The translations under genes and the position numbers were made by a program. Positions 1 to 64,000 of a stretch of 64,000 nucleotides of DNA are shown here, one piece after another. Under the pieces are notes generated by a model. It was not told the origin of the DNA, did not search any database, and was given only the letters and a program-made list of their open reading frames with translations. The stretch is from contig JACFNL010000009.1 in assembly GCA_019454875.1 (NCBI GenBank), positions 168 through 64,167 on the forward strand, read 5' to 3'. The first letter of the stretch is position 1, and each line of letters begins with the position of its first letter. The DNA is from Candidatus Cloacimonadota bacterium (lineage in GTDB: Bacteria > Muiribacteriota > UBA6191).

Positions 1-94
1 CAAAATACCCAGTGCAGAAGCAAACTAAAAAAAGAATCAGTAGAATTATACTGCGAATCAGACTAAACATGATTACGGTAATCGGCAGAAGTCT

Positions 95-2230
95 TTATTT
101 AAGAAATAAATCCATATTCTTTTGTACAGTTTCTGAGCGACGAGGGTTTCCCGAGTTTTTGATGTAAAAGATGTGGTCTGCCTGAGCCTCGGTTAGTCGC
201 GGATGCAGTTCAGCCCCCATGCGGTAATTCTGGGCTGAATCCTGATCCTTGCCTGAGGCAATGGAATAGATTAATCCGAGACGGTAGTGGCTTAAGGCAC
301 GAATCTGGGTTTCCGGGGCAGAATTAATCGATAAAGTCAGGGCATCCAGGGCTTCTTTTTGGTTGCCTGACAGAAATTGAAGCCATCCAGAATCACCGAT
401 ATAGATGGATCGACCATATAACTTGTCAAGCTCCTGATAGATTTTTAAGGCTTTGGGATAGTCCAGGTTCTGAGTGTAATAACGGCCCAGGAATTCCTGA
501 TACAGACGGTTTCTGGGAAACAGGCCCACAAGTTCGTATACCAGTTTATAGGCCTGATCAAATCTGCCTGCATCCATCAATAAATCCAGATAAAGCCTTA
601 AGGTAGTATCTGGTCTGTCCAATGTCATGCCAAAATCTTCCAGTGTCTTGATGGCTGCTTTGTCATCACCAATTTTTTGATAGGCACGGGCTCTTTGTAC
701 GGGAAAAAACTGGTTTTGTGGAAAAAGAATCATTGCTTCAGCACACATAAAAACACAGTTATTATATTCTTCCTGAGTGAAGGCCAGGCGGGTGGCCATT
801 TCCTGTATCATTTCGTTTTGGGGGAGAATTTTTCTGGCCCTGAGTGCGTAGGTGTACGCTTCACGAAAACTGCGGTTTTCTTCTTTTGCCTTTATAAACA
901 ATGTATAGGGGAGGGGGTAGGCAATGTTTGTTTCCATGGCAACCTTCAGATGGGGTTCTGCTCGCTGAGGCTGTCCGGTCTGAGTGTAATAATATCCGAG
1001 GGCAGTCTGGGCAAAGGGATTCTGGGGCGACAGATTGCTGGACTTCTCAAGATACTCCAGTCCTTCCTCGAATTTTTGGTCAGCTACGAGAAGAATTGCA
1101 TAATAGGCCAGATAATTGGGGTTGTTGGTCCTTTTTGAAAGAGATGTTTTTAGGGCTGCTTTGGCAATATCGTGACGGTCCAGGAAAAACGCAGCTTCAC
1201 CCTGCATTTCAAACAGAGGTATAAATGAGGGAAAATGTTGAATTCCCGCAGTGGCTGTGGCCAGAATCCTGTTGTAATCCGAGACACGCCGATACATTTG
1301 AGATGCCAGAAAGTAGGGCATGACAAAATTGGGGTTCTGTTTTTGAAGCACGGTCTGAATATTATGTATCAGATTAAGAAACTGCGGCCAGGGTGCGACA
1401 TAATGAAGCATATCCAGAGCCACTAGAAGCTGCATATAGTGTTCTGTAGGGTGATCAGACGGAAGTGTGTCGAGTTTTCCCATTAATTCCGCAATCTGTG
1501 GTGTGTCCTGCTCATAAATGGCCCCGACTATCCTGTAAAACAATAGTTCTTCGGCTGGAAATCGTGTAGCCATATCATTCATGATGCTTTTGTATCTGTC
1601 CTTATCTTTTTGCATCAGATGAATCAGGGCAGGAAAAAATTCAAAATGAGGATGTGTGGCCCCTGAGTCTCTGGCTATACGGCAAATACTGAGGACATTG
1701 TCTAACTGGCCCAGATAAAACAGTGCGCTGGTCAGGTACTGGTATGTCTCCATAAAAGCATGGTTATGCTCTACTAAAAACTTGGAGTGTTGAATGGATC
1801 GACGAAAATCTTTGAGCCAGAGATAGGCAAGGGCAAGGGAATTGTGAGCTGGAAAATAGGTGGGATCAATTTGCAGCAGGCGGGTGAGGGTGGATACTGC
1901 CAGTTCATACTGGCCCTGTTTAAGATAGACCTGGGCCTGTTTGTCCAAAGCCAGAATGTCCTGGGAGTTAATCAGCAAAAGAGTGTTGTATACCTGTTCG
2001 GCCCGCTTAAAGTCCATTTTGTTATAATTTTCAAGTCCTCTGTCAAAGAGCTTTTTAAATGATTCGGACAGGTGGTGTCGACGGGAAAACTCCTGGGCAT
2101 ATTCCACAGGAACAGTGGTCTGTAGATGTACATAATAGAAGGCTCTTGGTGATGATGAAAACAGGGACAATCCGCAAGCGACAGTTATGATCGTGGCAAT
2201 GATTCTGAACATAGAAAAAGAGTATAACAA
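95..2230 (-). CDS. Secreted TPR-repeat protein
   Basis: 711-aa ORF. N-terminal hydrophobic signal-like segment (IIATIITVACGLSLFSS), then many 34-aa helical repeats with TPR spacing (e.g. AEQVYNTLLLINSQDILALDKQAQVYLKQGQYELAVSTLTRLLQIDP). The plus-strand ORFs inside it look like shadows. Confidence 0.75.
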   Translation of the reverse strand: MLYSFSMFRIIATIITVACGLSLFSSSPRAFYYVHLQTTVPVEYAQEFSRRHHLSESFKKLFDRGLENYNKMDFKRAEQVYNTLLLINSQDILALDKQAQVYLKQGQYELAVSTLTRLLQIDPTYFPAHNSLALAYLWLKDFRRSIQHSKFLVEHNHAFMETYQYLTSALFYLGQLDNVLSICRIARDSGATHPHFEFFPALIHLMQKDKDRYKSIMNDMATRFPAEELLFYRIVGAIYEQDTPQIAELMGKLDTLPSDHPTEHYMQLLVALDMLHYVAPWPQFLNLIHNIQTVLQKQNPNFVMPYFLASQMYRRVSDYNRILATATAGIQHFPSFIPLFEMQGEAAFFLDRHDIAKAALKTSLSKRTNNPNYLAYYAILLVADQKFEEGLEYLEKSSNLSPQNPFAQTALGYYYTQTGQPQRAEPHLKVAMETNIAYPLPYTLFIKAKEENRSFREAYTYALRARKILPQNEMIQEMATRLAFTQEEYNNCVFMCAEAMILFPQNQFFPVQRARAYQKIGDDKAAIKTLEDFGMTLDRPDTTLRLYLDLLMDAGRFDQAYKLVYELVGLFPRNRLYQEFLGRYYTQNLDYPKALKIYQELDKLYGRSIYIGDSGWLQFLSGNQKEALDALTLSINSAPETQIRALSHYRLGLIYSIASGKDQDSAQNYRMGAELHPRLTEAQADHIFYIKNSGNPRRSETVQKNMDLFLK

Positions 2231-2252
2231 AAATTGTGGTTGGCAATGTATA

Positions 2253-2283
2253 ACAGGGACTAGTATCCTGACCCTGTTTTTTT
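2253..2283 (+). promoter_or_regulatory. Terminator-like hairpin plus T-tract in the 5' leader of the 2305 gene
   Basis: Stem acaggg (2253-2258) / ccctgt (2272-2277) with a 13-nt loop, then a T7 run (2277-2283) ending 21 nt before the ATG at 2305. No upstream plus-strand gene needs terminating. The stem is short, so this is a weak call. Confidence 0.3.
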
Positions 2284-2304
2284 GCTTGATAATAAAAGGA
2301 TATT

Positions 2305-3789
2305 ATGGATAAGGAAATTCGGGATGATAAGCCCGCGCGGGCACCAAGACCAAGAAGAGCCAGAGACCCTGAAAAGGCCAGAGCACCCCGCAAGCCTAAA
2401 ATGGAAGAGAATGGGGCAGAGCTAGAAGCACAAACTGAAGCCCAGACATTAGAACCGGCCGTGAATGCTGAAGTTGCTTCTGAGGTATCGGTCAAAGATG
2501 AGGAGACACCCCGCAAGGAAAGGTCGGGAAACCGGGAAAGACCAGAGCGCTCCAATCGCAATCCAAGGTTTGAAAAAAGAGATAAAGAAACAGTGTCGAC
2601 TGAGCCAGTTGCTTTGGAAGTCCCTGATGATGGCCTGACCCCAAGGGAGAGATTTTTGCGTTCCCAGGGCAAAATAATCACACCGGCAGTAAAAACAGAA
2701 GACAAGCCGGTAGCTGTATCCCAGCCCGATCCTGCTCCGGTAAAGTCTAGGCCAGTAGTAGAAGAAACACCACCTGTTAAAGCTTCGGTTGCGCCAGCCC
2801 CTGTAATTGTTGAAGCTCCTGCTCCAGTTCCCGTTGCAGTGTCAGCCCCTACCCCCACCCCTGAGCCTGTCGTAGCTCCCGAGCCTGTAGCTTTGGTTCA
2901 GTCAGCCCCAGTGAATCAGGAAGATACCTCTTCGGCCAAATCAACAAGACCCAGACAGGATGTGGAAGATTGGACAGCGTGGCTTGGAAGCAGAGCCAAT
3001 ACTGGCAAGGCAGAAGAAACCGAAGTTAAGGAATCTTCAGACAGGACACCTCCCCAGCGGGATCAGCAGGGCAGAGAAAATTTCAGGAACCGCAACCATC
3101 GGGACAATCGCGATGGCCGTGATAACCGCGATAACCGTGAAGGCAGGCCAGCAAGGGAGAACCGAGATAATCGCGACAATCGGGATTCCCGTGATACTCG
3201 TCCTCAGGTCACTACGGAAGGCCGAAATGAAGGTCGAAACGAAAGCCGACCGGACAATCGGCCTAACCGGGAAACCAGACCAGATCGTTTTGAAAGACCT
3301 GAAAGAAATGACAGGGATCGTAACCGTGAGCATGGCAGGGATTCAGGAATGCGTAGAAATCCCCGTGAAGAGGGTCGGGTTCCCATCCACTCCAATGAAC
3401 CATTTCAGGAAAAGTCGATTTTGTCTGGAGGCTTTGAAGCGGGAGAAGAATCCAAGGAACATGTGCATCTTGCCCTGCATTGTGTATGGTATTTCCTGGT
3501 CGGGTCTGAAGCTGTGTATCACTTCTGTAAGGGAATCTATCTGGTTGCGTTTTTTAATCTGTATCTTCCCTTTATGGATATGTTGACCCATCCCGAAAAG
3601 CGGCAGGCATTTGGAGAATCCCTTTTTGACATGGCTGAATGGCAGTGGCATTTCCAGTATGGATTAAGAGGTCCGGCCATGTTGTTTACAGCCTGGCTTC
3701 TTTACAGATATATGAAGCATCTAAATCCATGGGATCCGGCCCGTCGGGCGGCTCGCACTGCTGCGGCCTCCAAGCGGCGCAGAAGATAG
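2305..3789 (+). CDS. Intrinsically disordered, charge-rich protein with hydrophobic C-terminal module (no family recognised)
   Basis: 494-aa ORF. Residues 1 to about 370 are low-complexity K/R/E/P/D/N-rich (PRPRRARDPEKARAPRKPK; APAPVIVEAPAPVPVAVSAPTPTPEPVVAPEP; RDNRDGRDNRDNRE). The last ~110 aa are hydrophobic/aromatic (LALHCVWYFLVGSEAVYHFCKGIYLVAFFNLYLPF; AMLFTAWLLYRYM), followed by a basic tail (AASKRRRR). Confidence 0.6.
   Translation: MDKEIRDDKPARAPRPRRARDPEKARAPRKPKMEENGAELEAQTEAQTLEPAVNAEVASEVSVKDEETPRKERSGNRERPERSNRNPRFEKRDKETVSTEPVALEVPDDGLTPRERFLRSQGKIITPAVKTEDKPVAVSQPDPAPVKSRPVVEETPPVKASVAPAPVIVEAPAPVPVAVSAPTPTPEPVVAPEPVALVQSAPVNQEDTSSAKSTRPRQDVEDWTAWLGSRANTGKAEETEVKESSDRTPPQRDQQGRENFRNRNHRDNRDGRDNRDNREGRPARENRDNRDNRDSRDTRPQVTTEGRNEGRNESRPDNRPNRETRPDRFERPERNDRDRNREHGRDSGMRRNPREEGRVPIHSNEPFQEKSILSGGFEAGEESKEHVHLALHCVWYFLVGSEAVYHFCKGIYLVAFFNLYLPFMDMLTHPEKRQAFGESLFDMAEWQWHFQYGLRGPAMLFTAWLLYRYMKHLNPWDPARRAARTAAASKRRRR
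3100..3198 (+). repeat. In-frame 9-nt tandem repeat encoding (R-D/E-N/G)n
   Basis: 11 consecutive units of the form CGN-GAY-AAY (cgggacaat cgcgatggc cgtgataac cgcgataac cgtgaaggc ...). Synonymous differences between units suggest selection on the peptide, not the DNA. Related R/N/E/D/P low complexity continues to about 3340. Confidence 0.7.
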
Positions 3790-3801
3790 AGGCTGTTGGA
3801 A

Positions 3802-4275
3802 TCAGGTGGCCATGTGGCCACCTTTTTTAGGTGAAGTTATAAAGGAATTCTTGCGGGTTTCCTGAACTTCCAGTCGGCTGACATGTTCTGACAGTCCGGC
3901 CTCGACTAGTTTTTGTGTAAAAATGCTGACAATTTGCTCGCCTGTGGTTGTTGGATTTTCGACTCCCATGGCGGCAAATTCGGCGTTTAGGCTTTTTAGA
4001 TGAAATGGTTCAATCAGCAGGGAATGTACTAAAGATGTCAGATGTTTTAATCGACCATAAAATATATCATCTGCACTGTGGCAGAATGTGACACAGATTT
4101 TGTAGTTGTGTCCATGCCCGAATTTACCCATACATTTCTGGTAGATTCTTTCGTTTTCTTCTTGGCTTAAGCGGTTGCTGATCAGGCGGTGATGGGCTTT
4201 TAGCTCAAAGGTGATGGTTTTATACAGACGGGGTGTTGTCACCGTAGTACTCCACAAAAAGCTCGGGGTTTTCAT
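3802..4275 (-). CDS. 6-pyruvoyl-tetrahydropterin synthase / QueD family protein (divergent paralog)
   Basis: ITFELKAHHRL ... KCMGKFGHGHNYKICVTF ... TTTGEQI matches the PTPS/QueD T-fold signature (His ligands, Cys, HGH). Start is uncertain: ATG 4275 has no RBS, while GTG at 4242 is preceded by GGAG with a 7-nt spacer. Confidence 0.65.
   Translation of the reverse strand: MKTPSFLWSTTVTTPRLYKTITFELKAHHRLISNRLSQEENERIYQKCMGKFGHGHNYKICVTFCHSADDIFYGRLKHLTSLVHSLLIEPFHLKSLNAEFAAMGVENPTTTGEQIVSIFTQKLVEAGLSEHVSRLEVQETRKNSFITSPKKGGHMAT
3804..3828 (+). terminator. Rho-independent terminator candidate for the 2305..3789 gene
   Basis: Perfect inverted repeat aggtggcca (3804-3812) / tggccacct (3815-3823) followed by T6 (3823-3828), 15 nt after the stop codon. 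It overlaps the last codons of the convergent PTPS-like gene. Confidence 0.55.
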
Positions 4276-4687
4276 ACAGTTTCAGTTTGTATAGAGACAG
4301 GGGATGGGAAAAACAGGGGGCCAGTTCCTCCCAGCAGAACAGAATGATGTTTTCTGTGGTGGGCACCCGGTCTTTAAAGTAGGGAACCTCATGGTTTAAA
4401 TGTTTGTGATCCAGGGGATTCATGATTTTTTCTTTAAGAATAAGATCCAGATCCGTGAGGTTGATTACCATGCCGGTGTCTTCGTTCACTGGCCCAAGGA
4501 CTGTAACTTCTAGCTCGTAATTGTGTCCATGACCATAAGGATTGTTGCAGGCTCCAAAAACAGCAAGATTTTTGTCAGCACTCCAGCTCTCAATATGGTA
4601 GCGGTGGGCTGAAGAAAAATAGATTTTTCTTGATAGGAATACAAAATCAGCAGACAAGAGAAATCCCCCCATCCACAACAAATTCAC
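4220..4687 (-). CDS. 6-pyruvoyl-tetrahydropterin synthase (animal-type PTPS-like)
   Basis: IYFSSAHRY ... FGACNNPYGHGHNYELEVTVLGPVNEDTGMVINLTDLD ... PLDHKHLN ... TTENI. This closely follows the PTPS pattern GKCNNPNGHGHNY...TGMV.NL.DLK...LDHKNLD...TTEN as I remember it. Start codon is uncertain (ATG 4687 or 4672, or TTG 4657). Confidence 0.75.
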   Translation of the reverse strand: MNLLWMGGFLLSADFVFLSRKIYFSSAHRYHIESWSADKNLAVFGACNNPYGHGHNYELEVTVLGPVNEDTGMVINLTDLDLILKEKIMNPLDHKHLNHEVPYFKDRVPTTENIILFCWEELAPCFSHPLSLYKLKLYENPELFVEYYGDNTPSV

Positions 4688-5381
4688 TGCCGGTAATCCA
4701 TTGGCTATCTTCGGAACATAACCAGAGCATAAGGCTTGAAATATCCTCAGGGCTACCGATGCGGCCTAGAGGATGAAAACCAGCCATATTTTTTCTGAAT
4801 TCCAGTGCTTTTTCCTCACCCATAGTCTGATGTATCGGAGTGTCAATCACACCCGGTAGAATGGCTATGGAGCGGATGCTGGGAGCAAACTCCATGGCTA
4901 TACTTTTAGATAGTGATAACAAGGCGGCTTTGGAGGCAGAATAGAGGCCGGTGCCAGGAGCAGGTTTATTGCCTAATGTAGAGGCGTTGTGAAGGATCAA
5001 TCCTTCCACATCCAGCCGTTTCCAGAGTTTTATGGCCAATTGAGAAATCTGGTAAGAAGCTTTGACATTGGTATCAAACAGGGATTCAAACTCATTAACG
5101 ACAGGATTTAGCCAGTCTGTTCTTTGATAGATACCAGCATTGTTGATAAGAATATTCATATCCTGATGTTTTTCAATTATGCCGTTTAAACTGTTAAAGT
5201 CGAGTAAATCACAGCACTCGGCAGTAAGTACTCCAGAAGAGCCTTTGGAATCTTCAATCAGGCGGGATAGCCTGGTTTCGGACCGTCCCAGAGCTACAAC
5301 AGAATAACCAGATGCACAAAATTTAAGGGCAGCACTTCGACCAATCCCCGAACTTGCCCCCGTAATCAGTACTTTTTTCAT
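4647..5381 (-). CDS. Short-chain dehydrogenase/reductase (SDR), possible sepiapterin-reductase-like
   Basis: 244 aa with TGASSGIG Rossmann motif, NNAG and catalytic YSASK. The specific role is inferred only from adjacency to the PTPS genes. 4-nt overlap with the upstream mrp-like gene. Confidence 0.8.
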   Translation of the reverse strand: MKKVLITGASSGIGRSAALKFCASGYSVVALGRSETRLSRLIEDSKGSSGVLTAECCDLLDFNSLNGIIEKHQDMNILINNAGIYQRTDWLNPVVNEFESLFDTNVKASYQISQLAIKLWKRLDVEGLILHNASTLGNKPAPGTGLYSASKAALLSLSKSIAMEFAPSIRSIAILPGVIDTPIHQTMGEEKALEFRKNMAGFHPLGRIGSPEDISSLMLWLCSEDSQWITGSEFVVDGGISLVC

Positions 5382-6451
5382 CGCTTTGTCTCCGTTGCCA
5401 AAGAAAAAATACCATCTCTTTCAAAATGTTCAAGCTGTGTGCACAAATTGCGGGCAGCACTTAAAAAAGCATCACTGACTAATGATCCCGGTTCCTTAAG
5501 CACAATAGGAATCCCCTCATCCCCACAAGTACAAACGGTTGGATTTAATGGAATCTGGGCCAGAAGACTGGTGTGATATTGATCGGCAAGTTTTTGTCCA
5601 CCCCCCTTGGAAAACATGGAGATAACCTCGTTGCTTCCAGGAACATTAAAACCGGCCATATTCTCAACGATACCAAGCACGGGAATCTTGAGCGTTTCCA
5701 GCATGGAATAGGCTCGTTTTACATCATCAATCGCAACCTGCTGGGGGGTAGTTACTAAAACAGCCCCCCGAACCGAGGTGCTTTGAGCCATGGAGAGCTG
5801 TACATCTCCAGTGCCGGGAGGTAAGTCCACAAGCAGGATATCCAGATCTCCCCAGAGAACATCACCAAGAAACTGTGAGACGATTTTGTGAATCATGGGT
5901 CCTCGCCAGATCAGGGCCTTATCTGGTTCAATTAAAAATCCAGATGAAATCAGAGGAATGCCGAATTTTTCCACCGGGATCAGTTTCTGATCTTCATTTA
6001 ATCTTGGGGTTTCACGAATACCCATCATAGTTGGAATCGAAGGGCCATAAATATCGCAGTCTAAAAGACCAACTTTTTGACCCTGCTGGGATAGTGCCAG
6101 AGCGAGATTGGTGCTGACGGTGGACTTTCCTACCCCACCTTTACCGCTGACCACAAGTACTATGTGCCGTACATTTTTAACTCCCTGGGGCACTTTGACA
6201 TTGTGCCAGGCCCGATTATCACGGGGACGCATCTTAATCCGTACATCAAAGTCCCCAAGCTGCATCACAGCCCGGGAACAATGGTCTTTTAATGCGGTGC
6301 GGGTATCTTCATCAACATGCGGAAGATTTAAGTGGATGCGGACAATGTGATTGTCAATTTCGATCCTATCAAGCATTCCAAGCTCAATAATATTTTTCTT
6401 CAGATTGGGTTCCAGAACAGATTCCAGAACCTGAGTAATTTCAAGCTGCAT
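5378..6451 (-). CDS. Mrp/ApbC/NBP35-family P-loop ATPase (canonical CxxC absent)
   Basis: Deviant Walker A GKGGVGKSTVSTNLALAL; DUF59-like N-terminus (MQLEITQVLESVLEPNLKKNIIELGML); GIVENM block. Where E. coli Mrp has ENMSVHICSNCG this protein has ENMAGFNVPGSN. Start set to ATG 6451 (AGGA RBS) rather than ORF-track 6538. Confidence 0.75.
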   Translation of the reverse strand: MQLEITQVLESVLEPNLKKNIIELGMLDRIEIDNHIVRIHLNLPHVDEDTRTALKDHCSRAVMQLGDFDVRIKMRPRDNRAWHNVKVPQGVKNVRHIVLVVSGKGGVGKSTVSTNLALALSQQGQKVGLLDCDIYGPSIPTMMGIRETPRLNEDQKLIPVEKFGIPLISSGFLIEPDKALIWRGPMIHKIVSQFLGDVLWGDLDILLVDLPPGTGDVQLSMAQSTSVRGAVLVTTPQQVAIDDVKRAYSMLETLKIPVLGIVENMAGFNVPGSNEVISMFSKGGGQKLADQYHTSLLAQIPLNPTVCTCGDEGIPIVLKEPGSLVSDAFLSAARNLCTQLEHFERDGIFSLATETKR

Positions 6452-6677
6452 AATTTTTCCTGAGCCAGGCCACGATGTCATCAGACTCGAGCATGGGTTT
6501 TTTATCAATGACGAGGCAGGGTACCTGTGTTTTTCCATTCAGGGCAATCAATTCTTCCCTGTCCTTACTGGAAGTTCTTGTGTTTTTTAGCTGTACATCG
6601 ATTTTTAATTCTTCAATGACTTTAAGAACTTTCTGACAATAGGGGCATTCAGGGAACTGGTACAATATTAGATTCAT
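6441..6677 (-). CDS. Glutaredoxin/NrdH-like small thioredoxin-fold protein
   Basis: 78 aa with CPYC redox motif near the N-terminus (YQFPECPYCQKV) and TQVPCLVID, typical of glutaredoxin-fold proteins. Its stop overlaps the mrp start by 11 nt. Confidence 0.7.
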   Translation of the reverse strand: MNLILYQFPECPYCQKVLKVIEELKIDVQLKNTRTSSKDREELIALNGKTQVPCLVIDKKPMLESDDIVAWLRKNYAA

Positions 6678-7651
6678 AAAAGCTCCATTTTGTGAAGTGT
6701 TTCACGGCACGCGCTAGTCACTGACTCAATAGCGGCCTCAAGACTCATTTTCAATTTTGCCCCGGCGGCTTTAGAGTGGCCACCTCCACCGTAAACCGAG
6801 GCTATCTGGTTTACATCAATGTTGTTGACGGCCCTTAAGGAGATTTTAGTCAACTCAGGCTCAACTTCCTTAAAGAGAATGGCAATCTCCATACCCTTGA
6901 TTTCCGTAATTTTGTTGACAAAATCTTCTGTGTCATCAGTTTCTGCGGCTTGCATCATTTCTTTTCTGACAGTCAGCCAGGCCATTTTGCCCTCGCGTTT
7001 CAGGGTGGGCAATACCAGAGATTCCAGATGCAGTTTGTTCCAGGGATTTTCTTCAAACAGTTTACGCACAACCTGTGTGTGCCTTGCACCTGCGCCTAAC
7101 ATTTCCGCTCCGTAGCGCATGGCCCTTTCGGTGGTGTTTGAGAATCGAAACCTGCCCGTATCAGTCAGAAGCCCACAATAAAGGGCGGTTGCCATCTCCG
7201 AGTCCTTTGTTACCCCAAGTTCCTTGATTAAATGCCAGATGACCTCACAGCTAGCCGCTGCCAGAGAATCAAAATAGTTAACATCCCCAAACATTTTATT
7301 AGAAGTATGGTGATCGATATTAAGTACCGTGGGATTCAGGGCCTCAATCTCACTACTGTCAAATCCGAGACGATCCAGATGGGCAGCATCAATACTCACC
7401 AAAACGGTTTTTTTACCCTTAGGGAAAGCCTCAGGCAGTCCTTGAACCAGCATATCGGAACCAGGTAGAAAACGATACTTCTCCTGAAAACCCCCACTCA
7501 GGGAACAGCTAACGGTTTTTCCCAGGGACTTTAAGGCAAGGGCAAGACCAAGTATTCCGCCTAACCCATCCCCGTCAGGGTCAACATGGGATGTAAGTAC
7601 AAAATGTGAATGGGTCTGGATTAGTTCTATTGCTTGTGGATCAAGGTTCAT
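6674..7651 (-). CDS. nrnA: DHH-family phosphoesterase, NrnA-like oligoribonuclease/pAp phosphatase
   Basis: 325 aa with motifs DPDGDGLGG, NIDHH, GLLTDTGRF and DHHA1 GGGGH. Confidence 0.8.
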   Translation of the reverse strand: MNLDPQAIELIQTHSHFVLTSHVDPDGDGLGGILGLALALKSLGKTVSCSLSGGFQEKYRFLPGSDMLVQGLPEAFPKGKKTVLVSIDAAHLDRLGFDSSEIEALNPTVLNIDHHTSNKMFGDVNYFDSLAAASCEVIWHLIKELGVTKDSEMATALYCGLLTDTGRFRFSNTTERAMRYGAEMLGAGARHTQVVRKLFEENPWNKLHLESLVLPTLKREGKMAWLTVRKEMMQAAETDDTEDFVNKITEIKGMEIAILFKEVEPELTKISLRAVNNIDVNQIASVYGGGGHSKAAGAKLKMSLEAAIESVTSACRETLHKMELL

Positions 7652-7773
7652 GTTTACTCCATTTCAGTTTAAGCAGATTTTACAACGATTTTTGCCAGGT
7701 GGTCAGATCTGGGACGATAAATGTTCAATTTTTGCCTGATAATGATATATTTCCAACTTGCTACGGAGGAAGT

Positions 7774-9135
7774 ATGGAAACATCAAAAAAAATTTTACTG
7801 GTGGAGGACGATAACACTTTACGATCAACCCTGGGAATGTTTTTGGAGTCCAGCGGCTGGGTCGTGACCGAGGCGAGAAGTGCTGAAGAGGCCGTCAGGC
7901 ATCTTGGTAAGGAAGGTACAGATCTGGTTGTAACCGATCTGAAGCTTGGTGGAATGGATGGCCTGGGCCTTTTGCGTTTTGTGCGGAAGGAGTCTCCGGA
8001 AACCAATGTGGTGCTGATCTCAGCATACGCAGATATTGATGTGGCCGTAGAGGCCTTGAAAGAAGGGGCCGCTGACTTTATCGAGAAGCCCTTTACTCCG
8101 CCTGTATTTTTGGACAGGGTCGCCAAAGCATTTGCCTTTAAACCCAATCTGGATGGAAAGGCTCTGACCCGCACCGAAAAGAATAAGGATTTTCGCTTTG
8201 ATCATTTGGTGGGCAGATCCCAGACAGTTCGCAAAATGAAGGAAATTTTAAGAATTGTGGATGATTTGCCGGATGCTTTGCTCATCAGTGGTGAGCCTGG
8301 AGTCGGTAAGGAAACCTTGGCCAGAAAAATTCATGAGGCCGGAGCAAGGGCAGAATACCCTTTTGTGGCGATTAACTGTTCTTCCTTAAGTGATTCTGAT
8401 CTTGAACTGGAGCTGTTTGGATCAAGCCGGGGTGAGCGCCGGGGGGTTTTATTGGAAGGCAAGGGTGGAACTCTGTTTTTGGATGAAATTTCTTCCCTGT
8501 CTATGGCCATGCAGGTGAAGGTACTAAAAATGCTTGAGAATAAAAGAGTTCGCCTGTCTGGCTCTGCTCAGGAGGCTGATGTTGATGTTCAGGTTATTTG
8601 TGGAACCAATAAAAACCTCGAGCAGATGGTTTCGGAAGAAACATTCAGACAGGATCTGTTTTACAAAATCAATGTAGTGCATCTGAAACTGGACTCACTA
8701 AGAGAAAGGGTTGAGGATATCCCACTGCTGATGGAATACTTTCTTGAGGGCTTCAACCGCATAACCGGAAAAAACATTGAGGGTTTTTCCAAGTCCGTAT
8801 TTGATGCCTGTTTGAAATATGAGTGGCCAGGAAATGTGCGCGAGCTAAAAAGTTTTGTGGAGCGTATTGTGATTTTCTGTAAGGATCAGGTTGTTCAGTA
8901 CCAGCATGTTCCTGAAAATATCCGTGAGCCCCGGCCAAGAAGCACAACAGGTATTTCCAAAGGTCTGATGACACTTAAGGATCTGGAAAAGACCAAAATT
9001 GTAGAAACCTTAAATGCATTTAAGGGGAACAAGGCCAACACTGCCAAGGCTTTGGGAATAGGTCGAAATACCCTTTGGCGCAAGCTTAAGGAATATGAAA
9101 TTGAGGAAGAAGACTATTCCGGTAAACAGGTTTAG
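7774..9135 (+). CDS. NtrC-family response regulator (REC + AAA+ + Fis-type HTH) lacking the GAFTGA loop
   Basis: REC domain (ILLVEDD ... VVTDLKLGGMDG ... ISAY), AAA+ (GEPGVGKE, GGTLFLDEI, RQDLFYKINV, WPGNVREL), HTH (NTAKALGIGRNTLWRKLKEY). Start set to ATG 7774 behind GGAGGA; ORF-track start 7606 overlaps nrnA. Confidence 0.85.
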   Translation: METSKKILLVEDDNTLRSTLGMFLESSGWVVTEARSAEEAVRHLGKEGTDLVVTDLKLGGMDGLGLLRFVRKESPETNVVLISAYADIDVAVEALKEGAADFIEKPFTPPVFLDRVAKAFAFKPNLDGKALTRTEKNKDFRFDHLVGRSQTVRKMKEILRIVDDLPDALLISGEPGVGKETLARKIHEAGARAEYPFVAINCSSLSDSDLELELFGSSRGERRGVLLEGKGGTLFLDEISSLSMAMQVKVLKMLENKRVRLSGSAQEADVDVQVICGTNKNLEQMVSEETFRQDLFYKINVVHLKLDSLRERVEDIPLLMEYFLEGFNRITGKNIEGFSKSVFDACLKYEWPGNVRELKSFVERIVIFCKDQVVQYQHVPENIREPRPRSTTGISKGLMTLKDLEKTKIVETLNAFKGNKANTAKALGIGRNTLWRKLKEYEIEEEDYSGKQV

Positions 9136-9659
9136 ACTCTGCCGTTCAAGAAGTCTTTAAACAGCATGCTGGCCTGGATATCCTGGTTTCTCTGGTACTT
9201 GGAAGAGTAGTTGGTGGTTTCGCCCAGGACACTGTGGTAATAAATCTGGCATACCTCAACATTGGGGTATACCAGGATCGGGTGTACCACGGTGATTTCC
9301 AGGGTCCAGAACCCATCAAAACCCACATCACCAAAACCGGCCGTAACATGAATGCAGATTCCAAGCCTTCCGATGGAGGAACGGCCTTCCAGCATGGGCA
9401 CCAGGCCCTCAGTCCGTGTTCTTTCTACAGTGCGACCCAGATATAACATTCCAGGTTCCAGCAAAAATCCACTTTTGGGTATTTTAAAGCGGTGGATGGG
9501 GTTATCCTTTTTCATGTCCAGAGGAAGCTCTGTGTAACAGGCCAAATCCTCGTGAAGTCTCAGGTTATAGGAGTTTGGTCCGAGTTGGCTCTTGTCGTAC
9601 GGTTCAATAAATATTTTTTTATTCAGTTCCGCCTGAATCTGTTTTCCGGTTAAGATCAT
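9132..9659 (-). CDS. dcd: dCTP deaminase
   Basis: MILTGKQI ... IEPYD ... NSYNLRL ... EGRSSIGRLGICIHVTAGFGDVGFDGFWTLEI is the classic Dcd pattern. Start set to ATG 9659 (MILTG). 4-nt convergent overlap with the regulator gene. Confidence 0.85.
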   Translation of the reverse strand: MILTGKQIQAELNKKIFIEPYDKSQLGPNSYNLRLHEDLACYTELPLDMKKDNPIHRFKIPKSGFLLEPGMLYLGRTVERTRTEGLVPMLEGRSSIGRLGICIHVTAGFGDVGFDGFWTLEITVVHPILVYPNVEVCQIYYHSVLGETTNYSSKYQRNQDIQASMLFKDFLNGRV

Positions 9660-9694
9660 AGTTTGTGCCCCTGACAGTTCTACTGGAGTATAAC

Positions 9695-10135
9695 ATGGTA
9701 TCTGAGGATCTTGTTTCACGGGATTTGGAGATGGAAATCAAGGCCGGGATTGGAAACTGGTCTAAAAACCCCCAGGCACTTCTGAATCTTTTGTATAAAT
9801 ATTCCTTTGAAATGAATCTGGATTCTCTAAGGGGTGTGGCTCTCATGGCCCAAATCTCTCCCATACAGATCTGGGCAGCCTACGAAGACTGGCTCAAAAA
9901 GCAGGATGAGGCGGTATTAAAAATCTGTGACAATATTACCTGTCTTGGCAAAGGTGCTTTAGAGATCAGAAGGCACTTCAAAAAAAAACCTCCGGCTGGG
10001 ATTGAAATTCAATGGATCCAATGTCTTGGTGGGTGTGCGTCGGGGCCTTGTGTTCAGTTTCGTGGACGACTGCTGACACAAATGAGTCTAAAAAAGGTTG
10101 AAGAGCTAATCCAGGCAGAAACCCAAATACCATAA
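9695..10135 (+). CDS. NuoE/HoxF-N-like thioredoxin-fold [2Fe-2S] ferredoxin (stand-alone)
   Basis: Cys pattern C-x4-C ... C-x3-C (ICDNITCLGKG ... IQCLGGCASGPCVQF) and the helical N-terminal part resemble NADH dehydrogenase subunit E. Start chosen at ATG 9695 (GGAG 6 nt upstream); GTG 9665 is also open. Confidence 0.6.
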   Translation: MVSEDLVSRDLEMEIKAGIGNWSKNPQALLNLLYKYSFEMNLDSLRGVALMAQISPIQIWAAYEDWLKKQDEAVLKICDNITCLGKGALEIRRHFKKKPPAGIEIQWIQCLGGCASGPCVQFRGRLLTQMSLKKVEELIQAETQIP

Positions 10136-10290
10136 GCCTGACGGGGAATTTCAGCACAAATCAGCTTAAATTCTTCAGGCTTTTATAGGTTGAAGTATCC
10201 ATTAAACAATGCTATTTTGCACGGGTAAATCCTGAGTTTGCCAGGAGTGCGTCCGGCCACGGCCTTAACCTTAAAGGGGAGAAGACAATA

Positions 10291-11700
10291 ATGACCTGGG
10301 CACGAATAGTTGCTTTGTTTACTGCTATAATTCTGTTAGCTGCTCTGATGCCATCAGCTACCTTGTTACAGGCAGCCGAAGGTGCGACCAATGCGGGACA
10401 TGGAGCCATACAAGGGCTGTCTCTCATCTGGATTGCTCCATTTGTGATTCTGTTGCTGTCCATTGCAATAATGCCTCTGGTAGCAGAACACTGGTGGGAG
10501 CACAACTCCAGCAAGGCTATGATTGCTGTTCCGCTTGGTGTTCTGGTGGCAGGTTATCTGGCCGCATTTCACGGTGGTGCGGGTTTGTATAAAATCTGGC
10601 ATGCGGTTGAAGAATATATACAGTTCATCACTCTGCTTGGCTCGCTTTATGTGATCTCAGGTGGAATTGTTTTTAGGGGCACCATTATGCCTACGCCAAA
10701 GGTGAATACCACAATTTTGGCTGTGGGTGCCGGTATTGCTTCGTTTGTAGGAACAACCGGGGCATCCATGTTATTGATTCGCCCCCTTTTAAGAGCCAAC
10801 CTAATGCGTAAAAAAATTGTGCATACAGTGGTGTTTTTTATCTTTCTGGTTTCCAACATTGGCGGCTGTCTGACACCACTTGGAGATCCACCCCTGTTTT
10901 TGGGCTTTTTGCGGGGAGTGCCATTTGAGTGGACCTTTTCCCTGTGGAAAGAGTGGCTTTTGATGAATGTTGTTCTGTTGACCATCTATTTCATCTGGGA
11001 CACCAAAAAATACGCTGAGGATTCGGTGGATCCAGTTCCTGCTGATCAGGTCAAACCTGTTGAAATAGCGGGTAAAATCAATTTTATCTTCCTGCTTGGA
11101 GTAATTTTGTGTGTGGCCTTTTTAAAGCCAGCCCTTTTAAAAAGTATTGGGTTACATCCTTTTTGTCGTGAGCTAGCAATGATTGCTATGGTTTTATTGT
11201 CCATGAAGTTCACACCTAAGGGACTGAGGGAAGAAAACCAGTTCAACTACCACCCCATCACAGAGGTGGCAGTGCTGTTTATTGGAATTTTCCTTACCAT
11301 GATTCCCGCCCTGAATGCTTTGCAGCAGTACGGTCCAGATTTGGGAGTAAACAAGGCATGGCAGTTCTTTTTGTATACAGGATTATTATCTTCATTTCTG
11401 GACAATGCTCCTACCTATGTCGTGTTTTTTGAGCTTGCGGGTACCATGCAGTGGGATTTGGCCGTCTATGGTGAAATTATTGTTGCTGGAGTTCCGAATC
11501 TGATTTTAACCGCCGTTTCACTAGGTTCGGTGTTTATGGGAGCCAATACCTATATTGGAAATGGGCCGAATTTTATGGTGAAGGCAATCGCAGAACAGGC
11601 CGGTGTGAAAATGCCCAGCTTTTTTGGATACATGGCTTATTCCTTTGGAATCCTGATGCCTCTATTTATTTTATTAAAGTTTATCTGGTTCCAGAATTGA
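10291..11700 (+). CDS. ArsB/NhaD-superfamily permease (putative Na+/H+ antiporter)
   Basis: 469-aa polytopic membrane protein with N-terminal signal-like helix. Blocks such as GDPPLFLGFL and LDNAPTYVVFF recall the family annotated as sodium:proton antiporter / citrate-transporter-like. Substrate unknown. Confidence 0.55.
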   Translation: MTWARIVALFTAIILLAALMPSATLLQAAEGATNAGHGAIQGLSLIWIAPFVILLLSIAIMPLVAEHWWEHNSSKAMIAVPLGVLVAGYLAAFHGGAGLYKIWHAVEEYIQFITLLGSLYVISGGIVFRGTIMPTPKVNTTILAVGAGIASFVGTTGASMLLIRPLLRANLMRKKIVHTVVFFIFLVSNIGGCLTPLGDPPLFLGFLRGVPFEWTFSLWKEWLLMNVVLLTIYFIWDTKKYAEDSVDPVPADQVKPVEIAGKINFIFLLGVILCVAFLKPALLKSIGLHPFCRELAMIAMVLLSMKFTPKGLREENQFNYHPITEVAVLFIGIFLTMIPALNALQQYGPDLGVNKAWQFFLYTGLLSSFLDNAPTYVVFFELAGTMQWDLAVYGEIIVAGVPNLILTAVSLGSVFMGANTYIGNGPNFMVKAIAEQAGVKMPSFFGYMAYSFGILMPLFILLKFIWFQN

Positions 11701-11708
11701 CGAATCTG

Positions 11709-11739
11709 CTGGGCCAAAAATTCAGGACTTTTGGCCCAG
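11709..11739. terminator. Strong 11-bp hairpin between permease gene and actA (terminator or protein-binding palindrome)
   Basis: ctgggccaaaa (11709-11719) / ttttggcccag (11729-11739) with a 9-nt loop, starting 9 nt after the permease stop. There is no clean downstream U-tract, so terminator function is uncertain. Confidence 0.35.
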
Positions 11740-11774
11740 TCAGTTGAAATTCGCAGAACAGGAGAGTGTGAAAG

Positions 11775-12377
11775 ATGGACAAACAGATGCTGGATTATAA
11801 TATCCGGGTGCGGTTGCCAATTATATTGGTCGCTGTGGTCGTGGCTTATTTCGCCACTTTTTTCGCCGGATTTAAAGAGAGAAACATGGTGGGTTATGCT
11901 CCCGAGCAGCCGATCAAGTTTTCCCACAAACTGCATGCCGGAGATCTTGGCATGGACTGTAGATACTGCCACACAGCAGCCGAAAAAGGTCGTCATGCCG
12001 GGGTCCCTTCCACGGATACCTGTATGAATTGCCACTCTGTTGCCAGGGCGGACATGCCGGAAATTAAAAAATTGAAAGAGTATTTCGATTCCAATGAACC
12101 AATCCCCTGGGTTCGTATTCATAAGACTCCCGACTTTGTATATTTTAATCACTCGGTTCACCTTGCTTCTGGAATCGACTGTGCTCAATGCCATGGAGAT
12201 GTGGCGGGCATGGATGTGGTACAGAGGACAAAACCTTTGAGTATGGGATGGTGTCTTGAGTGCCACCGTACTCCCCAGGAGCAGTTGATAGAAGTTACAG
12301 GACCGGATAATCAGAAGTCGGCACAACTTGTTCGCAAACATGCTGGGGGCCAGCATTGTTCCGCATGTCATCGCTAG
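11775..12377 (+). CDS. actA: Alternative Complex III subunit ActA (pentaheme cytochrome c)
   Basis: 200 aa with N-terminal TM anchor and five CxxCH motifs (CRYCH, CMNCH, CAQCH, CLECH, CSACH). It is first in an actABCDEF-ordered cluster. Confidence 0.85.
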   Translation: MDKQMLDYNIRVRLPIILVAVVVAYFATFFAGFKERNMVGYAPEQPIKFSHKLHAGDLGMDCRYCHTAAEKGRHAGVPSTDTCMNCHSVARADMPEIKKLKEYFDSNEPIPWVRIHKTPDFVYFNHSVHLASGIDCAQCHGDVAGMDVVQRTKPLSMGWCLECHRTPQEQLIEVTGPDNQKSAQLVRKHAGGQHCSACHR

Positions 12378-12396
12378 TTGCAGGGAAGGGATCAAT

Positions 12397-12600
12397 ATGG
12401 AAACTAAGAATCAGCCCGCATTAATCAGTCGTCGTCAGGCCGTATATGGGCTTGGAACATCTTTTTTTGGGATTCTGTCCTGGTTGGGATTGCGCAAACA
12501 GGAGGCGGCTGAGCCCGCTCAGAGCGTAGCCAAAGCAGGTTCTACTCGTGTAAAGATACACCCAACGGCAGTTAGTCGCAGTCCCAGGGGGGCCGCATGA
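12397..12600 (+). CDS. Small (67 aa) twin-arginine-motif membrane/secreted protein inside the ACIII operon
   Basis: ATG 12397 sits behind GGGAAGGG, and its stop overlaps the actB start (ATGA at 12597-12600). Sequence METKNQPALISRRQAVYGLGTSFFGILSWLGL has an SRRxxxx TAT-like motif plus a hydrophobic helix. No family recognised. Confidence 0.55.
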   Translation: METKNQPALISRRQAVYGLGTSFFGILSWLGLRKQEAAEPAQSVAKAGSTRVKIHPTAVSRSPRGAA

Positions 12601-15600
12601 AAGAAATTAAAGAACCAACTTACTGGACAAGTTTCGAGGAGTTGCACAAAGACCCGTCCCATCTTGATGGTCGTACCAATGAGTTTGCAGATGGGGCTGA
12701 TGAAGTTATTAAGCTGGAAGATATGAGCGGGGTAAGCCGTAGAAGATTTCTGGCTCTGCTTGGTGCTTCTGCAGCATTGGCAGGTACAGGTTGTACCAAC
12801 TATCGTGGGCATGGAAAAATTGTCAGCTGGTCAAAACAGCCTGAGGGCGTAGTTCTGGGAAGACCAAATTTTTATGCTAGTACCTGCTCGGGCTGTGAAG
12901 ATGCCTGTGGGGTTCTTGTCAAAACCCGTGAAGGAAGGCCAATCAAAGTTGATGGCAATCCTGAACATCCCATGAATCAAGGAAAAATCTGCGAGAAGGG
13001 GCAGGGCTCAGTATTGGCCCTATACAATCCAGAACGCATCAGAAAGCCCATGAAATCGCTGGGTAAGGACAAAGGCTTTCAGTCCCTGGAATGGACACAG
13101 ATTGACTCGGAAGTGCAGGCTCGATTAAAGGCCCTGGGGACCTCAAGAGTGGCAATTGTTACTAATACGGTGAATTCGCCATCTACAGCCAGGCTTCTTG
13201 AATCCTACAGAAGTCAGTTCAAGGCAGATGTATTTGCCTATGAACAGTTTTCCGACTCTACCCGTCAAAAGGCCTGGAAGTTAAGCCATGCCCAGGGTTC
13301 GTTTCCTTCCATAGCCTGGCACAAAGCCGATTTGATTCTTGGCTTTGAATCAGATTTTATGAGCGCAGGTTCAGAGCGCATGAAAACGGTCAGGGAAATA
13401 GCATCCCGCCGAAGTCTTGATAACGGTAATCACTTCACAAGAATTGTGCTTGTGGAGGGTGATGTATCTATGACTGGAGCAAACGCAGATATTCGTCATG
13501 CGATTAGCCCTGTATATCATCTCGATATTGTTCTGGGACTTCTACATGAAATTTCTGTAGTTCGCAAACTGTCTGATTATGGATCCAATCCTTCTTTTTT
13601 GAAGTTGGTTTCGGGAATGGATCTTAAATCGGTATCTGAGAAAACAGGGTTAGATTTAGCCTCTCTAACAGGACTGGCAGATGATTTGGTGGCCAATCGT
13701 GGAAAAGCTATTGTGCATGCTGGAGATTTACACAGCTTGAATGTACATCTGGCAGTCAACCTTTTAAATGCAGCCCTTGGCAACCAGAAGCTTTATGAGA
13801 CAAAGCAGAGCAAGGTTCAATTTTTCCCTGTCCACAGTACCCAGGAACTCAAGGCATTAAGTGATGCACTGCTGGCAGGCATCTATTCGGTAGTGATTCA
13901 TCTGGACTGTAATCCGGTCTATGATTTGCCAGCCGATTTAAAATATGCTGAGGCACTTGGCAAGGTTTCTACAGTGATTACATTTGCGCAATTGCCTTCA
14001 GAAACAACCCATCTGTCACACTATGTCTTACCTGATAACCATGACTTTGAATCCTGGGGAGATTACCAGAACAAAGAGGGGATTATTAGCCTGCAGCAGC
14101 CGGTTATTTCGGCCATTTATGACACAAGGCAGGCAGAAGGCTGCCTGTTATCCTGGTCAACAGCAAAACCTTACACCCAGGACCTTTGGCATGATTTTGT
14201 CCGTAACCGCTGGGAAAAAGAGTTTTATCCGGGCCTGAAACTTTCGGCTGACTTTGTCAGTTTCTGGAATTCCTGTCTGCATGATGGGGTATTTCAGTTT
14301 GCTTACAAACCATCTCAATTGTCCCCAATTATTGTAGAACAGACTGTTTCATCCGTGCAAAAATCCCAAAGCACTGGTTTTACTCTGATTCTAAGACCTT
14401 CCTATTCAGTAGGTGATGGACGGTTTGCATCCAATGGATGGCTACAGGAAATGTCTCACCCTATTAGTCGGGTAACCTGGGACAATTATGTGGCTGTTGC
14501 GCCTGCCGTAGCCCGAAAACTTAAAATCAGTTCTGAGGATAATGTTTCCATCAAGGTTGGGGAGGAGAAAATGATTCTTCCAGCCTTGGTGCAACCTGGA
14601 TTGAATGAAAATACCCTGGTAGTTGAAATTGGGTATGGTAGACAGAATTCAGGGGTAGTGGCCACCGGGGTGGGTTTTAATGCCAACCGGTTCCTTAAAT
14701 CTAGTGGGGGCCTGTCAGCCCATATCTATGATGGAGTTGAGCTTAACAAGGCGGTAGGAAGTTATACCTTAGCTTCCATTCAGGAGCATCATCAGATTGA
14801 CCTGAAGGGCCCTGGAATACTGCTTGAGAAGCTGACAGATCCCCATCTACGCCGTGAAATTATTCGTGAAAATTCTCTTACTGCCCATCAGGCTGACCCA
14901 CAATGGCTGGCCAAACGGCAGGAATTCAAAAAGAAGCATGTCTTTAGCATCTACGAAGAAGAGCAGAAGTATCCGGATGTAAAATGGGCCATGAGCATTG
15001 ATCAGAACAAGTGCAATGGCTGTGGAATCTGTGTTGTAGCCTGCTCCTCGGAGAATAATATTCCTGTGGTGGGTAAGGACCAGATCAAGAGGGGCCGAAC
15101 CATGCACTGGCTCAGAATTGACAGGTACTATTCAGGGAAGGCGGAAACCCCAAAAATTTCCTTTCAGCCAATGCTTTGTCAGCATTGTGACAACGCTCCC
15201 TGTGAAAATGTGTGTCCAGTAGGAGCAACTACACATAGTCCTGAAGGTTTAAATGATATGGCCTACAATCGTTGTGTGGGTACAAGGTATTGTGCCAACA
15301 ACTGTCCATACAAAGTGCGCCGTTTCAATTTTTATGATTTCCGCTCCAACTTTGCCAAAGGACACTATTACAATGAGCCTATGGATTTAGCCATGAATCC
15401 TGAAGTGTCAGTAAGGTCCCGAGGGGTAATGGAAAAGTGCTCCTTCTGTGTGCAAAGAATTATGGACAGCAGACAGGAAGCCAAAAAAGCAAAAGTACAG
15501 TTTAATGGTTTGGGTGTAACCACCGCATGCCAGGATGCCTGCCCTACAGAAGCGATTCAGTTTGGCAATGTGAATCAACCTGAAACAAATGTAGCAAAAG

Positions 15601-15707
15601 CCAGAGAACATGAACTGAATTATCATGTGCTGGAGGAATTGAATGTTAAGCCGAATGTTACCTATTTGGCCCGCCTGCGCAACAGCCGTGAGGAGGTAAA
15701 ATCGTGA
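12597..15707 (+). CDS. actB: Alternative Complex III subunit ActB (molybdopterin-oxidoreductase-like + 4Fe-4S ferredoxin fusion, TAT signal)
   Basis: 1036 aa with TAT motif [21 protein letters not shown] after a long N-extension. It has a Mo-bisPGD-like domain and a C-terminal polyferredoxin domain ([41 protein letters not shown]). Confidence 0.9.
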
Positions 15708-17080
15708 GTTTAGATTTTTCCAAACCAATCCCTCTATTTGAAGGAAAGGTAAGTCTCTCACAACTGGATGACGCAATTGCGGCACCAATGGAAAAACCAG
15801 ACAACACCCGGTTTTTAATGGCAATGGGTGTTTGCAGTATTCTACTTGCAATTGGTGGGGCTTCCTTGTTTCAGTTATTAAGATACGGAACTGGATCCTG
15901 GGGCTTGAACAGCCCTGTTTTCTGGGGCTGGGCGATTGTCAACTTTGTATTCTGGGTTGGTATCGGACACGCTGGAACCCTGATTTCTGCGATTCTGTTT
16001 TTGATGAGACAGAAGTGGAGAAATTCCATTGCCCGTTTTGCGGAGGCAATGACAATTTTTGCGGTTATTACAGCATTAACCTTCCCGCTTCTGCACACGG
16101 GGAGGCCTTGGCTGGCCCACTATCTGCTACCCTATCCTAACGAAAGAGCAATGTGGGTGAACTTCCGTTCTCCTCTTCTGTGGGATGTTTTTGCCGTATC
16201 AACCTACTTTACGGTGTCGTTGGTATTCTGGTATGTAGGTCTTATTCCTGACTTTGCTACTATGAGAGACCGGACCAAGCACAAAATCAAAAAGTTTGTG
16301 TATTCCCTGTTTTCTCTGGGATGGAGACACTCAAACCGCCACTGGCAGCACTATGAAAGAACCTATCTGATTCTGGCAGGACTGGCCACACCGCTGGTAT
16401 TGTCCGTTCACTCCATCGTATCCTTTGACTTTGCTGTCAGTCTGATTCCAGGCTGGCACACAACAATTTTCCCTCCATACTTTGTTGCAGGTGCGATTTT
16501 TTCAGGCTTTGCCATGGTAGTGACCGTGCTGGTTGTGGTGAGGGTAGTTTACAAGCTCGAACACATTATTACCCTGGATACCCTGGAGAGGATGAACAAG
16601 GTAATTATGGCAACCGGACTCATGGTTGGATATGCCTATGGTATGGAGTTTTTTATTGCCTGGTACAGTGGGGTTGAAGCAGAACAGTATGTGTTTTTAA
16701 ACCGGGCATTTGGACCATACGCCTGGGCCTACTGGATCATGATCACCTGTAATGTTGTAATTCCTCAGCTATTCTGGTTCCGCCAGGTTCGCAGAAGTGT
16801 AGGTCTGATGTTTGTCATTTCGATATTTGTAAATATAGGTATGTGGTTTGAGCGCTTTGTAATTACAGTAACCTCTCTTCACAGAGACTTTCTGCCTTCA
16901 AGCTGGGGCTACTACAGTCCAACTATCTGGGATGTCGGGTTATATATTGGAAGTTTTGGAGTATTTTTTACTGGAGTGGTACTGTTTGCCCGATTTATGC
17001 CAGTAATTGCCATGGCCGAACTGAAGGCTGTTGCTCCTGGTGCGCAACCAACACATCATCATGGAGGACATCATGAGTAA
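15704..17080 (+). CDS. actC: Alternative Complex III subunit ActC (NrfD/PsrC-like quinol-interacting membrane subunit)
   Basis: 458-aa polytopic membrane protein of NrfD type in the expected position. 4-nt overlap with actB. Confidence 0.85.
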
Positions 17081-18257
17081 TCGCAAACTGCATTCGATTA
17101 CAGCACTCTTTGATACACCCGATTCCATCATGCATGCTGCGGAAGCGGTCAGGGATGCCGGATATCAGAAGTTTGATGTGAATACACCCTATCCACTTCA
17201 TGGCATGGATGATGCCATGGGGCTAAAGCCAACTCTCTTGCCATTTACCACCCTGTTTTTTGGTTTGACTGGCTTAGCGATTGCTGTTGGGTTTCAGTGG
17301 TATACCTCTGGGGATTCAATTGGAGCAATTTCTGGAACTACCCTTGGTCTTCCCTACTGGCTGGAAAGATATCCATTAGTCATCGGTGGCAAACCCCTGT
17401 TTTCACTGCCTGCTTTTGTTCCGGTAATGTTTGAACTGACAGTTCTTCTGGCCGCACTAGGTACGGTGGCCTGTCTGATTGCAATATTTTGTAAACTTCC
17501 AGCAAATGGCCATCCCTTGCATGACAGCCGCTATATGGAAGCAACCAGTTGTGACCGGTTTGGACTTTGTATTGAGGCCTCCGACCCACTATTTGATGAG
17601 GCAAAAGTTAAAGCGTTTCTTGAGAAACTTGGGGGCAAGGACATTGAATTGATCTATGAAGCCCCAAAACTTCAAATCAGTCCGGTGTCAACCATGGGAT
17701 TTGTGACGGTGCTTGCCGTAATTGCTATCGGTGCGTCGGGCAAGACATGGTTTATATATAACATCATGCTGTATCAGGCTCCCTGGACCTGGATGGACAT
17801 ACAGCCCAAGGCAAAACCCCAGGCTGAAATGGCATATTTACCAAGCGGGCTGGCAATGTTGCCTCCTGTGCCTGGAACCGTTGCCAGAAATTTTATGCCC
17901 TATGCCTATTCCAGTCAGCCAGAAAAAGCTGGTGAAATGCTGAGTAACCCATATCCAAAGACTTCAGAGTCCCTTGCGAAAGGAAAGACTCTTTACAACA
18001 TCCATTGTAGTGTATGTCATGGATATCAGGCTTCCGGGGATGGAAGACTTAAGGGGCAATTTCCAAATCCACCTTCCTTACATTCTGAAAAATCAAAAAA
18101 TTGGAATGATGGACAGTTCTTTCATGTGATTACCGAAGGACAGAATGTAATGTCCGGGTATGCCAAGCATATAAGCGTTGAAGACCGCTGGCATATCGTA
18201 AACTATATCAGAGCTTTGCAACGCGCTTTGGATGCAAAGGAGACGGATCTGCAATGA
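17073..18257 (+). CDS. Fused ActD-ActE (DUF3341-type membrane subunit + monoheme cytochrome c)
   Basis: The N-terminal half, [42 protein letters not shown] plus 2 TM helices, is ActD-like. The C-terminal half, PVPGTVAR ... [18 protein letters not shown], is ActE-like. Start at ATG 17073 (8-nt overlap with actC). Confidence 0.8.
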
Positions 18258-19435
18258 GTAAACACACAGTAGATTACAACGCCTCTCAGGACTACAAAAC
18301 CTATAAACTGCTGGGAGCTGTACTTGTGGCTCTTGGTGGAATAGGGGTTCTGGGAGCATTTCAGGCAGATGTCTATCGCAGTTGGCACTGGCTTTTGATC
18401 ATGTTTTTGTTTCTGGTGAGTATTGGACTGGGGAATCTTTTTCTGATTGCCCTTGAGTATCTGGTGAACGCTAACTGGAGTACCCCAATCCGAAGAATCA
18501 GTGAGAGTCTTAGCGGGGTTTTGGTTCCGGCGGCAGGATTTGCTCTGGTGATGCTGGCTTTTGGTTCACATAAGCTTTTTCATCACTGGATTGAACCACC
18601 GGATGCGATTGTGCAGGGAAAGGTCAGTTACCTCAATATGCAGTTCTTTACCGTCAGGGTGATTCTGTGTTTTGGTGCCTGGCTTCTTTTCAGGGCATTG
18701 TTCTTAAAAAACAGTCGGGCCCAGGACAAAGATGGGGACCAGGTATACACCAGAAACAATGTGAAATATTCCACAGTGTTTATGCTTGTGTTTGCCATCA
18801 GTATTTCTGTGGCCGCAATGGACTGGATCATGAGTCTTGATCCACACTGGTTTTCCACAATGTTTGGGGTCTACTATTTTGCGGGAACCCTGGTTTCTGC
18901 AGTGAGTGTTTTGACTTTGTTCACGATTCATCTGAGGGAGAAGGGTTATCTTCCTGGAGTTAGCCGAGACACCTATTACAGTCTTGGTCTGATGATGTTT
19001 GCCTTTAACACATTCTGGGCCTACATTGCATTTTCCCAGTTCATGCTGATCTGGTATGCAAACCTTCCTGAGGAAACCCTCTGGTTTATCAAAAGGTGGG
19101 AGGGAGGCTGGATGTATGTCACCTGCGCCTTGATGATATTCCACTTTGTATTGCCATTTTTTCTCTTGCTTTCAAGAACGGTTAAGACCATACCTTCGTT
19201 TCTGGCATTTATGGCAAGGTGGCTGATTCTGGCTCACTTTCTGGATTTATATTGGCTGGTAATGCCAAATTACATTCCAAAGGAGGGAGCATCGGTTTTT
19301 GGTCTGGTCGATATCAGTTTTATTGTACTGGCAATTGGGTGCATTATGCTCTGGTTCCATAAGGAATGTTCTAAAGCGAATCTGATGCCAATCAAGGATC
19401 CTAAATTGCAGATGGGTCTGGAATTCAAATTATAA
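18254..19435 (+). CDS. actF: Alternative Complex III subunit ActF (second NrfD-like membrane subunit)
   Basis: 393-aa polytopic membrane protein following actDE. 4-nt overlap upstream. Confidence 0.8.
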   Translation: MSKHTVDYNASQDYKTYKLLGAVLVALGGIGVLGAFQADVYRSWHWLLIMFLFLVSIGLGNLFLIALEYLVNANWSTPIRRISESLSGVLVPAAGFALVMLAFGSHKLFHHWIEPPDAIVQGKVSYLNMQFFTVRVILCFGAWLLFRALFLKNSRAQDKDGDQVYTRNNVKYSTVFMLVFAISISVAAMDWIMSLDPHWFSTMFGVYYFAGTLVSAVSVLTLFTIHLREKGYLPGVSRDTYYSLGLMMFAFNTFWAYIAFSQFMLIWYANLPEETLWFIKRWEGGWMYVTCALMIFHFVLPFFLLLSRTVKTIPSFLAFMARWLILAHFLDLYWLVMPNYIPKEGASVFGLVDISFIVLAIGCIMLWFHKECSKANLMPIKDPKLQMGLEFKL

Positions 19436-20310
19436 TGCTGGGGTGTGGAATGGATAAATCTACAATAGTTCAGGCATATACAGCGGTAGTGATAGGTTGT
19501 TTTGGCCTTCTAAGTTTTAAGGGAAACAAGGTGGAGGAATGGACCCCGCTTCTGATCGATCGTCACTATGTTGAAGTCGAGCAGGAGGCAGGTCAGCAGA
19601 CTGCTGCCGTGAATCTGTCTTCTCTTGGGAAACCGGGGGCTGAAGTACTTGCAAAAGGTAAAGCCTTGTACAATCAGAACTGCATGTTCTGTCACGGTGA
19701 GAAGGGTTTGGGGGATGGAGCTGCTGGTGCTGCAATGAACCCAAAACCACGAAACTTTTTCGATACGGGTACCTGGGTTAATGGCAGAAACTACGCTGGG
19801 TTGTTTAAGACCTTAAAAAGTGGTGCAGGAACCCTTATGGCACCCTATGACACCCTTCCCGTTGAAGATCGTATTGCCATGATTGAATACATTCGTGAAG
19901 AGTTTCAGGGGTCATCCAAGGTGGCGGTGACAGATTCCGAACTTCAGGAAATGGATAAACTCTATTCCCTGTCTAAGGGAGTAAGATCGGCCTCCAAAAT
20001 ACCGGTTCCCAAGGCTTTAGAAATTGTGGCTACAGAAGAGGCCCAAAAAGTGGAGCGGTACAGACAGATCCTTGAACTTTTGATGTCAGCCGACTATCTG
20101 CCAGGACAGAAGGAGTTTGTCTCAATTGTTGGAAATGGAGAGTCTGCCATTAAGATTCTTTCTGAAAATCAGATCTGGAAACGGGATTCATTGAGCCTTG
20201 CCCGTGTGGTTTCTGGCTCCAATGACAATCGGGCATTCCGGGCAAGTGCAGCTGGTTTAAGCCGCGAAGACTGGGAATTGATGTATCAGTTTTTAAGGAC
20301 GATGATCTAG
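19435..20310 (+). CDS. Membrane-anchored class I cytochrome c with ~135-aa C-terminal extension
   Basis: N-terminal TM helix, single CMFCHGEKGLGDG heme motif, MAPY Met-ligand region, then an uncharacterised C-terminal domain. The start may be ATG 19450 (MDKST). Confidence 0.75.
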   Translation: MLGCGMDKSTIVQAYTAVVIGCFGLLSFKGNKVEEWTPLLIDRHYVEVEQEAGQQTAAVNLSSLGKPGAEVLAKGKALYNQNCMFCHGEKGLGDGAAGAAMNPKPRNFFDTGTWVNGRNYAGLFKTLKSGAGTLMAPYDTLPVEDRIAMIEYIREEFQGSSKVAVTDSELQEMDKLYSLSKGVRSASKIPVPKALEIVATEEAQKVERYRQILELLMSADYLPGQKEFVSIVGNGESAIKILSENQIWKRDSLSLARVVSGSNDNRAFRASAAGLSREDWELMYQFLRTMI

Positions 20311-20317
20311 GCTTCAC

Positions 20318-21130
20318 ATGAAGTATTTAATTCAAATTAGTTTGCCCATTCTGCTTCTGATGAATTGTTTTTCATCGGAAACCGGCTTAAAAAATGTTCC
20401 GGCTCAGGACTCTGAACTAGCCATTGGGATTGAGGAAAAGCTTGGGGGAATGATCCCCCTTGATCTCTCGTTTAAAGATGAAGCAGGTGCCGATGTCACT
20501 CTGTCCAGTTACATTGACAAGCCTGTTATCCTGACCCTTGTATATTATCGTTGCCCAGGTATTTGCAGTCCTCTTTTAGAAGGATTGACCAAGGCAATTG
20601 ATAGAATGAAGATTAAGTCTGGACAGGACTACAAGCTTGTGACCCTTAGTTTTGACCCGACTGAGACTCCAGAGCTTGCAAGGCAGAAGAAGGCGAACTA
20701 CTTAAAGACTATGAAAAATCCTCCTGAGGATAAGGATTGGGTCTGGCTTAGTGGAGATGAAGAAAGTATTCGTAAAGTAACGGACGCAACCGGATTTCGG
20801 TATAAACGGGAAGGTAAGGATTTTATTCATTCAGCCACACTGATGGCAGTGTCGCCCAGTGGAAAAATAAGCCGATATTTGTACGGCACTTCCTTTTTGC
20901 CCTTTGATATTCAGCTGGCTTTGGCTGAAGCTCAGGCCGAAAGAACTGGGCCGACAATAGCAAAACTTCTGAAGTTTTGTTTCAGTTATGATCCGGGTGC
21001 TAAAAAATATGTATTGCAGGTTACACGAATCATTGGAACAGTGATGTTAATGATCCTCGCAGGATTCCTCTTGTTTCTGGTCTATGGAGGCCCCAAGAGA
21101 ACAGATGTTGATCAGGATGTGAAAGGATAG
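20318..21130 (+). CDS. SCO1/SenC copper chaperone
   Basis: Thioredoxin-fold CPGIC motif plus downstream His (FIHSATLMAV). N-terminal signal/lipobox-like LLLMNC and an additional C-terminal TM helix (IIGTVMLMILAGFLLFLVYGG). Confidence 0.8.
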   Translation: MKYLIQISLPILLLMNCFSSETGLKNVPAQDSELAIGIEEKLGGMIPLDLSFKDEAGADVTLSSYIDKPVILTLVYYRCPGICSPLLEGLTKAIDRMKIKSGQDYKLVTLSFDPTETPELARQKKANYLKTMKNPPEDKDWVWLSGDEESIRKVTDATGFRYKREGKDFIHSATLMAVSPSGKISRYLYGTSFLPFDIQLALAEAQAERTGPTIAKLLKFCFSYDPGAKKYVLQVTRIIGTVMLMILAGFLLFLVYGGPKRTDVDQDVKG

Positions 21131-22809
21131 TGGTTATGGGTGCAGGAGCTAAGGCGTTTTATCATGATGACGCTGTTGTTTTTGCGGGAATGTTCCAGGC
21201 AGTTAAAAAAGCCGGAAAAAATTCCAGTGTATTTAGAGCGATTGCCTGGGTTTTATCCTGGATATTGAGTACAGATCACAAGCGGGTCGGAATTTTGTAC
21301 TTTGTGGCAATGTTCAGCTTTTTTTCAGTTGCCGTTAGCTTAGGCATCATGATGAGGCTGGAGCTGTTTCAGTCAGGTCAGCAGTTTTTTGAGCCCAAAA
21401 CTTATAATGCAATGTTTACCCTGCATGGGGTAATCATGACATTTCTGTTTATTGTGCCAGGGATTCCTGCAATTTTTGGAAATTTTCTTTTGCCCCTTCA
21501 GCTTGGAGCAGCCGATGTGTCCATGCCAAGACTAAATCTGGCAAGCTGGTACATGTACATAATTGGTGCAATCATGGCGGTGGTGTCCCTGTTCTCAAAT
21601 GGAGGCGCACCCGATGGTGGCTGGACCTTTTATGCACCCTATTCCATCCAAACACAGACCAATGTTTCTCTGGCTCTGGTAGCTGCTTTCACGCTGGGAC
21701 TTAGCTCCATATTCACAGGAATGAACTTTTTGACCACGATTCACAGGCTAAAAGCACCCGGTATGGGCTGGTTTGATATGCCTTTGTTTGTGTGGTCCTT
21801 GTATGCCACCGCCTGGATTCAGGTTCTAGCCACTCCTGTGGTCGGTATTACCCTGCTTTTGACAGTAATGGAAAGAACCCTTCAGATTGGGATTTTTAAT
21901 CCAAGTCTGGGCGGGGATCCGGTACTGTATCAGCATATGTTCTGGATTTATTCCCATCCTGTAGTGTATGTGATGATTCTTCCAGCTATGGGTGTTATTT
22001 CAGATGTATTGCCAGTGTTTGCCAGAAGACATATCTTTGGTTACAAGGCGATTGCCTACAGTACGATGGCCATTGCTGGTTCCGGTTATTTTGTGTGGGC
22101 ACACCATATGTTCACCAGTGGTATATCTGATGTGGCAAGACTGGTGTTTTCTTTTATTACCTTTCTGGTAGCGATTCCTACGGCAATTAAAATATTTAAC
22201 TGGCTTGCTACCTTGTACCGGGGTTCTATTCAGATTGATCCACCCATGTTATGGGCATTGACCTTTTTGTTTACCTTCAGTATTGGTGGTTTGACAGGTC
22301 TGGCCTTAGGTGCCGTGGTTACAGATATTCACCTGCATGATACATATTATGTTGTGGGACACTTCCATTATGTGATGTTTGGTGGTGGTGGAGTCGGGAT
22401 GTTTGCCGCACTGCATCACTGGTTTCCTAAAATCACGGGAAGAATGTACAACTTCTTTCATGCCAAGGTGTCCTGGTTTTTCTTTTTTGTCGGATTTAAC
22501 ATGCTGTATTTCCCGATGCTGATTCTGGGCGTTATGGGCATGCCAAGACGGTACCATGACTATTTGCCTCAGTACGATTTTCTGAATTCTGTAGCTACTA
22601 TAGGCTCGTGGATTATGGTGTTTGGAATTCTTTATATGTTTGCCAATCTTTTGAAAGGTCTGCTCAGTGGAGAAAAAGCTGGATCCAATCCATGGAATGC
22701 CAAAACTATGGAGTGGGAGACTCAGTCACCCCCAGTACTGCATAATTTTGAAAAGCAGCCAAAAATGGTACATGGACCTTATGATTATGAAGGAGAATGG
22801 GTCAAATGA
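21130..22809 (+). CDS. ctaD: Cytochrome c oxidase subunit I (heme-copper oxidase, A-type)
   Basis: 559 aa with STDHKRVGILYF, FMIMPAM-like ILPAMGV, HHMFTSG and GHFHYVMFGG blocks. The start may be ATG 21136 rather than GTG 21130. Confidence 0.95.
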   Translation: MVMGAGAKAFYHDDAVVFAGMFQAVKKAGKNSSVFRAIAWVLSWILSTDHKRVGILYFVAMFSFFSVAVSLGIMMRLELFQSGQQFFEPKTYNAMFTLHGVIMTFLFIVPGIPAIFGNFLLPLQLGAADVSMPRLNLASWYMYIIGAIMAVVSLFSNGGAPDGGWTFYAPYSIQTQTNVSLALVAAFTLGLSSIFTGMNFLTTIHRLKAPGMGWFDMPLFVWSLYATAWIQVLATPVVGITLLLTVMERTLQIGIFNPSLGGDPVLYQHMFWIYSHPVVYVMILPAMGVISDVLPVFARRHIFGYKAIAYSTMAIAGSGYFVWAHHMFTSGISDVARLVFSFITFLVAIPTAIKIFNWLATLYRGSIQIDPPMLWALTFLFTFSIGGLTGLALGAVVTDIHLHDTYYVVGHFHYVMFGGGGVGMFAALHHWFPKITGRMYNFFHAKVSWFFFFVGFNMLYFPMLILGVMGMPRRYHDYLPQYDFLNSVATIGSWIMVFGILYMFANLLKGLLSGEKAGSNPWNAKTMEWETQSPPVLHNFEKQPKMVHGPYDYEGEWVK

Positions 22810-23447
22810 GTTCACACGCAGCATCTCATCCCCAGGACGCTCATTCGGATAATCCGCACGCGGATTATATCGGAGACAAAGTAGGTTTCTGGTTCTTTCT
22901 TTACACAGAACTAGTATTGTTCGGTGGCCTGTTTCTGGGATACTTTTTTTACCACATGAAATATAAAGAGGCATTTCATGAGGCAGGTTCCCATCTTAAT
23001 GTATTTATGGGTGCCGGAAATACGGTTGTACTTCTGACAAGTTCTCTGACAATGGTAATGTCGCTAACAGCTCTGCAAAAGAGAAAAAAGGGGCTTAGCC
23101 TTTTGTATCTTGGCATGACAATTCTGTTTGCATTGGCATTTATGGTAGTGAAGTATTTTGAATGGGGGGCAAAGTTCAGCTATGGTCTGTACCCAGGCTC
23201 CGAGATTCTTCAGTCCAGCCATTCTGATGGGGTTATCATATTTTACGGTCTGTATTTTGTAATGACAGGTACGCATGGGGTGCATGTGGTTTTGGGTCTT
23301 TTGGCCCTAAGCTGGATGTTTGTCTGGGTATGGCAGGGAAAAATTCATGCTGATGACTATGCTTACCTGGAAAATGTTGGACTGTACTGGCACTTGGTAG
23401 ACTTAATCTGGATCTATCTGTTTCCACTGCTTTATCTGGTGGCCTAA
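22797..23447 (+). CDS. ctaE: Cytochrome c oxidase subunit III
   Basis: 216-aa membrane protein (FWFFLYTELVLFGGLF ... GTHGVHVVLG ... YWHLVDLIWIYLF), typical of subunit III. Confidence 0.9.
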   Translation: MGQMSSHAASHPQDAHSDNPHADYIGDKVGFWFFLYTELVLFGGLFLGYFFYHMKYKEAFHEAGSHLNVFMGAGNTVVLLTSSLTMVMSLTALQKRKKGLSLLYLGMTILFALAFMVVKYFEWGAKFSYGLYPGSEILQSSHSDGVIIFYGLYFVMTGTHGVHVVLGLLALSWMFVWVWQGKIHADDYAYLENVGLYWHLVDLIWIYLFPLLYLVA

Positions 23448-23456
23448 GGAGTAGCG

Positions 23457-23759
23457 ATGGGTTCTCATGAACAATCTCACGACCACGATCATCATATCAT
23501 TGGGTATGGTACTCACCTTGTAATCTATTTTGGCTTGCTGCTTCTGACTGGTTTGACCGTGGCAGTGGCCCGGGTCAATCTGGGAGAACTGAACCTTTGG
23601 GTGGCAATGCTGGTGGCTACATTCAAGGCAGCCCTGGTGATCCTTTATTTTATGCATATGAAATATGAACACAAACTCATTCAGTTTCTGTTCGTCATTG
23701 CTTTGTTGGCTTTGTTTTTGCCTTATGGAGCCGTATTTATTGATTACTTGCATCGCTGA
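23457..23759 (+). CDS. Cytochrome c oxidase subunit IV (caa3-type small subunit)
   Basis: 100 aa, 3 TM helices, VILYFMHMKYE block characteristic of bacterial CoxIV/CtaF-type proteins. Confidence 0.8.
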   Translation: MGSHEQSHDHDHHIIGYGTHLVIYFGLLLLTGLTVAVARVNLGELNLWVAMLVATFKAALVILYFMHMKYEHKLIQFLFVIALLALFLPYGAVFIDYLHR

Positions 23760-23794
23760 TTCAGGCATCCAAGGCTTGAGTAGGGGAGTTAATT

Positions 23795-24706
23795 ATGTTT
23801 TCTGATGTCGCAGATACAGTCAAAAATGCAGACTTTGCGTTTTTGATCATTTTTTCGCTGTGCATCTTCTTTTTGGTACTGAACACAGCGATTATGATCT
23901 TTTTCTGCTGGCGATACAGTCGCAAGCGAAATCCGGTGCCAACACAAATAGAGGGTCATTTGGGGCTCGAACTGTTCTGGACAATTGTTCCGACAATATT
24001 GGTGATGGGCCTGTTTTATATCGGAATGGGTTTTCAAAAGGATTCTGAAGTTCCCGAGGATGCCATGGTCATCAAAGTTACGGGCAGAATGTGGTCCTGG
24101 ACTTATGAGTATGCCAATGGCAAGATCGGATCCGACCTGGTTTTACCCATTGGAAGGGCCGTGAAGCTGGAAATGACTGCCCCCAAAGGTGATGTTTTGC
24201 ACAGCTTTTATATCCCGGCCTTTCGTATTAAGCGGGATGTATTACCGAATCAGACCACTATTCTTTGGTTTGTGCCCAAAACAACTGGGGAATACAATGT
24301 TTTTTGTGCCGAATACTGCGGGTTAAGCCATTCTAAAATGATTGGCAAACTTAAGGTAGTATCCGCCTCCGAGTTTAAGGACTGGTATGGGGATGACTCA
24401 CCTGTGAAGCAGGAAGGACCTGAAGTTGGTCAACGAATTGCCGTAGCCAATGGATGTATGGGATGCCACAGTACTGATGGTTCCCGTATGGTTGGACCTA
24501 CCTTTAAAGGTCTTTGGGGACGCAAAGGTCAGCTTCTTGTGGATGGAAAAAAAGTAGATTATGTTGCTGATGAGGCATACATTCTCAAGTCCATCAAACA
24601 GCCCAACGCGGAAGTGGTGGATGGGTATCCTAATGCCATGATTGCCAATCAGCTTGGGGATGAAGATATAAATCATCTGATTACTTACTTTAAGAGCCTT
24701 CAATGA
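23795..24706 (+). CDS. ctaC: Cytochrome c oxidase subunit II with fused C-terminal cytochrome c (caa3-type)
   Basis: Two N-terminal TM helices, CuA site HSFYIPAF ... CAEYCGLSHSKM, and C-terminal heme c domain CMGCHSTDG. Confidence 0.9.
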   Translation: MFSDVADTVKNADFAFLIIFSLCIFFLVLNTAIMIFFCWRYSRKRNPVPTQIEGHLGLELFWTIVPTILVMGLFYIGMGFQKDSEVPEDAMVIKVTGRMWSWTYEYANGKIGSDLVLPIGRAVKLEMTAPKGDVLHSFYIPAFRIKRDVLPNQTTILWFVPKTTGEYNVFCAEYCGLSHSKMIGKLKVVSASEFKDWYGDDSPVKQEGPEVGQRIAVANGCMGCHSTDGSRMVGPTFKGLWGRKGQLLVDGKKVDYVADEAYILKSIKQPNAEVVDGYPNAMIANQLGDEDINHLITYFKSLQ

Positions 24707-25590
24707 GTGAGTTGGCATCAGTTTCGTCAAAGTCTCTATTAAGTTCCTTAGTTGAGCTTTGTAAGCTAAAAATTACTGTGGCGGTTACGATCACCACAGT
24801 AGCCGGGTATGCACTCGGTGCAGCCAGAATTGATTCCGCAATCATTCTGCCTACTTTTGGACTTTTCCTTGTAGCCAGTGGTTCGGCAGCTCTGAACCAC
24901 TGGCAGGAAAGGGACACAGATGCCCGCATGAACAGAACACGCGAGAGGCCAATCCCTTCGGGCAGGATATCTGCACTTCAGGCTGCCTGTTTTGCCTTTT
25001 TCCTGGTCATTAGCGGGGCAATGATTCTTTATTTTCAGTCTGGACTTACAGCGAGCCTTCTTTCACTTTTAGCAATGATCTGGTACAACGGATTTTATAC
25101 ACCGTTAAAAAAGGTCTCGGCTTATGCCGTAGTTCCTGGAGGGCTTATTGGATCGATTCCACCTATGGTTGGCTGGGTAGCTGCCGGACGGGGAGTGCTT
25201 GATCTTGAGATACTGGCCTTTGCCTTTTTTATATTTCTGTGGCAGGTGCCCCATTTCTGGCTCTTGTCCATGTTTTTGGGACAGGACTATGAAAAGGGTG
25301 GATTTCCCTGTATCAGTAATCTGTTTTCTGAAGCCCAGATGAGACGGATTATTTATAGCTGGAGCGTAGCTACAGTAATATCTCCTTTCCTGATTCTTGG
25401 TGCTACAGGAGAGTTCTCTCTGGTTTTGAGTCTGATTATAGCTGGCCTGGGATTTTGGCTACTCCAGAAACATTCTGTATTGGTGAGGCCATTGGCTGGT
25501 GTTGTTAGTTATAAAAAAGCGTTTATGCAGATAAATTTTTACGCATTGATGATAATGGTTACCCTGGTCGCACATCGACTGATGGTTTAA
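24703..25590 (+). CDS. ctaB: Protoheme IX farnesyltransferase (heme O synthase)
   Basis: 295-aa UbiA-family membrane protein with NHWQERDTDARMNRTRERPIPSG (the NxxxDxxxD-type motif of CtaB/CyoE). 4-nt overlap with ctaC. Confidence 0.9.
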   Translation: MSELASVSSKSLLSSLVELCKLKITVAVTITTVAGYALGAARIDSAIILPTFGLFLVASGSAALNHWQERDTDARMNRTRERPIPSGRISALQAACFAFFLVISGAMILYFQSGLTASLLSLLAMIWYNGFYTPLKKVSAYAVVPGGLIGSIPPMVGWVAAGRGVLDLEILAFAFFIFLWQVPHFWLLSMFLGQDYEKGGFPCISNLFSEAQMRRIIYSWSVATVISPFLILGATGEFSLVLSLIIAGLGFWLLQKHSVLVRPLAGVVSYKKAFMQINFYALMIMVTLVAHRLMV

Positions 25591-25603
25591 GGAGTTCTTA
25601 GTC

Positions 25604-26650
25604 ATGGCAAGTTCATTGATTCTGCAACCTAGTGAGGATTTAGTATTGCTACTGGATATTTTGAAGGCAGTGACCCTCATAGTTTTCCTGCCTGGTCTTG
25701 GGGTAATTATTGGTTCGGCTTCTGTGGCTTTTGTATTTGGCTGTCTAGGAAGGCAGAGCGGGGATCAGAAATACATTTTTGGTGCCCACAAGATTCTCTC
25801 AAAAATGCAATTAAGCAGTGGATTGAATTTTTTGTTCACCAGTGTCCCTATTCTTAGTCTGGCCCTCATTTATGCCCAGACTCTTTATGGAACAGAAAGT
25901 CAAATTGGAGTGGCCCTCCTAGTCACCTTTCTTTTGGCCATGTTAAGTACCTATTTTCTGAATCGCTACATTTATGATGTGGAGCAGGAAGTTCATGCGA
26001 TTAGGGTTCTTGAGCATTTAAATATTACAAGTCCAGCTGGCAAGGTTATGGCTTCAGAAATAGCCCATCACAAAGATGCCCATGCTCAGACTCAGGGCCT
26101 GCATGGATCTTTTGGTATTGTCGGATTGATGCTGGCCTCCCTTTTTGCCTTTGCCTGTATGGATGTGGTCTTTCACCCGGAAAAATGGGAAAATTTTACT
26201 ATTGTGACTCTTTTGTTGAGCGTGAGCATGTGGGCACAGTGGTTTGGGTTTATCTGTATGGGATTTACCCTGACTGGTGCAGGGTTTATGATTCTTTTTA
26301 GAAAAGATACCGAATGTGAATGTCTGGGTAAACTTGGAGAATGTGTTGCCTGGGGTTTTGGCCTGAGCCTTCCTCTTTTAAGTCTGGCTACAGCATTTAC
26401 CCTGCCTGATGCAACCTGGTCACTAGGACTTAGTATTCTCAGTATTTTAGGTGTTGGTTCACTGACATTGGCATTAGTCAATATATCCGGTTCTCAAAGC
26501 CGAGGAATTCTGGCCTCAGGCTTTTTTGTGCTGGTGTGCCTTCTGTTCACTACTACAACTGAGGCCGTCAAATTGACACTGGTGTTTCGCAATGCCACCC
26601 ACGATCATCTGCAAAAGGTGATGGTAGTCAAGGATAAATCAGCCCATTAG
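25604..26650 (+). CDS. Polytopic membrane protein of unknown function at the end of the oxidase operon
   Basis: 348 aa with about 8 hydrophobic helices, starting 14 nt after ctaB. Does not show the paired-His pattern of heme A synthase CtaA. No family recognised. Confidence 0.55.
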   Translation: MASSLILQPSEDLVLLLDILKAVTLIVFLPGLGVIIGSASVAFVFGCLGRQSGDQKYIFGAHKILSKMQLSSGLNFLFTSVPILSLALIYAQTLYGTESQIGVALLVTFLLAMLSTYFLNRYIYDVEQEVHAIRVLEHLNITSPAGKVMASEIAHHKDAHAQTQGLHGSFGIVGLMLASLFAFACMDVVFHPEKWENFTIVTLLLSVSMWAQWFGFICMGFTLTGAGFMILFRKDTECECLGKLGECVAWGFGLSLPLLSLATAFTLPDATWSLGLSILSILGVGSLTLALVNISGSQSRGILASGFFVLVCLLFTTTTEAVKLTLVFRNATHDHLQKVMVVKDKSAH

Positions 26651-26659
26651 TTTTTGAGT

Positions 26660-28441
26660 TCAAAATGAGAGGGTGGCACGGGCTTCAGCCCAGTTGCCAG
26701 TAGTTAAAGGAACAGGGATTTCTACACTAAGGGAGGACAGTTGCCTGTCTTCCCCATCAAGCATTCCATTTTCATTGGTATCGTGAAGTATGGCGATCTT
26801 TAATTTGCGACCCACGGGAAGCTCATAAAAGGTCAGACTGTTGGAATAGAGAAAATCTGCTTTTAATAGTTCATCCTTGGGGGGATTCAGAATCTGTATG
26901 TAATAGGTCCCCTCATTAGGAGTTGTTATCTCCAATTGACCCCGGTTTACAGGGGATAGCTCGAGATATGCATTGATTCTAGGGGTTTTCTGAGGATCAA
27001 AGGTAGTGCAAAACTCCCGTTCCATCAAACTCAGATCACTGTTTTCATCAAAATCAGGACAGGCCATAACTGGTTCAGGTCTTTGCCAGTCAATCTGAAA
27101 GGGGATAGCTCCATCCGTTGTGGCACTGCTTAGTGCGAAGGATCCTAAAACATTTTCAATATTGGGAAAGCTGGTATTCTGGTACAGCACGATTTTTCCA
27201 GCCCTTAAACTGGAATGAGTATGGATTACTCCGGAAATACCAGATTTAGGGTTATTGGGAAGTTTCAGATCCCAGCTACTGTAGTCCTCGCGTAAATCCA
27301 GCCGGATAGATTGTACTGATGTACGGGATAAGGGTGCATCAGACCAGGCATTTTCAGTATCATAAAAGATAAAGTCATAATAGTCCTTAAGAAGGAATGG
27401 AAACTCTGAAACCTGACTGGGCGAAATCCTGGCCAGAATCTGATCGCGAATGCGAATATCTAGCCAGTTTTGGGGGGCTTCATTTTTGAGCTTGACCTCA
27501 ATATGTTCGTTAAAGGTGTGGGTGATTTCAGTTTTGTTAACATGTTTAACCTCATCAAGGGTAAAGATCAACACATCATCAGCAAACGGATAACTAAACT
27601 GTATCAGCCAGTTGCCGGGCTCAAGATCATGAAGTTTGAGAACATCCTTATTAGAGCAGGCTCTGGGCATTTCTCCAAAATCCCTGTAAATACAGACCTC
27701 AAGTCGATCCGGCTTGTTTATCATTTCCAGGGAAAAGGGGCGGAAGGGCACCAGATATTCCACAGAAATTTCGGCCTTTGGTGCAAACTGACCCAGATAA
27801 GAAACAGAAAGAGGATTTAAAGCCTCAAGAATCCCGTTTTGTTGTTTGTCCTCAAGAATTACAAATCCAGATACATCTTCCATGACAGGCAAAATAAGTG
27901 AGCCATTTGCAGGCAAGGGTAAACTGAACATCCCCTGCATGGATTTACTTAGGAGCATTACACCAAGCTTTTCGTTGGGGGGTAGGCTTTTAACATCAAC
28001 AAAATATCCAGGCAAAGCATCCAAATCAAACAGGATTTGTTCCTTATCCTGAGGGTGGCTAACAGGGCTTTTTGGATGTAACCAGACTGGCTCCATCGGT
28101 AAATCAATCAATCCATTTTTATTTTTATCCTCGTAGATTCCTAAAACCCAGTTACCACGAGCGATAAATGAGAATTGAAATGTCTGGTTCTCTACAGGGG
28201 TCTGGTAGTTTGGGGCTAGAAGTCCATAATATCTTCTGGTGTTGATGGAGTCAGGTTGCAGGGCAAATGCAAACAGGAGTTTATCTTCCCCCCCATACAC
28301 CTTGCCTGACAGGATATCTAGTGGGGCATCTATGGTCTGAAACACAGCTGCCACCGGCTTGGAATTGGCAACAGCTGTATTTACAATCAAAAAAGCGAGT
28401 ACTAGCAGGCAGACCATGCTAGATATTCTCTCACTTAACAA
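26660..28441 (-). CDS. Secreted protein with two DUF2141-like D-x-N-x-N-G loops
   Basis: 593 aa with a signal peptide (MVCLLVLAFLIVNTAVANS). WVLGIYEDKNKNGLIDLP lies near the N-terminus and LKIAILHDTNENGMLDGED near the C-terminus. It overlaps the leuS stop by 11 nt (or starts at ATG 28417). Confidence 0.55.
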   Translation of the reverse strand: MLSERISSMVCLLVLAFLIVNTAVANSKPVAAVFQTIDAPLDILSGKVYGGEDKLLFAFALQPDSINTRRYYGLLAPNYQTPVENQTFQFSFIARGNWVLGIYEDKNKNGLIDLPMEPVWLHPKSPVSHPQDKEQILFDLDALPGYFVDVKSLPPNEKLGVMLLSKSMQGMFSLPLPANGSLILPVMEDVSGFVILEDKQQNGILEALNPLSVSYLGQFAPKAEISVEYLVPFRPFSLEMINKPDRLEVCIYRDFGEMPRACSNKDVLKLHDLEPGNWLIQFSYPFADDVLIFTLDEVKHVNKTEITHTFNEHIEVKLKNEAPQNWLDIRIRDQILARISPSQVSEFPFLLKDYYDFIFYDTENAWSDAPLSRTSVQSIRLDLREDYSSWDLKLPNNPKSGISGVIHTHSSLRAGKIVLYQNTSFPNIENVLGSFALSSATTDGAIPFQIDWQRPEPVMACPDFDENSDLSLMEREFCTTFDPQKTPRINAYLELSPVNRGQLEITTPNEGTYYIQILNPPKDELLKADFLYSNSLTFYELPVGRKLKIAILHDTNENGMLDGEDRQLSSLSVEIPVPLTTGNWAEARATLSF

Positions 28442-30848
28442 CCAGATTGAGAAGTTTGTCAGGGACCAGAATCACTTTTACAGGTTCTTTTCCTTCCAGA
28501 TATTTTTGCACTTTTTCCGAGGCACGGGCCATTTTTAGGCATTCCTCCTGATTTAATCCAGGAGTGATCTGAATCTGATCCCTGACTTTTCCATTGATCT
28601 GAATGACCAGGGTTACCATATTTTCAATCAGATATTCTTCATTAGCCACGGGCCAGATACATTGACTGATGGAACTGCTATGGCCAAGTTTCTGCCACAA
28701 TTCTTCACAGATATGAGGTGCAAAACCAGACAATAAAATCAGAAGTGTTTCTACGGATGATTTAGATAAAGCCTCCTGCTTTTTAAACTCGTTTAGGCAT
28801 TCCATCATCTTGGCAATTGCAGTGTTAAAATACAGGCGATCAATGTCCGCTGTAACATCACGAATGGTACGGTGAAGGACTCTTAATGTCTCAAGACTGT
28901 CCTGAGAGCAAAAGGTCACGGCATTTCCATGATCATCTTCTACCAAAGACCAGATGCGGCGCAAAAATTTACTCAGTCCGGTAATATTGTCTGTATTCCA
29001 GTTTTTAACCCGGTCCAGTGGACCCATGAACATTTCATAAAGTCGAAAGGAATCGGCTCCAAAACGGGCAACAATATCATCAGGATTGATTACATTGCCT
29101 AAAGACTTGGACATTTTTTGACCGTCTTCCCCAAGAATCATTCCCTGATTAAAGAGTTTTTTAAAGGGTTCACTCGTGCTGACAAGGCCAAGATCATAAA
29201 GAACCTTATGCCAGAAACGGGCATAAATAAGGTGCAGTACAGCATGTTCTGCCCCTCCAAGATAAAGATCCACATTCATCCAGTATTTTTCAGCCTCTTC
29301 GTCCACAAACCTATGCTGGCAGTCAGGAGAGATGAAGCGCAGATAGTACCAGCAGGAACCGGCCCATTGTGGCATGGTGTTAGTTTCAAGCTTTCCTCGA
29401 ATTCCTTTGTATGTATAATTCACCCAGGAATCGATTGTGGCCAGAGGACTTTCTCCTGTACCGGAGGGTTCGTAACTTTCAACATCAGGCAGAACCAGGG
29501 GTAAGTCGGCCTCATCAATGGCTATCTGTTCTCCCTGCTCTGTATAAAGAATTGGGATTGGTTCACCCCAGTATCTTTGCCTTGAAAAGAGCCAGTCCCG
29601 TAATTTGTATTGGATGGTGCGTTTTCCGAGCCCTGCCGTTTCAAGCCAGAGGATTGTTTTTTCGATGGCTTCACTGACATTAAGTCCATTCAGATTCAAT
29701 TCAGAGTTTTGAGAATTGATAATTGTGCCGCCAACCCTTTGTACAATTGCTCCCTTAGGCAGTTCACCACCTTCAAGAATTTCTACAATTTCCAGTCCAA
29801 ACTTTGTGGCAAACTCATAGTCTCTATCATCATTGGCAGGGACAGCCATAATGGCACCGGAGCCATAGCTGATGAGAACATAATCTGAAATCCATACGGG
29901 AATTTTTTTGCCTGTCAGGGGATTTATGGCATATCCACCAGTAAACACACCAGATTTTTCCTTCTGCAACTCGGTTCTTTCCAGATCCGATTTTAAGGAT
30001 GCCTGGCGGCGATACAAGTCGACATCCTGTTTATGTGCAGGTTTTGTTATTTTGTCTACCAGGGGGTGTTCCGGGGCAATTACCATAAACGAGGCACCAA
30101 ACATGGTATCTGGTCTGGTGGTGTAAATATCCAGGCTTTCTGTCAGTCCATCCAGGGCAAAGAAGGCAGTACATCCCTCAGATCGTCCAATCCAGTTTCT
30201 TTGCATTTCTTTGAGATGAACGGGCCAGTCCAAATCATCTAGCCCATCAAGAAGTTTTTGGGCATAGGCTGTGATTTTTAACATCCACTGGCGCATAGGC
30301 CGTTTCACAACTGTGTAACCCTGATCGACATGATCCTGAACTTCCTCATTGGCTAAAACCGTTTTTAACTCCTCACACCAGTTCACAGGTGCATCAGAAG
30401 GATAGGCCAGGCCCTTTTTGTAAAGCTGCAAAAATATCCATTGGGTCCAGCGATAATAAGAAGGATCGGTTGTGTTGATTTCCCGCTTCCAGTCATAGGA
30501 AAAACCCAGCATTTTTAACTGTTTGCGAAAATTATCTATATTTTTTCTATTGCTGGCCTCAGGATGGGTTTTAGTCTTTAAAGCATGTTTTTCTGCAGGA
30601 AGACCAAAGGCATCCCAGCCCATAGGATGCAGGACATTAAATCCCTGCATGCGTTTGGTTCTAGCCAGAATGTCGGTGGCTGTATAACCTTCGGGATGCC
30701 CGACATGGAGACCCGAGCCACTAGGGTATGGGAACATGTCTAAAATGTAGTATTTGGGTTTCTGGAAATCATCTGGGGTTTTGAATGTATGATTTTCTTC
30801 CCAGTAGTTTTGCCACTTGGGTTCAATTTCCTCGGGTCGGTATGCCAT
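28431..30848 (-). CDS. leuS: Leucine--tRNA ligase
   Basis: 805 aa with HVGHPEGY (HIGH motif), KMSKSLGN (KMSKS motif) and the bacterial LeuRS editing-domain layout. Confidence 0.97.
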   Translation of the reverse strand: MAYRPEEIEPKWQNYWEENHTFKTPDDFQKPKYYILDMFPYPSGSGLHVGHPEGYTATDILARTKRMQGFNVLHPMGWDAFGLPAEKHALKTKTHPEASNRKNIDNFRKQLKMLGFSYDWKREINTTDPSYYRWTQWIFLQLYKKGLAYPSDAPVNWCEELKTVLANEEVQDHVDQGYTVVKRPMRQWMLKITAYAQKLLDGLDDLDWPVHLKEMQRNWIGRSEGCTAFFALDGLTESLDIYTTRPDTMFGASFMVIAPEHPLVDKITKPAHKQDVDLYRRQASLKSDLERTELQKEKSGVFTGGYAINPLTGKKIPVWISDYVLISYGSGAIMAVPANDDRDYEFATKFGLEIVEILEGGELPKGAIVQRVGGTIINSQNSELNLNGLNVSEAIEKTILWLETAGLGKRTIQYKLRDWLFSRQRYWGEPIPILYTEQGEQIAIDEADLPLVLPDVESYEPSGTGESPLATIDSWVNYTYKGIRGKLETNTMPQWAGSCWYYLRFISPDCQHRFVDEEAEKYWMNVDLYLGGAEHAVLHLIYARFWHKVLYDLGLVSTSEPFKKLFNQGMILGEDGQKMSKSLGNVINPDDIVARFGADSFRLYEMFMGPLDRVKNWNTDNITGLSKFLRRIWSLVEDDHGNAVTFCSQDSLETLRVLHRTIRDVTADIDRLYFNTAIAKMMECLNEFKKQEALSKSSVETLLILLSGFAPHICEELWQKLGHSSSISQCIWPVANEEYLIENMVTLVIQINGKVRDQIQITPGLNQEECLKMARASEKVQKYLEGKEPVKVILVPDKLLNLVVK

Positions 30849-30922
30849 GATCGGTAATCCTTATGTCAGACAAATAATTCCGAGGCATCTTATCACAGCC
30901 TTGGAAGTGATATAATAAGCCT

Positions 30923-31423
30923 ATGAAAAATTGGATTTTCTTCTTTATGCTTCTTGGTGGGCTTTATGCCTCGGGTGCGGGACTTCCAGGCTTTGATCCA
31001 GCTTACCCCAGACCAGCAACAGAGCCATTCACTCCACCCTCTGCTCATGAGGATGATCCCGGTGTATCGGATGGGTATCCAGGGATACCGCATCCCCATC
31101 CTGATCCAGGATTTCCCGATGCTAGCTGTATGCATTTAATGCAGCAGATCCAGATGCTTCAGGAACAGGTACGCGCATTGGAAACAGTGATTTTCAGGCT
31201 TCAGTCTATGAACCCTGCAACAGATACCTGTGAAAACGGGATTAGCCGTATTCGTATGGCAGTGGAAAACTACAGGCAGGACAAAGAGAAGGAAATTGAG
31301 TTTCAAGGCGGGCGGGCGGAATTTGTGAGACTATTCTCTGAGGGGTATCTGAAATCCATACCGGAATGGTATTCTCAGGTTCACTCCGTGAAAAATGAGA
31401 TTAAATGTGTGCGTGGGAGATAA
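30923..31423 (+). CDS. Small secreted Pro-rich / coiled-coil protein
   Basis: 166 aa with signal peptide MKNWIFFFMLLGGLYASGA, a Pro/Asp/Gly-rich stretch, then a heptad-like segment (MQQIQMLQEQVRALETVIFRLQ). Confidence 0.5.
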   Translation: MKNWIFFFMLLGGLYASGAGLPGFDPAYPRPATEPFTPPSAHEDDPGVSDGYPGIPHPHPDPGFPDASCMHLMQQIQMLQEQVRALETVIFRLQSMNPATDTCENGISRIRMAVENYRQDKEKEIEFQGGRAEFVRLFSEGYLKSIPEWYSQVHSVKNEIKCVRGR

Positions 31424-31424
31424 T

Positions 31425-31784
31425 ATGTCGCAGAAGGATATCGAAGCAGAAGTTCTTAGAATGGAAACAGAATGTGTCTTGAAAATTTTTCCGGAATTTG
31501 AGAAGACGCAATCCTCACAACTGGCCATGGTTCTTGAATTGGTCAGCCTTCAGTGGCTCTCGTCGAGCCTTCTGGTTAAAAAACATAAACGGGAAGCAGA
31601 TCGGATGAATCAGGTGATTATGTCCATTGTGTTTCGCTCCATGAATAGCTTTGATGACTTTGAAAAAAGTATTATCAAAGCCAAAATTCTGGATCAGAAT
31701 ATTATGGTTCCGGCTTTGCAGCTGTGGATGAAAACCAAAGAATCCATTCATAACTATCTCCAGAAATCCCGTGCAATTGGCTGA
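31425..31784 (+). CDS. Hypothetical protein
   Basis: 119 aa from ATG 31425 (GGGAGA RBS, 1 nt after the upstream stop). No motif recognised. Confidence 0.4.
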   Translation: MSQKDIEAEVLRMETECVLKIFPEFEKTQSSQLAMVLELVSLQWLSSSLLVKKHKREADRMNQVIMSIVFRSMNSFDDFEKSIIKAKILDQNIMVPALQLWMKTKESIHNYLQKSRAIG

Positions 31785-32583
31785 TTTTTCTTCTTTGTGG
31801 GCCTTGATTCTGCTCCTGATTCCCTTTCTGTTCTGGAGGGATATGATTACTCTGGACGAAAGGCTTAAGGATCCCGAAAATTACTGGCTTGGGGCTTTTC
31901 ATATTTTTGACTGGAATCTTCTAGAGATTCAACATTTAGTTAAAGAGTTTGAAGCCGATCCATTAAAGATGCATTCAGCTACCGGGGTGGTGGCTAGCCC
32001 TGAGGTTTCACTCAGTACCAGGATGTTTTATATTCAGGCCCTTGCCAGGGTAGGGGGACAGTTTGCTGCCGAGATATTGTTTGGGATCGTATATTCAAAC
32101 AACACGGAGTGGAGACTTAGGGTTCGTGCCCTCGTCATGTTGGGGTTCTGTGATGATTTGACTGAGGAAAGTCTTGATGAACTGCACAACCTGACCCGTC
32201 GTGGATTAGGACCTGATGCTCCTGAAGAGGTTCGCAATTCGGCTCTCTTAGCTTTTGGAACCCAGATTCAGAAAATCTGTCGTGATATTGAGGGTTCAGA
32301 GGACAGGTGGTTTGAAGTAATTGAAGCCGTCTGTAACCTGCCCGAGTTTGCCCATAGTTCGGTTTCCGTATTTGCCATGGCCAATACAAGACTTCCCCAG
32401 GCCGCAGAATACCTCTACCGTGCTCTTGAGGATCAGGATCCACAAAGACGATATGATGTGGCAGCAGTGTTACAGATCTTTCCTGGGCCCAGAACCCGGG
32501 ATCATCTTCGCAAGGCTATGGCTCTTGAAGATGATCCTGAGATACGCAAGCGTCTGGAAAAAAGTCTGCGCGCAATTCTTTAG
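31771..32583 (+). CDS. Membrane-anchored HEAT/ARM-like repeat protein
   Basis: N-terminal hydrophobic helix (FSSLWALILLLIPFLFW), then helical repeats with HEAT-like signatures (EWRLRVRALVMLGF, PEEVRNSALLAFG, DPQRRYDVAAVL, DPEIRKRLEKSL). 4-nt convergent overlap with the A2M gene. Confidence 0.5.
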   Translation: MQLADFSSLWALILLLIPFLFWRDMITLDERLKDPENYWLGAFHIFDWNLLEIQHLVKEFEADPLKMHSATGVVASPEVSLSTRMFYIQALARVGGQFAAEILFGIVYSNNTEWRLRVRALVMLGFCDDLTEESLDELHNLTRRGLGPDAPEEVRNSALLAFGTQIQKICRDIEGSEDRWFEVIEAVCNLPEFAHSSVSVFAMANTRLPQAAEYLYRALEDQDPQRRYDVAAVLQIFPGPRTRDHLRKAMALEDDPEIRKRLEKSLRAIL

Positions 32584-35500
32584 TCATTTATCCTAAGTAA
32601 AAAGCTCTGGGAGTGGGCGGCAAACTCAGGCGCGTACAGGGATCGGATTTCACTCAGTCCAGTTTCAAATGATCCCTTGTGAAATACCTTAAGAGGGGCT
32701 TCAAATACATAGGTCCCTACAGGCATGTACTCAATATAATAGTGGGTGGCTGTATCCTTTGTAGACTCATAGTAGGCCAGTCCGTCCCGATAACGCCAGC
32801 CGCTCAGAACAACACCGGGTTCTGTTCCAGAGGCTCTGGACTGTTTCAGATGGACATACTCCAGATCCCGATCGGTTTTAAGAATGAGACGGCTGACTAT
32901 GGTATCTCCTACCTTTGGCTCAGTGTCTGCAATTGGAACCAGAATCTCGCCTGCATCGGAATCCCTTTTTACAAATACCTGGGCTTCCAGAGAGAGGGCT
33001 CCCCCATGATGCGGAGTAATTTTGGAAATGTCTTCAAAATAGTGCCAGTGCAGGCCGCCCCAGGCAATTCCATCCTCCTGTTTTTCCAAAACGATATTAC
33101 CAAAGGATGCTTCGATCTCCCGCTTTTGAAACGACTTTTCATAAAAGCCAGTGCCAGCTTCCACCTTATCGGGATTGATGGCCACATTACCCAAAAGCAC
33201 CCTGGTGATTTCTGTGGATGACAATAAATCGCTACCGCTACTTAATAGGGCATGCACGGCATTAGTTGTTGCGGTGGTGGTTTTCCAGTCCCTGGTCTGT
33301 TTCTGTTTCAATAACCAGATTTTTAAATTTTTTATATCCTGCTCCGAGGCATTTAACTCGGAAAACACCTCAACCATCATGGCCTGAGTTTCAATGGGGG
33401 CACGGTACCAGAAGTGAGAAATCTCTGTGTCCTTCCAATAAAGTCCCATTTCCTCACTAAAAGAAGACCTTTCCTTTAAGGATTTAAGAATCAGGGCAGG
33501 GATGTCTTTATCATTGTTTCTAAGAAGGGCCAGGGCTGTATGTCCTTCACTCATACGATTCCCAAGTTTTGTCCAGTACTTGCGGGCCTGTTCCAGAAAG
33601 TATTCATAGGCCAGACGGTTTTCTGAAGCAATGGATACATCATTGAGAAAAAATGATCGGGCATAAAGGTATAGGGCGATGGTATTTGTGTAGTTGTTTT
33701 CCTCAAGCCGTTTGTATCTGATTATGGATTCATAAGTTTTACGAATTTCCTGATCCAGCCAGGGCAGGGCCTTATGAACCATCTCCTGATCCACCGCAAC
33801 TCCCATATGGATTAGTCTTCCAAAACCGGAGGCAATATGCAGGGTGGTGTAAAAGCTAGGCCGCCCTTCGGGAAACCAGGGCCAGGCTCCATCAGAGAGC
33901 TGCATGGTTTTGAGTTTTTTGGTTGCCGAGGCGACTTCGGAGGCTAATCTGTTTTCATCTAAAAAGTTGGCCAGTCTGGCCTTATTTTTTTCCTCAGCCT
34001 GTGCATCCAGTACCCAGGGGGTTTCCAGTAAACCAACAGATTTTAAGGATTCATTTTTGGATAACTGGGACTTCATCGCATCAGTACCTTTCCACTGCTC
34101 AAGAACAGTTCTGATTTGTGGGTAGCCCCGTATAACTTTAGAACCCAGTAGATTGGCATAGAGTCGGGCAAAGGCACAGTCTATGGATTCATTTGTAGCT
34201 TCTTCCAGAAATGGCAGGGCCTGCAGAGCATACCAGGCAGGATTTGAGGCAATCTGCAAAACCAGCCGTTCGTGACTCAGGGTAGATGAGGAATCGGAAT
34301 AAAGCAGTTTATCAAATTCAAAGGTTTTGCGACCAGTACCGCTGATCCAAAGAGGGATGGATTCCTGAACAAAAATCCGTCTTGGCAATACGGATAAAAG
34401 CTGTTCTTCTCCATCACTCAAATTTGCGGACCGAACCGTGATTTCCCAGCGGATTGGATGAGTAATATCGGGCACAATTACCGGAAAACGGGCGGTTTCA
34501 CTCTGTCTTTTTGGTATTTGTATTTCCAGAACCGAAGAAGCACATAAATCGCTTGTGATTTCTGCGCCAGTCATTGCATTAAAGAAGCGGATTCTGGCTT
34601 CAACCGTCATTTCAGCATCGGTCAGATTACTGATTTTACCGGGGAAATGGATTGTATCTCCCTGTCTTAAAAATCTAGGGGGATTTGGCTCAACCATCAA
34701 ATCTTTCTGGGTTACAATACTTGTGCTGATTAACCCTGATTGCATGGATTGACTATGGGCCAGGGCCATAAACTTCCATCTTGTCAGGGAATCAGGCATA
34801 GTAAATTCCAAGGATACAGTTCCATCATCAGAAACACTGAGATGAGGCTTAAAAAAAGCAGTTTCCCTAAGGTCTGTTCTTGTGGTAACTGGAGGAGGAG
34901 TAGGGGATTTAATTCCGTTTTTCACAACGGAACCCCCCTCGGCTTTTTCCTTAAGCTCCATAGATGATCCTGGGGCCGAAGCTGGCATGGGTGCCCCAGC
35001 AAATGCATCCACCGCCATCATGGATTCGGCTTCTCCATCCATACTTAAAGACTGTTTGCTCATCAGCCTTCCCATTGGCATGCCTCTTCGCTGCAATTCC
35101 ACAGGGAAAAATCGTGAGAAATAATACCGGATCTGGGATGGAAGAACTGGATGCCTTCTATCGACACTGGCGTGGCGGATCTGATGTCTGTCAATCCAGT
35201 GCAAAAAATCCTTAAGAACCAGATTGATTTCCGGTTCAGATGCCTCGGAGTCCTGGTAGAACAAATCTGAAAAGCCCTTCCAGGAATGGGGCATGTAGGC
35301 ATCCAAAGATTGATCATAAAGAGTTGCTAGCACTTCAGCCGGATCCAGGGGTTTATCCTTACCTTTTACCTTGATTTTCCAGGTTTCAGTTTCACCGGGA
35401 CTTAACTTGGAGCGGAAGGTCTCAAAACTCAAGTCCAGTTCCTGGGCCACAAAGGGAACCTGAATCTTTTTTGAGAACTGATAGATCTGGTTTTCCTGAA

Positions 35501-38500
35501 CAAAGAGGATTTGCAGAGTAAATCCCCCCTTAAGTTTTTCTGAGACAGGGTACACAATATCAATTCCATTTTTGCCATTTCTCCAGGAAACATCAAGCAC
35601 CTGATTTTTGTGGAGAATACTGACTAGCACCGAAGGGTTCTGGTATCCGGTACCAAAATAGGCCTTTAGGGACTGTCCTGGTAAAACAGATTCTGACTCC
35701 ACAGCAAAAAATGCGGGCAGAGGCAGATCGAATTTATCGGATGCTTCTTTTAAGACCACAAAATTGTGGGTGGTACTGATGGACTCAGACTGGGAATCCT
35801 GAGTATTCAGAATGGCTCTGTAGGCCCCGGCTGGCAGACGGACATTGACAGAAGCCACCCCAACAGGTGCATCGTAGTCCACGGTTTGAATCACAGATTG
35901 GGTTTCCCAGTGATCTATGTTTGCCAGATCACGGGTGTTATTGTCCCTTTGACGGAACCAGTCCCACCAGCTCCATTGTCTAGGGCTTGATTGGCGCACT
36001 GGTTTGGCCGGGCCTTTGAGAGCATAAATGGTTATTGTTCCCCGATTGGATACCGGTTTCTGGTTGCGGTTCTGTATTTGAACCTTTAATGGAACTTCCT
36101 TATTTTCTTTTAACCACTCATCGGTACTGACTGTGGCAGCAATGGCCTTGTATCCTAGAGCAACCGAGGTTTCTGAGTCCCTGACTTCTCCTGAACTGTC
36201 TATTACCTCGGCAAACACGGTGTAAAAAAAGGTGGGATCTGTTGCTGGATCCACCCTTTTATCAGCATGGGCCATAAAGCTGAATTTAAATTTGCCCTCG
36301 GAGTCAGTGATGGCCTCACCCCCAGCAATTTCTCTGGAACCGGCAAAGGGGTTTCCAAACCGCCACCACCAGGGCATTCTGACTTCCCGTTTGATTCGAT
36401 AACGAACCTTTTGATGGCTCATGGATGCCCCAGAATAGGCCACAGCCTTCCCGGTGATTTCCACACTCTGGTTCAATCGGGGTTCGCCTTCCACCTGGTC
36501 CAGTATCACTTCAAACTTAGGCCTTTTGTATTCCTCCACCTGAACAAAGATGCTGCCTGAGGGGTTTTGGGTAGATATGGTATATCTTCCTGTCAGGCGA
36601 TCTGTTGGAATCGTAAAACTTCCCGAGAAAGAACCAAGTTCATTGGCATTAACCTTAACAGTTTCAATAACCTGCCAGTTGGCATCTTTAAAATCTACGC
36701 TGACATTACGGCAGGGCTGGGTTTTATAGTTAAGAGCCTGATGATTCACCTGCACACAGATACCCTTAAAGCGGATAGTCTGTCCGGGTCTGTACATGGA
36801 ACGGTCACTATATAACTTTACGCTTGTACTTGGTTCTGATTCTCTTCTCCATCCAAACCCCTGCATTTCTCGAAACCAGACATCCCCATTATTGGGAGAC
36901 TTGACATGGATCAAAAAGGAGTTGTTGCGTCGGCCCTGTTTTTCCAGGCGATAGTAGCCATCCTGATTGCTTTTTACGGTACGGGAGAGGGTATAAAATC
37001 CATTATTATTTTGTGAATAAAACAGAACCTCCAGATTTTGTAGAGGTTTTCCTGAATTGGCATCCAGAAGATACCCGTCAATAGCATCACCGAGGGCCCG
37101 TAGGGTCATCTGGGTATCAGTCACAAAAAACGCGGTCTGATTGACTCTGGTCTGATTCTGATTGCGAAAATGCGGTTTGTCCGAGATAAAAATTCTGTAA
37201 TAGCCATGTTTGAGGCCGGGAATAACAATCTCTTTTTCTAGTTCCCTGAAGTCGGGGGTAGGGGGAAGTTCTACCTCAAACTGGGTTAGAGGTTTTGTTT
37301 TTAAAAGCCTTTCTCCATCATCTTCATTAATCCAGTCTCCGGGGGTTTCCCAGGCTTCTTTCATACTGTCTTCATAGTTTTGAGCATAAATTCGGATGTA
37401 CAGTCTGGTCAGGTTTTTGTACTTCAGCAAGGCTTTGGAGTTGATGGAATTAATTGTATGTTCCATCTGGACAGAAAACTCTGGTTTAAGAATTTCTGAG
37501 TTCAGTTGTTCACACAACCTAGCCCCGTCACTTCCCGGAAAGAGTGAGATGGCAAAGTCACAGTGTTGTTTGGCAGTGACCAGATTAAGATCGGCCATTG
37601 CTTTTTTGGCAATCAGATGCCAGACCATCGTAACCGTTGGGACATCGGCATAGATTTTTACAAATTCTTCATATCTTTGGGCCAGGGTTTCATCAAGTCC
37701 ACCCTGATTGGCCAGGCTTCCCAAGGATTGAAGCCTTTCCAGATCCACACTCAAAATGGCATCCCTGTCGCGCATCTGCACCATTTTCAGTATAGACTGC
37801 CAATGGCGAACTACCTTTAACCGTGGTGATTCTTCATCTTTGGTTACGGGACTCCACTCCAAAAAGGTTTCAAGCTTTGCAAAACCATCATTAAAAGCAT
37901 CCAGTTCAAAGGCCTCTCTTGGGGCTTTTATGGAGCCGGATGCCTGGGTATGAATCTCAATGGCTAGCCTTGATATAAGCTCATAGGCCGTAGCACAATG
38001 GCTTTGAGGCAATGTACCTTCTTCCACCAGACTGCTTAGATCATAAATGGGGATGTTTTTTAAGGTTTCTCCTAAAAGAGCCTCATCCAGAAGTTCGGTG
38101 ACTCTTTTATAAATTGTTGGCAGATCCCAGGTAGTAAAGTCATCACTCTGTATGGTGGAGGATTCTGTTCTTTGATTGATTCTCCATTGGTTCTGTTGAT
38201 AATAGTGCCAGTACCAGAGCCCTAAAATGGCCTTTAACATGGGGATAGATTCCGAAGGGGAGTTTTGAATCAGGGATTCGAGTTCTCTGACTTTTTCTTC
38301 GGGCTTACTGCCGGCCATATCGGCCTGGTTAACCACTTTTTTTGCCAGAAGTTTGATGTACATGCCCTTATCGTCAGCCCAATTGAGGTGGCTTAAGGCG
38401 GCCAGCAGATGTTCAAGTGCAGTTTTGGGCAGCTTGTTTTCCTCAGCTTCTTCAGCCAGCCTCAGTTCATTGTGAACCTTGGGGGAAACGCTGGCTTCAC

Positions 38501-38555
38501 TGGGCATAAAAAGACCTAGAATAAAAAAGGCGACACAGGGAATCAATCGAAACAT
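32580..38555 (-). CDS. Giant alpha-2-macroglobulin family protein, no CxEQ thioester motif
   Basis: 1991 aa with strong RBS GAAGGAG and signal peptide MFRLIPCVAFFILGLFMPSEA. It has an N-terminal helical region, a long run of beta-rich MG-like domains, then a helical TED-like region. In that region LQALPFLEEATNES replaces the usual PYGCxEQ. Confidence 0.75.
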   Translation of the reverse strand: MFRLIPCVAFFILGLFMPSEASVSPKVHNELRLAEEAEENKLPKTALEHLLAALSHLNWADDKGMYIKLLAKKVVNQADMAGSKPEEKVRELESLIQNSPSESIPMLKAILGLWYWHYYQQNQWRINQRTESSTIQSDDFTTWDLPTIYKRVTELLDEALLGETLKNIPIYDLSSLVEEGTLPQSHCATAYELISRLAIEIHTQASGSIKAPREAFELDAFNDGFAKLETFLEWSPVTKDEESPRLKVVRHWQSILKMVQMRDRDAILSVDLERLQSLGSLANQGGLDETLAQRYEEFVKIYADVPTVTMVWHLIAKKAMADLNLVTAKQHCDFAISLFPGSDGARLCEQLNSEILKPEFSVQMEHTINSINSKALLKYKNLTRLYIRIYAQNYEDSMKEAWETPGDWINEDDGERLLKTKPLTQFEVELPPTPDFRELEKEIVIPGLKHGYYRIFISDKPHFRNQNQTRVNQTAFFVTDTQMTLRALGDAIDGYLLDANSGKPLQNLEVLFYSQNNNGFYTLSRTVKSNQDGYYRLEKQGRRNNSFLIHVKSPNNGDVWFREMQGFGWRRESEPSTSVKLYSDRSMYRPGQTIRFKGICVQVNHQALNYKTQPCRNVSVDFKDANWQVIETVKVNANELGSFSGSFTIPTDRLTGRYTISTQNPSGSIFVQVEEYKRPKFEVILDQVEGEPRLNQSVEITGKAVAYSGASMSHQKVRYRIKREVRMPWWWRFGNPFAGSREIAGGEAITDSEGKFKFSFMAHADKRVDPATDPTFFYTVFAEVIDSSGEVRDSETSVALGYKAIAATVSTDEWLKENKEVPLKVQIQNRNQKPVSNRGTITIYALKGPAKPVRQSSPRQWSWWDWFRQRDNNTRDLANIDHWETQSVIQTVDYDAPVGVASVNVRLPAGAYRAILNTQDSQSESISTTHNFVVLKEASDKFDLPLPAFFAVESESVLPGQSLKAYFGTGYQNPSVLVSILHKNQVLDVSWRNGKNGIDIVYPVSEKLKGGFTLQILFVQENQIYQFSKKIQVPFVAQELDLSFETFRSKLSPGETETWKIKVKGKDKPLDPAEVLATLYDQSLDAYMPHSWKGFSDLFYQDSEASEPEINLVLKDFLHWIDRHQIRHASVDRRHPVLPSQIRYYFSRFFPVELQRRGMPMGRLMSKQSLSMDGEAESMMAVDAFAGAPMPASAPGSSMELKEKAEGGSVVKNGIKSPTPPPVTTRTDLRETAFFKPHLSVSDDGTVSLEFTMPDSLTRWKFMALAHSQSMQSGLISTSIVTQKDLMVEPNPPRFLRQGDTIHFPGKISNLTDAEMTVEARIRFFNAMTGAEITSDLCASSVLEIQIPKRQSETARFPVIVPDITHPIRWEITVRSANLSDGEEQLLSVLPRRIFVQESIPLWISGTGRKTFEFDKLLYSDSSSTLSHERLVLQIASNPAWYALQALPFLEEATNESIDCAFARLYANLLGSKVIRGYPQIRTVLEQWKGTDAMKSQLSKNESLKSVGLLETPWVLDAQAEEKNKARLANFLDENRLASEVASATKKLKTMQLSDGAWPWFPEGRPSFYTTLHIASGFGRLIHMGVAVDQEMVHKALPWLDQEIRKTYESIIRYKRLEENNYTNTIALYLYARSFFLNDVSIASENRLAYEYFLEQARKYWTKLGNRMSEGHTALALLRNNDKDIPALILKSLKERSSFSEEMGLYWKDTEISHFWYRAPIETQAMMVEVFSELNASEQDIKNLKIWLLKQKQTRDWKTTTATTNAVHALLSSGSDLLSSTEITRVLLGNVAINPDKVEAGTGFYEKSFQKREIEASFGNIVLEKQEDGIAWGGLHWHYFEDISKITPHHGGALSLEAQVFVKRDSDAGEILVPIADTEPKVGDTIVSRLILKTDRDLEYVHLKQSRASGTEPGVVLSGWRYRDGLAYYESTKDTATHYYIEYMPVGTYVFEAPLKVFHKGSFETGLSEIRSLYAPEFAAHSQSFLLRIND

Positions 38556-38631
38556 GGCACGACTCCTTCAGAGATAAATGCATGAAACTGATTCTACTGC
38601 TTTCTTGGGAATGATGCAAAAGCGGAAGTTG

Positions 38632-40332
38632 TCAGATTGTTGCGGCAACAACCTGATCGTAGGTACTCAGACCCTGTAAAACCTTGCGAATACCAGATTC
38701 TTTCAAGAGTTTCAGGCCACAGTTCTTGCGAGCATGCCGAAACAGCTCGAATTCAGAAACTTTTTTGCCCACTAGCTCGCGCATTTCATCATCGGGGATA
38801 AGAATCTCGTGAATTCCCATTCGACCTTTGTATCCGGTAAAGGCACATTTATCACAGCCTACATTTTTGAAAAGCTTAAAGGGTTTGTCAGTCTTAACAC
38901 CCATGCTGGCCAGATAGTCTGGAGCAGCCATATATTCCGCCTTACATGAAGTACAAAGACGGCGCACAAGTCTCTGGGCAATGATACAGGCAATGGTTGC
39001 GGCCACAAGAAAGGTATCACAGCCCATGTTTTCCAGACGGCCAATGGTACCAATAGCAGAATTTGTGTGAATGGTAGACAATACAAGGTGGCCTGTCAGT
39101 GAGGCCTGAATGGCAATTTCAGCAGTTTCCAAATCGCGGATCTCCCCCACCATGATAACATCGGGATCCTGACGCATGATGGCCCTTAACCCATTTGCAA
39201 AGGTCATGCCTGCCTTGATTTCCACCTGACACTGTGAAATGTTATCCAGACGGTATTCCACCGGGTCTTCCATGGTGGTCACATTGATATCATCCGTTGC
39301 CACTTCTTTTAAAACTGTATAAAGGGTTGTGGTCTTTCCAGAACCAGTTGGCCCGGCTGCCAGAATAATTCCATGGGGTGCCTGAATTACTTTGGTCAGT
39401 TTTTCTTCATCATCTTTGGCAAATCCAAGAGCAGAAAATTCAAGTACAATACTGGATGTATCCAAAACGCGGATTACGATCTTTTCTCCATAAATTGTGG
39501 GCAGGGAGGACACACGAAAGTCAATCTCCCGTCCTTCAAATGGCAGACGAATGCGTCCGTCCTGTGGGGCTCTTTTTTCCGAAATATTCAGATCCGCCAT
39601 TACCTTGACAATGGTAATGATGTTGTTTTGCAGATGTTTGGGCGGAGATGGGATCTCCCGGAGCACCCCGTCAATTCTGAGACGGATGATGAATTTTTTC
39701 TGACGGGGTTCAATATGAATATCCGAGGCCTTCTGACGGATGGCCTGTTTGAATAATTCCTGAACATATTTGACCGTTGGAGCGTCCTTCTCATCCTTCA
39801 TGGCCGCCGAAATTTTGTCCATGGCGGTTACGGTGTTCTGATCAGGACCATCCTCTTCACTGGGTCCGTCGCCAAAATCCTCCATGGCTTTTCTTAAATC
39901 GGCACTGTCTCCAAAGGTACTGTTTAACAGAGATTCAATACGGTACTTGTTGGCGTAAAAGGTATTGAGCCTATATCCAGTGTCTCTAAAAATCTCCTGA
40001 AACACATACAGATTCATGGGATCAATGGTTACCACATCCAGAACCTGTCCCCTTCTGGCGATTGGCAGAATCATATGCTTGCGCATGGTGGCTTCAGGCA
40101 GGACATTTCGGAGTTCTTCGGGAAAAAGCACCTGTTCCTTGTGAACAAAGGGAATACCACTGAGCTCAGCAAGCACGGGAAACAGGTAGTCATCCTGGGT
40201 TCGTTCTGATTTAAGCAGGGCATCATCGTAAAAGATATGCTTTTCCTGCATCAGGGCGTTTACATTGCCAAAACCCTCATGGTCAAGATGGACATCTTCT
40301 TTAAGGCGTAGTCTGAGTCTGTTTTCCTGCAT
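38632..40332 (-). CDS. GspE/PilB-family type II secretion / type IV pilus assembly ATPase
   Basis: Walker A GPTGSGKTTTLY, Walker B DVIMVGEIRD, His box LVLSTIHTN, tetracysteine CTSC...CDKC and an N-terminal T2SSE_N-like domain. First ATG is 40332; the ORF is also open from TTG 40341. Confidence 0.9.
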   Translation of the reverse strand: MQENRLRLRLKEDVHLDHEGFGNVNALMQEKHIFYDDALLKSERTQDDYLFPVLAELSGIPFVHKEQVLFPEELRNVLPEATMRKHMILPIARRGQVLDVVTIDPMNLYVFQEIFRDTGYRLNTFYANKYRIESLLNSTFGDSADLRKAMEDFGDGPSEEDGPDQNTVTAMDKISAAMKDEKDAPTVKYVQELFKQAIRQKASDIHIEPRQKKFIIRLRIDGVLREIPSPPKHLQNNIITIVKVMADLNISEKRAPQDGRIRLPFEGREIDFRVSSLPTIYGEKIVIRVLDTSSIVLEFSALGFAKDDEEKLTKVIQAPHGIILAAGPTGSGKTTTLYTVLKEVATDDINVTTMEDPVEYRLDNISQCQVEIKAGMTFANGLRAIMRQDPDVIMVGEIRDLETAEIAIQASLTGHLVLSTIHTNSAIGTIGRLENMGCDTFLVAATIACIIAQRLVRRLCTSCKAEYMAAPDYLASMGVKTDKPFKLFKNVGCDKCAFTGYKGRMGIHEILIPDDEMRELVGKKVSEFELFRHARKNCGLKLLKESGIRKVLQGLSTYDQVVAATI

Positions 40333-40337
40333 ATTAA

Positions 40338-40742
40338 TCAACGGGTGCTACGAGGTGTAACAATGGGGCGTTTGCGCTCGGTTACGGACTGAATTCTGAA
40401 TGAGGATTTTCGGGAACTGGCGAAAAAGCCCGAGGTCATGCGGAAGTTGGCTGTATCTTCGCTGGTACCCGTAACAGGCTGTCCCATTGTCCCAAACAAT
40501 CGATATCTTCTGTCAGGAGAAACAAATGAGGAGCTGGCCACATTTGCATCAATGGCAGTGGAAGCACCAGCTGGAAACACATGTTTTAAAAGGAAAAAAC
40601 CTGAACCGGAATCTCCCCCGATATTTGGGGTCTGATACAGGGTTTCACCCCTCTGCCCTAGCTGCAAATCCAGTGCCGATTCGGTTTCTTCGGCACTTGG
40701 GCTAAAGTTTAGAAGTGCAAGTAATACAATCAGGGTTCGCAT
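40338..40742 (-). CDS. Small secreted G/S/T-rich protein upstream of the ATPase
   Basis: 134 aa with signal peptide MRTLIVLLALLNFSPSAEE and a basic C-terminal tail. Its stop lies 5 nt before the ATPase ATG. Confidence 0.5.
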   Translation of the reverse strand: MRTLIVLLALLNFSPSAEETESALDLQLGQRGETLYQTPNIGGDSGSGFFLLKHVFPAGASTAIDANVASSSFVSPDRRYRLFGTMGQPVTGTSEDTANFRMTSGFFASSRKSSFRIQSVTERKRPIVTPRSTR

Positions 40743-40778
40743 AGTTCAAGTGTAGCATTTAATATATAATCCTGAAAG

Positions 40779-41285
40779 ATGAGAGATAAAGGAATTGGGG
40801 TAAATATGATAGTGTTTTTAACCGAACGAGGCAGAGTTGGTCTGGAATTCTCGGATTATGGACTGTTGTCCTTCAAGCTGCCAGGAGATATTACCGAGAA
40901 TACCCCCCTTACTTCTGTGCCCGATTTTGCCCGTCCCCTGGTTGATAAAATCATTGCTTATTACCGTAATCAGGTTGTTGATTTTAGTGATGTGGTATTG
41001 GATATGCGTGGGATCACGGAGTTTTCCCGTCTGGTGTACAACTCCTTAAGAACCAGGGTATTGTACGGACAGAGGCTGAGTTATTCCCAGCTAGCTGAGT
41101 TATGCGGCAGAGCCAAGGCCTACAGAGCAGTAGGAACAGCACTGGCAAAAAATCCCTGGCCTCTTATAGTGCCATGCCACAGGGTGCTTGGTAGTGGGGG
41201 AAGTCTAGGCGGATTCAGCGGGGCTGGGGGTATTGCCCAGAAAAAAGCCATGCTGGATATGGAGTCAGCTACTCTCTCAGTCTGA
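40779..41285 (+). CDS. ogt: Methylated-DNA--protein-cysteine methyltransferase
   Basis: C-terminal IVPCHRVLGSGGSLGGFSGAGG active-site block and helix-turn-wing SYSQLAELCGRAKAYRAVGTALAKNP. The start may be ATG 40806. Confidence 0.85.
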   Translation: MRDKGIGVNMIVFLTERGRVGLEFSDYGLLSFKLPGDITENTPLTSVPDFARPLVDKIIAYYRNQVVDFSDVVLDMRGITEFSRLVYNSLRTRVLYGQRLSYSQLAELCGRAKAYRAVGTALAKNPWPLIVPCHRVLGSGGSLGGFSGAGGIAQKKAMLDMESATLSV

Positions 41286-41664
41286 GAACCAGAGGTTCCC
41301 CACCTGTAAGTCCGTGAAAGTCATAAGTGATTTCTTCGCGGCCATAACGGGTAATGGACTGATTGTCCTCGTGAAGCCACCAGGTTACAGATTCCTGCTC
41401 CATGGTATTGCCATTGAGATGGATTCTTTGCAGTTCGATAATCCCATCTATGGGTTGAGAAATGGTGACAGCACTTCTTATATCAGAGCGCAGTCTGGAT
41501 TTCAAAACTGTCAGCTTACGCCAGTATTGTGATTCTTCATCCTCTTCCTGCCCTGAATTGGAGTAGGAGATCAACATAAACCAAAGAATCCCAAGCATCA
41601 GAACAAAGAGGGTTATGGACAGAACCAGCTCAATCATGGTGAAGCCACTACGATTGTACAACAA
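41269..41664 (-). CDS. Prepilin-type (GspJ/minor-pseudopilin-like) protein
   Basis: Leader plus cleavage/methylation motif M(L)YNRSG/FTMIELVLSITLFVL with Glu at +5. It only has TTG starts (41664 or 41661; AGGAAGG RBS), overlapping the last codons of the HEAT gene. Confidence 0.7.
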   Translation of the reverse strand: MLYNRSGFTMIELVLSITLFVLMLGILWFMLISYSNSGQEEDEESQYWRKLTVLKSRLRSDIRSAVTISQPIDGIIELQRIHLNGNTMEQESVTWWLHEDNQSITRYGREEITYDFHGLTGGEPLVLRLRE

Positions 41665-43351
41665 ACACCTTCCTTACCAGAATCTGCTCCGTATCATCCT
41701 GCCATTCTCCGTAAAATCGTACCTTTTGACCAGGAGTTATAACAAGATTCATTTCCTCGGGAAGTATCAGAGTCTGAGTATGTTCCTTAAGTCGTACCCT
41801 AAGCATATTGGGGCCCGGCAAGGATTCGACAATGCCCTCACCCTTGCGATATTCAAAAGCATCGGAACTGAGGATTTTTTTGAATTCTGGCAGCCTGTTC
41901 TGGGCCGTAGTCGGTAAGGAGGCTTGAGGAATTGCAGCCCAGATTACATAAATCACGCCAAGTGCAGTTGCCGTGAGGGCTGGCAATGTCCATTTCCTGC
42001 TTTTAGGGATAGGTTTTGCCGGAATAGAAACCTTACTCGTAGGACTTGTTTTTGGTTCTGGATCAGGGGTGGTTTCAAACTCAGGTAAAGGGGTCTGTTT
42101 TATCAGATTTTTTATAAAACTGCGTTTTGACTCAGGCATCTTTTGGGAAATCTGAATCAGGATCTGGCGTTTTTCCTCAGAAGAATAATGGATTAATCCT
42201 TGGCTAAGAAGGCTAAAGAGGGGCATTTCATCGATACTTTTCCATTGGGAAAAGCCAATTTCCCAAAGTGTTTCCGAAAATTGAGCTCGATTGATACGCG
42301 GATAAATTCCACTAAGTAAAATGGTGCCATGACGATCCCCAGTAACCGCGTTTTGCACAAAACCTAAAAAATCCACCGGTGAAGATTGATACCACAATAA
42401 AGAAACGCTTAAAAAAAGCTCCTTTTCCCTGGCATCACTGAGGTTGGGAAAATTTTTTCGTTTTATTGCCATGAGGTAGGCATCATCTCCACCCAGTGCG
42501 TGTAAAAACTCTACGCAGGGGTAACAGAGATCGGGATGTTCCAACAAGGGTTTGAGAATTGTTCTCATGGTTTCAAGCTCATGATGGGGCAGTCGCTTGA
42601 TGACCTCAAACAGGTTAAGAAGTGTGGGGGTTTCAAGATTATGGTATTGACTGAGTAGCCATTTCAGGTTCTCGATTTGGTCAAAATCTGGCTCCCAGGT
42701 ACGGCAGTAATCCTCAAGTTTTTTTGAGGCAATCAGCCAATTTAATGTTTCCTGGCTTGGTTTACCTGTTTGTAGTTCAAATTGTTTCTGTTTTTCCTGT
42801 TCCTGGGCATTGGCTTCGGCCAGAAGGTTATCTTTTAATTCTGAAAAATAGTTCAGTACCTTCTGTGCTTCCTTTTGTATCTGGGGGCTCTGGTTTGTGA
42901 GCATCATATCCACCATGTCCAGACAATCATTGAGCTTCAGATGCCTGATCAGGTATAAAACGGCCAAACAGCGCCGTGGTTCAAGAGGGTTATACACCTT
43001 GTCCACTAGCTGCTTCAGCTCTTTTTGACTGATTTGGGATGAAAGGGCCTTGATACAGGCTGAAACCACCCTTGGTTCCTGATCCGTAAGAAAATTGGCA
43101 AAGATGGGGAGAATTTTCTGTTCTCTGACTCGATGATAAAGAAGCTCCAGGGCTTCAATAGAATTGGCTCTTACCCTTCCGTCATTGTGTTTAAGGCAGG
43201 GGAGTATCAGCAAAATGTCCTCTGATTCACCCTTGTGTCCCAGTGCTTTAACCCAGGTAGCTAAAGCATGGGCATCAGAAAGGATCTCATTTCTTAAGCC
43301 TCGCAGCTCAGCCAGGGTTTTATAAGTATAGATGTTTGCAGGTTCTGTCAT
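41648..43351 (-). CDS. HEAT-repeat protein with single TM helix and small C-terminal extracytoplasmic domain
   Basis: 567 aa with HEAT-like units (DGRVRANSIEALELL, EPRVVSACIKALS, SPQIQKEAQKVL). TM helix WTLPALTATALGVIYVIWAAI lies near residue 460, followed by an ~85-aa beta-looking tail (MLRVRLKE...VRFYGEWQDD...VRKVFVV). Confidence 0.55.
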   Translation of the reverse strand: MTEPANIYTYKTLAELRGLRNEILSDAHALATWVKALGHKGESEDILLILPCLKHNDGRVRANSIEALELLYHRVREQKILPIFANFLTDQEPRVVSACIKALSSQISQKELKQLVDKVYNPLEPRRCLAVLYLIRHLKLNDCLDMVDMMLTNQSPQIQKEAQKVLNYFSELKDNLLAEANAQEQEKQKQFELQTGKPSQETLNWLIASKKLEDYCRTWEPDFDQIENLKWLLSQYHNLETPTLLNLFEVIKRLPHHELETMRTILKPLLEHPDLCYPCVEFLHALGGDDAYLMAIKRKNFPNLSDAREKELFLSVSLLWYQSSPVDFLGFVQNAVTGDRHGTILLSGIYPRINRAQFSETLWEIGFSQWKSIDEMPLFSLLSQGLIHYSSEEKRQILIQISQKMPESKRSFIKNLIKQTPLPEFETTPDPEPKTSPTSKVSIPAKPIPKSRKWTLPALTATALGVIYVIWAAIPQASLPTTAQNRLPEFKKILSSDAFEYRKGEGIVESLPGPNMLRVRLKEHTQTLILPEEMNLVITPGQKVRFYGEWQDDTEQILVRKVFVVQS

Positions 43352-43387
43352 TGACGATAATTTCAGTTTCTATTATAGTCTTAATCA

Positions 43388-43882
43388 ATGTCAACAAGGA
43401 TCAGAACTAACAGCTTTTGGGGTTTTAGTCTGGTTGAAGTTTGTATTGCCATTGCTGTTCTTTCCCTGATGGTGACGGTTCTTTATTTTGGTCTTGGTTC
43501 TGCAAGGCAGCAGAAGCAGAGTGGAGACAGACAGGTACAGTTGCAACAGGTTAGTGCACAGTTTCTGGCTCTTTTAAGAAAGGATTTGCGAACCGCATTG
43601 GCCGTGGATGTATCTGATGATGCATTGATGATTCGTACAGGCAGAGAAACAATTGCCTGGATGAGAGAGGGAAATGACATACGACGCATAGACGAAAATG
43701 TAAAACCACAGATTTTGTCATTTCAGTCAGGTCTTGGTATGAATCAGATTCTTAACATTTCTATGACCCCCGATTCTCGCGGATTGTTGCAGGTAAGTAT
43801 CAGTGTAAATCAGGACAACCAAACGGTCTTTCAGATCCAGGAAAAAATTCAGATCCCTCAAAGAGGGGAAGGGGGCCTGTGA
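43388..43882 (+). CDS. Prepilin-type (GspH/minor-pilin-like) protein
   Basis: MSTRIRTNSFWG/FSLVEVCIAIAVLSLMV is a class-III signal peptide with Glu at +5. 164 aa. Confidence 0.7.
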   Translation: MSTRIRTNSFWGFSLVEVCIAIAVLSLMVTVLYFGLGSARQQKQSGDRQVQLQQVSAQFLALLRKDLRTALAVDVSDDALMIRTGRETIAWMREGNDIRRIDENVKPQILSFQSGLGMNQILNISMTPDSRGLLQVSISVNQDNQTVFQIQEKIQIPQRGEGGL

Positions 43883-44832
43883 TGGCTCAATTTTTATCAG
43901 GCATTATTTTTTTGCTGGTTTCATTAACCTCTGCAACTGAAATTGTTGTTGATGACAAATCACCTGGGTGCAGACTGGAGGGAAACTGGGCAGACAATCT
44001 CGGAGACAATCCGGAGGGCAAGTCATTTTCTTCGGCAGGAACCGTTGGAGGCAAGTATCTTTATACCAGTAAGCATGGCCGCTGGAAAAGAACAGGCCGT
44101 GAAAAGGCCTATTTTACTCCCGATCTTCCTAAAGCAGGTAAGTACAAGGTTGAGGTAAGTTACAGGGCATCAGAAAATCGATCTCCTCGGGTAGAATGGG
44201 AAGTTTCACATGCCAGTGGCAAAAAACGCAGTATGGTCAACCAAAGAGGTGATGGGCTGGTCTGGCATAATCTGGGAACCTTTGAATTTGAGGCTGGAAA
44301 AAAAGGTTATGCTGCCATGGTTAGTGATGGGGGAGAAAGTGCCTGTGTGGATGCGGCCCGCTTTACCCTGGTTAATCCCGGCACCGGAAATCCTTCCAAT
44401 CCAATGGAAGAAGTGATTGGGGGGACTCCAGTAACCCCTGCGACTCCAGAAACCACAGAAAAACCCTCCCAGACTCTAAATATTTCCAAAGGCAGGGACT
44501 CTGAACATACCTTTTCAAAAGATGGAAAGGCCGTTGTTCGCATTGGACTCATGACTTATGGCAAAGCCTCGGCTCTGGTAGAAATTATCAAGGCTGATGG
44601 AAGCAGCCAGAAATGGCTAAGCTGGGAGCGTGAAAATGATTCTGATCCTTCTCCTCTATTGGTAAATGGAACCCCTCATGAGGAATCAATTTTTGAAGAA
44701 AAGGCAGGAGATCCTTCAGCCAGGGTGGTGACTGTTGAAACCTCAGTGAATGCTTCTGACACGATCAGGGCAAGCTTAAAAGGCAGTTTTGGTCGGGCGA
44801 ATCCTATGCTTCGGGTACGAATTTTTGAATGA
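43879..44832 (+). CDS. Secreted two-domain protein: golvesin-C-like beta-sandwich + private C-terminal domain
   Basis: The signal peptide is followed by IVVDDKSPGCRLEGNW...FTPDLPKAGKYKVEVSYRASENRSPRVEWEVSHASG...WHNLGTFEFEAGKKGYAAMVSDGGESACVDAARF. This resembles the module RefSeq calls golvesin C-terminal-like (from memory). The C-terminal ~115 aa is paralogous to the C-terminus of 47187..47909. Confidence 0.55.
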   Translation: MMAQFLSGIIFLLVSLTSATEIVVDDKSPGCRLEGNWADNLGDNPEGKSFSSAGTVGGKYLYTSKHGRWKRTGREKAYFTPDLPKAGKYKVEVSYRASENRSPRVEWEVSHASGKKRSMVNQRGDGLVWHNLGTFEFEAGKKGYAAMVSDGGESACVDAARFTLVNPGTGNPSNPMEEVIGGTPVTPATPETTEKPSQTLNISKGRDSEHTFSKDGKAVVRIGLMTYGKASALVEIIKADGSSQKWLSWERENDSDPSPLLVNGTPHEESIFEEKAGDPSARVVTVETSVNASDTIRASLKGSFGRANPMLRVRIFE

Positions 44833-45242
44833 GAAGGGGTTTGGGATTAGCGGAAGTGGTTCTGGCAATCGCATTGATCAGTCTAAGTTCAGTGCCAGTG
44901 TTTTATCTGTTTTCTACAAGCCGCCGCATGCAGGGTTCCGCTAAATACCTGGCCTTGGCTATCAGCGAGGCTAATTCGATGCATGCAGCCATCACGGCTA
45001 GCGGCAAGACGGGGGTTTTGCCAACCCTGATTGAAATGACCTCGGATGAAAATCTTATGGGCGAGTTGTCTTTGTCTGAACTGGGGCTTTTACCATTAAA
45101 GCCCCCATTGTGGCGCAAGCTGAGCCTCAGCCCGATGGTTGAATCAACCTCAATTCTTAAAGTGGAAATTGAAGTGGGATGGGACAGGCATAATGAAGAT
45201 TCATCACGATACCGCCTGATGGGGTTCATCAGGACAAAATGA
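44829..45242 (+). CDS. Prepilin-type (GspI-like) protein
   Basis: MRRG/LGLAEVVLAIALISLSSVPVF has a short leader, Glu at +5 and a hydrophobic helix. 137 aa, with ATGA overlaps on both sides. Confidence 0.6.
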   Translation: MRRGLGLAEVVLAIALISLSSVPVFYLFSTSRRMQGSAKYLALAISEANSMHAAITASGKTGVLPTLIEMTSDENLMGELSLSELGLLPLKPPLWRKLSLSPMVESTSILKVEIEVGWDRHNEDSSRYRLMGFIRTK

Positions 45243-47176
45243 TTAAGCAAAACGGATTTGCACTGCCCGTGGCAGTGATTCTTCTTTTAGTCATTCTGGG
45301 TCTGGGTTCAGCATATTTTACAGTGTCCAGGCAGCAGCTTTTCAGCATGAATAGACACGCAGCTTCGGAGAGGGCATATCACATTGCCCAATCTGCCCTG
45401 ATTGTGGCGCAGATGGTTTTTGATGAATCAAGAGATTTTATAAATCGAAGTGATGAGGATTCCTGGCCCAAGGAGAGTAAAGCAGATCCCTTGCTTCGTG
45501 GCTGGATTCAGGCCATTCTGAATTCAGATGGACACTTGCAGAAATCCCAGGTTGAGTTTGATCTTGAGCACCCACTGATTGACTACTTGAGAGAACAGGA
45601 TGGTACGGATCAGATCCGGGTAATCATGCGAATGTTACCCTCACAACCAATTTTTTCAGGAACCGGCTTTCCCATCAATGAAAATGAGATTACAACAGTA
45701 GTAGAGATTGAGGCCGAGGCCCTAGTAGGTGAGGTCAGTTCAAGACTATTGGCAAACAGAGAAATTCGATACATCAACATTATCCCATCTCCTTTATCCA
45801 GATTTACCCTGATGGTACGAGAATTTGTAGAAACGCCCATGCAGGAGTCAGTCAATTCGTTGCCAATGATTTTACAAAACGGAAAAGTTCTGGCCTGTAC
45901 TCCATCCCATTCCCCAACAGAAATTTCCACCATGCTTGAGACTCAGGGCTGGGTTTATCTTGGCGGAACAGCAGAGATTCGCATGGGGGTAAACTCGGGT
46001 AATGGTCTGATTAGCCATCGTTCCCCCTGCCTGCTTGAAGATATGTATCTTTATGATGTGGATCCAGAAGACTCGTTTTCATCAAGGGATGATTTAATGT
46101 ACTACACCAGGGAGACTCACTTGAGCCCACAATTGCAGGGGGCATCGGAGCAGGAGGCTCTGGCTCTGGTGTCTAGTGATGATTTGAAGACGGGCAGTCT
46201 TTTATTGTTTGGCTCAGAGGAAGCATTCAGTCCCACAATAGTATTTGGTCCAGTTCGAAAAGTCAGTGCCCTGTTACAGGGTATTTACAATACAGAAAAT
46301 GGAAAATATTCTCCATTGCCTCTGTTAAACCCTTCCCAGTTTTTAGGGGGCCCCTGGCCGGGAGGATTTACCGAGCCGACAAGACTGACCATAGTGGATA
46401 ATTTTGATTCAGATTTTGCACGGTACCAGATCCGTTCTTCAAAACTTTATACAACCGATGCCAATTTTTTGATCACCAGATTGTTAAAAGATTCAGAGGC
46501 CTTCAGTATTCATTCTCTCGAACCGGCAACCTGGCCGGAAGATTCAAACCTAAAAAACCTGAGCATTGCCGGAATCCCCGCACCCTGGCATCAGGCAGTC
46601 CATGCTACTGCGTATCAGCTCAAAGATGATTTAGGTAATACCTATTTTGATGGAGGGGACTTTTCCCAGTTGACGGAACTGCCCTGGATTAACAGAAAGT
46701 CAGGATATCGCTTTCGATCAGGGGCAGATTTTTTAAGGCTTCAGGCCAAAAATGGCGAACTGAAACTGTCAGGTATTGCGGATATCAGAGGGGATCTGGA
46801 AATTACTGATTCGTTACGGGTTCCTTCAGGTCAGGGCGGAATTCTGATCGTTGAGGGCAATATCCGTATCAGGGCAGCAATTGAGGCCGAGGACTCGGAG
46901 CCACTGACCCTGATTTCTAAAACAGGTTCCATAGAAGTGTTAACCTCTGAAAAAATTGAGGCTGGACTGGTTTGCCTGATGGGTACGGCTGAGTTTCCTT
47001 CTGGATTTGATGTTTCTGGTTTTGTCAGTGCCAAGCAGATACAGAAAAATCCATTGGAATCCGCCCAGCCAAGAAGAATCAGCTACAATACAAAGATGGA
47101 TCCAGCCAGTTCGGTGCATTTTCGACGCAATTTCAGAATGATGACGGAACGGGGATGGCAGCTAGCTATAAAATAG
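45239..47176 (+). CDS. Large GspK/PilX-like pseudopilin-family protein
   Basis: 645 aa. N-terminus MIKQNG/FALPVAVILLLVILGLGSAYF has no Glu at +5, as in GspK/PilX-type proteins. The remainder is unrecognised. Confidence 0.5.
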   Translation: MIKQNGFALPVAVILLLVILGLGSAYFTVSRQQLFSMNRHAASERAYHIAQSALIVAQMVFDESRDFINRSDEDSWPKESKADPLLRGWIQAILNSDGHLQKSQVEFDLEHPLIDYLREQDGTDQIRVIMRMLPSQPIFSGTGFPINENEITTVVEIEAEALVGEVSSRLLANREIRYINIIPSPLSRFTLMVREFVETPMQESVNSLPMILQNGKVLACTPSHSPTEISTMLETQGWVYLGGTAEIRMGVNSGNGLISHRSPCLLEDMYLYDVDPEDSFSSRDDLMYYTRETHLSPQLQGASEQEALALVSSDDLKTGSLLLFGSEEAFSPTIVFGPVRKVSALLQGIYNTENGKYSPLPLLNPSQFLGGPWPGGFTEPTRLTIVDNFDSDFARYQIRSSKLYTTDANFLITRLLKDSEAFSIHSLEPATWPEDSNLKNLSIAGIPAPWHQAVHATAYQLKDDLGNTYFDGGDFSQLTELPWINRKSGYRFRSGADFLRLQAKNGELKLSGIADIRGDLEITDSLRVPSGQGGILIVEGNIRIRAAIEAEDSEPLTLISKTGSIEVLTSEKIEAGLVCLMGTAEFPSGFDVSGFVSAKQIQKNPLESAQPRRISYNTKMDPASSVHFRRNFRMMTERGWQLAIK

Positions 47177-47186
47177 GGAGATAGGG

Positions 47187-47909
47187 ATGCAAAAAATCGG
47201 TTTTTTTTCTATCGTCTTTGCTACGGGAACTCTCATGTCTGAAGTATCTGTTGAGGTGGGAAAGGGTAGTGAAGGTTTTGTTGAAGTGATCAGCACATCT
47301 TCCTCCGTTTTGAGTACTGAGGTTATCTGGATACCTGTAGAACCACCCCAGCTGTTGCCAGCTCCAGCCCCTAACCCCACTGTAACTCCCTTGATTCCGG
47401 TTCATCCGGCTTTATCTGAAACTCACCTTGTGACTGAACCAGGGGACAGAATTGGAATTTCGGGACCACCTGCTTTAGCAGAGGATGTTTTGAATGGAGC
47501 TTTTACCCCACCCACTCCCCTTGGGGATATTAACCTGAGTAGAGCAGGAACCCAGAACAGATCAGCACTGATTGCTGGAACGGTACAGATCAGGCCTTAT
47601 CTGTTCACATATAATACTGCTTCGATTGTGGTCCGTCTCTATGAGGCGGATGGAACGGAGGTACTGTTTGGAGGGCGGCCTCTGCTTCAGTGGAGAAGAA
47701 ATGATGACAGAGACGCATCTGGGGTACATTTCAAAGGAGTGAGGGATGCTTCCTCCATGGTGATTACGGCTGGGGATCCATCTCCTCGCACTGGCCTGAG
47801 TTATTCATTTACCATCAATGCATCCCAGAAGATTCGGGCTAGTATGTCAGGCAATCCCGTGGCAGGTACGGCCTATTTAAGGGTTAGTGGTCCGGCAGGT
47901 ATGTTCTGA
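47187..47909 (+). CDS. Secreted protein sharing the private C-terminal domain of 43879..44832
   Basis: 240 aa with a signal-like N-terminus and a Pro-rich linker. The C-terminal VQIRPYLFTYNTASIVVRLYEADGT...AGDPSPR...INASQKIRASMSG...LRV aligns without gaps to VRIGLMTYGKASALVEIIKADGS...AGDPSAR...VNASDTIRASLKG...LRV. Confidence 0.55.
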   Translation: MQKIGFFSIVFATGTLMSEVSVEVGKGSEGFVEVISTSSSVLSTEVIWIPVEPPQLLPAPAPNPTVTPLIPVHPALSETHLVTEPGDRIGISGPPALAEDVLNGAFTPPTPLGDINLSRAGTQNRSALIAGTVQIRPYLFTYNTASIVVRLYEADGTEVLFGGRPLLQWRRNDDRDASGVHFKGVRDASSMVITAGDPSPRTGLSYSFTINASQKIRASMSGNPVAGTAYLRVSGPAGMF

Positions 47910-48337
47910 TGCGATTTGTTTTTCTTTTGTGCATTTTGTTTCAGGGATGTCTGTTTCAGGATAGTGATGGGAAAGCATCTGATTTACCAAATGACGATCC
48001 AGAGGCAGCATTACTGATGCCTAAAACAGTTACAAAGTGGTTGCTTGTTGGTTCACCAGAAGGACAATGCTCAGAAATTGAGCAGTCCAATGAGGTAGAA
48101 ATTGAGGGTTTGATATTTAAAGCCACACTCAAGAGTTCCAGCAGACTTCGGTTGCAGGTGGAAGAAAATGATCTGGCAGACCTTGGATTAGAGGATGTGG
48201 ATCAACCTATTCCTTTTACAGCATCAGTCCACTTAAAAAATCTTGAGATTAAGGCCCGTGAGGGAGGGGCGAGGTTTGATAAAAGTGGAGACTGTTTGTT
48301 ACAAGGGGGATTTTTGATTACGGTGACTCGGAACTGA
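47909..48337 (+). CDS. Small lipoprotein-like protein
   Basis: 142 aa. MRFVFLLCILFQGC has a lipobox-like Cys. The start overlaps the upstream stop (TGATG). Confidence 0.45.
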   Translation: MRFVFLLCILFQGCLFQDSDGKASDLPNDDPEAALLMPKTVTKWLLVGSPEGQCSEIEQSNEVEIEGLIFKATLKSSSRLRLQVEENDLADLGLEDVDQPIPFTASVHLKNLEIKAREGGARFDKSGDCLLQGGFLITVTRN

Positions 48338-49430
48338 GGTATAAATCGGTTGTAGCATACCGCAGTAGAGCTTCCAGTAGATCCGGTCTGTAGATCAGAG
48401 GCTGCAAAGGAAAGTCCGTTAACAAAAGATTGGCCAGGGCCATTTCCGGGTGAGAAGTGATTTTCTGCCAGGCCAGAATCAGTTTTTTTCTGTGTTCTGA
48501 ATCTGATTCCAGGATTTTTTTTGGATCGGAAAACATTGGATGGGAAAATGCCAGAACTTCGGATTGGGCCAGAATATCGGAAGCAATCAGGTCAGGATAC
48601 ATTTTTTCAAACTCTGAGCGTTTTAAGTCCTTGAAGATAGCGTAAAAAATTCCAGCCACCAGTTCTGTACAGGTTCTCATGGGCCGACTCAGGATATTGG
48701 AGTTTTTTGAAATTTCCCTGGCTTTACTGGAAAAGGCTTCCGAACGAAGGGCCATATATGCCCAGGGGTTCATAAAACTTTCAGAAAGGCTTGATTCGGA
48801 GAGATTTTCAAACAGGTCATTGCCTAAAAGTCGCAGGGGCTCACCATCTTTGGATACAACTACACCCACATGGGTGAACCAGGAAGTTTGTCTGCCGCTG
48901 TAGGGATTCAGATTGGTAACAAAAAGGATGTCACCGAACTGAAGGCTCAGATCAGGAACAGCCAATATGGGGTAACGGTTTGATATGCAATTAAGACCAT
49001 CACACTCCACAACCGTTTTTTGATTCTCCCGTCTCAGATAATGTTCCCCGTTTAACATTTCCTCAACAGACCCATCCAAAGCAAAACGGGTCAGTCTTTT
49101 GTTGATAAAATCAGCATCCACAAGCATTTGCCCTGAAGGAAAAAACAATTGCAGGGTCAAAGGCATCAAAAGCCCCTGGCGGCGGGTTTCTTTAAGCAGG
49201 ATGTTCGAGTTTTTATCCAGTCGTACACAGTCAAGCAGTTGCGAATTGATGCTGGTACACACCGGAAAACTGTTGCAAAATGCCTGTTTTAAGGCAAGCA
49301 ATAGCAGAATTGTACAGGTAATGATATTTGACACAATCACAAACAGGATTATAATCGATATTATGGGGATCGTGTATACAACAGGATGGAATATGAACCT
49401 GCTCTTTGTTTTTTTAGTGTTATTTGCCAT
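48318..49430 (-). CDS. Membrane-anchored permuted papain-like (NlpC/P60 superfamily, YiiX/YaeF C92-like) protein
   Basis: The N-terminal TM helix is followed by GDILFVTN...WFTHVGVVV...RTCTELVAGIF. This matches the permuted His-then-Cys order of YiiX (GDLIF...SHVGII...YCSELVW, from memory). Confidence 0.45.
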   Translation of the reverse strand: MANNTKKTKSRFIFHPVVYTIPIISIIILFVIVSNIITCTILLLLALKQAFCNSFPVCTSINSQLLDCVRLDKNSNILLKETRRQGLLMPLTLQLFFPSGQMLVDADFINKRLTRFALDGSVEEMLNGEHYLRRENQKTVVECDGLNCISNRYPILAVPDLSLQFGDILFVTNLNPYSGRQTSWFTHVGVVVSKDGEPLRLLGNDLFENLSESSLSESFMNPWAYMALRSEAFSSKAREISKNSNILSRPMRTCTELVAGIFYAIFKDLKRSEFEKMYPDLIASDILAQSEVLAFSHPMFSDPKKILESDSEHRKKLILAWQKITSHPEMALANLLLTDFPLQPLIYRPDLLEALLRYATTDLYLSSESP

Positions 49431-50262
49431 GAGTGGCGAGGTTCATGCTGGTGGAAAAAAGAAAACCGTCAACACATATATCACCGAGTCATGGAGCGAA
49501 AAGGATTATTTTGGCTCAGGGACTCATATCACCCTGGATAAAATCCGCCCCAATATTTATCTTCAGGTTCATAAGGTGGACGGTGAGTTAAATGATTTAG
49601 TTGGTGTTCCTAATGGCACTCAGGCAGGAGAAGGTGATTTTGTAGATGCTACCGTATATGGAGCCTATGATCGTTTAAACATGCTGACCCGAATCGATTT
49701 TGCCCGGCCGATTGCCACGAGAGGGTATGGGGACTGGTCCAATGATCAAAGAATCTGGGACATTGCCAAAAATTATAGGGACAGCAGTGGCAATAATCTG
49801 CTGGAGCTTTTACCTGCAATGAATGGGGCTAGGGGGACTCGCTACCGCTTCATCATATCTGTTGAGGATAACACGCCTTTCTGGTTTAAGAATGAGGGTG
49901 GCCCGGAAATGTATTTCCCTTATGAGCTGATCATTTTTCGAATCACTGAACAGGCTGGTGGTACGGCGGATGCCAATGCTTTTGAAGAGACAGGAATCAA
50001 TGATGAGCTGATTGTGATTCGTAAGGATCAGGACTTCAGGATCCGGGATATGCCGGGGCAGTATCGTCTGCGCAATGGACGGTTTATGTATAACTTTACA
50101 GTGTATCATCAGTTTAAACTGGCTACGGATTATTTTTTGATGGTCAGTGCTCGGGATATTGAAGACAACGAGCGAATTTTAAAGACCCCCATTTCTATGG
50201 GTCAGCTTGAGGGTATTCAGCTTCAGAACAGCAATCTCAGTACGGTCAAGGACAATAACTAG
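49393..50262 (+). CDS. Secreted protein of unknown function
   Basis: Start chosen at ATG 49393 (AGGATGGA upstream), which gives a textbook signal peptide MNLLFVFLVLFAMSGEVHA/GG. ORF-track start 49099 is antisense to the neighbouring gene. No family recognised. Confidence 0.55.
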   Translation: MNLLFVFLVLFAMSGEVHAGGKKKTVNTYITESWSEKDYFGSGTHITLDKIRPNIYLQVHKVDGELNDLVGVPNGTQAGEGDFVDATVYGAYDRLNMLTRIDFARPIATRGYGDWSNDQRIWDIAKNYRDSSGNNLLELLPAMNGARGTRYRFIISVEDNTPFWFKNEGGPEMYFPYELIIFRITEQAGGTADANAFEETGINDELIVIRKDQDFRIRDMPGQYRLRNGRFMYNFTVYHQFKLATDYFLMVSARDIEDNERILKTPISMGQLEGIQLQNSNLSTVKDNN

Positions 50263-50277
50263 GGTCCTGGAGGTAGT

Positions 50278-52500
50278 ATGAAACATTTAATTCTGGCAAT
50301 TTTGATTTCAGGGCTGGGATATTGTGGGACCGTCAATAACTGGAACCAGTGGCAGAGGGAGTATGGTTTAAATCCCAAAGGGGTTCCCTCGTACAAGACA
50401 CATGATGTAAAAATGTTTCTGGTTCAGCCCACAGAGGCTGTAATGACAACTCGAGCCTATTCAGATTTGTACTCCAAAGAGGATCACACAGGTTACCCTA
50501 CTATTAATGTGGCGGATTATCGTCAGACCAATATCTCGGTGGAACAGTATTTTACCCAGGTCACCGGAAACACCGGAGGCTCACCTCAGGGTTACATGAC
50601 CTATGATAACCGTACCCCAGGTATCAACAAACTTGTTCCCATCACAGTGCAGGATGTGTCACCTACGGCGGCAACTCTTACGGATCTTTATTCGGCTTTT
50701 ACCATAAATATGACGGCAGGTCTCATTTACCGTGATAAGTTTGACTGTGGCACAGCTTTTGAACATCCCCGCTATGATGCTTTGGGAAATGAACAGTTTA
50801 ATGGACCGGATCTGGTAACCGAAACCAATGGGGACTGGTGCTTTTTTCTATATATTGCTCCTGTAACCTATCCAGATGGAAGCCGTATCGGGCCTATGGT
50901 TGGCAAGGTGCATGCAGCCGACACAGATGCCTTAAAGTATATTCGCACAGGCCTTGCCCCCTGGATTCCTTTAAGAGGCACTCCAAAGACAATTCTGACA
51001 GGTGGGGGACGGGAGGATATTGTCTATCTGGATGGCAGATACCATGTCCGCTCTCCGGACGGTAAACTCACCCTGCCTCACAATGGTTTGAATATGATGC
51101 ACAACCGCTACGAGGCAGTCAGGATGATCTTTCTGGATCGCTGGCATCAGGTAAAAACCAAATCCAAGGGTTCTTTAGCTTTGGTGATTGGGGCCATTGT
51201 TGGTATTGTGGTCGGTATTTTTACTGGTGGGGTTGGTTTTGCATTGATGGCAGGAGCTGCCGCTGGTGGAATTGCAGCACTGGTTTTGGATGAAGGCCCA
51301 ACTCGAAATGAGGCTGGGACATTGGGTGGAGGGGATAAGGCTGTCTGGGGAAATCAGGGACCCTGGCAGACCCCATATCTATTTATGCCCGAGCCTGGGG
51401 CGACCCCTAAAAAATATCATTGGGCAGGTGGTATTCCTGATGGTCCTATGGAAACTCAAATGCTAAATGCTGGAGCGGGCTGGGTTCCCAATGCTGACTA
51501 CACCCCACCTTCTGGGGACATTAGAGCATTGGCTGCCACAACTGTGACTCCTGCCCGCAGGTATCAGTTTGAGCAGAAGGCTGCTTATAATCCGATTGCT
51601 ACTACTGCTACAGAATGGACTGTGCCAGGGGCCGTACCTAAATTTGTCACGGGTCCGGATGTTGCGCCAACCTATGCCAAATACAAGCCCTTAATGGATG
51701 CTACCAAGACTTATTGTGAGGGAGCCTGTGGCCCCTGTGATGAGGCGGGTGTACCGGCAATGCAGGCCAAAATGGAAGGCACTGACGGTCCGATTGTACT
51801 CGGTGCCAGAACATTTCCTGCTGGAGCATGCTATCGGGAGCTGGGTACTTTGTATGATACCCACAAGGCCCTGTACGAAGAATTTATGACAGCAATGGAG
51901 GATCCTACCGGTACCAATCCTGTTTTTCTTCTATTGAGAACCAAAGAGGGTGGAGAGTTTAATACAGAGCTAGCAGCGGCCAACGATGCAGTAAATGCAG
52001 CAGCCCCTACTCTGGCTGATCGCTGGTTTGTGGGCCCAGATGAGAACGCCACCATTCAGGCTCAGGTAACCCCGGTATTTACAACCTGCAAGGCAACTTT
52101 TGATGCTCCCCCGCTTCCACCAGCAGTCCTGTTGTCCACCAAGGAAACCGAGTTTCACACCTGTCTAAAAAACGGGGCTGGTGATGTGATGATGACTTAT
52201 TCTGCCATGGAGGCCCGTTCTGCCATTGCCGAACCATTTAAGGTCTATACTGCCATGCACCCAAGCGGTCAGCTGGCTTTAGGCAAACTTTCCATGCTGG
52301 AGGACTACACAGGCCAGCCAAGCCCCAAGGTTTATGACACATACCTGAATCCCGCCAACCGTTGTGTTCCAGAAACCCCAATTTCCAGTTTTGCAAGTTG
52401 CATCGCCCCAAAAATTCTCACTGCAAGAGGAATCAATCTGAATTGTCGCTACAGTGAAGACGATAATCCTGCCCGTGATGATGGGGGGGCTTGTCCGTAA
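50278..52500 (+). CDS. Large secreted protein with central glycine-zipper hydrophobic segment and Cys-rich C-terminal half
   Basis: 740 aa with GGAGG RBS and signal peptide MKHLILAILISGLGYCG. The GxxxG ladder GAIVGIVVGIFTGGVGFALMAGAAAGGIAA lies at about nt 51170-51290. The C-terminal half carries at least 10 Cys. Confidence 0.6.
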   Translation: MKHLILAILISGLGYCGTVNNWNQWQREYGLNPKGVPSYKTHDVKMFLVQPTEAVMTTRAYSDLYSKEDHTGYPTINVADYRQTNISVEQYFTQVTGNTGGSPQGYMTYDNRTPGINKLVPITVQDVSPTAATLTDLYSAFTINMTAGLIYRDKFDCGTAFEHPRYDALGNEQFNGPDLVTETNGDWCFFLYIAPVTYPDGSRIGPMVGKVHAADTDALKYIRTGLAPWIPLRGTPKTILTGGGREDIVYLDGRYHVRSPDGKLTLPHNGLNMMHNRYEAVRMIFLDRWHQVKTKSKGSLALVIGAIVGIVVGIFTGGVGFALMAGAAAGGIAALVLDEGPTRNEAGTLGGGDKAVWGNQGPWQTPYLFMPEPGATPKKYHWAGGIPDGPMETQMLNAGAGWVPNADYTPPSGDIRALAATTVTPARRYQFEQKAAYNPIATTATEWTVPGAVPKFVTGPDVAPTYAKYKPLMDATKTYCEGACGPCDEAGVPAMQAKMEGTDGPIVLGARTFPAGACYRELGTLYDTHKALYEEFMTAMEDPTGTNPVFLLLRTKEGGEFNTELAAANDAVNAAAPTLADRWFVGPDENATIQAQVTPVFTTCKATFDAPPLPPAVLLSTKETEFHTCLKNGAGDVMMTYSAMEARSAIAEPFKVYTAMHPSGQLALGKLSMLEDYTGQPSPKVYDTYLNPANRCVPETPISSFASCIAPKILTARGINLNCRYSEDDNPARDDGGACP

Positions 52501-52506
52501 GGCTTG

Positions 52507-54657
52507 TTATAAAAAGACGAGGCAAGCAATTGGGGTCATAATTATTGCATGAAGAATAGCTCTGTTTCTTTGCTCAGGCGTTGCGCAGTACCTTGATTTG
52601 GTGGGCAGTACATAGGCAGAAAATAGTTCTCCATTGTTAATAGCATAGTATTGTGATCTAGTCAGTTCGCACTTGGACTCCAGAATCTTGTCTCCTATTT
52701 GATACTGAACATTGGCCTCATATCCCACCATTAGGTAGTAGCTGACCTGTTTTAGTTCAAGTATTTTTACTGGCATCAAGATACCCTTGGAAATGATTCT
52801 GTGAGCCCAGAGTGCTGCGAGCGCGCGCCAAAGCACCAAAAAGAATAAGACGATAAACTGTGCGTATCCCTCGCCTTTGTTATCAGATTGCGATTGAGAT
52901 TGGTAGCCAGGAAGCTTAAAGTTATAAACCCGGTTACCCTCATATTGGTCGAGGGGACCACGGGTAATATTCAGATTGGGGGAAGCTAAAATATCTGATT
53001 TCCCATTTTTATCAACGGCCTGAATCATCATCGTGTCGTTGTTTACAAGGATTTTTTTGTCTTCCAATTCTGCATATCGGTAGAAATCAATTAGTGCAGT
53101 TTGTATATTATCTCTATAATAATGGCATGTTCCCCTAGTCATTAGTAGAGGGGCAAATTCACTAATTTCCAAGGCTAATGTGGCATATTGAATACAGGCA
53201 TCATAATCCTTATTGTACATACTTGCAGTGCTCAGAAAATAGTATGTGACTCCTAAATCACCGGAAGGATTTTTTTCCACATATTTGTTTCCATTGACGA
53301 TGGCAAGACGAAGATTACCTGTCATCGAATAGAATCTCATTAGCCAGTAATAAACCGTACTGTCTTCGGGATTGGTTACGGAATACTCTTTAAGATCCTT
53401 AACGGGATCGGCTACATCGGAGGTTACTTTCCATACTCTTTGTGGGTCATTTTTAATCTGAACATTGGTGTTACCTGGGCGGGGAATTCCTGAAGGATTT
53501 TTTATAAAAGTAGCAGCCCTTAGCAGTTTAAATTCTGCATTGGCTGGTTCCAACTCTATCAGGTTGGATAGTATAAAAAACAATGCCTGACCATTGTCTT
53601 CTTTATAAGCGTGATCATAAGCATCTATAAGCAGTGCCGTAGTAGATTTTGCAGTGTAATGGTTTGAGGGTATAACTTGTTTGGCTCTTTCAACAAATTT
53701 GATTTGAGCCTCGGGACTCATTACAAAGTGGATAACAGAATCCCCACCATAATACCGGTTTATAATTTTCAGAGGTGTGGAAAACTCAGGACTTGCTAGT
53801 TTCATCACATTGCCACTGGACTCAAACTGAATGATTGCCGTTAGTCCACTAGCGTCAAAGCTCACTTTTTCGCTACCTGCATAAGCCTTAAACTTTTCAT
53901 AGCTTCCGTCAAAATCCCCCAAAAGATAATGACAGCGAGCCACTATAAGCAGAATATTGGGATCGAGATGTTCCTTAAGATACTGATTGCCGAATCGTAT
54001 ACAATCACTGTATTGGTATCCGGCAAACTTCAGAACAGTTAGAGATTCAAGAATGGCTTTTGAAGTCACTGGGTTGGTCGAGTGCTGCATTGCAGATTCT
54101 GCGGCCTTGGATGCTTCATTCAATTTATTGTTCTTCAAGTGCTGTAAATGAAGCTTCCAGAATTCCTCTGCATAATCCACAACTGGCAGTGGTTTCTGAA
54201 CATAGGGGGTTCCATCGTCATTGAGCACAACTCCTGAAGACTGAGTATCGGGCTGCATCCTAACAGTAGGTGGGGGCGAGTAGGTGGGGTCGTCTTCAAG
54301 CAATACTCCTCCTCCAGGCAGATGGGTTTCTTTCATGGCACCTTGGGCTTTTTTGTGCCCTAACTTGGCAGCCCGTGAAAACCATGCCTTGGCTTTAGCT
54401 TCGTCAGGTTCGACCCCAAGACCCTTTCTATACATATTTCCAAGTTCATACATGGCAGGGGCGTGTTGCTGTCTGGCAGCCAGCATAAGCCACCGCCCAG
54501 ATTGTTTGTAATTTTTTAAGGAGTGATAACGGGATGCAATGGACATCTGAGCCTTGAGATCTCCAGATTTTCCCAACTCCAACAGCTTTTCAGGAATATC
54601 TGCTGTCTGGCAGTTCTGAAGAAACATCACAAGCAATAAAGCTAATTGGAGATACAT
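52507..54657 (-). CDS. Sel1-repeat + TPR-like protein with C-terminal two-TM (DUF3592-like) module
   Basis: The signal/lipobox-like N-terminus is followed by Sel1 units (AMYELGNMYRKGLGVEPDEAKAKAWFSRAAKLGHKKAQ) and a long helical-repeat body. The C-terminus has FIVLFFLVLWRALAALW, ~95 aa, then AIIMTPIACLVFL. Confidence 0.6.
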   Translation of the reverse strand: MYLQLALLLVMFLQNCQTADIPEKLLELGKSGDLKAQMSIASRYHSLKNYKQSGRWLMLAARQQHAPAMYELGNMYRKGLGVEPDEAKAKAWFSRAAKLGHKKAQGAMKETHLPGGGVLLEDDPTYSPPPTVRMQPDTQSSGVVLNDDGTPYVQKPLPVVDYAEEFWKLHLQHLKNNKLNEASKAAESAMQHSTNPVTSKAILESLTVLKFAGYQYSDCIRFGNQYLKEHLDPNILLIVARCHYLLGDFDGSYEKFKAYAGSEKVSFDASGLTAIIQFESSGNVMKLASPEFSTPLKIINRYYGGDSVIHFVMSPEAQIKFVERAKQVIPSNHYTAKSTTALLIDAYDHAYKEDNGQALFFILSNLIELEPANAEFKLLRAATFIKNPSGIPRPGNTNVQIKNDPQRVWKVTSDVADPVKDLKEYSVTNPEDSTVYYWLMRFYSMTGNLRLAIVNGNKYVEKNPSGDLGVTYYFLSTASMYNKDYDACIQYATLALEISEFAPLLMTRGTCHYYRDNIQTALIDFYRYAELEDKKILVNNDTMMIQAVDKNGKSDILASPNLNITRGPLDQYEGNRVYNFKLPGYQSQSQSDNKGEGYAQFIVLFFLVLWRALAALWAHRIISKGILMPVKILELKQVSYYLMVGYEANVQYQIGDKILESKCELTRSQYYAINNGELFSAYVLPTKSRYCATPEQRNRAILHAIIMTPIACLVFL

Positions 54658-54712
54658 AGAACCTCTATGATATCATGCGATATCCATAGATTCTATCTAC
54701 TCGGCTATACCT

Positions 54713-56257
54713 TTAATCCCAGTCCCTCTCTGCCAGAAAGTCGGGGGGAATATCCATGTCAGCTGGCAAAATTTTTAAATCAGTGACCAGATCATAGACC
54801 ATTTTAGCCAGGGCCTTGCCCTCTGAGGTTTTACGAAAGGCAGTGGCAGCACCCTGGACAAAAAGATTTGTGTCTCTGTCAAAAACCATTTTTTCCCATT
54901 TTCCGGCAAAACTAGACAGAACTCGAAGTTTTTCCTCACGGCTTTGGGCAATGCTAATCGATTTCTGAAAGCGATTCAGTTCCCCGTTAAAATGCTCGGC
55001 ATTGATCAGGTCTTCTTTCTCAAACTCCTGGGCCATTTTGTCGGCTTCTGCCTGGAATTTTTGGCCTTCGGAAGTTGCTAGATAGGCATCTAGGGCAGGG
55101 CCGGCCTTTTCATGATCACTTACGGCATCATAGGCATTATCTAGCTCGCGGTATAAAAACCGCTTTTCATAATTGGACGGGTTTTTTTCCATGCGCTTCA
55201 GAAACTCCTGGTACAGATCATGAAATGGTGAGAAGTCATCAACACGGGCTGTAAAAAGGGGCTTTTGATCAATGGGAGTCAGATTCAGTCCCCCATTATC
55301 AGAAGTGCTTACGGGAAGATTGGCAATAGACAAGGTATTGGATGGGGCAAAGTATTCCTCCCTGACTTTAGCAATTGTCACAGGGGCGGGAGAGGATTTG
55401 ATTTTTTTCAGATTCTGTTTGTATTCAAGTCGGGCTATGAGGTGGTTGAGGCTGTGCCTGGGGATACTGCTACCAATATTGGGTTTAATGGATTCAATGT
55501 AGGCTGCTAATTCTTCGAGTTTGTCCTGCACCAGAAGAAGCATTCCAATTCTGAGGGCAATATTTTCCGAAAACCCCTCTTCATTGAGCTGTTCTCGGTA
55601 TTTTTGCATCAAAGGTTCGCTGAATTCAGGGATATCCTGTTCGGAAACAGAAAGCCACTGATACAGTGAGTTGTCATGGTCTTTGAATGTCAGTTTCTTT
55701 TGACGGATTAACTGGCTCATCGTGTTCTGGTAATCCTGCATCTGCTTTCTGAAGCCAAGGATGATTGGGGAGTCCGTTTTCTGGGCAGTTAGATGTTCGT
55801 GCATTAAATGATAGGCACTGGCTTTTCTAAACAGAGGTAGAAGCTCTTCTCTGGCAGAGAGGGCTAGTTCTGAAAAGCGGTTGGTGATATCACTTAACGA
55901 ATCCATAGCACTACGATTGTCCAAAGTATGGATCTGGTATCGGGCCAGTCCTAAAAGATATGCTCCCTCCTGTTTGACCTTCAAAGCTCTTAACATGGCC
56001 GTACACCAGGCAAAATCAATCTTTTCCATCACCAGGTGACATTGAAAGGCGGCTTGGGGGTAATTTTTTTCTTCATACAGAGATCGGGCTAACCATCCCG
56101 ACTCCCGCGCTTCCCGAAACAGGGAAGGGTATTTGTCGGCAATTTGAATAACGGCTTTATATTGTTTTGCTTCAAAGGCCTTGCGGACCTGAATCAAATC
56201 GGAGGCATAGGGAGAGACAAGGCAAAACAGTGATACAAAGAAACTGAATCTCATCAT
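54713..56257 (-). CDS. Secreted helical protein of unknown function
   Basis: 514 aa with signal peptide MMRFSFFVSLFCLVSPYAS and predominantly helical composition. 4-nt overlap with the upstream lipoprotein gene. Confidence 0.5.
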   Translation of the reverse strand: MMRFSFFVSLFCLVSPYASDLIQVRKAFEAKQYKAVIQIADKYPSLFREARESGWLARSLYEEKNYPQAAFQCHLVMEKIDFAWCTAMLRALKVKQEGAYLLGLARYQIHTLDNRSAMDSLSDITNRFSELALSAREELLPLFRKASAYHLMHEHLTAQKTDSPIILGFRKQMQDYQNTMSQLIRQKKLTFKDHDNSLYQWLSVSEQDIPEFSEPLMQKYREQLNEEGFSENIALRIGMLLLVQDKLEELAAYIESIKPNIGSSIPRHSLNHLIARLEYKQNLKKIKSSPAPVTIAKVREEYFAPSNTLSIANLPVSTSDNGGLNLTPIDQKPLFTARVDDFSPFHDLYQEFLKRMEKNPSNYEKRFLYRELDNAYDAVSDHEKAGPALDAYLATSEGQKFQAEADKMAQEFEKEDLINAEHFNGELNRFQKSISIAQSREEKLRVLSSFAGKWEKMVFDRDTNLFVQGAATAFRKTSEGKALAKMVYDLVTDLKILPADMDIPPDFLAERDWD

Positions 56258-56931
56258 TGTGTCCTCTCATCTTTAGAAAGCATGCGTTTCCACAACTCAT
56301 GATTATAACCAAAATTTTGCCCATACCGTTTCATAAGATGATTATAAACCGCATCCTGAAGGACTGCCTCACCTTGCAAAAATACATCTAGTAGCTGCAT
56401 ATCCGATTTGGAGTCAGGGCTGATTTCACGAATGAGATCACGAATCTCATAAGGTCTAAGTCCTGTTGATGTTCTGTTCATGGGAAACAAAAAGGCAGTT
56501 TCCCTTAACCAGATTAATTTGTCAGTTCCTGAAGAGGAAATCAGTACTTCTTTTAGCGAATGCACCAGGGAGGGGTCATAGATATGGGGTTTGTAATCCT
56601 GTTTAATTCTTGCAACCAGACTTAGCCGTTTGGTTTGGCTAACTGGATTTTTTTCCCTGCTATAAGCCAAAAGAATTTCGGGAAGGGTAGGTGGCCTCTT
56701 TTCATCAACTGTAGATGGACTCTGATCTGGAGCTGGAATTGTGTCAATTTTTGTCAAATCTGCTGGAGCTGGATTAACAGCTTCTGGAATTGGTGTTGGA
56801 TAGGTTTTTTTTTCTGTGACCGTGGTCTCAATAATTTTTGTTTCCAGGGGTTTTACCTGAGTTGGTGTCGCTTTTTCATTGCAGCCTGAACAGATGAGGA
56901 GCAAGGGAACAAACAATAGATACCAGACCAT
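56254..56931 (-). CDS. Lipoprotein-like protein of unknown function
   Basis: 225 aa. MVWYLLFVPLLLICSGCNEK, followed by a Pro/Thr-rich linker. Confidence 0.5.
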   Translation of the reverse strand: MVWYLLFVPLLLICSGCNEKATPTQVKPLETKIIETTVTEKKTYPTPIPEAVNPAPADLTKIDTIPAPDQSPSTVDEKRPPTLPEILLAYSREKNPVSQTKRLSLVARIKQDYKPHIYDPSLVHSLKEVLISSSGTDKLIWLRETAFLFPMNRTSTGLRPYEIRDLIREISPDSKSDMQLLDVFLQGEAVLQDAVYNHLMKRYGQNFGYNHELWKRMLSKDERTQ

Positions 56932-56944
56932 AGTCTATAGTTTA

Positions 56945-57763
56945 CTATAGCTTTTGCAATCCTGGTGTAATCCGCTGCATTTCCTGATTCTTTTTTATGA
57001 GATTGAGCACGGCTATCAGGGCGGGTTTGTTTAGATAGGGGTTCAGACAGGAATCCATTAAAAGTCGATGAGAGTCCATGTAGCCCTGTAAGGAAGCCTT
57101 CCTGAGATTAAAAAGAATGCTGTCTTCGTCATTCAAACGGCAGGATAGAAGGGCTAGATTGATAGACAGGGGGGCAAAGTCAGGCAGATTTTTTCTAAGC
57201 AGAATCAGAGCCTGTTCCGCTTCACCCCATTGCTGCAACTCGATCAGGGCCATGGTTCTTACCCAGCGCAATCTGTCTGAGTTATGCTTCTGCAAAGCAT
57301 AATCGGCAAACTGTATGGCCTTGACGGGATTTTTGTTTATGAGCTGTAGGTGGGCATGTTCAAAACAGATTGTTTCAGACTCAGAGTTTGAAAGGAGCAG
57401 TGCTCGAAAGGCTTCCACAAGTGCTTTGTTGTAGTTTTTCTCAAGTACGGAGTACCTTGAATGTAAAATCCATACCTCAGGATGGGAAGGGGCCAGATCC
57501 ATCAGTGTGTTAAGGAGTGGTTTAGCCCGTTTTTTTAGCCTGGTCTGAATATAGTGGCTGGTAAGTGAAAGTCTCAGATTAAGATCTGAGGGGGATTGGG
57601 AAAGTTTTTTTCTAAGCTCAAATGCCTCCAGAACCCCACGATCAGGTAGCCATGAAACAAAGGGTTCAGGGGGGGTACAATCAAATGGGTGGGTGCAGGC
57701 AACAGGGCAATAAATCAGAATAAAAACAAGAAGCCAGTGCATCAGAAAATCGGGCCTGGGCAA
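56945..57763 (-). CDS. TPR-repeat protein (secreted/lipoprotein-like)
   Basis: 272 aa. The likely start is MHWLLVFILIYCPVAC (ATG 57742). TPR-like helical pairs occur throughout (PEVWILHSRYSVLEKNYNKALVEAFRALLL). Confidence 0.55.
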   Translation of the reverse strand: MPRPDFLMHWLLVFILIYCPVACTHPFDCTPPEPFVSWLPDRGVLEAFELRKKLSQSPSDLNLRLSLTSHYIQTRLKKRAKPLLNTLMDLAPSHPEVWILHSRYSVLEKNYNKALVEAFRALLLSNSESETICFEHAHLQLINKNPVKAIQFADYALQKHNSDRLRWVRTMALIELQQWGEAEQALILLRKNLPDFAPLSINLALLSCRLNDEDSILFNLRKASLQGYMDSHRLLMDSCLNPYLNKPALIAVLNLIKKNQEMQRITPGLQKL

Positions 57764-57789
57764 AAACTCAGACCCGGTTATCGGATATC

Positions 57790-58176
57790 TTATAATCCCT
57801 GGGATTTTAGAATCTCCAGCATTGGAGTGATGGATGGAACGCAGTCAAATTCCTTAAACTGATTCCAGCGCACCCAGCGATAAGAAAGGTGGTGAGCCAG
57901 CCTCACCTTTTTGGAGATACATTCAACTCCAAAGGCGGTGATTTCAACAGTTCCAAAGTCATATTCCTGAGTCACTGTGGCTAATTTGTCCTGAACAACT
58001 ACATCCAGGTTAAACCGCTTGGAAAGATGATCCTTTAAGGCATCTTCGAGGGTTACCCCTTCGTCCGCCGCCCCTCCTGGAAATTCCCACAAGCCCGGAA
58101 ACCTGCCTTGTTCATCCCTTTTCACCAGAACAAACTTACCCTCGTCACGAATAATGCCTACAGCAACTCTGATCAT
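57790..58176 (-). CDS. MutT/Nudix-fold protein with degenerate Nudix box
   Basis: VAVGIIRDEGKFVLVKR...GLWEFPGG and the C-terminal half align with E. coli MutT from memory. The box reads GAADEGVTLEDALKDHLSKRFNL, with V, DH, KR and N in place of E, RE, EE and G. Confidence 0.7.
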   Translation of the reverse strand: MIRVAVGIIRDEGKFVLVKRDEQGRFPGLWEFPGGAADEGVTLEDALKDHLSKRFNLDVVVQDKLATVTQEYDFGTVEITAFGVECISKKVRLAHHLSYRWVRWNQFKEFDCVPSITPMLEILKSQGL

Positions 58177-58340
58177 ACTTAATCACCTGTGTCTAAAATT
58201 GATTCAATTCCGCACGATTTTACACAGACTCATGCAAAATAACAAGGTCTTGCGGGGAAAATGTTAGGTTAATATGGTTAAGCGGTTTTCACATGTTAAG
58301 ATTGTGCCCCAAATTTGTTTACCGGAATGGAGATAATAGA

Positions 58341-58970
58341 ATGATTGTCAGGATTTTATATATGTTAGTGGCCCTGTTCCCATTTTTTACAGGCTGCTCC
58401 AAGGAAGAGATGAGCACGGACTGGAAGCCGGATCTTAGTGAGTCAAAACCTAACCCTCATCAGTTTCAGCATCCATCGGTAACTCCTCCCCAACCCGTGG
58501 CTCCGGTTTCTTCCGGCACAGATACAAATTCTGTGTTTCGTTTTTCTGATCTGACATTTGTGATTCCGGGGGAATGGAAACAGATTGAAGCATCTTCGTC
58601 TATGCGTCTGGCAGAATTTCGTGCTCAGGCCGCTTCGGATGTAGAGATTGTGGCTTTTCACTTTGGACCCTCAGCCGGAAGTATCGAGGCCAACCTGAGC
58701 CGTTGGAAAGATCAGTTTTTGAAGCTGGAATCTGATCGTGAGGAAAATCTGTTAGGAGGAAAAGTCAGAATTGCGGATTATTCAGGCACATTTAAGCTGG
58801 CCGCTGCACCGATGTCCCCTTCGTTTCAGGAGGCCCCGGGTTACAGAATGCTGGCTTCTATCATTCACTCTCAATCCGGCCCTGTCTTTTTTAAGGTGAC
58901 CGATTCCAAAGAAAAAATTGCCCTGATTGAAAAGGATTTTTGGGCCATGATGCAATCGATAGGTAAATAG
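58341..58970 (+). CDS. Lipoprotein of unknown function
   Basis: Start at ATG 58341 (GGAGA RBS). Lipobox MIVRILYMLVALFPFFTGC, then a Pro-rich linker and a ~150-aa domain. Confidence 0.55.
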   Translation: MIVRILYMLVALFPFFTGCSKEEMSTDWKPDLSESKPNPHQFQHPSVTPPQPVAPVSSGTDTNSVFRFSDLTFVIPGEWKQIEASSSMRLAEFRAQAASDVEIVAFHFGPSAGSIEANLSRWKDQFLKLESDREENLLGGKVRIADYSGTFKLAAAPMSPSFQEAPGYRMLASIIHSQSGPVFFKVTDSKEKIALIEKDFWAMMQSIGK

Positions 58971-59203
58971 TGGAGCCATCGGCTGAATTACTTGAAGTAC
59001 TGCGCATGGGCGGTGTTTCTGAGTTCCGGTCCTTTGTTTTGAACCAGCAGTATTTTATTGCCAAGTCACAGCCATTTATAGGGGAAAAGGAATGGGAAGC
59101 TCTTTATCACAAGGCAGTTCTTGGTTATGATGAGCTTTCCGATCGTTGGCCAGATTCAGTATCCTGGCTAGCGCAGAATGGTTTTTTTTCAATGTTATTA
59201 TGA
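58970..59203 (+). CDS. Hypothetical small protein
   Basis: 77-aa ORF whose GTG start overlaps the upstream stop. No motif recognised. Confidence 0.35.
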   Translation: MEPSAELLEVLRMGGVSEFRSFVLNQQYFIAKSQPFIGEKEWEALYHKAVLGYDELSDRWPDSVSWLAQNGFFSMLL

Positions 59204-59209
59204 GGTTGT

Positions 59210-59932
59210 ATGAAATTTGCCCGCAATGAACCCTGTCCCTGTGGCAGCGTGAAAAAATTTAAAAAATGTTGTGAAATCAAGCCTAATCCAGAGATCCGTG
59301 ATGAGGATCTCAAGGCATCAGCCCAGGAAATTGATGCTGTCCTAAAAGAAGCGATTGAGGATTTTTCTACTGATGAATACATTGAAACCTATGCAATAGG
59401 AATGAATCAGCTTAAACGATTTCTGGGGCTTAATGATGCCAAACTTGAAGAGTTTATGGACTCTGATTTTGGCCAGCAGCAAATTCTGGAATGGATGCTT
59501 TTTGTGACCCCCGTGGGAGATCACAGAAACTATTTTGCAGCCCAGGATTCAGAACTGGCTCAAAAATTGGCTCAGACCAACCTGTCCCTTTATATTGTGG
59601 ACTCGGGTTTTGGGGATTTTCTGGTGCTTCAGGACTTGTTCACCTCAGAATTTCATTTTGTGAAACTTCTGGTGCCCCGACACCTTCACGGCGGGGACAT
59701 TCTTACAGGAAGAATGTTTCATGGTCCAGCAGGCAAACTTCTTCTTTCTGCCTATGCCCAGTTCCGGTTAACTCACGGGCAGCTCGAAGAAGTGCGGCGC
59801 AATGTTTCCGTCAAGACCAGCGAAGCCTTACGGGAGCTTCAACCCGAAGTATTTGCCGAAGTGTTTCATCTGGCCCAACGGCAGGATTTTGCCTTGGCTC
59901 CTGAGGATGAACACTGTGGGCATCATCACTAA
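59210..59932 (+). CDS. SEC-C motif domain protein
   Basis: N-terminal NEPCPCGSVKKFKKCC is the SecA-C-terminal-type zinc motif. The rest is unrecognised, and the protein ends in HCGHHH. Confidence 0.65.
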   Translation: MKFARNEPCPCGSVKKFKKCCEIKPNPEIRDEDLKASAQEIDAVLKEAIEDFSTDEYIETYAIGMNQLKRFLGLNDAKLEEFMDSDFGQQQILEWMLFVTPVGDHRNYFAAQDSELAQKLAQTNLSLYIVDSGFGDFLVLQDLFTSEFHFVKLLVPRHLHGGDILTGRMFHGPAGKLLLSAYAQFRLTHGQLEEVRRNVSVKTSEALRELQPEVFAEVFHLAQRQDFALAPEDEHCGHHH

Positions 59933-59973
59933 AATCATTGTAAAGCATGGTCAAAATATAGCCATAAGTGATT

Positions 59974-60816
59974 TTATCCATTGATCCCTTGCTCCTGGCG
60001 AAGCCTCCTGATCAGTGCCAAAGATCTATCAATTTCCTCTCGGTAATGAAGATAGATATGATGCGTTTCACAAAGGGTGGCCAGATTCTCTACCGTATTC
60101 TGGCCCCCATCTTTCACGGGCTTGATATGGTGAATGTCCAGAAACCGTCTGTGATGGCATCTTCTCCCATGCTTTTGAAAACTGCAACGGCCCTTATCTC
60201 TTAAAATCACCTGATTTAAAATATCCTGTGGGATATGCTCTCTTTTATTATCCGTGGGCCCACCATCTTGCGTGACAGACTGACTTGTTGGGTCTGGTTT
60301 ACTGATTGGGGCAACCTTTGCCGTGACAGATTTCTTTTTAGCCTCTGCCCTTTCTGCCAAAGCTTTGAAGGATTCCGTGGTATCAATACTTAAACGAAAA
60401 TAATCCGCATTAATTCTTTGCCAGAAGTCGCGTCTGGTTTTGTAGGTGGAAACCTTGGCTACTTCTTTTTCCAGTTCTCGGCAGGAGAGCTTTTTAGATT
60501 TTTCAATCCACTCCGATTTATTCTCAGAAGTGATGACCGAGGAGACTTTTCTTAGTTTAGCCAGTCCAACTTCCCCAGAATCGATGGCCTCTTTCATCGC
60601 TGGAATTTGGACGGCTTTTCGGGCTACGGTAATTAAATTACTTACGGTGGCGGCACTGATTCCCTGACCGATGTTTAAATACTCAAACAAGGAGGAATAC
60701 CCAAGCTCAAGATAAAACTTGGTGAAATCGGCTTCCTGAGTGAGTTCAATCAAGAGACCTTCCTGTTTTCTATACTCAATGACAGTTTCTGTGATTTTTT
60801 GATGTAGGTTTTGCAT
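59974..60816 (-). CDS. HNH endonuclease (DUF222-like N-terminal region)
   Basis: C-terminal CSFQKHGRRCHHRRFLDIHHIKPVKDGGQNTVENLATLCETHH is an HNH/His-Me finger with zinc-binding Cys/His. The helical N-terminal region is as in DUF222-HNH proteins. Confidence 0.75.
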   Translation of the reverse strand: MQNLHQKITETVIEYRKQEGLLIELTQEADFTKFYLELGYSSLFEYLNIGQGISAATVSNLITVARKAVQIPAMKEAIDSGEVGLAKLRKVSSVITSENKSEWIEKSKKLSCRELEKEVAKVSTYKTRRDFWQRINADYFRLSIDTTESFKALAERAEAKKKSVTAKVAPISKPDPTSQSVTQDGGPTDNKREHIPQDILNQVILRDKGRCSFQKHGRRCHHRRFLDIHHIKPVKDGGQNTVENLATLCETHHIYLHYREEIDRSLALIRRLRQEQGING

Positions 60817-60966
60817 ACATTTATGCTACCACGGGGTTTTGGGGCTTATTTTGAGGTGACTAGAGCGGGCATATTCCGAAATTACACAATTTTTGGCAGT
60901 CTTGTCGAAGATCAGGCAGAAATAGAGAGAAATGGAGCACTAAAACCGATATTTTTTGAGGTGTTG

Positions 60967-61095
60967 GGACAGACTGAAAAATGGTGTCCGATACCCTGTC
61001 AAGAAAAATTTGAATAAAATGGTCGTGACAGATGATTTTTGCCCGGTTTGTATGTAACACTGTCACAGGATTCGAGCCAGTAGTCTGTGACAGAT
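60967..61095. promoter_or_regulatory. Cluster of GACAG/CTGTC motifs including two CTGTNACAG palindromes (operator-like) in a 365-bp divergent intergenic region
   Basis: gacag at 60968-60972, ctgtc at 60996-61000, cgtgacagatgatt at 61024-61037, ctgtcacag at 60060+1000 (61060-61068), ctgtgacagattatt at 61085-61099. The 13-mers gtgacagatgatt and gtgacagattatt differ at one base. Confidence 0.4.
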
Positions 61096-61181
61096 TATTG
61101 TGATCAAAGATCAACAGCCCTTAATATCTGATGATGCTCGCTCCAATAGAACTTGTCATCAAAGTTGACTGAAACACGATC

Positions 61182-61640
61182 ATGGCTATAGTACTCGGTA
61201 GAAGGCCTAAACCTTATGAGGTCAAATTTATAGTCTTGTTTCTACTTATTCATGGGTATCTAATACACTATTTTTTCATAGCTTTGGACGAGATGCAGCA
61301 TATGCAGGCCACGGATGGACTCAAGATAAAACCTCAATTGATTCAGGAGCATTTTCCCCAAGTAAGATATACTGGGTATATCGCGCTACCGGATCCGGTT
61401 ACCGCTGACTATTTGTGGTATGGAACATATAAAGGCATGCCAAATACGGACAAGTGTCGTTATTCAGAAACAAAAAATCTTAAAAGTTTCTACGGGTATG
61501 ATCCTGTCGAGAATATAGATTGTAGCCCAAGTGGTTTTGATGTGTTTAGATGCAAACAAGGTTCGCTAGACTACTGGATTGGACTTAACCAAATTGAGGG
61601 ATGCTTTATTCTTAGAAGCGTACCAAGGAGCGGCTATTGA
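61182..61640 (+). CDS. Hypothetical membrane-anchored Cys-containing protein (low-GC islet)
   Basis: 152 aa with an N-terminal TM helix (FIVLFLLIHGYLIHYFFIAL) and 4 Cys in the C-terminal half. No family recognised. Confidence 0.4.
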   Translation: MAIVLGRRPKPYEVKFIVLFLLIHGYLIHYFFIALDEMQHMQATDGLKIKPQLIQEHFPQVRYTGYIALPDPVTADYLWYGTYKGMPNTDKCRYSETKNLKSFYGYDPVENIDCSPSGFDVFRCKQGSLDYWIGLNQIEGCFILRSVPRSGY

Positions 61641-61684
61641 CTCTGAACTAAAAGACGGGAGAATGCCCTTTAGAAGGAGATGGC

Positions 61685-62224
61685 ATGGAAAAGTATATTG
61701 AGCTTCTGAAAGACAAATGTTGGAGAATAGCTGATTTCTACAGAGAGACAATATCTCCTGAGCCGATTACTGGCAAGCTAATCAAAGCATCGCACATGTT
61801 TCTTGTAATTGCAGATTATGGAGCAAGTTTCAGATATTGTGGAATATCTATAATTAAAAAGGAAGATCTGACACTGATTGAGACACTTGCGATTCATGAG
61901 CTAGAGAATTCAGATGCAAGCAGTAACTCTGAAATTCAGAATGTAGATTTCATTGATATTGATAATGACATGCATACACTCTTATGGTCCATCGCAAAAG
62001 CCAATGTGGCGATTTCGATCTATCGTGAGTCGATCGACCCAAATCAATTTTATATAGCCAATAATTTAGAGGTACACCAGAACAGCATTTCAGGGATTTA
62101 TTATGATAAAAATGGTTGGAAAAAAGGAACTTTTTGTATGAACATACAGGATATCACTCAGCTATCCTTGTTTGGAGTGTATGAATCTTACATAATTGAA
62201 CAAGGATCGAAACTAAGAGCCTGA
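61685..62224 (+). CDS. Hypothetical protein (low-GC islet)
   Basis: 179 aa with strong RBS AAGGAG. No motif recognised. AT-rich codon usage relative to the rest of the window. Confidence 0.45.
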   Translation: MEKYIELLKDKCWRIADFYRETISPEPITGKLIKASHMFLVIADYGASFRYCGISIIKKEDLTLIETLAIHELENSDASSNSEIQNVDFIDIDNDMHTLLWSIAKANVAISIYRESIDPNQFYIANNLEVHQNSISGIYYDKNGWKKGTFCMNIQDITQLSLFGVYESYIIEQGSKLRA

Positions 62225-62333
62225 ATTGTACCGGGGTTTTCTGGAGATTCAATAATCAAAAGGTGTTGGAAAAATAAAATGCCATATCAGTTTTTGGCAA
62301 GAAAAACCCATACGGCAATTATTATACTGAATT

Positions 62334-63347
62334 TCAGATTACTTCAAGGTGGGCCTGCAAAGCACCGGAGTTTTTGATTTCCTGAAGGATCGCTATCAGG
62401 TCGGATGTTTTGATTCCCATGAGATTGAGAGTGTTCACAAGCTCGGAAACGGTGCTTCCTCTGTTCATTTCGACCATGGATTCAGGGCTGCCAGTTTGAT
62501 TGAGCTGGTTTCCAACCTGAATCATCATGGATTTGTGGGCAATGGCTATAGGGGAGACTTTAACATCGCCTCCAAGAATTACGGTGCCAGTTCTTTCATT
62601 TACGACAACCTTGGCCATCTGGTCCACAGTGATTTCCATGCTTTCCAGCTGGGATATAAAATCTACGGGGTTATTCTGAAAACTGAAGGGCACCCGGATG
62701 TTTACCCGTCTGGAGTCTGTAGCCTGGGCCAGAATCTGGTTGTATCTCAGATTGATGGATTCTGCCAACTGATTTGCTGTGGCAAAGTCACCGTTGAGAA
62801 GTACATACTGAATTTGTCTGTCTTTCATATAGGGCATTGGCAGGGCCAGTTCCACAATTCCACCATTGGGGATGCGGCCTACAGTCTGATGTCCGCCTTG
62901 ACCACGGCCACCACCCTGAGTCATACCCCCAACAGAGACTGCACCCTGGGCTACTGCATACACCTGTCCGTCAGCTCCCATAAGAGGTGTCTGCAAGAGC
63001 ACGCCACCCTGAAGGCTTCCAGCATCCCCGACTGTGGATACAGTCACATCGATGGTGTCGCCTGGATTCAAGAATGGTCCTAGCTCGGCAGTGATGACCA
63101 CGGCTGCTGCATTTTTAGGCTGAATGTTGAGATTAGCTAGCTGCATTCCCAGATTTCTCATGGTGTTTCCAAGCATTTCACGAGTAATAGGGGTTTTGTC
63201 ACCTGTCCCATTCAGGCCGATGACAATGCCTGTGCCTACAAGCTGGTTTTTACGAACTCCGTCCAGTCTGGCAATGTCCTTTAATCTTGCGGCCATGGAC
63301 CAGATTTGTGTCTGGGCCAGGAAAAGGATGAGTATCAGTTTTAACAT
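62334..63347 (-). CDS. flgI: Flagellar P-ring protein FlgI
   Basis: 337 aa with a signal peptide, then RLKDIARLDGVRKNQLVGTGIVIGLNGTGD...TVSTVGDAGSLQGGVLLQTPL...LVNTLNLMGIKTSDLIAILQEIKNSGALQAHLEVI, the canonical FlgI pattern. Confidence 0.95.
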   Translation of the reverse strand: MLKLILILFLAQTQIWSMAARLKDIARLDGVRKNQLVGTGIVIGLNGTGDKTPITREMLGNTMRNLGMQLANLNIQPKNAAAVVITAELGPFLNPGDTIDVTVSTVGDAGSLQGGVLLQTPLMGADGQVYAVAQGAVSVGGMTQGGGRGQGGHQTVGRIPNGGIVELALPMPYMKDRQIQYVLLNGDFATANQLAESINLRYNQILAQATDSRRVNIRVPFSFQNNPVDFISQLESMEITVDQMAKVVVNERTGTVILGGDVKVSPIAIAHKSMMIQVGNQLNQTGSPESMVEMNRGSTVSELVNTLNLMGIKTSDLIAILQEIKNSGALQAHLEVI

Positions 63348-63370
63348 GTGTTTCTCCTTACTGGATGGGA

Positions 63371-64000
63371 TTAGAGCAGTCCGCCAAAAATCTTTTGTAA
63401 AAAGCCGCCTCTTTGGCTTCTGTGAAATGTACCTTTACCTATCATCTCAATCTGGGCATTGGCAATTTTTTGAGAGTTGACCTGATTGTTTATGACATCT
63501 TCGGGCCTGACATGACCGGTCACTTTAAACTCCTGCTTTTCACCATTTACCTGAACAGATTTTGAGCCTTCAAGATACAGGTTTCCATTGGGAAGTATCT
63601 GTTTGATCATGACAGACATGTAGCTGTCTAAAGTGGAGTTCTGAGTCAGTTTGCCTTCACCGGTGAAGGTTGTGTTTGAGGCAGAGTCTGAAAGATTGTT
63701 TCCCACTACATTTAATGCCCTGCCAGGCCCACCAAGAGAAGATCCTGCCACCCCGGTCAGAACACTGGCTAACTTGGAGAAGACATCGGATTCGTAGCGA
63801 TTCTGATCCTTGACCTCAGTTTTGGAGTTGTTGGATGCTCTGGCCTCTTCCTGAATATTGATTTGAATGATATCCCCTGTTTGAAATTGCGGATTGTGTT
63901 TGCTGGTAAAATTTTGTCCGCCCTTAGCCCATAAGGATGTGGCATAGCTGGATCCTGTGCACAGTAGCGTACCAAGAATCAGACCTAGAATGTAGACTTT
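63371..64000 (-). CDS. flgH: Flagellar L-ring lipoprotein FlgH (5' end beyond window edge)
   Basis: My translation of the reverse strand from nt 64000 is an open frame: KVYILGLILGTLLCTGSS...FQTGDIIQINIQEEARASNNSKTE... It continues in frame into the track ORF (...ILPNGNLYLEGSKSVQVNGEKQEFKVTGHVRPEDV). The track start at 63751 is an internal GTG. Confidence 0.85.
   Translation of the reverse strand, partial: KVYILGLILGTLLCTGSSYATSLWAKGGQNFTSKHNPQFQTGDIIQINIQEEARASNNSKTEVKDQNRYESDVFSKLASVLTGVAGSSLGGPGRALNVVGNNLSDSASNTTFTGEGKLTQNSTLDSYMSVMIKQILPNGNLYLEGSKSVQVNGEKQEFKVTGHVRPEDVINNQVNSQKIANAQIEMIGKGTFHRSQRGGFLQKIFGGLL

Follow-up and report, generated by a model that had tools for sequence, protein, structure and literature searches.

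A conserved minor-pilin operon encoding a ComZ-like large pilin and secreted partner proteins

RESULTS AND DISCUSSION

Organisation of the locus

The locus described here, part of a 64-kb stretch of DNA (the window) from a bacterium of candidate phylum UBP17, is a conserved minor-pilin operon and not a stripped-down new secretion machine. Sequence comparisons indicate that the region comprises two modules that are found apart in relatives, together with genes whose proximity is peculiar to this lineage. Module A (43388–47909, plus strand, and the 131-aa pilin gene at 41269–41664, minus strand) has a five-gene core and a 317-aa accessory protein; it is probably a ComZ-like tip/priming complex of a type IV filament, with a non-pilin partner and with its core machine encoded elsewhere. 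Module B encodes an ATPase and a 134-aa protein. The ComZ-like tip pilin is of a known kind; the 240-aa-type partner has an undescribed domain of ∼125 aa. The features are as follows.

38632..40341, minus: PilB/GspE-type ATPase with T2SSE and MshEN domains; separate conserved module (B)
40338..40742, minus: secreted 134-aa protein whose C-terminal tail is basic, always directly upstream of the ATPase clade
41269..41664, minus: small minor pilin, 131 aa (130 from the next start), NRSG/FTMIELV, Glu5
41648..43351, minus: HEAT-repeat protein, 567 aa; cytoplasmic HEAT domain, one TM segment, ∼90-aa periplasmic tail
43351..43379, plus: promoter-like site, TTGACG-17 nt-TATAGT, upstream of the 164-aa gene within the divergent intergenic region of 36 bp
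43388..43882, plus: small minor pilin of 164 aa whose gene opens the plus-strand operon; SFWG/FSLVEV, Glu5
43879..44832, plus: secreted 317-aa protein; signal peptide, Golvesin_C (CBM-like) β-sandwich, linker, ∼125-aa C-domain
44829..45242, plus: small minor pilin, 137 aa; MRRG/LGLAEV, Glu5, Pro at alignment position 23
45239..47176, plus: large ComZ-like minor pilin, 645 aa; KQNG/FALPV without Glu5, pilin-like domain, β-solenoid-rich body
47187..47909, plus: secreted 240-aa protein, the conserved non-pilin member; signal peptide, Pro-rich linker, ∼125-aa C-domain
47909..48337, plus: putative lipoprotein (142 aa), its gene coupled via TGATG to that of the 240-aa protein; lineage-specific

Every ORF listed in an earlier, sequence-only reading of the window was found where that reading had placed it. 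Direct inspection of the DNA also bore out its overlapping junctions (GTGATG at 43879, ATGA at 44829 and 45239, TGATG at 47907, and the HEAT gene stop over the 131-aa pilin gene start) and its spacings of 5 nt between the 134-aa gene stop and the ATPase ATG and 76 nt between the ATPase and A2M genes. An MGMT repair gene lies between the ATPase block and the pilin block. The promoter-like site scores 10/12 matches and is weak evidence, because the region has, in total, just as many such sites as expected after shuffling.

Pfam scans covered essentially all window ORFs of at least 150 aa and, in agreement with the earlier reading, detected no T2SSF, Secretin, Peptidase_A24 or PilM/N/O/P among them; for platform and secretin, this absence pertains to 64 kb of an incomplete host genome. 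These scans found no second T2SSE gene, and none of the proteins checked between 32.6 and 57 kb exceeds two TM segments. Module A has no major pilin gene next to it.

Conservation of the pilin genes

The core of module A consists of three small pilins with Glu5, a pilin-like protein of ∼650 aa without it, and a secreted protein of the 240-aa type. All five genes recur in loci L015, L021, L026 and L031, with the large protein ∼30% identical, and four of the five are visible in L020, where the locus is cut off upstream. Gene order in these loci is pilin, (Golvesin_C protein), pilin, large pilin, pilin, 240-like, the Golvesin_C paralog being an addition in some module members. No ATPase gene was found near the module in any of the five, and the Walker A motif PTGSGK occurs in none of 28 loci with distant relatives of the 645-aa protein, within the available flanks. 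Nor did GspD, F, C, L, M or G turn up around the module wherever the Pfam table or the ORFs of a context were inspected.

The sequence-only reading had picked out four ORFs with prepilin-type N-termini. A regex scan of all ORFs of at least 50 aa, run from each possible start codon, returned just these four as real candidates, the remaining matches lying in respiratory membrane proteins, and orthologs of the window pilins keep the prepilin-type motifs. The 164-aa pilin has a weak N_methyl match (E = 5.5e-3, under the gathering score) and weak NCBIfam matches to ComGF, XpsI and GspJ; its orthologs in L002, L004, L015, L021, L026 and L031 retain the G/F..E motif. For the 137-aa pilin there is no Pfam match, and its N-terminus fits the prepilin motif. 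Glu9 and Pro23 are invariant in the alignment of this family (A5), a profile search against the PDB recovered pilin α1 helices only, and the gene is invariably directly 5' of the large pilin gene in the contexts compared. The 131-aa pilin (N_methyl, E = 5.5e-5) has orthologs between the large pilin and 240-like genes in L015, L020, L026 and L031, and is a module A member that has moved to the divergent operon in this lineage. HMMs for GspK, GspJ and GspH score far under their cut-offs, and the H-, I-, J- and K-like labels are without HMM backing. Comparative sequence evidence supports the pilin genes as a real, conserved functional unit.

The large pilin

A profile search with the 645-aa protein identified 202 representative clusters (48 at E ≤ 1e-30), mostly of 640–750 aa. 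The family signature is G at −1, F at +1 and P at +4 (G/FxLP), and Glu is never found at +5, its absence being, as the sequence-only reading had noted, a habit of GspK and PilX. The protein has no sequence match in Pfam, NCBIfam or the PDB, and none to ComZ. When its AF2 model (pLDDT 89.2, pTM 0.85) was searched with Foldseek, the best match was ComZ (6qvi; E = 6.9e-5, probability 0.99), with β-solenoid ice-binding proteins and bactofilin next in rank. TM-scores for the model versus ComZ are 0.20–0.24, with an rmsd of 28 Å. Given these low scores and the lack of sequence similarity, the resemblance is best described as one of predicted architecture, and may be convergent. A GspK/PilX-type tip position is supported for the 645-aa protein, which we propose to be a tip or cap subunit.

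Secreted partner proteins

The 317-aa and 240-aa proteins have a common C-terminal domain, as the earlier reading had recognised (BLASTP 6e-13, 31% identity over 152 aa), and alignment of this ∼125-aa domain (A7) reveals 13 invariant residues. Neither the 240-aa protein nor the domain has a match in the PDB or Pfam. Orthologs of the 240-aa protein lie directly 3' of the pilins in L015, L020, L021, L026 and L031 (29–30% identity); the protein encoded downstream in L016 and in L018 is at most a doubtful 240-like homolog.

The golvesin-like assignment of the 317-aa protein also held (Golvesin_C, E = 3e-19). Its N-domain matches the C-terminal module of a Paenibacillus xanthan lyase (6f2p; E = 3e-12), a module that is non-catalytic. 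An ortholog is present in L015, and an 825-aa protein in L021 is 46–60% identical, but none exists in L026 or L031, making the 317-aa protein an accessory. The Golvesin_C protein is 46–60% identical between lineages whose large pilins share just 26%, which implies strong constraint on it. Sequence comparisons support both β-sandwich proteins as belonging to the module, and they fall outside described families except for Golvesin_C. The non-pilin partner may bind glycans; because the Golvesin_C protein is missing in L026 and L031, glycan adhesion cannot be the module's general role.

The sequence-only reading had allowed that the locus would be an ordinary one if HMMs placed the 317-, 645- and 240-aa proteins in the PilW, PilX, PilY1 or GspK families. 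HMM searches with these proteins placed none of them there, although the 645-aa protein, being structurally ComZ-like, is of a known kind.

The ATPase and the neighbouring genes

The single PilB/GspE ATPase reported earlier is clearly identifiable (T2SSE, E = 1.8e-138, plus MshEN), with Walker A (GPTGSGKT), Walker B (DVIMVGEIRD in the translation) and tetracysteine (CTSC/CDKC) motifs. Translation probably begins at the ATG at 40329, giving 565 aa, the length of the L007 ORF, the product of which is 81% identical. Against the NCBIfam equivalogs the enzyme reaches 569.7 bits (PilB) and 566.1 bits (GspE), in each case short of the cut-off. The enzyme belongs to a tight clade, whose members are at least 67% identical, all other proteins being at most 46% identical. 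Aligned across five lineages (A2), the 134-aa protein shows 29–92% identity; it has no match in Pfam, NCBIfam or PHROG.

The 134-aa–ATPase pair is kept across the clade, in relatives without pilin genes nearby. In L007, the pair and A2M are present while the entire pilin/HEAT block is missing beside them; L010, L011, L013 and L014 likewise have the pair without pilins, and in three relatives it lies downstream of a Che operon. Neither pilC nor gspF is ever next to this clade in six contexts. A2M is 3' of the ATPase in the window lineage and L007 only, and a TPR protein occupies this position elsewhere. The juxtaposition of module B and module A is, from gene context, a lineage-specific rearrangement and not a defining trait. 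As relatives carry the ATPase pair without pilins and the pilin module without an ATPase, the region is not a single unit. The earlier suggestion that the minor-pilin module has its own ATPase is contradicted by L007, L010, L011, L013 and L014, and by the available flanks of the 28 distant loci.

That reading had also counted the HEAT protein, A2M and the lipoprotein as partners of the system. The HEAT protein (HEAT_2, E = 1.4e-8; single predicted TM segment, 455–475) is conserved in L002–L004 only, and a HEAT protein near L021 has no specific similarity to it. The 142-aa putative lipoprotein, with an imperfect lipobox (LFQGC) and no Pfam match, is confined to the close relatives L002–L005; no equivalent was recognised at the same position in L015, L020, L026 or L031. 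HEAT, A2M and lipoprotein are absent from the module in these four loci, and in the window MGMT intervenes. On these comparisons, the HEAT, lipoprotein and MGMT genes are confined to this lineage, and neither they nor A2M count as conserved members of the module.

Comparison with known systems

Thermus thermophilus ComZ (PDB 6QVI), like the 645-aa protein, is a large pilin-like protein encoded among small minor pilins. In each, a hydrophobic N-terminal helix and a pilin-like domain are combined with a large β-solenoid body that has ice-binding proteins as relatives. ComZ has its solenoid inserted ahead of the final pilin strand. The 645-aa family differs in having a clear G/FxLP prepilin-like N-terminus, and in its lack of detectable sequence similarity and low TM-scores to ComZ; moreover, unlike the ComZ system, module A has no adjacent major pilin gene. 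The ComZ report (PMC6561018) gives the Thermus gene order as pilA1-pilA2-pilA3-comZ, argues that ComZ is at the pilus tip and binds the adjacent minor pilin PilA2, and lists the same structural relatives, ice-binding β-solenoids, as we find for the 645-aa model. Pilin hallmarks are weak in both cases, as the 645-aa family lacks Glu5 and PilFind missed ComZ (PMC6561018). For the Thermus locus, the parts of that report consulted mention neither a secreted partner with an undescribed domain nor a Golvesin_C paralog, the former always present in module A and the latter sometimes so (PMC6561018).

GspH-GspI-GspJ-GspK resemble module A in comprising four pilin-like proteins per operon, with overlapping genes, and the largest module A pilin, like GspK, has no Glu5 and would form the filament cap. 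Its extra domain, however, is a β-solenoid, whereas that of GspK is an α-domain, and none of the contexts examined has another gsp gene next to the module. The fimU-pilV-pilW-pilX-pilY1-pilE operons of Pseudomonas and Myxococcus likewise combine minor pilins with a large secreted non-pilin protein, and T4a minor-pilin operons, like module A, are apart from pilB, pilC and pilMNOPQ. PilY1 is part of the tip/priming complex and has an adhesive N-terminal domain. In contrast, the module A partner is small (240 aa) with a new ∼125-aa domain, no module protein matches the PilY1/PilC β-propeller or any Pfam family besides Golvesin_C, and the tip pilin is ComZ-like, not PilX-like. In ETEC CofB-CofJ and V. 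cholerae TcpB-TcpF, the tip pilin is bound by a secreted protein from the same operon. Module A shows no sequence or fold match to these pairs and is organised differently, and T4b systems carry ATPase and platform in the same locus. CofB is described as a minor pilin related to GspK that carries additional β-rich domains (PMC6561018).

The window ATPase is, like PilB, GspE and MshE, a full-length T2SSE protein with an MshEN-type N-terminus, Walker A/B motifs and tetracysteine. Its clade is set apart by its sub-threshold scores for both equivalogs, by the ∼135-aa secreted protein that always precedes it and by the consistent lack of a neighbouring pilC or gspF.

Proposed role and alternatives

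Could module A instead be the periplasmic piston tip of a T2SS-type pseudopilus, GspHIJK-like, with the 240-aa and 317-aa proteins as exported substrates, a secreted polysaccharide-binding protein for instance? GspE and PilB score equally well for the ATPase, the four pilin-like proteins, one large and without Glu5, mirror GspH/I/J/K, and the pilin domain of ComZ is reported to be closest to GspK (PMC6561018). Both partners carry Sec signal peptides, and a secreted polysaccharide lyase contains a homolog of the Golvesin_C module; these proteins could be cargo rather than filament parts. We nevertheless regard this reading as unlikely. The GspK HMM gives E = 0.085 (12 bits versus a cut-off of 130), GspD, F, C, L, M and G are lacking near the module in the contexts read, and a bulky β-solenoid cap has a precedent in ComZ, the proposed tip protein of the Thermus competence pilus. 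In addition, the deep, strict synteny of a small non-enzymatic protein with the pilins suits a structural partner better than cargo. Less probable still is a competence pilus for natural transformation, with the 645-aa protein as a functional ComZ equivalent that receives DNA. ComZ is its best structural match, and is described as DNA-binding, essential for transformation and encoded among pilA1-3 (PMC6561018). Against this, the lack of sequence similarity means that the DNA-binding lysines of ComZ cannot be mapped on the 645-aa protein, Pfam scans of window ORFs of at least 150 aa did not find ComEA, ComEC or DprA, and the partner's carbohydrate-binding-like module in some lineages points to glycans, not DNA.

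The sequence-only reading offered two alternatives, a satellite minor-pilin/priming module using a core encoded elsewhere, which is the better fit, and a self-contained reduced type IV filament composed of ATPase, pilins, HEAT, β-sandwich proteins and A2M, without platform or secretin. The latter seems to us highly improbable, as the lack of platform and secretin genes on which that claim solely rested concerns 64 kb of an incomplete genome. The HEAT protein does have a GspL-like topology (cytoplasmic domain, one TM, periplasmic domain), its gene is translationally coupled to a pilin gene, and three close lineages keep the synteny. But the components separate in relatives, the pilins occurring without ATPase, HEAT or A2M, the position of A2M is taken by a TPR protein outside the window lineage and L007, and the unrelated MGMT gene splits the blocks. 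To our knowledge, every characterised PilB/GspE ATPase works through a PilC/GspF platform.

For the tip/priming complex that we favour, we assume, from general knowledge of type IV filaments, a core machine elsewhere in the genome. The four pilin-like proteins would be processed by a prepilin peptidase encoded elsewhere and, on a PilC/GspF-type platform likewise encoded elsewhere, would nucleate in the inner membrane to prime filament assembly. The 645-aa pilin would cap the filament with its pilin domain and β-solenoid body, and the common C-domain may dock the 317-aa and 240-aa proteins on this tip complex, in the manner of PilY1 with PilVWX or CofJ with CofB. In this lineage, the 317-aa paralog would add a Golvesin_C carbohydrate-binding-like module to the same C-domain, giving the filament a glycan-binding module with which to attach to polysaccharide or particles. 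The natural motor candidate is module B, with its extension ATPase, and we infer that the filament uses this neighbouring enzyme. The same two samples yield ATPase loci (L011/L012) and large-pilin loci (L016/L017), on different contigs with matching GC.

Pilin-like proteins of the locus

The sequence-only reading of the window described a type-IV-filament-like locus. Its ORF map matches ours, and the gene overlaps and spacings it listed are all present in the DNA. The features considered here, with proteins named by length, are as follows.

32580-38555 (-), 1991-aa protein with A2M, MG2 and bMG10 domains
38632-40742 (-), gene pair for a 134-aa secreted protein and a PilB/GspE-type ATPase (ATPase, 38632-40341)
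40779-41285 (+), O6-methylguanine-DNA methyltransferase (MGMT)-like gene
41269-41664 (-), gene for a 131-aa pilin-like protein, beside that for a 567-aa HEAT protein
43388-47909 (+), genes for the 164-, 317-, 137-, 645- and 240-aa proteins, followed by one for a 142-aa putative lipoprotein
48318-57763, block of genes without Pfam matches

When every ORF of 50 aa or more was scanned with a regular expression from each start codon, the four prepilin-type N-termini of the sequence-only reading were recovered, plus a few respiratory membrane proteins. Three of the four have Glu at +5 after the cleavage Gly (Glu5), namely the 131-aa (G/FTMIE), 164-aa (G/FSLVE) and 137-aa (G/LGLAE) proteins; a TM-like helix follows each motif, and these N-terminal motifs are conserved among orthologs. 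N_methyl was detected in two of these small pilins (E = 5.5e-5 and 5.5e-3), and in PDB and NCBIfam searches they match solely generic pilin α1 helices and, weakly, ComGF, GspJ and XpsI profiles. The 645-aa protein begins G/FALPV and, because it has no Glu5, carries the pilin signature only in the GspK-type variant form. Throughout its family the N-terminus reads [RK]-G/F-x-L-P, with Glu at +5 lacking in every member.

No Pfam or NCBIfam model covers the large pilin family, and none of its members has a sequence relative in the PDB. The T2SS GspK HMM (NF037980) matches only the N-terminal helix of the 645-aa protein and stays far below its cut-off (E = 0.085; 12.4 versus 130 bits). With a 3-sequence alignment, AlphaFold2 gave an unusable model of the 645-aa protein (pLDDT 43.7), whereas an alignment of 45 sequences gave one with pLDDT 89.2 and pTM 0.85. 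In this model, a long N-terminal helix and a pilin-like sheet are joined to a large β-rich, solenoid-like body, with C-terminal strands at residues 632-644. Foldseek against the PDB placed Thermus thermophilus ComZ (6qvi) first (E = 6.9e-5, probability 0.99), followed by β-solenoid ice-binding proteins, bactofilin and a streptococcal minor pilin.

In its structural report (PMC6561018), ComZ is presented as a pilin domain resembling GspK joined to a solenoid resembling ice-binding proteins; a position capping the competence pilus is proposed for it, as is binding to PilA2 and, through two lysines, to DNA. It has also been described as a unique tip-located pilin in Thermus. The structural relatives reported for ComZ are the ones matched by our model, and the 645-aa protein is likewise predicted to combine a pilin-like domain and a large β-solenoid in one chain. 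Sequence similarity to ComZ, however, was not detected in PDB profile searches of the family with two alignments (E ≤ 10), and the model superimposes poorly on ComZ (TM-score 0.20-0.24, rmsd ∼28 Å). Given the low TM-score and the lack of sequence similarity, we regard the 645-aa protein as ComZ-like in architecture and not as a ComZ ortholog.

A pilin module conserved across distant lineages

Word-index searches with either the 645-aa query or the 45-sequence profile returned three near relatives only, and it was an exhaustive search of representative sequences that revealed the family. In that search the 645-aa profile matched at least 202 representative clusters (50% identity), 48 of them at E ≤ 1e-30, and the better-scoring matches are mostly full-length (∼640-750 aa). 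A metagenome scan for the family was based on an 11-sequence alignment. Carriers include UBP17, a MAG labelled Candidatus Riflebacteria and other uncultivated lineages. The gene orders tabulated below are those around members ∼30% identical to the 645-aa protein.

Gene order at distant large-pilin loci
L015: pilin, Golvesin_C protein, pilin, 690 aa, pilin, 267 aa
L020: ..., pilin, 663 aa, pilin, 254 aa
L021: 825-aa double Golvesin_C protein, pilin, 702 aa, pilin, 268 aa
L026, L031: pilin, pilin, 660/662 aa, pilin, 252/251 aa

The pilin encoded 3' of the large protein at these loci is the ortholog of the 131-aa protein of the window, in whose lineage the gene has been relocated into the divergent HEAT operon, and the final gene encodes the ortholog of the 240-aa protein. 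The flanks consist of housekeeping or unrelated genes. What is conserved is a five-gene core, made up of three Glu5 pilins, a ComZ-like pilin lacking Glu5 and a secreted protein with a characteristic C-terminal domain; a paralog of the latter with a CBM-like module is an optional addition. In its mode of action the module resembles the minor-pilin tip operons known as pilA1-3/comZ in Thermus, gspHIJK in T2SS or fimU-pilVWXY1 in T4aP.

Two further features were seen near the module in distant lineages. A second family of large pilin-like proteins (605-668 aa) is encoded in two of them (L018, 4996-6813 (+); L031, 13103-15109 (-)); its members have a G/FSMVI-type N-terminus without Glu5 and a common C-terminal motif, PGPPDSTGAKYSG, and the window holds none. 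Genes for an ECF sigma factor and a FecR-like anti-sigma factor flank the module in L018/L019 (1948-8427) and L026 (13188-14637), which hints at control by envelope signals.

Secreted proteins with a common C-terminal domain

Golvesin_C (PF25275) matches residues 23-162 of the 317-aa protein (E = 3e-19; 69.8 bits versus a gathering threshold of 31.6), and the 317- and 240-aa proteins share their C-terminal part (BLASTP, 6e-13), so that the pair is as first described from sequence. The Golvesin_C part is homologous to residues 932-1027 of a Paenibacillus xanthan lyase (6f2p), which belong to a C-terminal, non-catalytic module (E = 3.3e-12). The structural study of this lyase (Jensen et al., 2019) is cited in another paper for a xanthan-binding CBM84, and the matched module is presumably CBM84 itself. 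Between lineages whose large pilins are only ∼26% identical, the Golvesin_C protein retains 46-60% identity.

The shared C-terminal domain (∼125 aa) has 13 invariant positions across lineages and matches neither Pfam nor any PDB sequence. Golvesin_C is the sole Pfam match in the 240-, 317- and 645-aa proteins. The PilY1/PilC β-propeller was not found in these three, and no protein of the module matches a PilY1-type Pfam domain. The sequence-only reading had allowed that profile searches might assign these proteins to known minor-pilin families. GspK and PilY1 failed to claim them, and the likeness that did emerge is the ComZ-type architecture of the 645-aa protein.

The ATPase and its 134-aa partner

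The ATPase is a full-length T2SSE-family protein (Pfam E = 1.8e-138; 461.6 bits versus a gathering threshold of 24.9) with an MshEN-type N-domain, and its start is likely the ATG at 40329. The diagnostic motifs attributed to it earlier are all there: Walker A (GPTGSGKT), DVIMVGEIRD and CTSC...CDKC. Although it lies within the T2SSE superfamily, it falls below the equivalog cut-offs of both PilB (TIGR02538; 569.7 versus 675.65 bits) and GspE (TIGR02533; 566.1 versus 630.25 bits). Its clade is sharply bounded: members are at least 67% identical to one another, and no PilB/GspE protein outside it exceeds 46% identity.

Across the clade, a secreted protein of ∼135 aa is always encoded directly 5' of the ATPase. 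Its C-terminal tail is basic; it contains no known domain, finds no match among the PHROGs, and can be aligned between the window, L007 (ATPase 81% identical) and four more distant lineages (L010, L011, L013 and L014; ATPase ∼70% identical). In these four, nothing of the locus is left but the ∼135-146-aa protein and the ATPase, and a TPR protein comes next. The coupling of a secreted protein to a cytoplasmic ATPase is puzzling.

In three of the four (L010, L013 and L014), a cheA-W-B-R-Y-Y operon lies directly upstream of the gene pair. We considered this as evidence for pilus chemotaxis and downgraded it: the window encodes the flagellar P-ring protein FlgI (62334-63347 (-), E = 2e-105), which points to a flagellated diderm and so weakens the link to pilus-based motility, as the Che proteins may serve flagella.

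Linkage within the composite locus

Two near lineages, which share 88% and 66% identity with the window in the 645-aa protein, keep the order HEAT-131/164-317-137-645-240-142 and also MGMT-134aa-ATPase-A2M. L007 has 134aa-ATPase-A2M but lacks MGMT and the entire HEAT-to-lipoprotein block. The gene order, whose conservation the sequence-only reading proposed to test, holds among near relatives, and beyond them the modules separate. The PTGSGK Walker A pattern was absent from the DNA of all 28 loci of distant 645-aa family members and present in every ATPase-derived locus spanning that part of the gene, as well as in L002 and L003, two loci of close relatives. In two samples, ATPase loci (L011 and L012) and large-pilin loci (L016 and L017) occur on different contigs of the same GC content. 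The pilin module is independent of the ATPase.

A2M adjoins the ATPase only in the window lineage and L007 (34% identical), with the TPR protein in its place in L010, L011, L013 and L014, and was not found near the pilin module in any other lineage; its casting as a component of the system is unsupported. The HEAT protein we rejected as a conserved partner: a HEAT protein near L021 has no specific similarity to it, and none occurs in L015, L026 or L031.

Several local details may be recorded. The 1991-aa A2M protein, a bacterial α2-macroglobulin, has a long N-terminal extension and lacks the CxEQ thioester motif, and its gene has a promoter-like site of its own in the 76-nt gap after the ATPase gene. 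The MGMT-like gene (DNA_binding_1, E = 1e-25) separates the ATPase pair from the pilin/HEAT block; it and the 131-aa pilin gene overlap by 17 nt at their 3' ends. Downstream in L007, the genes match those of the Pfam-less block of the window; homologs of its 370- and 740-aa proteins are among them. This block of lineage-specific proteins (370, ∼300, 740, 514 and 225 aa plus a TPR protein) is syntenic with the ATPase pair in L007 (1-9000) and, on gene size and order alone, apparently also in L011 (1-9500). The 740-aa protein has a double TM segment in its centre and a Cys-rich C-terminal half. In the MAG UBA6191 (GCA_002422125.1), ATPase fragments (L008 and L009) are 98-100% identical to the ATPase of the window, and the 645-aa protein (L005) is only 66% identical. 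Either evolution of the pilin module greatly outpaces that of the ATPase, or two related populations are mixed in the MAG.

A model for the module

The core components reported missing from the 64 kb are indeed absent from it. Pfam scans, which took in essentially all window ORFs of 150 aa or longer, found no T2SSF, Secretin, Peptidase_A24, PilMNOP or second T2SSE, and no checked protein within 32.6-57 kb has three or more predicted TM segments. Hence, the window contains neither a complete T2SS, of which it has an E-type ATPase and minor pilins only, nor a complete T4aP, for which PilC, PilQ, an alignment complex, a retraction ATPase and a major pilin are wanting and the T2SSE family is represented once. 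One caution here is that core genes missing from a MAG fragment should not be taken to show that the machine is reduced. Our results do not support an undescribed system that lacks a core machine and has the HEAT protein, A2M and the lipoprotein as partners, and a platform-less reduced system, which the same absences brought to mind, strikes us as very improbable.

We suggest instead that the four pilin-like proteins would make up a complex that primes a type IV filament and sits at its tip, capped by the bulky ComZ-like subunit. The C-terminal domain may dock one or more secreted partners onto this tip, by analogy with PilY1 and CofJ, and the Golvesin_C module, where present, would confer predicted glycan binding. 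Assembly of the filament would fall to a platform, peptidase, major pilin and secretin whose genes lie elsewhere, probably driven by the PilB/GspE-like ATPase of the lineage. Read jointly, and offered as a tentative possibility, the ∼650-aa proteins would be widespread, unannotated tip pilins of ComZ architecture; the ∼125-aa domain would mark their obligate partner, a new non-pilin tip class functionally analogous to PilY1 or CofJ, with fusions to Golvesin_C/CBM-like modules yielding a polysaccharide-grappling pilus; and the ATPase clade with its 134-aa partner would be a dedicated motor.

Two other readings draw on the same proteins. The module could belong to a pseudopilus of T2SS type that has the 240- and 317-aa proteins as its cargo; the resemblance to gspHIJK leans that way, the failure of the 645-aa protein to reach the GspK cut-off leans the other, and on balance we think it unlikely. 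A ComZ-like DNA receptor for competence, which the architecture of the 645-aa protein brings to mind, seems more doubtful still, given a large-pilin family in which similarity to the ComZ sequence is undetectable and a secreted protein related to part of a xanthan lyase.

The tip-complex model has consequences for annotation and experiment. Our results suggest that uncultivated phyla harbour a sizeable family, so far unannotated, that is defined by the ComZ architecture and always accompanied by the same secreted partner. The large pilin and the ∼125-aa C-terminal domain are two new domain families that can be used in annotation. The model is also concrete and testable, in that type IV filaments would gain tip functions by the exchange of modules on a docking domain.

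Host and genomic surroundings

A MAG named "bacterium UBP17_UBA6191" is among the close relatives, which places the organism in candidate phylum UBP17; more distant relatives of the ATPase carry the NCBI label Cloacimonadota. Our literature search found nothing relevant on UBP17, on golvesin with pilin or on Cloacimonadota pili. A respiratory cluster at 11775-26650 (+) encodes a multihaem cytochrome c, alternative complex III (molybdopterin-like, NrfD-like and ActD subunits), SCO1, caa3-type oxidase subunits I-IV and haem O synthase. Alternative complex III, the caa3 oxidase and FlgI together indicate a respiring, flagellated diderm. At 59210-60816, genes for a SEC-C-motif protein and an HNH endonuclease-domain protein adjoin on opposite strands and may form a mobile or defence-related islet.
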